A DNA stretch of 64,000 nt, taken from positions 124,001-188,000 of the forward strand of contig JYFJ02000049.1 in NCBI GenBank assembly GCA_000934665.2, in the 5' to 3' direction. A program made the translations under genes and the position numbers. The first letter of the stretch is position 1. Every line of letters starts with the position of its first letter. The notes beneath the pieces were generated by a model that saw nothing but the letters and a program-made list of their open reading frames with translations, did no database searches and had not been told where the DNA came from. This DNA is from Catajapyx aquilonaris. Its lineage: Eukaryota. Shown here in pieces: positions 1 through 64,000 of the stretch.

Positions 1-2222
1 TCTGACTGAAAATGCGTAACGAAAGTACCATTGTTTTCTAATAGTAAATCAGCAATTAAACTTTCCACTTTCGAGGACCCCTGGAGACAGGTTGAAGGCC
101 GATGACCTAGCAGTGGTCCATCATGCTCATATCTGTCACGATGACGTAACCCAAAGTGCGAAAAGGCCCTCGTTAGCGTATGTGAAATATAGTCTCAGGA
201 CGGGCATCGACTTACCACCTGGAAACAGTTACTCCCACATAATTTCGGACCCCAAAAAGCTGCCGCCCCTGCTTCGACTTACATAATAAAATGCTGTAAT
301 CTGAGAACTGGCCTCGCGGGAGGATGGGGCATGAACACACACACACACCAAAAAAAAGTGAGCTGGGCCGGAGAAAAGAATCTAGTTGGGGAGCAGCGTG
401 GGTAAGTACACACCGAGGCGGCGCAGTTAATTGGAAGCCGTCCTTTTTCCTTCCCTCTTCCTTCCCCCTCCGCGCCATTCCTGCTACTATTTTTCTTCAT
501 TAAATTCCTTGTGGAGCGGAACTCCTCGGCCCAAGTTTCCATTAAGGCCGCCTTCTCTCTCCGGTAGCAAAAGGCTCGCATAAACGCAATTTGGGTGTCG
601 CCAAGGAGGAGACTCGGTTTGTCTCTCTCCCTGGATGCTGCTAGCTGGTAAAGGAACCAAGCCAAGGACTCCACCCACCCGGCACTCCCAATGTTGCCCG
701 AATCTGTTCCTCTTCGACGGCTCCTTTGTAAGCTTCGTGCCAATTTGAGAAACCCAACTGATGCCAAACAACCTGGGAATCAGCTGATGAGGAAAAACCA
801 CGGGCTGCGTGTTCTTATCTCCGCCAAAATGCTCCAACACCAATTTTGTCGTTCCTACGCTTTTAACTAATGAATTAAAATCTAAAATTTTAGCCCAAAA
901 TTATTGCATGCCCACTCAAGCACTACCGCAAATAGCCAGATAAATAATCGGGTGGGAAAAAAAGCAAGGCGCGAGTATATTTATTTTTGTCGGTTTCCAA
1001 GGCCACACCTTTATCAAAAAGTCAGGCACGGACAAGCTGCGATCCAAGAGTTACGAGCCGCAAGGGCATTTTCGTGTACAATTCCGACCCATTCCAAGAA
1101 TAGGCGCGTTTGGACATTCGTGCCGGTTCCACGAGCATAATGTCGCCTGTTTGGGGTAGTAGCCAGAGTATAGCCACAGCAGGGCAAGGTGGCTGCATTA
1201 GCAAGGTGAAATACGACTGCACCCGACTTTTTGCGCTAATCACTCTGGTGGATCTCACTCGGTTTGTGTCCTAGACTCAGGGAACCCAGGAGAGGAATGG
1301 GCGAACGCGGATAGAAAAATGGGAAAAGCATGTGTGGCGTGCAGCATGCACATGTGGCCTTCATGCACGGGTCCCCCAAAATTTTATAGCCAATATTTTA
1401 TACGTTTTATTCCCATGGCCCACCACCCAGGGTGGGCCGCAGAACAAGAAAATACGCGGCCCATAAAGTGGGCAGTTATGCTGTCCGAATGCATTGCGAT
1501 CCGGGCCTGATTTCCTGCGTGTCTGCGGACTCTATCTCACACCGGGCCCCCCCAAGGTAATCGCCTATAAACTCCTTTATGGCCCGCAGACACTGCGCCA
1601 AAGTTTTCACGATATCAGTTCAATGGATTTATTCTGTCGGGGAGATTGGGCACACGCCACCCCTGACAGTCGCTCAGTACAGTTGCTCCTGACTCAATAC
1701 ATTGTGGTTCACCCTGTACATCGATTTGTGCTTACCAAAACTACCGTGGTCTCAGGTTTCCAGTGCAATGCACGTGATTTTTTTACAGTCTAAATTATAC
1801 CGGATGCAACATTGTAAAAACAAAATCTCCATTAATTTGGATGCTTGCAACCGCATTTGTGCACCGCCTATTATTAATGCGGATCAAAATAGTAACAAGA
1901 TAATAGGATAGCGTGGCCTCCGGCTGCAGATACAAAGCCCTGGGAAAATTTTCTAAACTTCCCTCCCAAAAGCACAAACTCTGAAAGGCCATTGTACACT
2001 AATGGCTCAAACTTGAAAGCGGTCAGAAGGGTCTGCTGCTACCCCGGCTGCCTTTAGGATTACTTTGTTCAAAGCTATTCCAATAATACGGTCCAACCTA
2101 CAGGAATTTCCATTGACAACGTCTTTATTCGGCCCTAAACCACGACCGACTGCTCTATTTATTCTAGACATTTTAATCGGCCGTATTCTACTGACAGGAA
2201 GAATGAGTTATTAAAGCAGTTA

Positions 2223-2275
2223 CAGGTTGATTCATAATTGCGAACTTCCGCACAAAGTTATTATGAAACACCCTG
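2223..2275. mobile_element. 53-bp Tc1/mariner-type miniature element (degenerate)
   Basis: ACAGGTTGATTCATAAT (2222-2238) matches the reverse complement of 2260-2276, ACAGGGTGTTTCATAAT, at 15/17 positions, with an inner AACTT/AAGTT pair. Left flank is TA, right flank TT. CAGGGTG ends are typical of mariner-like elements. Confidence 0.55.
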
Positions 2276-5200
2276 TTGTAATATCAGGGCATCGACCAGC
2301 TTGCCCTTAATAATGTCGTATTACTTTAGCCCGGAAAAATCAAAGCAGGTTGAAATGAATTGCCGTGAATCACATCTGCTGCAAGAAATCAGAGTCTTCT
2401 TTCTCTCTTTTACCCTCCTGAAAGTGTGGTCCCCATGGAGACACGCTTCTGCCACGCTGCCTTACCGACCCAAAAGCTCGGCTGCGCGTGCAAGCAAGCA
2501 AGGGAAAGCCTACAATGCAACAATCATTTCGCGGTGGGGGAAAGGATGGTTGGGGGCTTCATATTCGCCGGTAATCCCACTGGGAGCAAGGAGGGGCTTT
2601 TGAGAAAAGAGAGAGGTTCCTTCCTCTGGTGATGAGCGATGAGCTCTTCTTCTCCTACAGCAAACAATCCTCCTCGTCTTCCTCCCCGGTGATGAAGAGG
2701 ACGCAAGCATTAAGGGATAGCAACCGCCTCAAAAGGAACTTGTCCTGGCCCAGAAATTGATGGCCAGCAGGAAAGGCAACGACTGCTTCAAGATATTGCT
2801 CTTGCTAACAGCTTACTCAGGAAAGCCCCCCCCCCCTCCTCTCCTTTTCTTATAACCAGACCGCTGAATCGGCCCAAAATCCTGCCCTCGGATTCAAGAC
2901 CTACACATCCACAGTCTGCATGAGACAGTTAAGCAATTGGCGCCACACACCCCAAAAAAAGAAGGAATGGCCTCTCTAATGCATAAAGTGGCCAAAGTCC
3001 GTGACAAAAACTCGTCCTCTCGGCCACAAATCTGCTGAAGAGACACCTCGATGCCATCACCAACACTACGGAGCTGGAGGGTGGAAGTGTATAAATCAAC
3101 TGCAGCCCCTTTCCCCCTGAAGACCTTTCGTAAAGAGGGATATCAGCTTGTAAAATTACCTCGCTTTGCTATTAGAAACAATCTTGCGGGAGCTGAGCCG
3201 CTCACTCACTCGCTGGGCATTTTTCATCCTCTCTTTTGCATGGATCCCTCCTACGCAGGCTTCGAATATATCTCCCTACTGGGACACCCCTCCCCCCCCC
3301 CTCAAAGCCAAAAAATTTGTTTTATGGAGCTATATCATGCCGCTGATCCCATCCCAGTTGCGGAGGGAGATCAATTGGGATTAAGGGACGGTGGAATATT
3401 AACGTTGGCTTGGGATTTAGCCAGCTCGCAATATGAAAAGGAAGGAGGGGGGAACCTGCTTTCTTCTTGCGCTACTTTCTTGAGAAAAGGGGGGAGGATG
3501 CAAATGGCGGTGGAACCAAAGACAGGTGCGGCACATGGAACCAACGAGAGTCGTTTCAGGAATGTCACCATGTCCCACAGCCTTGCAGACCTTTATTTTC
3601 CCAGCATGGATGCTCCCATCTAATACTGGAGCCCTGGATCAGGATCCTCCTCAGAGGGACATAAAATGGGCCTGGTTTTATGACTGTAATGGATGCAATT
3701 TGACGATTAGAATAACCACAAAAGGTGACCCCCTAATCCTTAGAATCGCCTGGAATATAGCCTGTACAGATAGTCACCAGAGACCCAAAATTTAACATCA
3801 AAAATCGCATCGTCCGGCATGAAAAATTTGAAACAAGCATTAAATATATTAATTGAAAAGCCATTTTTGCTTTTTGCGTGTGAATTGGGCATTTTTCTAG
3901 ACATGTGATCAAAGAGGATATATATTTAATTACAAAAAAGGCTGTACATATTAGACACACACAAAAAAACACCAGTAGTGACGAACTACTGGAGTGCACG
4001 TAATGGATTGGACCAATTCACTGAATCACTCTTTACGACAGCCTCACGTTAGTTGATCCCTTAACACCACTGCAAGTTACACCAATTCAAGTACTTAGAG
4101 TCATCGTACATGATCAGAGTATACTCCAAGGAGAGGGAGAGTGATTGAACACAATAAAAAGCAAGGGGGCCCGCACGTGTCAAAGTGGAGTCCACGAGGC
4201 TCTCTTTCCAAGGCAGCCTGGGCTGAACCGAAGATAATGTTCCACTTTGCGGTGACAAGCCCGGAATGGCGATCCATGAAGGCAATAATCGTGGAGCCAA
4301 GTGACCGGTTGGAAGGATGCCCAGACATTCAACAAAAAGCGCCCAGCTCGAAAAACTTTTCTCGTAAGGGTCTCCCCCTCCCCCAACAGGCGGCCTTGGA
4401 GACAAGTGTATGTGTAATGACAGCGCACGACACTTGGGGATCAGGAATCTCGCGCCATATTTTACCTTCCAACAACTAACTCAAACGCACTTTGCTGTCA
4501 ATTTGGGTGGAAAAACAGGGAAAGAAGATTGCATTCCTGGGGAGACAGTGATATGTAAGGGGGTCTCCGATCCCTGTGAAATGAGATTCGTGCATAGTTC
4601 AAAATGAAACCAGATGAATGAGAAGAGAGAGAGCAGCACCGCCGGAACACAAAAAAACGATTACGCGGATTTCTCGTGTGCCGAAAGCTATCATCCAAGA
4701 ATCCCTTTAATTAAACCGCCCTGACGCCACGCCCGTATATACCCACCAGGAGAAAGATTGTATAAATCCAGGGGATTACGCAGCCTCCTATATACCGAAA
4801 AAGAAGGCCCCTGCCTTCGCAACTGCACCATAAAGTTGCTGTTTAACTCATTAGAGCCGGCGAGTGCGGGGTTGGAGCCAAAGGTAACTTACTCTCCTCC
4901 ATCGCTAATTATCCCAACTCGTTAAAAGCTCGTTATAAAGAAAACTGCTCGTTCGTTTCGTGCCGTGACAATTGCCTCCGACAATGAGCATAACTGAACT
5001 CTAATTAACAAGGGATTTGCCAAGTTACACCTCCCACCCGGGGAGTGAAATTTGAAAATAATTCGGATTGCTCTAAAAGTTTGAGGACAAATGAACTTTG
5101 AGCATCACCCTCTCACAAAAGAAAGTCTGACTGGTTCTACAGACTCTCCAGATGTATGCCTAGCACTTTCCTGGGTCGACAGCCCCTTCGGGATAAAGGC

Positions 5201-8200
5201 TAGTAACCTCTCCGCATCTGAAAATTATTGCATCAAGTGTGGTGAATAATGAAGCGTTTCAGGCACGAGTCCATCTGACGTGCGTGGTCCGTGTTAGAGA
5301 AACACGACCCCTCCGAGTTGCATTGGTTGGTTGGGTCTCCTCCTAGGGCCAGTCCCCAGCAGAAGAAACACACGCAACCGTCTGGCTATTAGGCGGCCAA
5401 GGCGGATTTATCGAGGCAGTCCAGCTGGTTATTGCTGTCGAATGGATGGTCTCCAAGGCGATATGAGTCCTCCGGCAGGCGACGAGGCCCTAAACACAAC
5501 CGAGCTCAATCTCCTACCTCGTTTGTCACCGGGGCTTTGTGCCACTTCCTCCCCGCCAGCAAACAAGGGGAATGGAGGTAAAGGAAGGAAGGAGGGGGGA
5601 AAAAACTTGGGACAAATCTTGCGAATGAAGTCCACCGGGCGTCTTAAGGCTCCGGTGCCAGCCCTTTTTACTGCCTTTTTTCATGCTCTAATCCTGGCCA
5701 CTTGTGTCTTGTCACACGTCATTTTCTTAACGAAACATACGGAAAGGGTTGTTCCGCTCAAACCGATTGAGAAAGGATTGAACGAATCCAGTTTTATAGT
5801 ATGTCCTTACGAAAAAGCCATGATACTGTGAACAATTTGTCGCGTAAATATAACACACCAAATGTGCCGGAGCAATTATTATTATATAGCAGGTGATATA
5901 AAAGTATAAAGATATACCGTACAAGCTAAAATAATGCAGGGTCATGTCCAGTCCGAACTTATACCTCCAAGAAATTCTTATCTCAAGCACAGCACCTTTT
6001 TCCCTAACGGCGTAAGAATTCTGATTACCTCTCTGGTATATACAGTATCCGAATCTGAGCCGCTTTTGTAATGCAACCGCACAGAGTCATTTCCTGGCAC
6101 CCTCCTGGAGTTCCTCGATATTTCTTTCTCCCCAGGCAGGCAGGCGGGCGGGCAAGCAGCTGATTATTAAAGAAGCGGAATTATGCAGACGTGGCTCGCC
6201 CAAGGAGCAGCTCACTTAAGCCATCATTACTCACGGCAAGATTAATGGCGGGCAGGCCAAGCTAAATTGATTGGCACAATCGCGGCTGCAGGGGGATGGA
6301 AGGATGATACCTGCTCCCCGTGGCGACCGAGATATATCCCCCATTCCCTCAGCCCAACACCGACAAGAATCTCCATCATTCCCACCCCCAGCCTCACCCC
6401 CTCCACGTCGGATCAGCTCAACCAACCAACCAGAATCGCAAGTCTGATTGGGACTGCTTCACCCATCTACTTCCAAGGCAGCCCCCAAATGCCATGGCAA
6501 TGAAACGCAGCAGTTAATTGCAATTTGCTACTAACACACCTGTATATAGGTCCACTCCCAAAATAACTGGTGTAAAATAATACTCCAGAGAGTTATGAGT
6601 TGAAAAATGTGCGTCCCGTACTGATTGCCTCCTATAATCAGTTCATGAAAATTGCAGCAGTTTGCAGCTATTGTATGCAAGAGTGTCACGCAATTTGCAA
6701 CCGATCATGGTCTATCCATTTATAGTAACTTTTAATGCGGGACATAACGTTTGTTGGCATCAACACAAAGAGTGCTGGTAATTAGGACCCATGCCAGCAC
6801 GCTTGTGGGTACAGTAATGCAAATATTATTGACTGATTCACCCCCATCTGGCAAGATTTGTCAGCAGCATTTATTTGTTTGAACAGCCTGCAGCAAGCGA
6901 CACGTTTTTGCCTAACCCTACACGGTACGCATACGTACAAAATCTGACCGTGTTATTACGCTGGCCGCAGGGAGTGCCCCTTATGGGCTAATAATGAATA
7001 ATAATTCAAGCTCAAACTGCCGCGGCGGTCAATTTACCCAGAGTGTGTATGCAAGTGCACGCGAGGCCCCCTTCAATATTTGCATCAAATCACTTTCAAT
7101 TTGCCACCGTGAAAGCTGATTGTGTTGGCACGCAGGTGAATTTTTAGCTCTCAGACTTGAAACGGCCTGTGCCAATTGTGCTAGCCCGAATTTGGCCAAA
7201 AAAATATCAAAAAAATGCCGGTGGTCTGATGAAATTGTCAAAATCACGCATTCATCAAGCTGGGCTTTCGGGTCAGCAGGTTCAGCCCAGTACCGATGGG
7301 ACCGCTGCTGGGTTTTGGTGTTGACACAAGGCCCCGCGCATGCACAAAAGACAAACACTTGGAGCCGGCCCGAAACAATCCCGTCATTCAAAATGCGACG
7401 TGGAAATCATTCCCGAAGCACGGAGGAAGGGCCTTGTGATAACAAAAAGCTGGGTGCCCCGGTCATGTTGTCAGTCGTGGGAAAAAAGCCGAGTGTGCTG
7501 GCAGGCCCAATCGCGTAATGGCGACAAATTTCCACGCGAGGGTCATCCAGCTCCACAAAAAGCTTCCACTCATTGAGCTATTACAGGGGACCCTATCCCC
7601 CCCTGTTTATTGTTGACATTCCTTCCCCATCCCCCTGTTACTGGGCTAGCCTCTCCATCTGCGATTGATGGCAGCCGCCTCGGGGTCCACTCGACCCTGC
7701 TTTTGCGCCTGGGTTGCACGCAACACTGCAGCTCAAGAGAGGAGCCATGGTTACCTCCAGTCCAGGATGAACAAAAAAAAAATTAGTAGCCCCCAATGAA
7801 TTCTGGGGGGATAGTGGCACCCTGACGATGGCTTGTAACTTCCCCGAAAAAAAATTGCTGTTAGCTGCTATAGTTTCCCCCTAGGCCCGTCGCATAGCCC
7901 CAGGGCCTTATCCACAACCCCTGAAGCCCACAGACATGCTGCCTACTGTAATTAATAATTATTGTTAACCCGTTGCCGCGGCCATCGTCACGTGGGATCA
8001 GGACATGAAATTGGAAAAGCATATTAATGTAGCTGCTAATGTGCGACAATCTGCGTTGCGTTTCCCAGTGTAATTGGATGTGGATTTTAAGGAGAAATAT
8101 TGATCCTGCAAATTAAACGGGCGGTGCCTGTTATTAATAAAGCAAACATAAATATATTAAACCGATTTTGTGAACAAACATCCATGGCCACGAATCTGAT

Positions 8201-10433
8201 CGACGCTTCATCCTAAATGCAACCAACAATAAAAAAGGCGCAGTATTCGAATGGAACCTGCTCTTTAAGATTTGATTGGAAAATCATGCGCAAATCCGGT
8301 TTTCATTTATATGCAGCGCAGCACTTCAGGGCCTTAATTTTCAGCGTTCAAATAGCAGCAATTTTAAACTGAAAAGCTACACCGTTCTCTTTATTTCCAG
8401 GCTGCGTAAAAAGTGTCGGGGGCCAGAGTGCAACTGGATGAGTTTGCATGGATTGAAGTCGGAAGGAAGGAAGCTCCCGTTGAGAAACAAGCTCGTCTTG
8501 GTTCCCCCAGTGCAATCAGCTAAGAACAAAGGTTGGAAGGCGCGCCACGAGCCCCCGGAGACATGTATAAGGTGGGGGCCCCCACGCATTTAGAGCCTCG
8601 TAAACCCCCCTTCCCATCCCCTTAAACAAGCCCCCCAACTAAGGCAAGCAGCCTGTGATTCAATCACCACCTCCTTCCACTTCAGCTCTACAATCCGCAG
8701 ACTAGATTTCTCAGCAGCTTGCAAAATTTAGCTACTCGACTTTGCACTATCCGGAAGGAAAAATGATTCCGGGCTGTGTCATCTCGGCTCAGCTTAATCG
8801 AGGCCATGGGAACACCAGTGGGACACTTCACAAAATTTACACCGCCGTAAAATTCCTTGCGTTAATTAATTAATATTAATACTACTGTGCATACTGCGGA
8901 ATTTTGTCAATTGCGGCACAGAGGTGGTCGCACTCTGGACATTTCCGTCTCATTTCATTACATAAAATAACGCGTTCAATTTACAATACCAAAACAAATC
9001 GATTTCCAGCCTCATCCTCTAGAGTCTCGAGTGAATCTAACCCAAAATGTTGAAAACTTGGCCCAGAATCGGTCCGATTTTGGTAAGTGGTCTAGACTGG
9101 TTCGAGCCTTGCGGGGAGTACGTAGGAATATGCAAGAGATAAGTTGGTCGATTTGAGTTGCAAATTTCCAGAACGGCAACAGCGGCGGCGACGTTTGCGG
9201 GGAGTAGGTGGGAGGTAGGGGGGTGGAGAAGAAACTATACCGTGTTATCTCCTGCATAATAACCGCCCAGGCGGAGTAAGTATCTTGTTCCAAGTGACGC
9301 CCAAGCCGGGTTGGGTCGTTAGTTTCGCCCAGGCTCCTTGCAATCATGCAATGCACCGCTTTTCCCTCCCATCCCTAATGTCCCTTCTCCCCAAGAAAAT
9401 AATGGCCCTAGCAGCCTCTTGCTTCGCAGACGCAGCATCCGATGTGTAATTGCCAATACACAAGTTCGGGTGGCCCGAATTTATAAACCGGAGAAGAAGA
9501 AGAAAAAAAAAAATGGCAGCATCAATACACAGCACACTCTGGCGGCAGCGTCCTAGAAACAAGTTGGCAAGACATGCTCCATCGATAAAGGCTGACGGGT
9601 CGGATGGGGATTTAATTTGATTTTTAATTCCTGCTCCAGAATTAGCTTCCAGAATTGCTAAACTTAGGGGTCTGTAAAAGAAATTGGCTCCTTACCGTGG
9701 TTTTTACGGGGGTTACCTATATAATATTTCTGCCAGCTTAATGAGAACTCTTTTCAACAACCCTCCCTCGGGCTGCCTTATTGAGGGATTAAGATTTGGC
9801 ATCAACGCTACGCCGTAATAACCCTCGCTAATAAATGATAACCCCACCCCTTTAGCCCGCCCCTGTTTCACACCTGCTCTCCCCCATATACTATACCCAC
9901 CAGCTACAGCTTTTACGATGCCGTGTTGCCCTACGAACGCAAACGACATTAAAAATTAATCCGCCTCCTCGGGCTCTGTGACGCTTCGAGATGCGCCTCA
10001 TATTGGATAGAAAATATGCGTTCGAATAGTTCATTCCATCTTTTTCAACAACAACAGCAAAAAAAATGTAATCTGAACTTGGCTATATAAAAGCAGGGCC
10101 CGCCATTAATGTTCCCTCGCGCATGGCGCCTCTATTCAAAATAAGTGACATTCTGGAATGCGGGAAATGCCCGGATATTTTCCCACCCTTCTGGCGAGAT
10201 GTTTTAGCACGCAACTCGGTGAAAATGACGCGAAACTTCTCCCCTCCCTCCCCCCCTCCCCCCTCCCACCGAATAAAACTTGATATGAAATCCAATTTGT
10301 TGTCGACCAAATGAAAATTCCTGCAGGGTTGATGGTGCAAAGGGGGGGGGGAGTTTCCCCAAGAAAAGCCAAAACGTAGAAAATGGGAAGTGTTGGAAAA
10401 AGGAGGTGGGAGGGGTGAAGATTATTTTTTGGG

Positions 10434-10459
10434 GAGAGAGAGAGAGAGAGAGAGAGAGA
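10434..10459 (+). repeat. (GA)13 microsatellite
   Basis: Read directly from the sequence. Confidence 0.97.
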
Positions 10460-10766
10460 AAGTGGGGTTGGTTGCATGGATGGTGAGGTTGGGGGAGGGA
10501 AGGCCCAATCTGCTAATGCGGCTATGGCGGAAGTTGCGTGCGGTGTGCGCCAAGCCTCTTTTGCCCTTCCCAACCCAACTTCCTCCTGGGAAATGGGAAT
10601 CGGGCCCTTGCTCTCAATACAGCCAATAACGATGATTCCATCAAATGCTAATCCGGTATGAGGATGGTTCCCCCTCCGCCTCTTTTTTTTCTCTCTCTCT
10701 CGGAAGAAGAGGGGGGACATGTAGATACTGCGGTGTACAGAGGGGGAGACTGATGAATCCATGTCC

Positions 10767-10782
10767 GGATGGATGGATGGAT
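10767..10782 (+). repeat. (GGAT)4 short tandem repeat
   Basis: Read directly; followed by a degenerate GGGATG. Confidence 0.85.
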
Positions 10783-11695
10783 GGGATGCAGATGCTGCTT
10801 CACGGTTTTATAACCTTTGCTCATGAAGGTTAGTCACTCATCAATGCACTTCAGTTACTGATGGTTAGGACTTTCATCATTTTACATCATGTTTACAATC
10901 GGTATAGTCAAGCATGTTGTCACGTTTAGTATCCAGTTGGTCCATATAGATGGGCTACCTGCTGGGCGAGCATCCTCTCACGTTGCTCAACCAGAAGGCA
11001 GTGGAGAGAAATAGGAAAGAATGTTCAGAGTTGGCTGCGCATCGATCCATAAGTGGTGGAAACCTTCCAGGCCAGCAAAGCAGAGGGCAGGTCGCACAGA
11101 ACCCGGACAAAACAGTGCCTCTGCGGTGCTGCTGCAGCCGGATTTGCGACGAAGCTTGTGGAGCCCGGAATTTCACCCGGAAATTTAAATCCAGGACATT
11201 CCCCCGCCGCGCCGCTCGCTCAAAGAGTGTGTGCTATGCAAACTGGGGAAGCCTGGCACGTTACGAGCGTTACAGGTTGAGTACGTTATCGTCATGCACA
11301 TTCATGCTGTGAGGGTCAATGGACTACAAAAAAAACTGCTGGCTTCTAAAGGCACAACTAGCTCCTATAAATCATTATAAACGTTGCATGTGCGCTAACC
11401 ATTAAACCATCATCAATTCAACGCCATTTATCCAGGCTACTTGCTGCATGCCAGCGATATACTGTAAATGAAAAATTAACTTAGCCGAAGATTAGTTTAG
11501 TCGTGCAGGTAGCAACAGCATGCTATTCAAAACAGCCGTTTGTTTTCGGTCTCATTCCACTTTACTGGCTAAAATAATTTATTTGCAAATACTCTCTTTT
11601 CAACATTGGTATTTTTCATATCGAGTGGCTCTCGCGTCATTTTTTTCTTTAATTCGATTCAATCACGTTATTTAGAACTGCAATTGACTTTTTAA

Positions 11696-11822
11696 CCCTG
11701 TAATGGCCCTTGGGTCATATCTGGCACACCATTTAGTGCAATTTGGCACTTACAGGAAATATAAAAATTGCAAAAATTGCACTAAATGGTGTGCCAGATA
11801 TGACCCAGTGGGCATTACAGGG
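11696..11822. mobile_element. 127-bp piggyBac-type MITE
   Basis: TTAA on both sides (11692-11695 and 11823-11826), CCC…GGG termini, 49-bp terminal inverted repeats (11696-11744 and 11774-11822) with 3 mismatches, and a 29-bp spacer. TTAA duplication with CCC/GGG ends is the piggyBac signature. Confidence 0.9.
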
Positions 11823-12598
11823 TTAAGCAATTTGGAATTAAAATTACACCCAAAAAGCATTGGGTGCCATTTCAACTGCTAAAAATAATTTACAGAACAC
11901 AGTAAGCTAATCCTGTACTCATAATTCACCCAGTTACGACCAGCCTACAAGTACCACAACCACACGAGCAGACTAATAGACCTTGTATAATTGCCTTCCT
12001 TCGCTCCATATTTTAATCCATAATGCGCGTATGAATAAACAGACTCCCCCACCACAAAAGTGTCTAGACAAAAGCAGGCCTGCAGATATAAATATTTACA
12101 CACGTCGAACGCTGCTAAATATGCTCTGCCCGCAAACAGAATATTTTAAAGGGTCATTTCCCAGTCCAAATAACGGTGTAATTAGAGTGATGAAATAGTT
12201 GCGGGTGACAGCGCGGTCGCACACCGCCCATAAATTAAGCAACTTTTTTATTACTCGCTCGTCATGTCCCCCCCTCCCATGCAGATCCTCTGTTTTTGTG
12301 ACTGTCTCCAAATCACTTTTTGTGCGTCTCATTCGCTTGTTCAGCAAGTTCCTTCATTACTCCTTCGCAGTTTTCTCCCCATCTCTCCAGCACTTTTTGC
12401 TTCCTAGCAGCCTATACACGACTAGAGTGTATATAGTGTACTACTTTATGGAAGGACACGAAAAAGTTTTATCTGACTTGATTAGCCGTCGCGCTAAGGC
12501 TTCGCGTAAAAGGACGGCTTGTTTTTGATGCATTATAGAGGTTCAGGAGATATATCCTTTCCCTGGGAGGGTTATCGAACTCTGGTCAGTAAACCCAA

Positions 12599-12604
<6 letters not shown>

Positions 12605-12636
<32 letters not shown>
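12605..12636 (+). repeat. (GA)16 microsatellite
   Basis: Read directly from the sequence. Confidence 0.97.
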
Positions 12637-12639
<3 letters not shown>

Positions 12640-13605
12640 AAGGGAATTTCTTTTGCATTCCCTCTCCCTTTTCCCCAAAAGGCAGGTACGTATAATGATC
12701 GCAATACTTTTTCGGTTCGGTGTTCATCAGTTCTTGTAAAAAAAAAAAAAAATCGATGGCCATTGTGGGGGTCGGCCAACTATTGGGGAGGGAAAGAAGA
12801 AGGGGACGTGAACAACCTATAAAAAGGACGTCTTTTTTGGCGACTGGTGGTGATGAAAAGCTGCAGGTCAAGGTGGCTTCCTGAAGACGGATAGCACCAA
12901 ATGCATGTCCAAATTCCACTCGAGGGGGGAACCACCATTTTTTTTAGCCCCTCCATCCCCTGCGAGGCACAGATGGAACATTTTTATTGCCTGAGGGGGT
13001 ACGTCAACACATTTTTCCCGCCCTACCGACAAAAATTTCTGACAGTTTCCTGACCTGACGCACCGGCATTCCAGTCGATAGGCACCTACAATTTTCCAAA
13101 TAAAAACAGATAGGATAAATAACCCCCCTCTCCGAATGTTTGCTCTGCCATATTAATCCGATGGATATCCGTTCCGAAAATATAACGCGTGTCATGCCAG
13201 CAGGAAGCAAAGGCCATTCCCATTGTGGCCTGCTGATGTGTATCTCAACTCGTGTGCCCAGTTTTGAGGTGGAGTGCAACAGGGCGCCAGGGTGTAGCTG
13301 TATGACAAATTCCGTGCCCGGCAGCGAGTACAGGTGATTAAATAACAGGCTCGTAATCATCCATGAGTTGTGAATTTGATCACCGAGAGCGGGCGCCTGC
13401 ATACGTCTCAGTAATCAGGCAGGGTTGAATTATTCATGATCTGCCGAGAAACCAACCTAAAACCCCTTCAACCCCTGATACTCAGTCCCGACCACAAAGA
13501 CCTGGAGGCGAATGCACCCGGTGTCCAACCACACGAGGCCTGCAGCACCACCCCGCTAGTAACGTCATAATGCAAGCGAGATAACTCGATTCGTACAGTA
13601 CTCAC

Positions 13606-13637
13606 TGACCGTGGAACCACTCGGAGAAACAGCTTAC
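13606..13637 (-). other. 32-nt cryptic RS-exon downstream of the ratchet point
   Basis: GTAAGCTGTTTCTCCGAGTGGTTCCACGGTCA is followed by the consensus donor GTGAGT (13605-13600). Its length is not a multiple of 3. Confidence 0.55.
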
Positions 13638-13666
13638 CTGCAAAAACACAAACATACAGCGTTAAA
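13631..13666 (-). other. Recursive splice site (ratchet point): juxtaposed acceptor and donor, junction at 13638/13637
   Basis: The minus strand reads TTTAACGCTGTATGTTTGTGTTTTTGCAG|GTAAGCT. Branch motif TTAAC (A at 13662), U-rich tract with no AG, and CAG immediately followed by GTAAG. Same strand as the host exon. Confidence 0.7.
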
Positions 13667-15924
13667 TGTGACTCGGTGTGATGCTAGACTAACATGTTAT
13701 ACGGTCTGGGCGTCACAAAGTGCCATAAAGAAAATTGCTATCATGTTTCAACGACGACAGTTCTGACTCTTAATGGCCAAGACAGGGGCGTGGTTTAATT
13801 TAAAACGAGGATGATAACACTGCACAGAAATTTGACACTGGTAAGCAAAATCCAAATATTTATCCCTCCAAAAGAATCTAACGGAATGAATGTACCATTT
13901 CATTCAATATAAAATTGAGTGATTACTGTAATACACCTATCAGTTTTGCACTGCAATATAAGGTATGAAAAAAACAGCAGTGTCCACGTAAAAGTAACAC
14001 ACCATGATTATAAAATGCATTCACCAGAGGCAGAAATTGTGTTATTCCACACAAAACCACACCACACATAGGCTGGCACACCATAATAGCATAAAATAGT
14101 ACACGTAATTGTGGCATTCAAGAGCCAGGCCATTTTAAAAACCCTAAATTGTAATAAAGTTAAGGCATACATTGCCATACCCCCCCAATCACACAGGGCG
14201 AAATGCAATGAAACGAATGCCGGTTGCGTATTGTACTGGCACACAAACGCACCTGGTTTAATTCAGCAAATAGAACCCGGCGGCGGCTTTCCAATCCCTG
14301 CACCCTCAAAAACTTCCTGATCCTTTTCAAAGAATAAAAGTGCATCCCTCAGCAGCGCCGCATAAGAGGATTAGAAGGCAGCTCCGGATCACAAGACGCG
14401 CAGAGGCAGAGAGACCGGAGACAGCACCAGGGGAAGACCAGTGCTTGGTAAATATTGATTCCTATCCCTGCCACGAACAAGTGATGTTCATCTTACTTTT
14501 GACACCATTCCCGCCACCTATTCTGCCACCTGCTATCGGATTCCGATGGTCTTTCTATCGATCATTCCGTCCCCTCCTATAGCTGCTAATCAAGAGGCTC
14601 TTTATAAGCTAGTCGTAGCCAGAGGACGCTTCTGGACACTTTCCTCAGTTTGTTCTAAAAAAAGAGAGACATTTGCGCGGTGGGGACAAAAGTTTGGCAA
14701 TAAACAAAAGTGAGAGATATAAAAAGTGCATGCAAGAATATTGCGCAAACGACACCCTGTGGACCGACTAGCTCGCTCGCTTTCTGAAGAAGTGTTTGCA
14801 AGTTTTTCCCTATCCCTGCTGCTTCTGCCTGTGTTTCAGCAGCACCTCCCCAACTTTTGTCCCCTGTGCTGTTGCCTAGGCAGCAAGTAAAACAACACTC
14901 GGGGACGGCAACGGGATTAAATAGCGAAACAAACTCGTGGCGACAAATCAGGACCAACTGATCCGGGTGTTACGACTAATTATCCCAGACGGCTGAAGCT
15001 GGCTGCCAAAGGGAACTAACTGGTCGCACTCTCATCTTTCCTATGTACTGTAACGTGAGGTGTTGCCAGCACGTGTCGTGGACCGCTGTATAACCGCAAG
15101 ATCTTACCATCATATTTTCTACTGGAAGTTCCCAGCAGGCACTTGTTATGTCCTCTGAATAGCCAGTTTTCCAAGTCAAATAGTGCTAGGCATGTAAAAA
15201 AAACCGAGGGAAGAGCCCACTCCTGTCCGACATTAGGCTCTGGGCCGTGTCCTAATGGCCTCCGATATATTCCAGCAGCAGACTTTATATGCTCCCGTCT
15301 CGCTGGCAAATTGCGCGACCCGACCTTGTTGGTGCGGCAGCCCCGGAGCCATACAAGCGCCACCAAACACCCCACTTTTATTCACTTTTCCTCGGGAATC
15401 CCACAGGCAGAATTTCCCCCAGATATGGAATATTTTTTTCAAGCCCTATGCAAAGCCAATTTTTACGTCTAGCAATCACTCTTTGACCCACCTGTCGTCC
15501 ACACATGTCATCCGATCATCCGAAAATCCGGTCCCGTCACTTGCCAACACCACTGCAATGCGATGCCCAGACCACCAATTCCTTCTGCCTGTCTGCATAT
15601 ATCAGATGTTTCCTTTCTCTAGCTATCTCTCTCTTCTAGCTCTAACTGAAGACCCGTCTACCCCCCCTCCAAATGAACCTCCAGCAGGGAAGTAAACAAC
15701 GTGGTTCCCAGCTCCCAACTCCTCGCTCCAATTCGTTCCCGATCGCCGACAGGGAAATCGTTTCCGGATGCCTGATCATACGTTTCCTACTAAGTGTCCA
15801 AAAAGAGACGTCTCGCTGAGAGAAAAAGGAAATTCATGGACGTGCCGCTCAGTTGCAAAAGTAAACACAAAGAGGAAAGACGCACTGAACCTTAACGACC
15901 AACGCTGGCTGTAACGTGCCCGGA

Positions 15925-15999
<75 letters not shown>
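15925..15999 (+). repeat. (AAT)25 microsatellite
   Basis: Perfect trinucleotide array; it explains the poly-Tyr and poly-Leu ORFs in the track. Confidence 0.98.
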
Positions 16000-16001
<2 letters not shown>

Positions 16002-17316
16002 ATTCAACAAATGCGCCGAAAACAAAGCATAATAGTCACCTCCTAGCACATAGTAACAAGCAATTTATACGACACGGAAGGTGATTTGCACTGCCTCATT
16101 AAGGCTGGTTCTAAGGCGTCTCACAAAGGTTCTGCGGTTGTGTCATCAGCTTCATTGATGGATTATAGTAATATTTAACGGCCGTGATATTACAACCCGG
16201 AGTTATTAACTGCATCGTGAATTAGAATAAAAGTCATCAGCTTCTGCCTCCTTAAATCAATTAGAACAGATCTGTAGCATCTCCGGGTAAGTGATGACTC
16301 AGGGGGCCTGTTCAATAACCATTCTCTGCTGGTACAGTCTAAAAAAAAGAGATATAGAGTAAGGGTGGAGAACTCGGTGCCATTTGGCCCCCCTCAAGAC
16401 ATTCGGAGAGCATTAAAGCAAAGGTGTTTCATACAGAGAATGGAGCGGAATCCACTTTTCGAGGGATACGTTTATGCGCCCGCCGCCAGATAAATTCCTT
16501 GATAGGGCCATAGGAGCCTCTGAAGTTTCTTTACGATCGCCATTTTGAAGCCAAGTGGCCCCATCGGAGAAAGCGGCCTAATTTATTAGGCAATAAAATA
16601 TACTGTAGTTTTCCTGTCAACCCTCTCTTCCCCCGTGCAAATATTCCCATGGTGCCGCCAGAAATCTTTGTCTGATAAAACGCAACATCCTGGCCAATTG
16701 ATACACCCACTTCTAGGCCAATATCGGCCAACTACGGTTTGATTGGGCCATGAAAAGTGGAATTACTCCGACTGCCCAGACACATCGATAGATGATAATA
16801 TTAACATGGGAATGGAGGGGCTCGCAGCCCGAATTGCCTTTCCGCCCAGCAGCCCGGTTCCGAGCAGTTAAACCTTCAATGAACAAGTTGACGTGCTACT
16901 ACATCCTGGCAACTTTACACCGCCCTGTGCCATTTCCCCCCACTTTCCAGCCTAGGACTGCGAGACCCATTTTTCTTCCGGGGCTATACCATCTGCGCCC
17001 CCCTCTCATTTGGGATGCACCTATCCTCTCTGGTGTGCACGAGTGTGAGAGTGGGGGTCCATTCGGCGTGTGTGGGCCGATGCGCTCGGCTAGCGTCAAT
17101 CACACACTGCCCACGCTCGGCTTGAGTGTGAAGTGAAATTTCCTGACCGCTATTCATCCTCTCGTACAGGGAAACCATTCAACTTCAGGGACTGTGCTCT
17201 CATTGCATCCCGATGATTCAACATTGATCCGTTACACCCCGTTTTAAAATGCCCAACTAATACCACAGCTATCTACGTCATGTCGTGCCGCTACAGAATT
17301 TCGGAATGAAGCAGCG

Positions 17317-17330
17317 TGCGCCATCTAGTG
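17317..17330 (-). promoter_or_regulatory. CTCF core motif
   Basis: Plus strand TGCGCCATCTAGTG, i.e. CACTAGATGGCGCA on the minus strand, matching the CTCF core (C)CASYAGRKGGCRS. Confidence 0.55.
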
Positions 17331-18845
17331 ATTTCCTTCTTCATTTCTTGCCCTGTAGCAACATCATCAGCGTGACGGACGTGGTTGTAAGGGGTCCTGC
17401 TTAGCATCCATAATAGCAAGTTCTGGCCATCCCGTTAACAAGGCTGGGCGTATCTGTGTCAGACGCCGAGAGCAGTTCATCACCCGGGCAGCCCCGCACT
17501 TTTTTAATGCCCCATCCGAGATGCTGAGGGAATATGCACCGCCCAGCACATTGCCTCATCCCCTGCGCGTAGGCTGCAGATGACGACCATTAATTTCGCA
17601 TGCTCTTGGATGGAACCATACCACCAGCAAAAGCGCGGGGGCCTTGTTGGCCCAGAAAACACGGCTGGACCAAATTTTTCCGTGCATGATAACGGCAGTG
17701 GAAAGACAGCGTGTAATATTTGCAATATCAAAGAGAGAAATGTAGGGCTGTGAGTGAAGCCGGCCCGGGCTTTTGTCAGTGAAATCCCTGGAACAATACT
17801 AGGAATTTGATTGTACGGGCTGATTTCCACGTGTGCATTTTCCATGCCAGCCAGGGGATATGGAGAGATGCGGAGATCCAGCTTATGGAGGACAGACAGG
17901 CAAGTTCCGCCGATGAACTGTGTAGCAGGGCAGTGCAGTGTTGAAAAGCTCTGAGCAAATCCTACTGGGGGCCCCATGAGGCAGCCAGCTGCAGCTGCAT
18001 TTGCAAAAGGCGGAAGCAAGGCAGCTGGGGCGTTGGTCCCTCCCAAAACCAAGAAGAGAGCCGCTAATGGAGCCTGCAATTGCCCACACACACGCCAAAC
18101 ACAATGGCTCTCTTTTCCCCTCCCAACCAAACCCTAGCAGCCTCAGCTAACCCAGTCAGAGAACGTTCGTCCAAGGTGTAGACTATTTGCTCCTGCTGAC
18201 AGCAGATGGGCCCCATCCACATGTTGGGCCTCTCAAAACACCCTGCTGAATCCATAATTACAGCACTTGTCCACACTGAATCAATATTGGCCAAGGAGTG
18301 TTCCTGTACTATGGGGACACGTGTCTGGTTGCTGTTTATTCCAACATGTATACGTTGTAACGTGTGTCAACCGCATAATCATATGTGAGCCAGTCACTGA
18401 CACCCCCACACGCGGCGTGCGGCAATCACTATGTAATAACCATCAGAGAGCCTGTGTTTAGGCTCGCTGTATGAAGGACATGTCGAAAAAGTGTCACCGC
18501 TGTTGCCATCACAGCCCGATAATTACAGAGATTCATCCTACAACTCTTCCATAGTACAGCACATAAGCACAACGAAAATTAAAGCTCGTGTACAGGTTCT
18601 TACTACACAGTTTATTATAGGACAGTTTTTTTTTGTTTGCAATAAGTGGAATCTCTAAAATCAGTTGCTAATGTAGAATTGGCATATCCTCTTTAGAGCA
18701 GTGGAATCTATAGCTTGCCAAAAATTGGTTAAGCCATTGATTTCGGCTGCCAATGCGCCAAAGCGGGCAATTCACACGGTCTTGAGCTCAGAGATTCATG
18801 AAAAATTCAGTGCATGAATAAATGTTTCCACTCAATCTAATACTG

Positions 18846-18980
18846 TACAGTAAAACCTGTCTGTAACTAAACCCTATATATAAGCACAGCGGAAACTTGC
18901 CCATTACAAGCTTTTACCCCCCGGCACATGATTACCGTAGATTATTCTGTTGTCTCGTATAATAAAATGGAAACCTGTTC
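18846..18980 (+). mobile_element. Possible degraded left end of a pogo/Tigger-like non-autonomous element
   Basis: TA-CAGTAAAACCTGTC terminus with related internal motifs GGAAACTTGCCC (18891) and GGAAACCTGTTC (18969). No matching right terminal repeat was found. Confidence 0.3.
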
Positions 18981-21160
18981 AGCTCAAAATGTGTTTTTTT
19001 TTAAATTGGGGGAGGGGGGTTCGACTATTTTGTTTTGTAATGTTCTATAATGGTAGTCTATAGATATTCTGAAACTAACTGCTTAATAACAAGCAGTTTG
19101 AGAAAATCTGCAACGGTTCATCCTAAGCAAGCTGTACAACAGGTTGACAAGATAACAGCACGTCCTCCTTGAAAGAGTTCTTAAGCAAACTCTACAAAAA
19201 AAAAACACTTAACAATGTATGCCATTCTCGGAGCCTAAATTGCAAATTGAGTAATCCCGTGTTGAACAACCGCAAGAGCATGCTTTTTATCCCCCCTATT
19301 CTCAGAAGTGATGAGCTACTTCCAAGTATAGTTTTGCAAGGCCCTCGCGAGGGAGCCCATGAAAGCTCTAAGTGGTTAGAAAGCTTGTAGAAGCCGTATA
19401 CACTGTACAAAGTTTGAAGCTCCCTAGTTTCATCTGAACCTCATAAGCCCCGAGACGAAGACAGCTATTGGATACTGCCGTTAATAATTCCACGCGCTGC
19501 TTCAAAAGTCATGAGAATCCCATTTTCGTAAGAGCCTTCGTAAAACCCCTTGATGGAATAAGATACGTCGAGAGCCTAATACGCTTCCGTAAGCTTCGGG
19601 ATTTGGCCCCCTATAACCCGCTATAACTAGGGAAGACTCGTCTTGCTTCCTTTCACGCGGAGAAGACCATTTAAATTATACAGACCTTATTTTTTTTTAA
19701 CGAGGAGGGATTCACCCTATTAACCAATCCTTGCTTGCGGTTCGTTTTGCCGCAGCTGATTAAGCTCTTCCCGTCAGTTAAGTTGAGGCACCCACTATGC
19801 CAATTACTGACACGGCTTCCATTATTTTCTTACGCCACATTTGACACCCTTTAATTGCATGCGGTTGTAAATTTTGGCCCGCCGGATTTGGTGGGGGGAA
19901 TGGATAGCTTGTTCATATGACCCTGCTGCAAATGATGGTAAGACAAAGGCTGATAATGGGCTTATCTAACTCAAGGGGACGAATAAAAACAATTTGCTGA
20001 ATGTTCAGATACGTATTTTCCGGTATAACTACACAGTGTAACTTGTAAGAATGTATATAGCATTTCCATGCACTTCTGGTGATGCTCCATGAAACTCATT
20101 CAGTGTTTACTCTCCTAAAAAAATTAGGTAGGCTAGGTTCGCCATGTGGGAAAGTTGTCTCTCAAGTGCAGTGAATCAGTACTAGCGTGCACTCGACGAA
20201 CTGCACGAGCACCAAAAACAAGTGAAAATTTCCACCTGACAATTCGTTAACACCTGGTACATTCACGTGCAGCATTTTAGTCTGACTCTAGTGGTTCCCA
20301 TGCAATCCATCCATCATTTCAGGCCACACGCACAAAGAGTAGGTCCTGAGAGGAAGTCATGTGCCGCTTCTTCTTCTTCTTTTCAGCAGCCTCTGGAGCT
20401 GAACACTGCCTCTGCGACCAATCTTTTACAAATGCTATCACCTGCGTTTCATACGGTTCCTTTTGTTCCCAGCTATGCGACCGCGCCTTCCACCTTGGAC
20501 TGCTTTTTATCCTCTCCCACACCATCGCCTCGACTTCCCCTTCCTCTTCGGCGGTCCCCTCTCCTGCCTTCCTCTTTCACAAGAATCGATTCGAATCACA
20601 ACAATAGATCCATAAAGGCAAGTGAGGGTAGTCTGCAGCCATTTTTCCCCGTCTCTCTCTCTGCTGCTGGAGCCCAGAAGGAAAAGTCTGGATCAAATTT
20701 GGCGATTGTACTGCACTTTCTGTCAGACACGGAGAGTTAGAAATCAAGGATCCTCTCCCGGATAGAATTTCAGAAACATTCAAAAGCAGAACTAGTCACG
20801 TTGCATCTGGAAAAAGCCCCGGAGAGAGCCAAAAAAAATTCAGTTTCCGTGAAACGCATAAATAAATGAGACGCGCGACGCTTCCGGAAAACACACGGGA
20901 AGTTCTTTATACACTCGAAGGAATGTAGCCTTTCCTTGTGTTGAAGCCAACCCGTCTGCCGCACCACTTTTCATGAAGGAAAATTCCTCGCTTCATTATC
21001 TTTGAACCATATTTATTCTCATATGCATGCTGCTCGGAAGCGGTTTGGTTGGAATGAAGTAGGGAGTCCTTGGCATGCTGGCTACAGGCAAGGAACGGAA
21101 GCAGGGTATATTTTCTCCTCCTCCACAATTTCCCCTCGGGATGCCCTCCAGACTCGTGCA

Positions 21161-21295
21161 TGATTAATCATAATTACAAATCGCTTGATTAATCATCTGG
21201 ATGTGATTAATGGATAGGGGTGTACCTATTATATATACACCGCCCGCTAACCTTCCTTCTCAATTTGCAGAATATTTACTCTGAGGGACCACCCA
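21161..21295. promoter_or_regulatory. Candidate enhancer: cluster of Exd/Pbx-Hox TGATTAAT sites plus a Ci/Gli site
   Basis: TGATTAATCA at 21161 and 21186 (each palindromic), TGATTAATGG at 21204, GACCACCCA at 21287-21295. Confidence 0.45.
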
Positions 21296-23026
21296 GATGT
21301 TCTTCGGGAGGGCATCGATTATAGACCCAAATGTACAGTACATGCAATGGTTGCACTAAAGATGTAAAGTGCACCCGATTGTGGATATCCCTAATCGATG
21401 TGCAGTAACCGCGAGTGCTCACGGCACGTGGTCAGCCAAATATTCCGCGTTAAAAAAAAAGTCAGCAATTGGGGGGCCATAATGTTTTTAATGCTTTGCA
21501 GCTACATGGTGGGCCATAAAATAGCAGCAAAAATCGAGTCGCCAGGGATGCTCCACATTCCCCCCCTTTTTGCCGAATTGGCTTTTGACTTTTCGCGCTC
21601 GTAAAACCAAAGCTGGTGGGTCATAAGTTCTGTGGAAGGCAAGGGTAACTTTTATTCCCTGGTATGGTGGACATCGCTTCTTGCATGCATTGCCTTGGAA
21701 AGAGAGAAGTTTTGAGGCGCATAAATCTTTGCCGGGAAGAATTTCGTGGGCCGGACGACGCCTGACATATTCGCGAGACGACGCATCAAGACGCCTGTGC
21801 GCCTCAGGGGTAATCCATCAGGAGGAGAACAGGAGATGTAGGAGGCCCCCACCGCAGTTCGAAAACCTGGATTTAACTGCCGCCATCCAACAACAAATCA
21901 CGGCTGATAAGGTTGCCGCCGCGACAGCTCCTCGCAGCTTTCTTCACAAGCACTTTCTGCGAGTCTTGGCTTCTCAAGTCGCTTTGGAACTCTGCCACCG
22001 ACGAACAATCATTTCACAAACCTTATCTTACCTCCTTCCCCCTCCTCTTTCCTATAGAAAAAAAAGAAGAGCTGGGTCCTATAGAAGCATCATCATAAGT
22101 TGGCTTCGCACAGCCGCCATCTGCGACTGACGCTCTAAAACTTGGGGGGTTTTTCAGCGCAGGCAAACAGTTTCGAATTACTGGTGGTGTCTGTGCGCTG
22201 GCCAATTTGGAATCCAATTTCTTAGCCAACAAAAAAGCCCAAGTTTGCCTGATAATGAAACACCGGGGGAGTCTGCTTCCATGCGATTGTGCGAGCGCCG
22301 ATGTGCGTGTGTCGTTCCCCAGGGAAGCGACGCATTGTATGGAAACTCTCCCCACTTTTAAATGCTATGGGCGTTAATTGCCAGCCTTTGTGACGCCAAG
22401 AAGGTGACAGTCGACTCCCCCTCCTGTCATGGTCCAAAGAGTTCCTCTTCTTATTCTAAGGAGGCTGGGACTGCAGAAAAGTCTTGCCGCTGCCGCCTGC
22501 TTGGCCGTCGGCGCAATTGCAAAAGTTCGCACTTCTCTCCCAGAAGGCTTTTGTTTGCCCTCCACCTTTGTTGGGAGGCGGTTCTCACTCAACTGATGGA
22601 TGGCCCCACGCACTTGGCCAAAACTAGGGGAAAAGGAAACGAAAAAAAAGAAGGAAGAAGGGGGTGGAGGAGGGGGGGGGAGTCCTCGCAACTTCCCACC
22701 AATTCCAATTTCCGCCTTCCTTTTCTTGGAGGAATGGTTTCCACTTTGTCACTTCTCTCCGTTAATCTAATTCATTAAGGTCTCCCTCCCCACCCTCCAT
22801 TTCCCCCTCCAGATTTTAAAGACTCGGTAACAAATATTAACTGGAGCATCGTCAGAGGAAAGGCACATTATTTCACATTACTCTGCAATTATAAATTGTT
22901 GAAGTGCTTTTCAAGTGCCAAGACATTTTATGCCCAAAGTTTTCTTAGGCAACCGCAAAATCGGCCCTTCTTCGTGGATAAACATGAAAAAATGGGATTT
23001 AAAATGAGATTCTACGTGGGAGAGCA

Positions 23027-23055
23027 TCTCTCTCTCTCTCTCTCTCGCTCTCTCT
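23027..23055 (+). repeat. Interrupted (TC)n microsatellite
   Basis: (TC)10, then GC, then TCTCTCT. Confidence 0.9.
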
Positions 23056-26000
23056 GGCCTGGACCCATTTCAGGGTGCAGCAGCACCAAGGGAGAAAGCA
23101 AAATCAGCATTTCCCTGGTCCTAAAAGAGAGGGTGGGAATTGCTGCGCTCTCACAGCAGAGAGACATGGCTGACTCTGGTGGAATAATGGCGTGGTTCTT
23201 TTGATGGCGTGCTACATGTGCCAGAGATGGTCCCCGAGGGATGATCGCTGCGACGCCTCATGGTCGAATCATTCTTAGCCTTGCTTCCACCATCTTTATA
23301 TGTATACTGCTGTCCCATTCGTCTCGAGTAATCAGAGCAAAACAAAATACTTCCAGGGATTTCAAAACTCCCATGATATACGATTCCTGCTAACCGAAAT
23401 CAACCCAACATGACATTCAGATTAATGTGATCCAAAACCAATTAGTGCGAGGCACGTTCAACTGACCCACCCCATAGCAATCGAGTTGCTATAAATAATT
23501 GTGTGAAATTCCCACAATTACGGCTTATCTGCGGTAATTTGCGCAATGCAGGGTAGAAACTCAATGATGAGGTTTTGAGTGAGGCTCATTACACACATTA
23601 TGTCCATAATTTTATCTAATGTAAGATCGCATGCGGCCCATTCAACACGTGCCGCTTATTTCAGTTAGTACACGTGCTGCTTCCCTCGTACAATTAATTA
23701 GCTCCGCTTCTAAAAAAAAAGTTTGGTCCCTGGCGTCCCACAAGATATGGAGGAGTGTGTAATTAGGCTGGCTTAAGGCAACCGTCCGGACGCAATGTAC
23801 AAGGTGATTCAACGAATCTCTACAAACTTACACAATGCGAGACAAAAAAATATTTCTTGAAATGTTTTTACAGAATCCCGCGAGCACATACGCGCCGTAG
23901 AGAAAAATTAATGTCATAGCAAAAGAATTTCCCAGAGGCAAGATATGAAAGCTGCCATGACAAATATCGCTGATTGCAACGTCCGACGCCATGAAGTGGA
24001 CGCCGTAGAAATGTTTCTGGAGGAAATGGATTAGTCCGGTGCAGGTTTGTCAAAGGAAAAAAGTTTCATTTGAAGACAAAGAGTGAGGTAAACCTATATA
24101 GAGCCTGCCCTGAGACTAATAGGCCAATATTTCCCCCTGAACGTCCCCAAGAGATGGTAGCATTGTAACCACAGCAAGACTCTACGTTCGCCGGATTCCA
24201 ATTCCATGAACGCTTTTTGCCTCTGCGTTCCTTTTTTCCCTCTCTTTTTCCCCCTTTTTTTTAGAACCCCCTACTTTTTTGGCAGAGAGACTATATAGTA
24301 TGGGAAAGAGAAGGGGATAGTGGAAAATAAGGGCCAGCTCGCTGTATTCCGACAATGCATTTCTAGGGCTAAAGTCGCGGAGCCTTGGCATTGGTGGGAT
24401 TCCAAGAGAATTATGACGCTGGCAGAAGTAGCGTGGCGAGAAATGGCATTCTTTGGGGAGGTCTCCCCCCCAGAATCAATAGAATTTCAAGTGAACTTTC
24501 CAAAGCCAAAGAGGATTGGCAAAATAAATTTCTCCAGACAAACCTTAAGCTGTGAATAGGAGAAGGGAGGAATTAAAATTTATAGATGCCGCCTTTCTGG
24601 GGTCTTCCGTTAGAAAAAAATATATATGTATACGAGATAAAGAAATGCATAGTGTCAGCAGGGCCATTTCTGCCTCTTACAATTCATGAGATTCAATTTC
24701 GGCCTTTATTTAAGGAGAAGTTCCGCTAAGGAAAACAAACGCGCTCATTTACATCTCTTCGGTATTTTTTCGGAATGGAAATGTATGTACCCAGTGATGT
24801 AATCCCATCCTTGTATAGCGATTTGAGAAACGTCCCCAACTTCATTTCGAAGAGAGTGCTTTATGGCCTACTGAGTCAAGCACAAACCACAGCAGCTTCC
24901 GGGACATTATTTACGTGCCGCTGGTCAGAAGCAGAGAGCCTCACAATTTGTGCTGCTCAGCCGGGAGTTGGCCTATAACTGCACCACCATATACAGAGTT
25001 CACCCCTTGCAGCCAGTGCAACTGGATGGAATGGTAACTCGCTCCATGCTCTGGTTAAATGCATTTGACATACTGCATGTCATGGCAAATTAAATCTCGC
25101 GGTTCCAAAACGGGAACAATGGGAAACAACGAGTCATTGTCTTCGGTGTTTTAATAAGCATCCTCAATGACGATTACACCAAGATTTGACAAAATGGCAC
25201 TCATCATCGCGTAATGCACTTATCACGGTTTGGATGCTCCTGCCTGCTGCATTCCAGCAGCGTCAAATGAACCAACTTCCATTCCTGCAAAAATGTCAAC
25301 GAACCTAGGCGACCTGTCACACAAAAGAAAGAGCGGAAAATGAAATACACACAATATAAAAGAGCCATTCCAGACTGATAAAGAGTCGCCGAATCTCCTC
25401 CGACTTGCTCCCCATATACATTTAAAGCGCACTAAAAAGGATACCGTCGCCCTGGATATTACGCCTCCTGGCTTATACCTTGAGACCAGCCCAGCTGATG
25501 AAAAATTCTGGCAAAACTCTCAACCAAAAAGATAACGGACATCCATCCATCTACCCCAGGCCATTCCCGGTCAGGTTTTCAAGCCGACGGGGCTATGCAG
25601 GTAGCAATATCGCAAAAGTAATCAGGGGGTGGTGGAGGTAAATCAATTTCCATGGCGCCGGCTCCACAAAAGGCTCGCCCTTTTTCCCCCCCTTTCCTTC
25701 ATTTAGCAAGGGTCCGGGTTCCAATTTGGAGCAGCTGCTGGCACACTTGCCACCGAGGATCAACTCTTCCTTATCCTTCCACCGACGCTATCTCTGGCCT
25801 GCTCCACCGCCATCAAGACCGCACCGAAATAACGTATAAGGCACGGTAGCAACTTCTTAATTGAGTCCAAAGGCGGACCATTGCCGACATACTGATTTCT
25901 TGCAGCCATCGTCAGACCCAGGGTCGTAAACCCGGGTCGTTTGCAGCTGCGAATAACGTTCTGGCGTCCCTGAGCGCAATCAATTTTTTACGTCCTGAAA

Positions 26001-29000
26001 CTAATTGCGATGCTTATATCCATATAAGGATGCCACGAATATTCGGGTCAAACTGTTGTGTCCCGACGGGGTGATCACAGCGGGACCTCGCTAATGGCAG
26101 TATTGGGAACGACCGATCACTCTTAGTAATGGCCCAGTGGAGGCTTTACCTAACCCGGCACAAAATAGGCCCTTATGGGATGGACCACCCTTTTTTTTTG
26201 GAGCCGTGTGAAACATAATGTATCGGCACCCCCCGTCTCAGAATACGCCCTCCAAAAAGTTTTCCGGCGAATAATTAGCCCCATCCCAATGTGGATTAGG
26301 CGAACAGAAACCTAATGGGAACCGCCTCTGGGTGCCCCGGGGCTCCATTCTGATTGCGCTGATCTTTCCATTAACTGGGAAATACTGCATAATCGGCGTG
26401 GTTACTATGCAAATTCAAACTCAGCACGATAGTGTATGCGACCACGGGGATTGTGTCTGACAGGGGACCTGGGGAAGAGGAGGGCAAAGGGGGGATATGA
26501 GGCACAGGGTGACGGGGACAGTCAATGCAAGGGCTGTTGCATGTTGCTGAATGCAACGACAGAAAAAAAATAACGGCAGCACTAATTTAAAATGTTCCGT
26601 CCAGGCTTTTTACAGCGAAAGTGCTGAGATCAGGCAGCGTGAAGCCACGCACAAATTAATTTCATCTGCATGTTAAATATCAGGCCCCTGGAATGCACAG
26701 CCGGGTTTAAATAAAAGAGGGGACGTTTTGTGCTTCTAAACGGAGAAAGGCGCGCTAACAATAACATCCACTAGAGCCAGGGCCATTTGCAACACTTGCC
26801 CTTTTTTTCTTTTTTTAAAAAAAGGGAAGGCCAAACATTTTTTGGCAAGCTCGGCAACCGGAACGTCTCCATCATAATTCCGCGCGTCCCCTCGCAGTCT
26901 TCAAAACCCCTTTTCCTCCGAGAAGTCTGGAGGGAACAATCTGAAAAATTACTCGAGCGGAAAAATTTGCAATCGCACCCAAAGCGTCTTTTCTGGCAGC
27001 CGAAGAATATCAACAAGAGAAACAGTGCACACGTACGCCCGTCGACAAACTGGGGATAATTTATTTCCCCCCCTCCCCCTCCTTCCCTATCCGACGTCTC
27101 ACACAGGATCCAATCACGTCTGGAAAGTGAGCAGAGACGACGAACTGTTTGATGAAGTTTTCGGTTCTCAATCTCCGCTTCTGTAACCCCACTCCTCCCT
27201 CGTTACTTCTTGTGCCTTCAAAGTTTGCTGCTGGGAGAAGGACAAAAAAAAAATCTCGACTGTGACCAGGATTTTTTCCCCCATCTTGCTGTCTCCTATA
27301 CACATCCTTTCAGACACTGTCGCTCTTCCTATTCGACCTCGAATATTGGTCCTGACATTCAGGTCCACTTGTAAAATGATGGAGACCGCTATATTGTTGG
27401 CCACTAACCGGTGTATACCTTTCACCGGAGACTGGTGCCATCCATCTCCTGGGGATGTAATGGAGCAGCAGGCACTCATGTTAGCACAAGTCCCCTTCTT
27501 TTGACTTTGAGAAAAGTAGGCAGCCGCTTTGTCACCCGACTGCCGAGCACTCGAGTAGATATGACCGGCCATTAGCCGGACCTGCTGCCAAGTTTAGTGT
27601 GTAAGGTGCCTGAGCAATTAAAGTGGGGTAGTAAAGTCCTGCCCGTTGAAAATATGGACTTGGGGGTCTTTTGTGAATGCGAAACATTTCCCCCTAAACA
27701 GCATTCCAAGCGCTGGAGGAAGTTGTTATCACTCGGAAAATGACTTTTCACTGCTTCCTTCAGCAGCTGGCGCTATATCTGGCAGGCAGAAGCAGCATCC
27801 TGGGTTGCGAATAAAAGTAGGGTGGTTTTTTTTTTCTTTCACTCTACAGCTGTCACGTCTGCTTTACTGCTGCTTTATAAACCACACGGAATCGTCTGAT
27901 TTACTTAGTCTGAAGCCGGGGAGGCGTGAGCCAGGGCAAAGGAGCCATGCGGGAGCCCCAAGGTGCCATCCACATGGCGCTTTCTGGCGGCATCCAGCCT
28001 CCCGAGAGACACGTCTTTCAGGCCTCTCTTCCCCCCACCAGCCAACTCCGCTTCTATCCCGGCAAACCATGCACACAACTCCACATCAAACATTTACCAG
28101 AGTTGGATCAGGTGCAGACTCCACTACTGCCACCACATTCTAATGGATGCGGGAATTTCAACCGCGCTCCCGGAGCCAAATTGTCCGATTTGTTTTCCCC
28201 CAGCAAGTCTGTTGGGGGATTGCACACCTTTGGCCGCGCACTTGCCTTGCTCCACCCTCGGGAAATCACCAAAAGGACTTGCTCACTTCGCCAACTACAC
28301 TTTTTCTCTCCCTCCCTCCCACCCTAAGTACTCACCCCCCCTGCACTGATTAGCGGGGGGGTGTATAGCGTGCAGCAATGAGAGGGAGGCCCTAATTGCC
28401 GGTACTGTTAAAACGACGGGGCCATTACCATGCGACTCTATTGCACTAAATAAGTCGCGCACAAACCGCAAAGTGGGCACGCCACTGTGCAAAACCGCAC
28501 CATGCTCACTTTTTGATAATATTGTGGTCGGATACAAATGTGGTACTGGATGAGCACAGCCTGGAAATCGTTCGGAACATGAAAAGGAAGTTCGCTACTT
28601 GCTGTTTATTAGTTTACCAAAAGGACGGTTGTATCAACGACAATTAAAAAGAAAATCTGATTACATGCTAGTACTTTTCTTGTGTTTTCTCTAGTTACAG
28701 GGCTTCACAACCACCAGGAGAAATATAACACCCTATTGTTGTAGAGCCTACCAGCTAAGACGGATGTTGTTGTGGGCCATATAGCAGGAGGCAGTTGCAC
28801 AAGCGCAGTAAAACAGCGTCAAAGTAACCCTAACGGCTTAGTGCGCGTTTCCAGAAGCTGTAACCTCCTCTGACCTACCTAATGCAGGCTTTTAAAGGCA
28901 ATAACTCCGGTTATACCACAACGAACCACTGCAGTAGTGTAATAAAAAATGAATGCTATACATGGAGTGGCAAGCCGCGGTATTGAGTTAATGATGTCTG

Positions 29001-32000
29001 GGCTCCGTCTGTTTGGTTAATGGATACGTTGGAAGGTCATTATGTAGTAGGACTGCGGTTTATGCCCTCTTGCAAGGACCTGCATGGCCCTTTCAATCAC
29101 AAACCATTTTTCAGCAGATGGCCACTCTCCCATCTGGGGTTGTTTTTCCTCAGTAATAATTCTGACAACCAAATGGCTCTCTGTTGCAAACGTCAATTAC
29201 AACATGTCCATAATTAGCCACTTTACTATCTGATTAAAGCAGGGGATATTCTCGCTGTAGAGGTGAATTTAAGCGAATATTTAAATACGGTATACAGGCA
29301 TAATTCAGTTGCCTACTACACTGTGCCATACTAGTCACAGTTATACATGCACGCATGTAAACCACGTTGTAGTGTAAAAACATGAGACAGAATACATTTG
29401 CATGTCCAGCAGATTTGGGCTACAATGATGCAAAATGTGTGGTATGTCACGCATACGTATAACACTAAAGTAGCCTATAACCGACTGTATATATACCACT
29501 CTCTTACCTGCATGATTACACACATTACTCATTAACAGACACTAATTACTCAGTAACTCAAAAACGTAGAGCTGCAATAATCTCCCTTCAAGCACAGGCA
29601 TCTATTGTCGGGCCAAACGATTCCGTAACCCCCTTTTCGGCATTGTTACTATATTTTTGTTTTGCGGGAAGGGGGAATGGCAGAGTCAGCAACAAAAGCC
29701 GGAAACCAATTTGTCAAACGTCTTTCTCTCAGACCAATCAACTGAGCATAAAATCAAGTCTTTCTCCTTGGCTGCATGGAAACGGCTTCATTGGCCGTGT
29801 GGAATCGCTCCCCCTTCGATATTTCAAATCACGCTAACAAATTGTCTGCACTCCCCTTTTCTCTGACTGCTCACCCCTATACTACCCCCAAGCATGTTTA
29901 CTCTATAGAGCTAAAATTCCGGCCAAACATGAAGCTGTTTACCCAGGAACTGCCAAAGGGTGGAACAATTGTTTTAGTGGAGGAAAGAGTGGCAGTTGAA
30001 GGATTTTCATTAGATTGTGCATTAGATGCGGTGAGGCAATGAATAATACTGCATTAATATTGCGAAATCACACTACGGCGTTACTTATTACAGGGTAGAA
30101 GATATACTTCCAGTTCGAATTCAATTACATTTAGTCAGACGAAGCAAGGAATCCGGAAAGCTAGTGGACCAGACGGGACAAACGGCCTCTCCATGTGACT
30201 AATCCTCTCGTAATTTATAACCAGCTGTGGTTCATGATCAATTATTTTTTTCCCCATGAACTCCCTTTCATCTAATAGTCCGCCGGGATAGCGAACCCGA
30301 ATTGGAAAAGCCCTAGCAATCAGATAAGAGAGGTGGACAAGATGAGGAATGCTTTGCATGGCCATTTCCGATTGGTCAACACGCTACAATCCCCTGCGAA
30401 ACAAGCACGTCCCTGATCACTGCGCACCTCAACATTCTCAGGGCTATTTAAAGGCTCGTTTTTGTAGTTTTAAAACGAGCCAGGTATGCGCGCAATGTTG
30501 CAATTCTGTTTGTTTAGTGCCCCATATACACACAGCCCCCACTTGTAATGAAGCCATAAAGTAAAACTGTGGCAGCCTGGAATGACCATCTTCCCATTAC
30601 GGAGGTACACATTCACGCAACGGGGGATCCCCCTCGGTATTTTGGATTCAAATTGCCGGACCGCGAAGGGAAAGTGATAAAGAAACACCGAAAGAGAAAC
30701 CACAACGCCCCTTGCACGAACTTCCCTTAATAGACTATATGCACTTACGCGAGATATCTTGCATATTGCTGTATATTCTCCCTATAGAATATTGCGTCCG
30801 GTTTTTTTGCCTTTAATATCAGCGAAGCAAGAGTGACGCGGGGACATGATTCGCCTCAAAAAAAAGCAGGGTGTATAGTATAGGATAGCATTCTCCCTAG
30901 AGGCTGTGCTGCGATAACCCCGAAGGCGTGTGAGCAAGCAAGGGAATCCGAATCCCAGCGCCCGGTGTCGTTTTATCTCCATTACAAGAGGCGGCTGTGC
31001 CCCGCCATGAATCACAGATGCCACCACGTCCATCCCAACTCATTTTCTCCATCCGTACCATTTGGCTGGAGCTGGAAGGGTACGCCTTTCCTTGCTGCTT
31101 TCTATGGCTAGCACCGGCTGGCTGACAAAAAAAGCTTTTAGTGCAAATTTGGATGGTTAATGCACTGATAACGACATCATCTTTGTGTCACTCAGATCTA
31201 ATCAGTTATATGCAGATGTAACCGTGGCCTGAGCAACCTCTAACACCAGAGTGTTCCATGCAGGAAAAATGCTGGGAATAACTGAATTTAAAAAAAAGCT
31301 AATTACACGCAATTTTTCCACTTCCGTTCTCCCACCCCCAAAAATGAGGAATATAGAGTGAACCGTGCAACGAGATTCTTGCGTCTAATCATGTTTCGCA
31401 AAAGGTATCCAGTATCGCCGTTGAACTTTCTGCAGCTTGTAAATCAATATCGGGGGAACCGGTCCTATCAAACTCCAGCATTATCAGCGGTATACTACAA
31501 AAATCGATAAGCTTATTCTTTCGTAAATAGCGAAATATTCAGGTTTAACATGACAAGCCTGTATCAGTCACACCGTGCCAGATATAAGCCGGGAGAGACT
31601 ACCACTGCTGACCACTAACGACGTTATTATGGACAGTGAAGCTCTGATTTGCGTACGAAACAGGTGACACACATTATTGCCAACAGTGCATCGTATCAGT
31701 CTAGACCAGACCTCTCGTATTTAATTAGTTATTCGTGTGATGTTCATTTCAAGGTGATCATCTCTCAATAGACGGATACAGTGTCGGGTAACTACATACT
31801 CAAATTAATCAAAGAGACACTTGTATGCAAATGTATACGGCGCACCTGTTTTGATACTGTTGGAAATTTGACCATGGTGAATTCCAATGACATTTACAAT
31901 ATTTCTTAACCAGACATAAAATGAAGGCAACAATCTGAGGTGAAACAGTAGAAACCATAATAGTATGCCGCAGACAGAAATATCGCCATAGCCTCCATGT

Positions 32001-35000
32001 AACTAAAAACCTACGCATCACATACCAGTGATCGGGGCTCACCATATATTAAATGATTAATTCATAATTTTAGCCACAACTTCCTGGAATTTTTCGGTAT
32101 ACTCCAACAACTGTATATGCCATGTAGAATACTTCTGAGTTAAAAATCGGAAACATAACTTTTCGGCCGGATAATATTTTAACACCATTTAACCCGCCTC
32201 CTTGCATATTGTACGCAAAAAGAGCACGTTGCTTCCGAGTAAGGTCAACCACTATAAATAATAAACCGTGTAATTCAGCATTACGGAAATCCCAGCAGGA
32301 AATGGCTGTACATAATCCTGAAGCTTTAATCGCCTCCTAATTACGTATAACTTTTCAAACACATCCCTTCATCACGACTGCAAATACCTGAAGCGTATAG
32401 TGGCATGACACTGCTTTTCACCTCCAAAAAAAAAATTACGCTGAACCTGCTTGCAAAGTCAGTCTTTATCCGACCGCGTGACATCCGACGCACCGCATTT
32501 TTCCGTACATTCCAGCAGGGAGCAATCTTGCAGAGAAAATGTTAATCACATGGAGATGCAAGCAGCGGCACAAAAGGCCGCAAGCCTTTGCCAAACTCCA
32601 CGCCTAATGGTTTCGGAATAGTTGGTAGCAACCGCAGGCCCCGTACACACACGCTCTCTCTCTCTCTATAGATGTATGCGAGAAGGGAAATGGACTAGGC
32701 GGGAGGGGAAAGAGATGCACGCTGACAGTAATGGAACCAACACCATTTTCCGCACGGACCGAATAACAAATCTCGTTAATGAGGCCATCATTAAAAATTA
32801 GAACAACTGGACTTCCTCGGGTCCGCCAGCGCACAAAAGCTTGACTTCTAGCCCCGCCATGCAATATCCAATGCTATGACAATGAGAGGGGGTGAAAAAA
32901 AAGAGAGCATTCATTTGCTGAACACCACCAGTGCAGCCTATATACCATTGCATCATTGTAATTAACGCACTGTTCTAACAGCAGTATCGGTCCTACACTC
33001 TGCATGTGACAAAAAATTGTAGGAGTGCGACAGTAGGCTATATGCTGCATAGTGCGTAATCAGAGATTTTCCATTAATTATAGATACCCGTATTACACTG
33101 TGTACAGAGCCATGTAATGTTGCCTATATGTAACATCAGATTGCGTGTCATAAAGAATTACCTGACATCCTTTACCCAATGCACTTCCGCCAGACTGCGT
33201 GTGAGTGTTTTTGTAAGATAAATTATGACACAGTCTGTGGCGCCTGAATGACACTTTACATTTCTGAACAGGACGAGGCGCATTAACAAGTTAACAGGTT
33301 GAGAAAACACTAACGAGGGTGTTTTCTCGGCACACGGCATTTCATACAGCGCACATAAATAAGCAAAAGTTCGACTTGCAACGACGACAAGCCCGGAAAC
33401 CTAATCTGATTAGATCCGGAAAAGCTATAGTCCTGTAAAGTTGGAAATATCTGCCATAATACCGGAGCTGCTGGAAGTACTGGATTAAAATGCGGCAGTT
33501 GCTCAGGAGCTAAATTGTTCGGGTGTATCCTAACGACTGCCAGCGACCAAGTCAGGGGCAAGATTAAGACGACTGTAACAAGCTTCTTACGAGGACTTTA
33601 GGTGTGTCGTAAAGGTTAAGCCGTCTTCAATTTGTAGCCCGATAAAGAGAATCTCAGAGACACGTCCGATGAGCCCGCCATGGAGTCTACCAAAGTACAG
33701 CTACTAATTGAAGTCAAAGGAAAGAAAAAAAGGTTCGCCATCAGTTTTCCGCCTCCGTAAATTCTACAGTACATTATAAGAGAGTCTGTCATAATTTAAT
33801 TCCATGAACTTCGCATACCAAAGGATATTTGACCTAAAGGCTATACAGCCAAAGTAAATCACGAGGCTGATAATAAAACATTCAAAATCATCATGTGGCA
33901 ATCCAAAATGTTTATACCACCAATTTGTACTATTCTTCCGGCTATATTTTTTATGGCTTCCAGATATTGGACCCGATTAAGCAACTTCAATATTGAAATC
34001 CGAGTCGCTCTTTTTCCACAAAGTGCTTCGACCCTGCCCTCAGGAGATTTACCATCCTCATCAATAAAATCTCGCAAAGTTTCCAGGGTTTTGTGCGAGG
34101 GCTTCCCACACTGACTTTGTGAGTTATTTTTCTCCTTGCCATCCCCTATGTGCTAGCCCCACGTGCGTTTTCCAAAAAGGAAGGGGGGGGGGGGTGCAAG
34201 AAGCAAGCAATTTCTAGGGACTTATCGTGCGGCACATGGTTCGAGAGGCTGATGTTGGGCCCTGAAGGCAGGCCAAATGTGCATATAGTAACCATGAGCC
34301 GAGTGGGATCTCGTGTTCATCTGACGGAATATGCTGGGGAAGGTAGCAGCCAGCATGCCTGGAAGATTGGATTACCAGCACCACCTAAATCCATTAGGTC
34401 CAGGCGGTACGCTCTCCACCCCTACAATAAATGCCGAGAATTAATCTCCGAAGGGACTATCACGGAAAAAAAATCCAATAATGTACTGCATCAACGCATA
34501 AACAATCGGCGCATACGGGATCACAAAAAAATTATGGACAAAGGGCGCAGCTGTTCCTTCGTTCATTGATTCCTGTTTTAATAAAATGCGAGTAACGCCA
34601 ACTACAACTGCAAGCACTCTAATTGTTTCCATTCCAATAAGCCTTTTTTTGTACTTCCTTGCGAGTGTGTCAGGGTTGCCAGATTCCAGCATCCAATACT
34701 GCAAGTCGAGTCGAGGGAGTCCCAGAAGAGTGTGGCCCTAAACTAGGCTGACAGCTCATAAATTACTGGCTATTGTGCTAATCTTTCATAATGCTTGTTC
34801 ATCACCGGACAATTGGCGGCCACTGAAAGGGCCAACAAAGTTTGCAGTTGGGAGTAAGTGGGGAGGACCATGGGTTGACTCGAGGGAACCAAACCAGCAG
34901 TCAAGTTCATAACAAACCAGTAATAAGCATAAATTCTCATGCAATATATATTCATGCCTTCAAAAACAGAATTTCTGGCCACACTGCTCAGAACCGAAGT

Positions 35001-36557
35001 GATGAATCTCACTTCTATAGCTTATGTCAAAAAGCACTCTTGAGCAGAAAAGACGCATACTTCACAGTATTGAAGGTTAGGCAATGGCAGAACCCACCCA
35101 TAAGAAAAGACGCAGGTGGCTATGCAGTAGAAGCCATTTCCGCCTATCTTTCCTGGTCCTATACACTCCCTTCTTCAGCCGTCTAACCTAACACCCCCAC
35201 GTCAAAAAAATACTCCTTCCCACGAAGAGTAAAAGTCGTGGCACAAAAGGAAGAAGACGCATGACAGGAAAGGGGGCCATGGCTGCCTCTAAAAGGTCTT
35301 CTGTCGTTCCTCAATCCATAAATATGATTCGCGGTCCAAAAAAAAGACGCAGGGTGAATCCAAACTGCATCTATAGCCACTGGTTCTGACCCACCCTGCA
35401 GTCATGATGCACTTGCACAATGAAACCGTCGGAAGGACACAATATATTGCGGTGCTTGGATTCAACTGATCACTTGTTCAGGCCATTTCATTAGCATAAC
35501 GCTCGGTTTTGCAGACGAGCTGGCAACAAGAGTCACAATTTTGTCTGAAATTGCTACCACCCTCCCCTTGTCGAACCCCGTCGTTTGGAGAAGCTGATAC
35601 TACTCGAGCTCTTTGGTCGCACAAATCCCAACTTTGCAGCATGGTTATGAACAAAAGGATCGCTTTCCCGGTGATGACCACTCGTCCGCCTCTTTGACAA
35701 CAGCCCCCATGCTTGCTGCTGCTGCCCGGGGTTTTTGGTTTTTGGGTCGCAAACAACATGCAGGGAGAGAGTGGAGTGTGTGAGTGTGACGGCCGAACGA
35801 TGATACCCCCGACTGATGTCTACCAATTTGTGAAGAGCAGCCAACAAACGGCCTCATTTGCGTGGACAATTACCCTTCCCCCAGGGCCATCAGCGGTCAT
35901 ATCCTCGCTTTTGGTGGTCGGAGCCTGGACGCGTTATGCGCCTGCATGCTGATGGCCTCCATCTCCAGACAAGGATGTGTGCCCGTTGGTGCCTCCATGG
36001 ACCCACCAGGAACCGGTGGCCCAGCATCCCACCCACACCCTGGCTGCATCTAATAAGCCTATTTGACTTGCATCAGGCCACGCCCTGCCCACTCCTCCGC
36101 ACTTAATTCCAGCACGTCTAAGTAATATGTGGGAGGTGTTGCCCCGATTCAAATATGAAAAACAATAAACAGAGTTAGTAGCTCGCAGAATAATTACCTC
36201 CTACTGAAATAGTCCCAGTGTTTGTTCGACTGCAAAGGGTTGAATAACCCGGAAGCGACAATTTCGTGCCTCAGCACATAATCGAAGATTGTCACTTAGT
36301 TTCCGCCAAAATGGACGTTTCTGGTCCCCTGCACACCAGGAAATACCACTGCTTTAGTGTTATATGCACATAATCACCTCTCTTTATTCTCAGGTTGTTC
36401 CAGCAATTACTGGCCGTGAAGGGACATCACGTCATAATTGATATGATAAGGGACACTAAAAAAAGCCCGTCCCGACGAGAAAAGAATGCAAAGCGGTACT
36501 ACTGCTTATTCCCCCTGAATATAGTGAGTTGTGAATATTGCCCGGCACTTCTTGCGA

Positions 36558-36584
36558 CCGCTTCATAGCCCGCTTCATAGCCCG
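36558..36584 (+). repeat. 12-bp tandem duplication (CCGCTTCATAGC)x2 plus CCG
   Basis: Exact copies at 36558-36569 and 36570-36581. Confidence 0.9.
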
Positions 36585-38651
36585 ACTGTTCCAACCAGCT
36601 GCCCTCAATTTGAAAACTCATATCGTACAAAATGCAAAAGGCCTTCTTATGGGGCTCTGGTCGTAAAGCTGGTGAACGGTTGAAAATGGCGGGGGCCTCT
36701 CCTCTCAGCAGCTCTCAATTGCGCCGCATATCCGGCGGCGGTGGTGGCTAAACCCGGTAACACAATCTGTTTCGCACAATTAGAAATCAGGCAGATATGG
36801 TCAGCAAGCAGAGTGAATGCGGCCTGTGCTGATAACAGTGTGGAAACAAGCGCGGCCTGAACTGCGTGCACACATTACCCTGCTTCCCCATCAATCATTG
36901 ATTACAAATGAAAATTCCATCTCTCTGACCATTTTCCGCCACATTTAGCCGAGCCTCATCCGCAAAAACGAGAGTGCCACCCCCCCTAGTTTTTCTAGAA
37001 TCATATAATCTCTCCGGTTACCGTCCGCCTTACTTACGACTATGGCACCAAGAAACACAAAAGTGGGGGGGCCGCTTACACAAAAATTGCGCCTGTGGTA
37101 CTTGGCCGTAATTGGAGGAGGAATTAAGTTGGCGGAGCTCAGCCGAGAGCTTGAAAAAAAAAATGCAACTGGATATATAACTGGAATGAGGGCTGTGCAC
37201 TGTCGCTGAGGTAATTTCTTGCTCTTACTTTATTGTTGGTTTTTACGAGCGCGCAGAAACCCTCCCAAGTAAGGCTTGCTCCTTCCATTCTTTTAATAAG
37301 CGAAGGTGGAAGAGATCTACCGGAAAATAAAGCACACGTACCACTCTGGCATTTATTTTTAAAAACTATACCAAAAAAATGTAAGTGGATAACGCTATCT
37401 GCAGGGGGTAATGGCAGAAATTTTTGCGAGTTCTACAACCTCAGCATGCTGCAGTATAATCAGTGCTGGTTACACATTCATGTAACATTCGCTTCAGCAA
37501 ACACAGGGGCAGCCAAGAAGAAGCTCGCGGCAGACAAATGAAGTGTCCGGAGAAGGTGGAGGGCCATTACAATTATTTTAATTTTCAGCTCCAAATTTCA
37601 AGTTGATCCCCGCTGCGCAGTAATGGCCGGGATTAGGAGCCAATCCCCTTGTCGTTGGGGGTATACGGAGAGAGAAGGGGGGGTTCCTCCAAAAGCTGGG
37701 GACCCCCCGCGGCCCTCTTCCTTTTCCTCCACGAAGAATTGCTCTGGTCTGCGCAGGTGAATGGCTCCCAATCATAGCGACAAATGAGCAATTTGCATGT
37801 TTATGAATGGGTCATCAGTATGCAAAGGGCACGCTGGCACCGAGGGGTGGCTGGGAGGGGAAAAAGAACTGGCAGCATCCGAAGAAGCCTCACAAAAACC
37901 GTAGAGAGAGAGAGGGGCCAACTATGCGTCAATGCGTCACGCCATGCAGCAGCACGCATGCACGGACAGAAATGAATCTCTCTCGGACAAAAGTCGCATA
38001 TTTTGCCCTTACCCTTGTTTTCCTGGCTGCCCCTCCCATGATGGATATTTCCCCTTGGGGTATGAGCTGCTGCAGCCCCGTTAAAGAATCCTGGAATCTT
38101 TTCATTAAGGATCGCGTCGGCTGGGACGGAGCAACATTTTGCCCCATTTTGTGCAATGCAGGCTATTCACAATGGACGGGGGGTGGGGGGAAAAAACTGC
38201 AGCAGGCTCGTGACTCATCATGCCAAATTCGCAACATTCCGGGCGTAAATTATTCTTCATGACAGGCCGGTGGCACCCATTGGGTCACTCATGCAACTGA
38301 CGATAAGAATGCAATTTAAACGTTGGTGCACGGGAAAATAACTGCGCAATGACATCTCATTTTCGCATTACGAAGTTGGTCGTGAATTTTGAAAACTGCT
38401 GCTCGTTCGCCTCCCCTCCCCCGTCTCTCTGGTCTGGCATAAAACTAGATTGCTTTCACCCAACGGAGGCTTACCCCGTGATATACGTTCCTGAAGCGGA
38501 CTACTCTAAATCAGACTTTTGGAGTGAGAGCAAGACGAAGAGTCTCGCTCCTGTCCACTTGGATAACCAAAATGCTTGGGTGCTCGGGTTTTCCGCTACA
38601 AGTTGGGGAGGACCTATAAAAACCTGTGGGATGAATGGGGATGCGTCCTAC

Positions 38652-38717
38652 CTTGAATTCCTTTTGCTCTTCAGCACTGCTGGATGTTCCACCTTCCAGG
38701 GTTCCTCCTCGATGCTC
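38652..38717 (-). CDS. Candidate 66-nt phase 0-0 internal exon encoding EHRGGTLEGGTSSSAEEQKEFK
   Basis: Minus strand: ATTCACCCACCTCTTGTCTTTTCAG|GAGCAT…GAATTCAAG|GTAGGA. Branch-like TTCAC, strong pyrimidine tract, purine-rich body, length divisible by 3, and no stop in the phase left by the 63014 donor. No firm homology. Confidence 0.4.
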
Positions 38718-41700
38718 CTGAAAAGACAAGAGGTGGGTGAATGCTCGTGCAGCCTGGGGATGGATCTGCGCATTTGTTAAGCTGCATCCATGAAACTGGC
38801 TTTATTTCAATGGAGCCATATATCTGCTGTTACAGTCTGGCTTTTCACAGCGATGGATGGTACGACGGCCATTAGCCTGCCCTTTTCGCCCCACCCTAAT
38901 CCTCGCCGAGTCCTTTCAACCCCACGTCACAGCTCCATCGGGCCTCTAAGACGCCTATGGTGCAGGCTTCACTAACAAAAGTCTCGAGAGGCCACCACAA
39001 AAAAGTTATAGTCAACTTCCTTCGACTCCATGCCGCGCCAAGGTTCAGAGCCACAATTATTATAACCCTCGAGTACGTAATCTGCTTACACGGCTCAAAC
39101 TATTGCACCACAAATGTTTCGCTGTGCGGCGAAAAGCAATTTTATATAGGGTATGTATTCTTACTCAGGACTTACTGTCATACCTTTCATACATTTCATG
39201 CAACATAAATTCAGTTCCCTAAAGACATGTTTGAAATAAAAGGTTCCCATACGAGACAATTTAATCTTCAACCTTTAAAAGTTTAAATCAATTCTGGTTT
39301 TTACGTTTTGCAGTGGAAAGTGTATTTATTTAGAATAAAGCGATACACTGACTACATATGTTCTTACAAAACCGTAGCCTTACATCGTAGGAGATTATGT
39401 ATCACACCGCATAAAAAATATGTAACAGACTAGTACATTGTGCATGGCTATATGCAAGAAATATTGAAGCAACCCTCTTGTGGCAATGAAATTAAGCCCC
39501 TTTTTATGATCCAATAAACATTTTAACTAGACTGTGAGCGTAAACTGAAACACCCGTCAAACGCAAGCCATGTGCCACAAATCAGGGCAATTAGTATGTT
39601 CAATGAACAATAATGAGCGCTTTGTGGTTTTAAAGGATTTCTGGACGGTTGTTAACCGTTGCAACTTTTTTTCACTTCAACCAGCGTTAGTAAACAATCG
39701 CATAACACAATTTTGTGCAAGCCACGCAAAGTTATACACGAACCCCTCGTTCAATGCCCGACAGTATATACGCGCACCGCACTTTTCAAATATTTGCATT
39801 TTGAAGTAGAATAGAATCAGTGCTCGATGAGAGTGCAGCAGCAGCATCACAGGCTAGTTTCCTTTCTGCTGACATGGGAATGACCAAAGTGGGTAATCAA
39901 CAGTCATCATGGGGAAAAGGCGATTTCGCTTTGGAGAACTGGAGTGAAAAGAGGAGGGTTTCCGTGCAGACCAATTGGGCAGGAGTGAAGAGAGAGGCTG
40001 CCTTGATAGCGCCATTGACGACTGGGCCGCGCCGTTAAGCTCTTGACTTGAAAACTTTCCACATCTTCTTGTGAGTGCGTTTGGCAATACCTCCCTCGAT
40101 TATGGACCTGCAATGGAGGCTTTTCCCCGCAAAGGAAATGCGCCCAACGCCAGCGTTCCTCAACTTTAGATGAAGTCGTCAACTCGCAAGATTGTTGCAA
40201 AACCCAGCTCCACCCTCCCCCCCTCCTCAAAAAAAAAAACCCATCGAAACTAAAGTACGTCAGCGGTCCTTGCTGCATCTCCCAGCAGTTCACAAATTAG
40301 CGGTTAACCAAGCAATCGATGGCATGTTATGGACCTGAGACCCCTGGTGCAGCAGCGATTAGTTAAATCACAAAAACCTCGATTCATGTTGCTAATGACG
40401 CTAACAAGCTCACAATCCGCCAACTTGGGAAGGATCGATTCTTGCCACCCCCCTACCCCTCCATGCCGTTTATTAATCACACAGAGTGGTGACGGTTGCC
40501 CTCCAGGCTCCTGGTGCCAGTAAGGAAACAAGCAGCCTAGTTGAGACTCATCTCTCCTCCGTTAATTTCCACGAAACTCGCTCACCTCGCGGGACTCGAG
40601 TAAAATTGGAGACGCCGAAGAACTGCCCGGATAATAATCCAGTTATCGCAACGTCTCCGATTCGAGCAGCTACGACGAAACGAAAAAGGATGCGAAAGCT
40701 CACAGCAGAATTTCCAAGCATAAAAACCAGTGCGTCCCCATCAACATATTACATCTGCAGAGTGTTACCTGATGGTAACTTGCTTTGTGTGTGGGAACCA
40801 TATCTAATAATTTGTGTCGACACAAATGAATTAATCGAATCATAAGCTCGGAGAACCAGAGCCCTCCCCCCTTTTCCTTTTCACGTGGACTGGAGGCAGG
40901 CAGCGATCTCATCGCACCGAACATTAATGCGCCAATTAGCCTAAGCTAATTGACAAAAGCCGGGTGGTTGCAAGATGCGGCTGGGGGAGTGTGTGCCTAA
41001 GGAGGCGTCCGTGGATGGAATTTCGGAGGCATCGCCGTCGTCCCCTCCTCCTGTAGGCCCTCAAGAGCCTCCCGTGGAAACCAGCCATTTAATTACGACG
41101 CTCAACAGGCGACGATGGATGTTGGGGAGTTAGTGCCTACGCTCCAGACTACTCGGGGGAAAAGCAAGGGTCGACAGCTGCGTCGAATATTTCACTTCGG
41201 CCACCGGAAAATTGGCCCGCAGCATCTCGAACCACAAATGACGCCCCCAACACGTGCTAGGTCACTATCTCCAAAAAAAATAAGAGGACCAGATATAGGT
41301 TACCACACCTCCCGTAGCGAATTACTCGAATTTATAACTGACTTGTCTTCATCTCGCGTGAGAGGAAGACACACCCCGGTTAACTCTTCACAAAAGCGGA
41401 CTCTGCCTATTTATTACTTCCACTTGCCGTTCGAAAGTAGGGGGAAAAAACAAGGGACAAAAAAAAAGACATCTGCACTTTAGCTTTAAGAGGAACGCGG
41501 GTGATCCAAAAACCAGTTTTATGTCCTGTTGCTAATCCAAGCTTCAAACAAAAGGAGAGAAAAGATATCTGAATCTTCCTCCAAGCAGGTTGATCAACAG
41601 CGGGGGTTAAGGACGCCGGACCCATTATCGGAATCGGATTAAAGCTTCTCAAACCCTGCCGCGAAGGGAAAAGGCATCCAATCGACCCCATGTTGCCAAA

Positions 41701-42043
41701 CTGCTTCAACTGTACTCAAGGCATCCATCCCACTCTTCTTTCAACTCACCCCCCAACAAATATGTACTCAATCTCTACACCTCTTTCGGGTTTCCCAACC
41801 TCTCCTCAAGCCCATTTCGCTATATTTAGTTGGCCCAGCATCATCTTCCACAAACCATATGCTGTTGGAACAGGCCTTCTTCACACCGGAAGAACAACAC
41901 TGCAGACAGCTCCAAGTGACGTTTCGAGCCACAAACACTTCCTTTTACTTTCCAGTCCCCAAAATGTCCCTCGTTGAAAATCCACGATATACCAACTACT
42001 ATAGTTGTATAGCTACTATAGCTGTTGGATCCTCCTCCTACCC

Positions 42044-42129
42044 ACCAGAGGCGCTGCCCACACCCACTGCGCATGCGTAGAACACGGGCCAATAGGAAGC
42101 GTCGCGGTAACAATATGCAGCGGTCCAAT
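42044..42129. promoter_or_regulatory. Promoter-like module: CTCF-like motif, NRF1/Ewg-like site, two CCAAT boxes
   Basis: CCACCAGAGGCGCT near 42043, TGCGCATGCG at 42068-42077, GGCCAATAGG (CCAAT at 42089) and GTCCAATCAG (CCAAT at 42125). Confidence 0.4.
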
Positions 42130-42410
42130 CAGAAGGCTTCTGCAAACATGCCCACTCCGATTTTAATATCATAGATTTGTTTGGGCCCATAGTTTCAAAG
42201 CAGTTTAATCCATTTTGTTCACGTTCTAGCCACGTTTACGATTCAGGGTGTAAAACTATAAAACGACAGTCTCCTGCCCCTGCTGCGATAGGTTTTCCCG
42301 CAGCCCTGGTGCCGAACCTGATTATGCATGACACCATCTCGCGCTAGGATATCGCTTGCCGCATTAACAATAATATAGTGGCGCCTTGATGACAGCATCC
42401 TCCAGGGGTA

Positions 42411-42424
42411 GTTACCCTGGCAAC
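42411..42424. promoter_or_regulatory. RFX X-box motif
   Basis: GTTACCCTGGCAAC fits the consensus GTNRCC-N(0-3)-RGYAAC. Confidence 0.45.
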
Positions 42425-45400
42425 ACGGATCCGCCAGCTCTCTCCCGTAGAGCCAGGGACCCTGATGGCTCCATTATGCTCAGCTCATCAACGGGTTAAG
42501 TTAGGTGGGCACATCCGCAGCGGGTGGCCTACGACGCAGGCGGATTTACAGCCCATGCTGTGCCTGTACTACTAATGTAGCCGAAGAGCACATTATTGCA
42601 ATCGCAGGTATTACGGGCTAATACCTCACCTCCCAAGAACTTCATTAGACATGCTGCTACCACAAGCCGCGTCAAGCAAGCCAAAGCTTGAACTTGCTCA
42701 TTAGCTATGCTCAAACCTTCTCTTTTATATACAGGGTGCTCGTAAAGATTCAGACAAACTTTAAGTGTGAGTGACAACTAGTGAAATGACAACTAAAAGT
42801 TTCTCTGAATCATTAAGGAACACCTTGTATATAGTCGAAGGTGGCGAAAAACGACTGGATCGATTGTCTCTTCGATCGTTGGAGGGAGCAAGTCAAATGC
42901 CTCCCACAACTTCAGGAATCAGATTCATAGCTGGCGTTTTCCTGAAGAGACGGGCTTGGTCCCCCGACTTATTGTAGGAAGCCAGTACTCACCAGACACT
43001 TCAGGACCCCCCTCCCACCAATCCTTTCCACCTCATATACGTTCCATTAAATTTCGATCAAAAGATTGAGTTGACTTGGAGAGATGCGAGAATTGGGATG
43101 GGCGCGTGGGGACCATGGGTTGGTTTTTTTTTCAAGGCAGGGGACAGGTTCTGGCAATATGGTGACAGATCTGAAGTGCCAATTTTCACAGAATGATCAG
43201 CAATATATGGCTTCAACTCATACGAACGCTAATCCTCCTGCTTTAATGGCATTAGGAAATTATGTCTGTTGTCTTTCTGTGGAGAACTTCGCTCCGAGGG
43301 ACAAATGATCCTGCGAAAAGCGGTCAGGCACTTACTGCTTCGGAGACACACAACTCACTCACTCACAGTCCCTCTTTTCAGTTAAAGTCGGCAGTAGTTT
43401 CCCGAGAGAACCACCATTCCCTCCAACCGCAACCTTCTCTTTCTCCCAAAACAATTATAGAGTGAAACCTGCATATAACGGATCGTGAATGTAGCGGAAA
43501 CTTGTTCAATGTGGAATTTATGGTCTCGAATAATTAATTTTGCCGCACACATCCAAAACTTTAAGGCAAATTCGCGGAATGTAGCTCAGCACGTAATGGG
43601 TCGATGTTGTGTTTGTGTTATTGGCGAAAAAGTGTGCCACTACAAGTAAACCCTATTAAAACCTAAATTTTTGCAGTATGTGTAAATCGATAGACGGCCA
43701 TAATACATAAACAGCACTGAGATTTCAGCTCCGCCATGGCGTTAAAATGTCGCTCTGGATCTTTTCGAATCAATTGTTTTTGATCCAAACAGGCTGAAAC
43801 AAACATGGCCTGTTGAATAAAATGAAAAGTGGCAGCCTCCTCCCTATATCCGTTGACGCGCTTTACAAGTCGATGAAAGAAGCAGTCAGATACAATAGTA
43901 TACACTGTATTTAAACGTAACTGCTGACAACCGGCTAGTTAGGCCCAGCAAGAAAAAAAAAAGGATGGTTGAAGCCAGCAGGAAAACAAAGAGCTGATGT
44001 CAGTGCGAACCGGTGGCGTGAACAACTGCAAAGAAGTGGGGCAGGCTATACGTGAGACCCAGAGACGGGCTGTGAGACTGGTGTGCAATGACAAATGGTC
44101 TTTCGCACGTGATGCGCATCACCTGTGGACACGTCTCCATTCCCCAGCCCACCAAAACTGAGATTTTCCACAGCAATTACGGTCTCCTGGTCAAAGTGCA
44201 GAGAAAGAGGGGGACGGAACTGCGGGTTTGAAATTGCGGGGCTTGCTATACTCCAAGGAGCTCTTTCTGCACTTAGGAAATTCACGGATGGGTGCAACTC
44301 CTAATTCTAGCGCTCCTAAGCCGTTCTAACCACTGCCGGGTGATTTACTTGCCTGCCTTCAAGCCCCCTATACATGGCTGGAAATTGAACTTGCACAATT
44401 GTACTACCTTAAGAGGCAGCCAAGCTATACCCCTTTCACGCTAGACTGAATGACAGGGCTCACATCCCCTCTCCAGTTAACAAATTAAACTGCGCGCAGA
44501 TTGCAATCTCACGCAATAATAATAATTATTAAAGAGACTGGGAATGCCTGATTTTATGTGGCCATGAAGGCGGCAAATGGCGGCCATTTAAAACTCACCG
44601 TGAATAATTGATATGGTCATGCAAACAATATCTGCTACTCACACATAATCATAGGAAACCGGTTATGTACTTGACCTGCGCTCAACTCCCAATCCCAATA
44701 ACGTCGCAAAATGAAATTTAATCTAAAATTGCCCAAGAGTATATAGCTCTTGAAGCCCCTATATACCAATAATACGCCCAGGTAAGTTTGTAAATACCGG
44801 TAACGTAGCTCAATGTACATTACAGTGACTGTGAAAGAACATTTGCTGGATGTAATATATTTTTAAACGGTAGGCCTAATGCGGCTTGTTATGTAAGATA
44901 CACTATACCTGTGCACTTTTCGGCCCATGAGGTGATAAACTCTCAGAGGTATATCAGAAAATTAAAACTGCACTCGTCTACACGACAAAATGTTAATAAT
45001 AAAGTCGCACAAAATAGTGCTAATAAGCCAGTAGAGCTTTAACAAACGACTAATTAGCGCTGTAGCATCATACACCTCGGTGAGGCCGACCCTGTTTGTT
45101 TAAATAACTTTGGGGAAGGTGGCCTAAGTTAATTAACTCCAGGGTGTGAATTGTTTAATTGCATGCATTTAACACCGTGTTTGTATGTAGCAGTACTTAT
45201 CCTTCCCTGTATACAACATACTACCTCCTGTTTCAGTAAATGTCGCGTTGTTTTTATAGCAGTTATCGTTAGCTAAACTCTCTGATATTGTGTGACATCG
45301 TTGCAGCTCTGATTCCTTCGCCTCCTTCGCATTGTTTCAGTGGCGATAACACACACCAATCCCCCCCCCCCCAACTCTCCCCCTCCTAAGAATTCCAGAT

Positions 45401-45608
45401 CTGCCCTATATCAGATGATGGTAAATCCACCTCCTCCTAATGCTCTCCGCGAGCAAATGGTCCGATATCTGAAGATCTTTCCCCGAAATGCACAATCCGT
45501 TCTCCAAGGGGAGGTTTTGTAGGAGACCGCAGAAGACAAGGAAAGAGGTACCGAAGCCACCGCCTCGATGCAAAGCCCCGCTTCCCAAAACTAATTGCTT
45601 CTTCAGCT

Positions 45609-45611
<3 letters not shown>

Positions 45612-45653
<42 letters not shown>
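45612..45653 (+). repeat. (CT)21 microsatellite
   Basis: Read directly from the sequence. Confidence 0.97.
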
Positions 45654-45656
<3 letters not shown>

Positions 45657-48262
45657 CCAGCCTTTTCTCTCTGGAAAAGCTGTAATGGAAGCGTAATATT
45701 CCAACAGGATTTCTGCTTTTCTCTCCAGTTGTCCCCGAGGGAGAAGAGAGGTGATGCCTAAACGAGGTCTCCCGCGCCCCTACAATATTCATGCATACAA
45801 CACGCAGTCTACGGGCATGCAGCAAACTGCGCCATTTGCTGATAGCAGCAGCACCAGCGCGCCAAATTTGCGGAGCAAACTGCATTATTGAGAGGACATT
45901 ACTGTAGCAGCAACATGATCGCTTTCATCAAAATTCACTACATTTCAGAGGTCTACCGCGCCAGGGTGTTTCCCCTGCGCGCGTTTAATTAAAGCTTCAA
46001 GGTTCGCACTATTGCAAAACTCAGCTGTCTGGCCAAACAGAAACCTTCCCTCGGTCCTCGGTTTTGTTACAATTTTTTTCCAAGCGTCATCATGTAGGCA
46101 GGTACGATGCGCCGTGCTGCTGGGCCAAGCCTTGTTTGCGGATCCTCAAAATCTGCTGCCGGAAGCTGCTCTGCTTTCCTGACAGTGTCAATCACTTTAT
46201 AACTCAAGCGACACATTTTTGCAGCATCATGTTGTGCAAAAATGGCCACCAACCTCTCTCTCTCTTTAGAGTGGATAAATTGCCCTAGTTGTTTTCCAAA
46301 CTTGATGTAGGGGTAGTCGAAATCAACGCGGCGTAAGAAGTACCGCTAAATTATGCAACATAAATGAAACATGGGGATGTCGATATTCCAGGCTGATGCG
46401 CGCAGCCCACACTAAAAGCATCGGGTTAAACGAGGTCAAGTTGGTTAAATGTATGCCTATCTTTTTTTGACACGAGGCTTTTCTTCATGGCATGCAGCGA
46501 CAGACGTGATGCACTGAATCATTCATGGGCACCTATTCCCCAGGCAAATTAAATTTTTAATTTCTCAATTAGGACATAGTTGTGAATGTAAGAAATGTAG
46601 TTTATTGTTGCACATAATACGTCTTGCACCTTCAAAAGAGTGAACCAGGTTCATATTAATTTGAAAAAGTGTTGGCCTTTGTCCCAGCTTGAAGCTTATA
46701 ATTTTTACTCAAAATTACAGTTCCAATTAATTAAATTACTACAATATTTATTAAATAACCACTTTGCATGGCGTTCTTTCCTGATATACTTGCTATGTTC
46801 AAATTCATCCTGAATGTTAGGCTGTTACGCAATCTAATATGTCGTGTGGGTTGCCCTGAACGACTAGGATGAATCAATTGCAAATTTCATCCTGCGAGTT
46901 AGATTTTCAGGTAAACAAGACAGATTGAAGGGTAGCCCTGGAGAGTCAGGATAAAAAAAAATCGCCACATAAATTCTGGCGAATTTTTTCCTGGAAATGA
47001 TTACATTCACACGTTACTTATATAGCCATACCTTTTTGGCACACGCATCTTGTTATTTTTATTGTGGTCTTATATGGGCATGACATAAGTGACCCAAATG
47101 CATCGAAAATCATCCCTCGAAAATATCAGTATTGGACAAGTTTTCATTGTATCCAGTGCCTGCATCATATAAAGTAAACTTGTTCATTACGGAAAGTTTT
47201 TCCAGATTTGCACAGTTTTCAAGGTGGTGACTTCCACTCCGGTGCTCAATATTTCCACTTCCCCACCATTCGGAACACCGTGCCATTGAGCAGGAAGCGT
47301 GACTTTTCCGCCACCCTGTCAGCAGATTCTCGTCTCGTGTGCATATGAGATTTGCTCTTGGCGCGGCTGCAAACGACGACAAGCAACTCCCGCCATCAGT
47401 TTTTGCCCGACTAGGACGTGGCCCAACTTGGCTCAGAGCAGCATCCACTACAACTTCAATATTGGTGGAATATTCCCATCCTCTCTCGGATATAGCAGCA
47501 GCAAGGAGTTGCGCCAGGTCGAGATATAGAAAGAGAAGGAAGGAAGCACGCTCAGGAGGACTCGAGTCTCCTGGATGAAGACAAGAGTTTGGTGTTTGAG
47601 AGTGGTGGGTGAAGGTAGGTATATAAGTTGGAAAGAAAGAAATAAGTCAAAAATATCTCTCCCCCGGTCGGAGGTTTTAGTCCTCCGCCGCCGCCCGAGG
47701 TTTCAGATGAAAGCCAGGGAACGCCGCATAATTAGACGACGCTGTTTGCGGAGACGCATCCATCCGTAGGGGGGCCTTGTCCCACAAGCGTGCGGGCAAA
47801 CCCAAAGCATCCTCCAGTTTGACCTGACGCCAACCAGAATTCCCGACAGAGCGGATTTCACTCTCGGATTATTACTTCCTGCAACGAGCAACCCCCCAGG
47901 CCTCTGGCACCACTAAAACCCAGGGAAAGAAACAAACAAGAAAAAATAAATCGGGTCAACTCCAGTTGCACTTGGTGCAACATGTTACTCGCCTCCAACA
48001 ATATTACTTCAGGTTTCAACTCCGGAAAACTATATTCCTGGGGGGCTGTTCCGAGTTGACAAATGGACGTGTCGACACAGTTGGTGTCACAGTGCACACT
48101 CGTATACAGCCGGAGCATCCCTTTCTGCGTGATTATCGCCTGTGACAGATGGGGAATGTTGCTTGGATGGCGATCGGGTGATGGATGGGTACACTGCACT
48201 GGTGGCGGCGCTTTGATTTGCAGGCAAAATCCCACGGGGAGTTGAGAGTCCAAGCTTTTCCT

Positions 48263-48302
48263 CCCCCACCCCCACCCACCCCACCCATCCAACCCACCCC
48301 CC
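48263..48302 (-). other. Potential G-quadruplex
   Basis: Seven runs of three or more C on the plus strand, mostly separated by one base, so G-rich on the minus (pre-mRNA sense) strand. Confidence 0.6.
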
Positions 48303-51300
48303 ACTCTTTGAAGCAGCATCCCCTTCCCAACTGGTGGATTCGGGGCGCCGGTCAAGACGAGAAAGTCGATGAGAAGCGGCCAAAATTTCATTTGGGACGG
48401 AGAGACGCTCCTCCCTTTGCTACAGAGGTGGCTTGGAATCAAGAACCGCCTAAGTGATTTTCCTGGCCAGAATTCTGGATGCGGCGGCGACGGACAGGCA
48501 GGAAAGGACGGGGGATGAAGTGGAATACTGTTAGCGGCGCCATGGCAAATATTTGGAACACGACTCTCAGATGCTTTGAGATCAAGTATAAGGAAATGTA
48601 TTTGACTGACTCTCAAAAAAAAACACGGCGCGATAGGAGACTGAGGAATTTTATTTTTAAATGTATGCCAAATAGTCTCCGGAGATAGGACGTTCTTTGA
48701 CTCTGCAAATGCCACGGTGTTGCTTTTATATGAGCTGAAGGCAGTTGTTTGCACTGGTGGATCGACTGGTCTTCACCTGGCCTGATGTACTTCACCAGAA
48801 AGCATCCTGACCATAGTTCCAGAAATACTCTGCAATGCAACCCAACTCTGCAGTATACATTGTGATGGTCTATATCCCATTTGAAAAAAAAGTACTTTTC
48901 CAAACACCATTTTCGGTCCCAAAATAAGTCCTTCGCTTTCAAAACAGCGGAGGGCCTGAATCCTTTTCCAGACCATTTATCTCTTTGCCCCAAGTCGGCT
49001 CCATGTTTCCCATGAATAAAACGGAAGACTGACACCGTTCGAGCAAACACACTCCTACAAAGATTGCAGCACTCAAGTCTAAAAGATGGTGGGTCACGTT
49101 TCCGTGTCACGTGTCACGATTCTCTCTCAGGAGTTTTATATATACGGTGAGTTTGCAAGTGACACCAAAGTTTGGGGCATGCGCAGGCTCGTTCATTGCA
49201 AATTTTGCGAATATCGAGTTACCCCAGCAGCCTCTCGATCCAATTAATCCCCCTTCGAAACGATACCCTCTTTACAGTTAATTACACCCAAGTGTTCGCC
49301 GGAGAAATGGAAAATTCCGGGATGCTCTTGAAGCACCTTGGCTTCGTCGGAAAACGACTGGTGTGGAAAGAAAGAGCGGAAGGAACGGCTTCGGTTGCTG
49401 TGGTGACGAGATGCGTCAATTAACCCCCGAGAAATTCTCTCGTACAAGAATCTGCCTGTTGAACGAACCCCTGGTGGGATAGCAAGGCGGTCTTCTGTGC
49501 TCTGTCAGTTATATACACCTCCCAACACATTGCCTTCCGGATCAGTTAAATATTTACTGTAGAAGCTCCTTTCAGATGACTGGAGTTACAGCCAGCGGGA
49601 TGCTGGGTCCACGGCGCATGTTGCACTTGTTCTGTATACACATCGACGTGCTCCAAGGAAAAGAAAAGCGAATGTCGGCTAATTAACATGGCTAATTAAA
49701 GAGCACCAGCCGTTGTAACCTTTCATCTCATTCTGCAACGGATCCGCGCCTTTCATTACGTCCTGTCTATAGAGACTTGAGAGAGATTCCGGGGTTGTGA
49801 TTTTCAAGGCACATAATTTCTGAAGACGAGTCTCTCGGGTAAATAACAGGGATCTAATTTCAGACCGAAGGAATTATTATGCATCATATAGAAGTTGTCC
49901 TCGTTTCCTACCGCCCATTCGTTAACTCTGCCATTTTTAACAACATGTGGCTCTTCCTATTGACCCAGAGTCAGGATTCTGATGCAAATATAATACTGTT
50001 GAGTTCATTCTGTAAGGCATTGCAGCGAATTATCGACTCGAGTTGTGTAGCTCGTAATGATTTGCGTTTTGTGGTACAGTACCTTAATTAGAAAACCGAA
50101 GGCACGAAACCGACACAATGTATCTTCATTTACATGATTATTTACAGACGCTGAGGAAAGAAAACGGCATAACGTGGACAGCAGAAGCATCATTGTTGAT
50201 TCGGCTTGTTTAGAGCACTATAATGTTGCTTCATTCAACTATAATTTACTCGTTCCTGTGGGCCCAAATGGACTCGGGCTGCGTTTCCCCTTCTCTCCCA
50301 AATAAACACACACCGCAAAAAAGTAGCACACTGGCAAAACATTCTGCCAACACCCGTCGACAGAGCCGGGGAGGGAAAGTCAAGAGAACAACTCCGAATA
50401 GTCTGTAATGTACGAAACTAGACCCCAGCACTCATTGCCTCTTTTGAAAAGCCCCCTTTTCGTGCACCAGGCACCTTTTCTGGCGGAAACCAACCTCACA
50501 AGAGTAGCTGACAACAGGAAACCTCTGCAATTTGGGACTATGGTCGATTTCGAAGCCTTAGCCTAGTGATGTCTAAAGGAATGTGTACACCAGTTCTGAA
50601 ACACATATTTTGTAGCGTCGCCAAGTGTAGGTGGTCTAAGCAGCGGTTTTGGCGGAAAAGGTTGGTATTAGAAGCCGGGCCATGTCGAGCCGAAAAGGTT
50701 GTGAGCCTGCTTTGAAGTAGGAGGCATCCTTTGTCTAGCGAAAGCACCGTCTAACTGAGGCCGCTGCCAAGCGGGCCTCCCCATTTCGGCTAATGCATTT
50801 TCAAAGTTCAATGCGCCGGAAATTAAAGCCCGTAATTAGTTTAAGGACGGATGAGATAGCGCTAATTAGGGCATTACTGCCTTTGCCCCGTGAGGGCCGC
50901 AGCCTGCAGCTGCCAGCAGGTGAGTGCAGGTCATGAGTGCCTCTTCTTACCCGCGTCAACACAAAAAAACCACTTGCAAAATAATTGCACGCCGGACATA
51001 TCTGCCCCCAAAAAACCCGCAGTCAGTTTCACTACAACCACACCGATCAGCTTTGTCTTCGTGTTAACATTATTTTTCAATATGCCAACGGGGCAGTGGA
51101 CGTATAGGAACAATGAAAACATGCGACACCAGGCCAAAAAATGCTCTTCAATTCCTCTCCTGGACAATTATTGCGGCCGGCAGTGTCACTCATGTATGCC
51201 GCTAATACGCTCTCGTCTATAGGATATACGAACGGGCTTAATTATCCGTACCTTTGTGCACGCCTTTATGCGTTAAATTCCTGAACTCCCCTCCCCCACA

Positions 51301-54300
51301 ATCCAGCCGAAATCGTACTCTTTTTTTGGGGCGGTGTGGCAATTTAGACTCGTCGAAATTTTCAATGCTGGGCACCAAGCGGAAAAATTTTAATCGCCTC
51401 TATTACCAGCCGCATTGTCAATTTACGAGCACCCCTCCCAAATCACGGCCCAACCAAATGAACCCATTTTGTGCCATTCCGATCACAATCGCCAACTATT
51501 GCTGTTACCTAGACTGCTTGAGAGCAGTCAGCCGCATCAGAATTTCTTCACTCCATTGTTGGACTGTACACTGTCATTGAATCCTAGAGAAAATTTTCCT
51601 CTCAGAGTCAGCCATATAATTGCACCCATTATTCCAAACTAGATAGTTGGCAAGCAATCGCAATTAGAGGAGGCCCACCTCGTTTGTCAAAAAGACTTTC
51701 TCTCCGACTTGTGTGCCGGATCAACTTTTAAGCTGCCACTAATGGGACCGTAATGAAAAGATGGAATGAATGATGAAAAGCTGATTGGAAGGCGGCACAC
51801 CTTTGGGAGATGGAAAGCGAGGCTGGATTTCCTCTGCTCGCTTCCTTGCCCGGATCCATGCTTATGTTACATCAGAGAGACGAAAAAAAAAAGGAGGAAA
51901 GAGATAGTCCCAGCATGCCAGCAGGCAGCAGCGAGAAAGACCTCAGCAGCCACCATTCCTCTGAGGTGAAACGCAGCAGCGCGTGTATCCAATAATCAGG
52001 CGAGCAAGTCATGCGTCTCTTTCCATCCCGGGCATGGAGATGGCTCTATGCTGTGCCAATGACTCTGCCACGGAAGGAAGGAAAACCTCCTTCAGACAGC
52101 AGCATCTACAGTTGCCGAGCGCCTTCCTGATCCCCGATCTCCTCAGATTCCTTTTATCGATTCCCAATGAAAATATAAATCGCTCTCATCTCCTGTTGGG
52201 AAATTTCCTTATCCGATGAGGGCGGTGCCGGCGGGATTTGCCCAATTCCTCCTGGTTTCTTCCTCGTATAGCTCCTCTATTTTTCTCTCTCTTCTTCAGA
52301 CTATGTGTAGCGTGTCTGCAGTGCACGGAAGGGGACGGACTTCATTCGTGAAAACCACCGTCGCAGCAGCAGCAGCACTTGTGCTTGGCTCGCCAGACCG
52401 GGAGGATTTTCCACTCGGAAATGTTCCCAAACTCTATAGGCTCCGACGTCGAGTTTGGTGACCACGGTCTCCGGTTCCACGGACAGGAAACTCCGGCTAA
52501 AAAGCCCTCCGAGGCTCAGATAATGCTCGCACTCGAACACTAAGCAGCCTAAGCAATAATCCCACCAGGGTAGGAGAAAAAAACTTGCATAACCAACGGC
52601 ATGCATGGACTGCATAGCCGGTTATAGTCTAAAGCGCGCGTATAATAAAACTATTATGCGGGGTGAATCCCTCGTCGCCAATGTGATACTTTTTAAGCAG
52701 GTATGCCACGCAATAACTTAATCACGATGAATGTTCCGCTGGGTCGTCTCTATCGGATCACATTTTATGGAATACTACTGACACTGACTACTTTAAATTA
52801 TTACCAGTAGCTAAATACTGCCAAGAGAGCAATTTTCAAATGCGGCGGACTTTTTTCTACAATTTTAGTACATTGTCGTGTATATGATAAAGGCAATACC
52901 AGTATGATAAAAGCTTTCTTACGTCCCGTCGTAAACGAGCGTTGTGACGAATCCCATTACAGTTATGAGGTCATCAACTAATGGCAAGGAGAAATAACAA
53001 AATAAACGACTAAAATCTAGCACGTTACAGAAGCTCGGCTGTCTGCGCTAATACATTAACGTGCCCAGGAGAGTGTGAGAAAAAAAGTGCATTTAATCTT
53101 CCCGAGGCAGATCATTTTAGGCTGAAGAATATATTCACCTCACATTCTGGTGTATGAAAAAGTACGCAATCGATCATAATTTAACCTGCAAAGTACCACC
53201 TATACTGACTTTACATTTATTTTAATTGGGCCAATTACTCTCCAATATTACAATTAAGCATTGTCAAGTGTAGATGAACAACAAAGGTTCCAACCAATTA
53301 CTCCAAATTACAGTATCAGCTGCTTCTACCTTGCCTCGAATATACAATAGCTCGGATACTGTAATGCGCAAGAAAAATCTTTTGAACTACAAGCCGTAAT
53401 AAGCTGTTCAACCAAGCAGAGCCCTCGTCAAAGAAACTATTTCAGATAGGATACAATATGTCGAGACAAGCATCCCAGCAGTCGGTGTCGCCCAAGAGGG
53501 TTGCGACTGAAATCGACAACTGAAATCTCCAATACACAGTCTCTGAAGCGCACACAATTCGCAGAATAATGCCGCAATATGTTCCAAGTGCCTTAGCCCG
53601 AACATGAGGGTAGACAGGGTGAGCCAAAACTTCAGATCATCCAAACGCCTAATTGGCTCAAAACGAATCTGAAATGAAGGCGTGTGAAAAATGTCAAATA
53701 CGTTATGTTCATAGTCAGCTAAGTCGTTACAGGTTGGTATCTCGACATGTTTTGGGCCAACTGGTTTCTGGATGACCTGCGGTTCTGACTCCCCCTGTAC
53801 AAGCCCATGGGTTGCATCGTGGTCCAGGCACGCATCGAGGGCATCCTTTTCCCAGATTGGGCGACCATGCTGGATGTGAAGAGTGGGGAGAACGAGGGAG
53901 GAGGACCCCCGAATAAGAGAGTTTTGGGGGGGCCAGCACAGTGTATAGAAAGTGAAGAACAATCGATGGCAAGTGGGTGCGGAGTAGAGAACGACGTCCG
54001 GTCCTGACTCATCACCAATCTGGCCCCTGCTGGGGATGCAGGACAATCGGAAGAGGAACCCCTCCCCTCCCATCCCCAAACGACGCCCTTTATGTTGCGT
54101 CCCCACCCCTGCCCAGGAATTACCCTTTGCACCGAGCCGATTCATTTAGTTACCTTAATCACTACCTTCAGCAGATGTTGGATTCTCCCTCTTATATCGC
54201 TCCGATGTTTTTCGCATGGACATCGATTACTATTTTTTTTATCGCTCGGGCTGTGGAAGTACAGGGGACAAACCCACAGGGCTGATCTGCTCTCATGAGA

Positions 54301-57300
54301 ATTAAGGTGGATATGAAGAAAAACTGTTATCTAGGAAATTGTATAATGAAAATGTCTTCTTTTCAAAGGCCCCAAAAAGTGACAATTTTCAGGTAGGTAT
54401 TAAAATAATACTGTCATAATTGGCATACAAATCTCCACAAATTTAGGGGAAGAACAAAAACAATCATATTTACATTTCAATATTCTCATACATGCAATAT
54501 ACAGAAAGCACTTCCCCTACTATTGAAGCGGCCTGACATTACATTAAGGCAGAATGAAAAATAGATAGCCATAAATCGTGTCAATATCCATGGATTACCA
54601 TGTTTTTGGTCATTCATATGACGTTTGGGTGACCCCTGTTTGGAGTCCCTGCATATATTAATCGAATATATCGATTGGGACTTCATAATCCCGGACCACA
54701 AAATACAATATTGTTGAAAGAACGGCGTGTATGAAATTTGGATAATTATTTATCTCTGATGTTCCGAGATTGACATGCGCCATGTTCCGGTTGATAAAAC
54801 GATCATTCACATCCAATAGCAATGCAGAGGTGAATTGGGTGTTCTTGCTCACAAAAACCCCTCAGGTGACACCAGTGTTTGACATTCTTCTACTGCCAGT
54901 TGCATCACGAAAAATTAAGAGAAAGTCTCTGATTGTGCACGTGGAAATAAGTGTGCATAATCAGAAATAACTTGCATTAATTAAATAAGCCTAAGGCTTA
55001 CTTTATGAACTGACATTAAAGAAAATCTCCGATTTTACATTATCAATTTACATACCGCAGGCCTGTCTGCTAATTTTCGTTCGCACAACTGGGCCCAAAC
55101 ATATTACACGTTATCATGCTGCACACATCCCGGGACCTAAACTAATTCCAGCCCATTTTCCAAACTAGCCCTGCCAGGCACTAATCTATTACCCATAAAG
55201 TCTCGCCTCTCATGCGGTCTGGTAGTTGGCAGTGCAAATGCTAAAAACGTGTTTCAGGTAACAATGCCGTTGAATATAAACTCCAAGTCATTCAATACGT
55301 ATTCAGCGGGGTTAAAGGGCTAATTCTAGGTTCAATAGCCTGTTTTGATTTCGTCGGATGGGTGCCCCTCCAACAACAATGGACGGAATCAGCTCATCTG
55401 CAACACTGTTTTTCGAAATTGCACTTTGGCATTTAGCGATAGAAATTCAGACTTCTCCTATTCGAATGATGATGTTAAATTGGTTTTTAATTTCCTCTCC
55501 GGCTCCGGTTAACGCATTGCGTAATCCTCACTGTTAATAACTGTCACTAGATGAAATGCGGTTTCACCTATTACACATATCCCCAACCATATGGCCACGA
55601 CAGAAATCATCACAACTTTAGTGACGATTGTTAAAAACTTAATAAAGTGGCGGTTTGAGCTTCCGCATGAAAAGCTCATGTCGGTGCAGTTGAATCTCTT
55701 CAATCAACCGTCACCCCCCNCCCTGCCATCCCCCCCCCACAGTCCCGCACACAAACCAGACCCTCCTGCACTCAATATGCAATGCTAATTTACTGTCACA
55801 TGCATACGACCTACCAGTTCGGGACAAACATTGGCACTGATGGTATAAAGTTGTATTAATCATTCACCATCAGAGAGAAACCCCAGGGATTGCCAATGAT
55901 AATACTCTCAATCTGCCTGTGCGGTTCATTATTACCGACAGAACAAAAAAATATACTATATTCCGATTCGCCTGCTGGGCACATCCATTTCGCAATCGCT
56001 GTTCAGCTGTGTCTCTATTGAACAGCACACATAGATGAAAAAAAATGGAGCACGTATTATGTCTGATATCACGATCGGCTTTGGTCTGCTTGGGTCCTGA
56101 TGCTCATTTCGGGCAGAGTCCCCCGCATCAAAATTCATGAACCACATTACAGCTGGCGGAATCCGAGGACTTCCTTCAGCCAGCACCAGCAGAGATCTAG
56201 GAAGTCTAATGGACCGACACCGAACACCGGGACTTGGGAAATTTTATTCCATTTCGGTCTCGAATACACGGGGAGTGAGAGAGCGAAACCTCTCCATGAG
56301 TTGCTTGTAAGTGCGCATAGAATTTCCGGAACTGGTCTCGGAGAGCCTGCAATTACAAGAGCTTCCGGCGAACCGATATATACGAAGAAAATGGAGCGAC
56401 ATCATGAGCGCAATTCCACAGGTGGTGGAATGACCCTGCAGAATATATGCGTCAGGCATTGATTTCCTTTACAACTTCCGCTGGTGGAAAAGGTGAAAGA
56501 CAACTCTCTCTCTGTCGGGAGTCGAACTATATAGTAAGGAGGCAAAAAGGAAGATAGAGAGAGAAAAAAATGTGCAGGCGTCAGCAAGATCAGATTTTGG
56601 GATGTGATCCAGCCCTTTTAGGCAGTCAAGAATATCCTTTCGCTGCGTCCAAAGAATGGTGCTTTTTTTCTGCCCCGTCTCTTCCATGGAGGCGGAAGCC
56701 AGACTACCGTAGCTCTATGATCAAACATAACGGGGCTTGAAGATCATCTTTGACGTAAGATCAATACCAGCAGGCACAGGCACAAGGGTTACTGAAATAG
56801 AGCAGTTGTCCTCTTCATCTCCTTAGAGAGAAAATGTGTGAGAAAAACCCAGATGGATACTGTCAGACCCAGTAAACATACGATAGGGGCTATTAATGTA
56901 GTTTTTAATGGATGGACAAAAAATGGTACTTATGTGGATATTTTCTGCCACAAAAAATGTAGCCATACATAAGCAACATACAGTATATGAACTTCTGATA
57001 AAACTGAGGGGGAAGATATACTGTGAATTTACCTACATGATAAAATTCACTTTTCCAATATCTCGGCTCACTGCTTCTATTGGTCATTTGCCCGAGGCAA
57101 AAAATATGCATTACGCAGCTTCAAACCGCGATTATTGTGGTACAGGCAGCTCCAACATGACAAAAAGTGCATATTTTGCTTTTCCCTTGGGAGAGCACAC
57201 CACAACCCCACATGTAAGCATCGTACTTTGCCCGAAAGCAGCAATACACGTAATTAATTTCAGAGCTGGATGTCAGCTCCCGTGTCTCGGCATCGGACAC

Positions 57301-60300
57301 ACGTGTGGTACAGTGCAATTTCGCAAGTAATAGCTGCACTGCAGCATTTTTTTAAAAAGGCTGTGCCGACATCATGCTTGAGATCCCACGATATACTGAA
57401 AATTCTCCAGCGCTCAAGCTTCATATAAACGTCATGAACGTGCGTTACAAACGACAGCAAAGCCTTATTTTGGTGAAGTCTGAAGGAGAGGAGAAGCTGA
57501 GAAACTGCGTGCAGCGAGTGGCGATTATGGCTCGTGTGCTGCTTGCCTGTGCCGTCGGGAGGCTTCATAAACAAGACGCGATGGAGCGTGGAACTAAACA
57601 CGCATCCATTGTGATGAATAGGACCGGGGGCCCACCATCAAAGCCGCCCACTCCGCAGCACCGGAGCGGAACCCACCCACCCCTACACTGCCTGCCTCCA
57701 TTCGCAGCACCATCAGCAGCGGGACTTCTACCTTTCATTGTGTGTCCCACTGGCTCTCTGTTCTCTTCGTCTCAAAATATCCGCCGACTCACTTTTGCAC
57801 TCTCAGAGAAGTCTATTCACGCGTTTAATGGAAGTGGCCCTACCGGCAGTTTCCGTTGTCTGAATTAGTACTTGTCGTGATCGGTTTATGATTCTCCTGC
57901 TGTGCAAGGTGAGGTACAATAGTACAGCCAACTCTCCAGGCAGTTATTTCAAAGAGTATGGAATAAACAAGAGGTACAGGTATGATGAATAAGATGAAAG
58001 CGGCTGGCAAACTCGGTACGCGTCATTAGGAAGTCACTTTGGCTGGGTGTACACAACAGAGCATGTACTGTATCGGCATCATTCTGGCAGTGATTAAAAT
58101 TCTGACTTCCCAGCCAACCACACCACCAATCATTCTCATTAAATGAAAGCTATTTCTGGAATTCAAACTCAGTTCAAGCGTGTAAAAAATTAAAAAGTTT
58201 GAATAACGCACTAATCACACGTCCCCCCGTGTCACGGACAGGCTCACAATACGGCGACCCTCTTCTTCAGTATACATACTGCATGTGAACGACCCCTGAC
58301 AGGGGCTGCCTCACCTTATACAAGCACTGGCACTATTCACCGAACCAAAAGCCGTGAAGAGTATATCGAACAGCATATTTTACCACAGGCAAACCCGCAG
58401 GTCCGCGATACACTAGCGCACTACAAGCGACCCTCGGAATCGATTAATGGAATTATGTAGATCACGCTAAAATCTGATGAGTACAGCAAGTGGTTCTCCA
58501 TACCCTGCATACTTTTTTTCCCCGCTGCAAACCAATACACCAGTAATCCCTACTTGGCGTGGGTACTCCAACTCCTTCAACAACGAAGATTCTCTGCAAA
58601 TAGTACGATGTCACTTTTTTTAAATTAAGCAGAGGAAGTCGGACCATGATGCATGCATGTGTGGTGCAACAAGCCAGAGGAGATGAAGAGAAGTAGACAG
58701 GCAGCGGGGTTGGAGTAAAGGCACGTGTCCTGGCCCCCCTCTTGGAATAAACAGGGGTGGGTTCCCTAATGGCAGAAGAGGGAAGGGAAAAGATCTCTCC
58801 TCGAGAAAAGAGAGCGCACGCCAGGAAAGCTGATGGCCAAATCATGAGGTGCTGTTGGAGATGGCCACGTTTCAGGAAACGGCCCAGCTAACCGCCAGTC
58901 TCTTTTTCCCACAAGGGGCCATACCACTGCCAGCCACCCAAAACTTCACACTTTTCAACCCAGGAAAATTCATTTTCGCACTCTTTTTTCTTTTCTCTTC
59001 TCCCTTCACTTCGACGCCACGGCACGGCGGCAAACCTGGTGCTAAACTTCCCCGGGTCGGAGACACGAGAAGAATTTGCAAAGCGGAGAACGCCTGTTAT
59101 TTCACCTCGTCTCTGGAGCTCACTTCCTACATATTTGGAAGCAACTTTGGAATGTCTCACACGTAAAAGCATAACTGAACAGGGCTTTCACCTTCAAATT
59201 CAAACATTTTAGCAAACAACGAGTTACCGGTACCACCCAGGATAGATCATGCAACCCCTGTGCACCTATAGCTGTACGGTCTATTCTGGGCCAGGTTTTA
59301 CGATGTCAGTAGTAAAAGCAAGCAGCTAGTAGCCCGTGGGGTTCCCAGAACGGGCAGATCCAATAGCCTTTCTGGAATCGTCTCCCAGCGGTGCGTGCTG
59401 GAGGAGAAAACCAACAGAAGCACTTCCAACAGCAATTTCCTTTGTCAAGAGCCTTCGGAGGCGATTAACATTTCCTGTAGCATGACGTGCCTCCGCCAAA
59501 AGGCCGTCTTTACTGGTCAAATTACGACACCTATCAACCATTCATGGGCGTGTTGTCAAATCCCCTCCGCGTCGTTTAAGCGGGAAACGCGGCTGATTAT
59601 GCTTCACACCTCGCATCACACTTGAATCGTTACTCGCAGATTCGCCCGGTCGTTTATAGGTCATTTTCATTATCCCCCGCATAGGGACATGTTGGCTCAA
59701 CCCAGTGCGTTATGAAAAACCGGGCTCATTGACAACCCAGCGCGTGTTGGTGCGTCCAAGTCAGCGTCGCAGGCTGTTTGCAACCCAGCGTACCCAGTAA
59801 AAGGAAATTGGCCCGAGGAGGCAGCCTCCCCAAAATGCAGTCAAAAGCCGTTCACCTGGTTATTTATTGAGCCACCAGCAGAAAAGCCCCCCAATGCGCC
59901 TTCTATCCTGCTGCAGGCATTCCACCAGCAAACCAGATAATCAGCCGAGCGGTATGGTTGCGATGGGACCCTTGTTTCATTACCGTCCGCTCTCTTTAAA
60001 ACATTTTTTTTTACCCCTACTAGTTTGCCCCCAGTGCGTTCCCAATCGACTCGTGCCAATGCCAAGAGTTCATTTAGGACGGATATACTTCAGTGGAAAA
60101 GCGGGCAAGTAACTATGGGGGAGGCGGGCCATGGACGAATGCTGCCAGCAGAAAAGGACTTTGGACCCGCTCGCTCGATAGCAATGCCCGGAAACGCCTC
60201 AATTTGCTGACAGTCACTGCAACCAAAAGATAGTGAGGGTACAAATTTAAATTAGGACGGCGCACAACTTTCCGAGAGTGGCCTGGGGCTTGCAATCACC

Positions 60301-63014
60301 CTGCGTGCGAGATGACCCAAAATAGTCCAATGAAGTTGGTATCGGAGGGCTACTGGATTTATGAATCATGCTCAAGGGAGGTAGCATCTAACTCAGGAGT
60401 GCACATGGTTTTACACAGAGATGTGATAATAGCAGATGAAAATACTTGGCAATATCTGCGCTTCTGCATTTCTCCTAGTCCTGCTTCCCGAAAATTTTCA
60501 GCTCGGTTCTGTTCATTTTCGCCTAGCAAGATGCTAACATAACTAATGTGACGGCTGGCAGAACCTCCGCTGGATATTAAAAGAGGAGTGCAAAAAAAAA
60601 CCTTTGGCATCAATATGTTTACATCTCTCTCCACTCAAATTCCCATTTCAGGAGCAGCTGCAGCGACAGATGTAGCGTGCAATATTTTGTGAAGCTCCCA
60701 AAAAACGCATGCATGAGAGGGCAGCAGGGCTGGATGGGTGGAAACGCCCGGCACATTTTCTTCCAATATCTGGATTTTCCTCCAAGCAGGAAAAGAAAAG
60801 GAGTGAGGATGCGCCTCGGACTCGCCTCCAGAAATGATCGCTTCAAAAACATTTCATTCTCCAGTAAACTTTTTCTGAGGGGGTGGGGCGTCCAGTATAT
60901 GGATTTCCCTGCCGGTGGTCTGCTCGAAGTATGAAAGAAAAATTGTATTTATCTTATCGAAGGAGCCCGCTTCCAAGAGAGAATGCCGGTGGAGTATTCA
61001 ACAAAGCAAACTAGGGGAAAAGGAACGAGGCCCCACCAGCGTCAATCTTCCTTCTTCCCGACTGCATTCTGAAGGTGAAGCTGCCGCAAAGTGGAGACAT
61101 TTTCAAAAGACCCATTTGAGTGACGCGACCGCGCATATCTGCACTTATTTTGGCCTGCGTTCCCCTGAGAAAAGAAAGCGGGTTATAAGAAGAAGAAAAA
61201 AAAAAACTGAAAAACCATTTTGTTCGCTTCAGAAATTCCGGCTCAAAGTCCCCCCCACCAAACGTGATCAATATCTCATTACTGGACTCTTAAAAGCAAC
61301 GTCACATCCGAAAACAAATGTAAGCTAGAAGCAGGGAAAAACAATTCCGGCAAGGCGACAGGGGATTGACTTATCACTGAGACGATAAGAAGGAAATCTA
61401 CATTCATTTGTCACAAGTGAAATGGTTTTCCAAACAACTACTCTGCAGCTGGAACTTGATTTATTTTCTAAAACATGACGTTATCTATTTATACCCGTCG
61501 TTTGGCTTGTCAAATCTGCTGAAAGATCACGCGACTAGAGTTGAAGGCTGGTATTGAATCGGCCTCAGTAGTAGGCGGAAAAAGAAGCACGGAATGAGCA
61601 AATGGTTTTTCCCGAAGGCAACAAAAAAAAGAAGCATCCGAAATCTTGGGAAGGACACCCCGTGAAAATCAAAGCTAAGAACTTTTATCTGCACGTGACA
61701 AGTGTACCCAAAGCTCGATAGCACAGCACCGTCGCCTACAAATTATCATCCCTTCCACGTTTATGACTTTCGGTGGCAAGATGGTTTATTTGGGATAGTC
61801 CCCTCGCTTTACCGACACGGGTGCTGATTTCCCCCTACCCAGAAAGAAATATCCGCCCGCAGTACATAACTCCAGCCGGGTATAAATATGAACGCAAAAA
61901 GTTGGACGTAATGGCCCTACATTTCACGTACTGTAGAGGCTGGCTTCTAAAATTAATAACCTTCTGTTGCTGGGAAGTATGATAAGAGTCGAATTCATGG
62001 CCACACTGCGGCAACAGTCACGCGGATAAATGGGAGGCCTAGTTGGCAATCTTTCTCTTAAAGAGGAACTATTAATGTGCTCGTGCAGTTTCCTCCCGCG
62101 CGAGTTAATGATCTCCCATTGCGAAGTTGGGTCTAGGGTGTGTACCTCTCGACCCGATACTAGGTTGCAAAGATGAGGTCGAATTTAAGAAACCCAATGT
62201 CGCGACAATGTCTGATAGTACACTTTGTCACCAAGGATGTACAGTACAGGCATCGTATAGGTACAGGTATACATACAAGTACAAGTATCCCACAAAACTA
62301 TAGGCCTACTGTGCAACACACAGTGACTAGTGTGAAAAATGCAATAGTATTACCCATGCTGTAGTACTTCCACGTGCCACTAATAATTGGGCATTTGTTA
62401 TGGAATAATACATGCTACAATCTATACACTGCACATTCCGCTGGAAGAGTGCTGATGGGGAGAAGTTGATCAAATTACTGATACAGCAGCGAGAAGACGC
62501 CTCTGCAGTAATTCCCTCCTCATGGAATTATCGGCCTGTAGGGCCAAGGAGGTCAGATAACCTCATCGAGCAAAAAGGCGTCTGTCGAATACTCCTTTGG
62601 CCAAACATCATTGCGGAGACACTGTCTTTATTACATGTGAGGCATGTCCCGTTGGTAGTGGAACTCATATGGCATACCAAAGAAAGAATGTCCCCACAAT
62701 ACAATTCGCCCATTGAAATTAGCGAATTTTGGCCAATTAATCTGCCAATTAATAAGCAGCTACTTTTGGCTGTTATTAACATATCAGCTGTTAACATTAC
62801 ATTTACATATTTAAGTACATAACTAATGAGAAATTCCTTGCAATTCAGGTGCGTCCAAAGTAATATTATCAGAGCTCTAATATTTCAGACACCTGTATGG
62901 TGTAACCATGGAAGTGCCATAAAATCGCCAGCAGATGCACGAAACATGTGCCCCACCCACAGTGATGTACACATTCTTTAAGAATGCAGCAAGCAAACTA
63001 TGGAAGGAACTCAC

Positions 63015-63413
63015 TCTGGCCCCCAGCTGTTCGACGGCCCTAGCCTGCCTCTCCATCTGAGTGTGCAGACCGGCCATCTTGAGCAGCAGAGACCTCTCTC
63101 TGTGTCCATAGCTGGCGGCCAGCTCTCGCAGGTGACTCTGCAGCAGAGCGATCTGTTGTTGCTGGCACTGCACGAAGGTCTGCAGGACCCGCAGGCAGTT
63201 GTGGTCAGCCGGGTTGCGCTCCACCAGCTCCAGCCCGTAGGGGTAGCTGGCCACCGCAGCCACAGACGGGCCCAGAGCTCCCGGGGTCGTCTGGCAGGCT
63301 GACCCACACGATGACCCAACACCACCGGCCACCGATGAAGGCCACTCGCTGGGGCCCAGGCTGGCCGGACGGACCATGCCCTTGCCAAGGGTGTTGCTTG
63401 TCGACGACGCCAT
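63015..63413 (-). CDS. PDZRN3: Coding exon (133 codons from the ATG) of a PDZRN3/PDZRN4 (LNX3/4, Slip1)-like gene: low-complexity N-terminus, TRAF-type Zn-finger remnant, coiled coil. Partial gene; no PDZ exons found in the window.
   Basis: Seen: open frame with many G/C-ending codons (CTG GAG CTG GTG GAG CGC AAC CCG…), ATG in GAGATGG context at 63413, and donor AGA|GTGAGT (GT at 63014-63013, phase 0), after which the ORF loses its codon bias. The peptide HNCLRVLQTFVQCQQQQIALLQSHLRELAASYGHRERSLLLKMAGLHTQMERQA aligns without gaps to my recollection of human PDZRN3 [54 protein letters not shown]. The GLE-x8-HNC part also resembles RNF41, but GHRERSLL favours PDZRN3/4. The symbol is family-level and unverified by search. 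Confidence 0.7.
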
Positions 63414-63477
63414 CTCACAGATACCACCACTCCAACTACTGCCTAGGGTCACTGCGAGTGTACGGAGTGTAAGGTCA
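63414..63477 (-). other. Candidate 3' splice site and 5' part of the PDZRN-like exon (exon would start at 63451)
   Basis: The minus strand reads TGACCTTACACTCCGTACACTCGCAG|TGACCCTAGG: a branch-like TGAC, a pyrimidine-rich stretch, and AG at 63453-63452. 63451-63414 is either 5' UTR or in-frame coding sequence joined in phase 1 to an upstream exon. Confidence 0.45.
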
Positions 63478-64000
63478 CTACGGTACGGTATTAAATTTTT
63501 CAGTACTGGTTGTGATCATTTACGTGCAAATTTCAGAGGTAAAATCGACCGACTCTTGCAAAGGCAGCTTTAGGCAGAATAGATTATACTGTATATGTAA
63601 GTCAAATCCCCGCTCGAGACAAAGGGTGCATACATTTGGAATCAGTTAACCCCTAACTCCGTAATGCTTCCTAAAGCTTCATAACACCTGCTATAATACA
63701 TTCAGGCTTAGAATTATAGCACCGACGTCACACCTCTACTTGTTAGTTACATTGCCAATATTCATTGCGAGGTCATTGCTAGCAACCGACAATTAATATC
63801 CTAAGTTCACAACTACTTGTATACGTGCAGTACGTGGGCATTACTGGTACTTTTGTTGCAATTAGGGTGGTGCCATTCTAATTGCTGACTTGATAAATCT
63901 ATCACATATGATTACAAATTCAAGTTGCCTCAATTAGTGCCCGTAGAGTTGTGAATCAATATTTCAATCTTCCTACTCGTTCTCGCCAGCTCATTAACCT

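Follow-up and report, generated by a model that had tools for sequence, protein, structure and literature searches.

The exon 1 gene and its relatives

Among the ORFs scanned in the window, here the whole 64-kb stretch of DNA that was analysed, no coding exon other than exon 1 was recognisable on either strand. Exon 1 (Table 1) starts at its own ATG, has a low-complexity N-terminus and encodes a coiled coil. Neither exon 1 nor a 66-nt candidate exon downstream of it returned anything credible in Pfam or anything among PDB sequences, and an Atlas search with exon 1 gave only matches to unnamed clusters, at a score of 0.79. A HMMER search of 1.84 billion representatives recovered 11 relatives of exon 1 (E ≤0.001), the best of them 49% identical and unnamed, and several of them uncharacterized decapod proteins (Penaeus, Macrobrachium, Petrolisthes; 150–225 aa) with no Pfam domain. 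One further member of this set, P0011 (E = 2.2e-4 against the whole library), is a fragment in which a RING finger and a Sina/TRAF zinc finger are followed by the homologous coil, and its own relatives (24 hits, E down to 6e-78) are all PDZRN3 or PDZRN4 except for one unnamed product.

Compared directly with a Ptychodera PDZRN3-B-like protein (RING at residues 17–54, first PDZ domain from residue 245), exon 1 aligns to residues 146–210 with 26 of 65 positions identical (40%; pairwise E = 2e-13), an alignment that identifies exon 1 as a homologue of the coil lying ahead of the PDZ domains. Exon 1 therefore has the coiled-coil segment found between the zinc finger and PDZ1 in PDZRN3 and PDZRN4 (LNX3/4), and it ends ~25 residues before the start of PDZ1 in PDZRN3-like proteins. 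As the match covers residues 146–210 and PDZ1 begins only at 245, a long intron is expected after exon 1.

Table 1. Coordinates of exon 1, the 66-nt candidate exon and the parts of the putative ratchet point, numbered from the first base of the window (a slash marks a splice junction)
Feature	Coordinates	Strand	Description
Exon 1, first coding exon in the window	63413-63015	minus	133 codons from ATG, phase 0 end, donor AGA/GTGAGT
Candidate exon, 66 nt	38717-38652	minus	begins and ends in phase 0; good splice sites (acceptor at 7.8 bits, donor AAG/GTAGGA at 4.21 bits)
Branch-point-like TTAAC	13665-13661	minus	read directly in the sequence; candidate branch A at 13662
Tract GCTGTATGTTTGTGTTTTTG	13660-13641	minus	20 nt, AG-free, U/G-rich
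CAG/GTAAGC, juxtaposed acceptor and donor, putative ratchet point	13640-13632	minus	junction between 13638 and 13637
Putative cryptic RS-exon	13637-13606	minus	32 nt, length not a multiple of 3
Downstream donor GTGAGT, putative RS-exon donor	13605-13600	minus	context TCA/GTGAGT, 32 nt after the first GT

The remaining domains of the family were sought across the window. An N-terminal RING finger and Sina/TRAF zinc finger are absent from exon 1 and from all of the scanned ORFs, though only 587 bases upstream of the exon 1 ATG lie within the window and exons farther upstream would fall outside it. None of the 436 scanned ORFs contains a PDZ domain, and tblastn of 24 full-length PDZRN3/4 family members against the window matched exon 1 and nothing else. 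On the minus strand, 287 ORFs of at least 42 aa in 1–38829 yielded no credible Pfam match, with three sub-threshold strays to unrelated families. A further 149 ORFs on both strands were likewise without a credible match; the minimum length in this set was 62 aa for minus-strand ORFs above 38829 and 80 aa for the plus strand, limits that shorter exons would escape, and six ORFs that overlap exon 1 were set aside, as were 11 of 80–85 aa on the plus strand. The host had been described as a PDZRN3/4-like gene, and of that description the homology of the ~65-residue coiled coil stands, while the window holds no RING, zinc-finger or PDZ exon to go with it. PDZ exons may lie beyond coordinate 1, or they may be absent as in the short decapod relatives; judged from these sequence comparisons, the host may be a RING-less relative of PDZRN3/4 or a short protein like those of the decapods.

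Two exon ends on the minus strand, at 63015 and 38652, had been named as possible partners of the site described below, and both lie at real donor contexts (AGA/GTGAGT and AAG/GTAGGA, respectively). The second closes the 66-nt candidate exon, which is the sole minus-strand candidate at the thresholds applied; the plus strand gives two overlapping candidates at the same thresholds, and the 66-nt exon is therefore not more than would be expected by chance. Its size is right for a linker between the coil and PDZ1.

Anatomy and strength of the putative ratchet point

The motif behind the original prediction of a recursive-splicing ratchet point with a cryptic RS-exon in the long intron of the exon 1 gene is real as a sequence and could be followed base for base on the minus strand at the predicted positions. 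The site, named here for the G of its GT (13637), shares its strand with exon 1, which it follows at a distance of 49.4 kb, and the region is single copy within the window. Its CAG occupies 13640–13638 and its GTAAGC 13637–13632. The candidate branch A precedes the G of the acceptor AG by 24 nt, and no AG intervenes between TTAAC and the acceptor; TTAAC itself fits the yUnAy branch consensus. The intervening tract had been called AG-free and U-rich, and the first of these terms is accurate; with 12 T, 1 C, 6 G and 1 A (13 of 20 pyrimidines), U/G-rich is the better description. The junction CAG/GTAAGC has the juxtaposed 3′ and 5′ splice-site consensus (Y)nNCAG/GTRAGT and differs from YYYYNCAGGTRAGT by one mismatch. 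The GTGAGT at +32 closes a short, out-of-frame putative cryptic exon, which reads in phase 0 from the acceptor as 11 codons followed by a TGA that overlaps this downstream donor. All of the sequence parts of the recursive-site model are present in the right order and with the right spacing.

To rank the site, every AG/GT in the window was scored with a rough acceptor plus donor weight matrix, with frequencies that are approximations and not those of a database model. The site scored 8.56 bits and the runner-up 4.09 bits among 175 minus-strand and 158 plus-strand AGGT sites, a lead of ~4.5 bits over every other AG/GT in the window. It ranked first of 334 AGGT sites under four of five variants of the acceptor model and second of 334 under the fifth, in which C and T are weighted equally; the assertion that it is the only strong AG/GT junction on the minus strand is borne out. 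A stricter pattern, YAG/GTRAG, occurs only four times in the window (two per strand), and site 13637 has the best pyrimidine tract of the four, with 13 of 20 positions where the others have 8 and 11 of 20. It is alone among them in having a GTRAG 15–105 nt downstream.

The acceptor of the site reaches 4.97 bits, a value equalled or bettered by 59 of the 3877 minus-strand AGs; with its modest tract it is weaker than the acceptor of the 66-nt candidate exon (4.97 vs 7.8 bits). Taken as a plain donor, CAG/GTAAGC scores 7.23 bits and is among only two of 3633 minus-strand GTs at or above 7.2. The putative RS-exon donor scores 1.32 bits, a low value due to its poor exonic side.

How far such a site departs from chance depends on what is counted. 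Matches to YYYYNCAGGTRAGT with at most one mismatch number two, compared to 1.82 expected, and 51 of 100 shuffles also reach two. Strands generated from a first-order Markov model reached the score of the site in 29 of 300 cases in one run and 152 of 1000 in another (10–15%), and across the models compared, 6 to 101 of 150 simulated 64-kb strands matched the junction (4–67%, with 67% under a tract model in which C and T are equivalent). The Markov null under-produces pyrimidine tracts, with 32 acceptor-like AGs per simulated strand compared to 59–61 at least as good as that of the site on the real strands. A semi-empirical estimate based on the 59 real acceptor-like AGs (59 × 0.00142) gives an expectation of 0.084 per strand. 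The junction taken alone is an ordinary event for 64 kb of DNA and does not robustly exceed chance. In a metagenome scan, a 22-mer across the junction was found at two loci that share only 23 nt with the site, their flanks being unrelated to it; matches confined to this length carry no information on conservation, and a search for look-alike windows found none. In both of these unrelated contigs the identical 23-mer reads as a normal acceptor with an open frame behind it, which indicates that the string itself is nothing special.

A chance juxtaposition, by which the motif would be a decoy in a long intron or in non-coding DNA with no meaningful use by the spliceosome, is therefore a real possibility, somewhat short of an even chance and almost as likely as recursive use of the site. 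The counts above, the abundance of comparable acceptors and a tract of only 13 of 20 pyrimidines all agree with it. The features that surround the junction argue the other way. A GTRAGT 15–100 nt downstream is a background property of 2.5% of minus-strand positions, and a junction of this strength together with such a donor occurred in four of 1000 simulated strands, falling to one of 1000 when a branch-like motif was also included; the composite criteria and their thresholds were chosen after the site had been seen, and these frequencies are to be read with that in mind. The branch-like motif stands at the right distance, the stretch up to the acceptor is AG-free, the site leads every other AG/GT in the window, and just one gene is recognisable, with the site on its sense strand.

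Transcriptional context of the site

Transcribed DNA is known to be enriched in G and T along its sense strand, a pattern of uncertain strength in invertebrates. Over 1–63014 the minus strand has more G than C by 5.9% (z = 10.1) and more T than A by 5.2% (z = 9.5). The skew is nearly equal in the three segments 1–13600, 13601–38650 and 38718–63014, and 29 and 30 of the 32 2-kb bins agree with it. This uniform skew fits sense-strand transcription through the site. The window contains no Rfam families, no tRNAs and no internal repeats ≥60 nt, and the absence of these and of any Pfam domain over 63 kb fits a single long intron. The observed/expected ratio of CpG in the window is 0.77, a value typical of an invertebrate in character. 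As no downstream exon lies within the window, the intronic position of the site is one that we infer; the intron that probably contains it would be very long and would belong to a PDZRN3/4-related gene.

The alternative, in which the exon 1 gene ends upstream and the motif is intergenic, outside any minus-strand transcript, is quite unlikely. It draws on the closest relatives of exon 1, which are 150–225 aa in length and without a PDZ domain, so that the gene could end before the site, and on the failure of both the Pfam search of 287 minus-strand ORFs and the tblastn search with 24 PDZRN3/4 proteins to recognise an exon downstream of 38652, the latter matching exon 1 alone. A terminal role for exon 1 would also be served by read-through of its donor, which leads to a stop after 46 codons (stop-to-stop ORF, 62877–63515). 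Set against this, the excess of G over C and of T over A on the minus strand persists at the same level as far as coordinate 1, exon 1 closes with a good GTGAGT where PDZRN3-like proteins have ~25 residues left before PDZ1, and neither strand carries a gene, transposon domain or repeat that would mark another unit.

Within a transcript, the motif could also be a conventional, unannotated exon boundary and not a zero-length ratchet point, an explanation that is unlikely. It could take three forms: CAG/GTAAGC as the donor of an alternative first exon with a promoter within the intron, the 32-nt segment as a cassette or poison exon retained in some mRNAs, or the AG as the acceptor of an alternative last exon that would produce a short isoform. 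The first accords with the rank of the junction among the best two of the 3633 plain donors and with an ATG at 13655–13653 that opens a six-codon frame (MFVFLQ) ending in phase 0 at the junction. The last accords with the 11 codons and stop that follow a phase 0 acceptor, from which a protein of ~144–166 aa would result, near the 150–225 aa of the decapod relatives. A normal acceptor, however, needs no consensus donor directly after its AG. The nearest AATAAA is 649 nt downstream, at a background of one per ~865 nt (74 in 64 kb), the ORF across the site (13471–13683) has no Pfam match, and no homology to the tails of the relatives was seen.

Recursive splicing as a candidate mechanism

Recursive splicing as a mechanism is well known, having been described for flies and mammals (the accessible portions of PMC6110457 and PMC8605326), and the present site is a single motif-level candidate for it. 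In the sections available of PMC8605326, fly ratchet points are tandem acceptor/donor sites within long introns, and each is recognised by way of a cryptic RS-exon of ~50 nt that is poorly conserved, usually out-of-frame and bounded on its far side by a second donor; once the first splice has been made, the rebuilt donor beats the RS-exon donor and the cryptic exon is lost. Most fly introns >40 kb contain recursive sites, and these are ~2x as conserved as control AGGT motifs, according to the portion of PMC6110457 at hand, and ratchet points with cryptic RS-exons are named in Drosophila for Ubx, kuz and Bx in the available text of PMC8605326, PMC6110457 and bioRxiv 10.1101/006163. For mammals, the same part of PMC8605326 notes only nine fully suppressed intronic sites as definitive, which makes motif-only candidates weak in vertebrates. 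Between most fly introns >40 kb and nine definitive mammalian sites, the prior for a site in the present intron is wide.

On the evidence of its sequence, a recursive reading of the motif is plausible as a candidate. It is proposed tentatively, at somewhat less than an even chance, that a RING-less PDZRN3/4-related gene has a very long intron whose sense strand carries the element, and that the element serves there in recursive splicing. With the 66-nt candidate exon taken as real, the intron would span 38.6 kb or more; without that exon it would span no less than 63 kb. U2AF and U2 would bind at TTAAC, the U/G tract and CAG and U1 at the GTGAGT that begins 32 nt after the first GT, and between them they would define the 32-nt cryptic exon, and the upstream exon would be joined to 13637. 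The joining would rebuild a donor from the exon end and GTAAGC that could out-compete the weak TCA/GTGAGT, and a second step would remove the 32-nt exon along with the remaining intron. With the same rough matrix, the rebuilt donor would be AAG/GTAAGC at 6.86 bits (vs 1.32 bits for the RS-exon donor) if splicing proceeds from the 66-nt candidate exon. If exon 1, ending in AGA, is joined directly, the rebuilt donor would score 1.20 bits, no better than the 1.32 bits of the RS-exon donor.

The candidate has in common with the Drosophila sites a tandem acceptor/donor, a short, out-of-frame putative cryptic exon and a downstream donor, and also a rebuilt donor stronger than that of the RS-exon, the last of these only if the upstream exon ends in AAG. 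It differs from them in its weaker tract (13 of 20 pyrimidines), in a donor that is GTAAGC and not GTAAGT, in a putative exon at the short end (32 nt vs ~50 nt), in its occurrence in an organism other than a fly and in being known from sequence. Recursive splicing through RS-exons in vertebrates was described for long, brain-expressed genes (Sibley et al. 2015 as cited in the available part of PMC8605326; also the portion at hand of PMC6224609). The mechanism proposed here would share with it exon definition of the RS-exon, whose donor would then compete with the rebuilt one, while the vertebrate sites were established from RNA data and the present one from its motif.

The original prediction was also made with no report of recursive splicing in this gene family in view, a position that is weakened by a human dataset. 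Supplementary file 1 of PMC6110456, in the portion available, lists intron coordinates, intronic positions and scores, with 30 occurrences of PDZRN3, 19 of PDZRN4 and 10 of LNX (LNX1 rows). A total of 30 occurrences for one gene suggests that the table is a list of candidates. These rows nonetheless mean that the family is not untouched in the recursive-splicing literature, and what they have in common with the present site, as far as the accessible part of the file goes, is the PDZRN/LNX family, long introns and scored intronic positions. A literature search found no paper that pairs recursive splicing with PDZRN genes in its text, and the available portions of the supplements of PMC10156609 and PMC6224609 held no PDZRN or LNX entries. 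A 2026 bioRxiv preprint reports human recursive sites in the thousands. The search found no paper on recursive splicing in crustaceans either, the papers that mention both apparently dealing with locusts, flies and fly viruses.

A more specific claim is improbable on present evidence, namely that a non-insect invertebrate has here a constitutive ratchet point with a cryptic RS-exon, placed in the long intron downstream of the coiled-coil exon in a relative of PDZRN3/4. If it were true then, along with the human PDZRN3 and PDZRN4 rows, it would imply that the stepwise removal of the giant intron of this family is ancient in bilaterians and did not arise separately in flies and vertebrates. Verification of a site in a further invertebrate lineage could help to establish whether the RS-exon mechanism is ancestral and would provide a handle on how the present animal accurately removes introns >40 kb. 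At present, the site is a target for RT-PCR or RNA-seq and not a discovery.

Poison exons, decoy exons and pseudo-exons are also known from long introns (the portions available of PMC7373989 and PMC7175933). The putative RS-exon resembles them as a short, exon-like intronic segment whose splice sites could be used and whose inclusion would break the frame, and differs in the donor placed directly after the acceptor AG, for which those exons have no need. Where the rebuilt donor failed, the 32-nt exon would be kept in the mRNA and would shift the frame. A switch to inclusion of this kind on weakening of the donor is described for Bx and kuz (PMC8605326). Mutation of a recursive site can thus make an otherwise silent part of an intron into an exon that breaks the frame, which matters for annotation and for the interpretation of intronic variants.

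Composition of the 63-kb non-coding stretch

On the minus strand, positions 1–63014 of the window have an excess of G over C (5.9%) and of T over A (5.2%), a skew that is uniform along this length, with similar values in all three segments. Judged from base composition, this skew is compatible with a single long minus-strand transcription unit spanning almost the entire window. Within positions 1–63000, no Pfam domains were detected in the 436 ORFs scanned, and no transposon-type ORFs, tRNA genes or Rfam families were found on either strand; internal repeats of at least 60 nt were likewise not found, and the observed/expected ratio of CpG was 0.77. The stretch is unusually ‘clean’ given the length of its non-coding DNA. 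The window contains several microsatellites and one single N (Table).

Table. Features considered here, in window coordinates except where a metagenome contig is named
Feature	Position	Strand
Microsatellites: (GA)n/(AG)n and one perfect (AAT)25 array	10434–10459, 12604–12636, 15925–16000, ~45607–45658, 23026–23055	
ATG within the tract	13653–13655	minus
Weak match to decapod relatives	18097–18318	minus
Match to hemichordate PDZRN3-like proteins	33460–33525	minus
Single N	55720	
Exon 1 (coiled coil)	63015–63413	minus
Junction 23-mer, metagenome contig L001	2001–2023	
Junction 23-mer, metagenome contig L002	964–986	

Relatives of exon 1 and further tblastn matches

The coiled coil encoded by exon 1 is common to a family of short decapod proteins (150–225 aa) among the relatives P0003–P0029, and corresponds to the PDZRN3/4 segment that follows the zinc finger and precedes PDZ1. 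These proteins have no RING, zinc finger or PDZ domain, and no source name other than ‘uncharacterized’ or ‘hypothetical’ was seen for them; they resemble relatives or isoforms of the LNX3/4 (PDZRN3/PDZRN4) family that lack the RING.

Two further tblastn matches lie on the minus strand. The first is weakly similar to several decapod relatives (~27% over 66–90 residues, E 0.6–3.5), runs through a CCQQEQI-like stretch and has no Pfam match; it may represent a degenerate copy of the coil exon or simply be due to chance. Three hemichordate PDZRN3-like proteins match the second at 45% identity over their final 22 residues (E 0.55–0.78), most likely by chance; were the match real, a C-terminal exon would sit upstream of the candidate recursive site.

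Sequence at the candidate junction

The 23-mer across the candidate junction, CAG|GTAAGC, occurs identically in two metagenome contigs with unrelated flanks. In both, the bases downstream of the AG can be read as an open frame, which marks the 23-mer there as an ordinary acceptor. The AG-free tract directly upstream of the CAG holds an ATG that starts a frame of six codons (MFVFLQ), running exactly to the CAG|GT junction and ending in phase 0. This frame has a bearing only on the reading of the site as an alternative first-exon donor.
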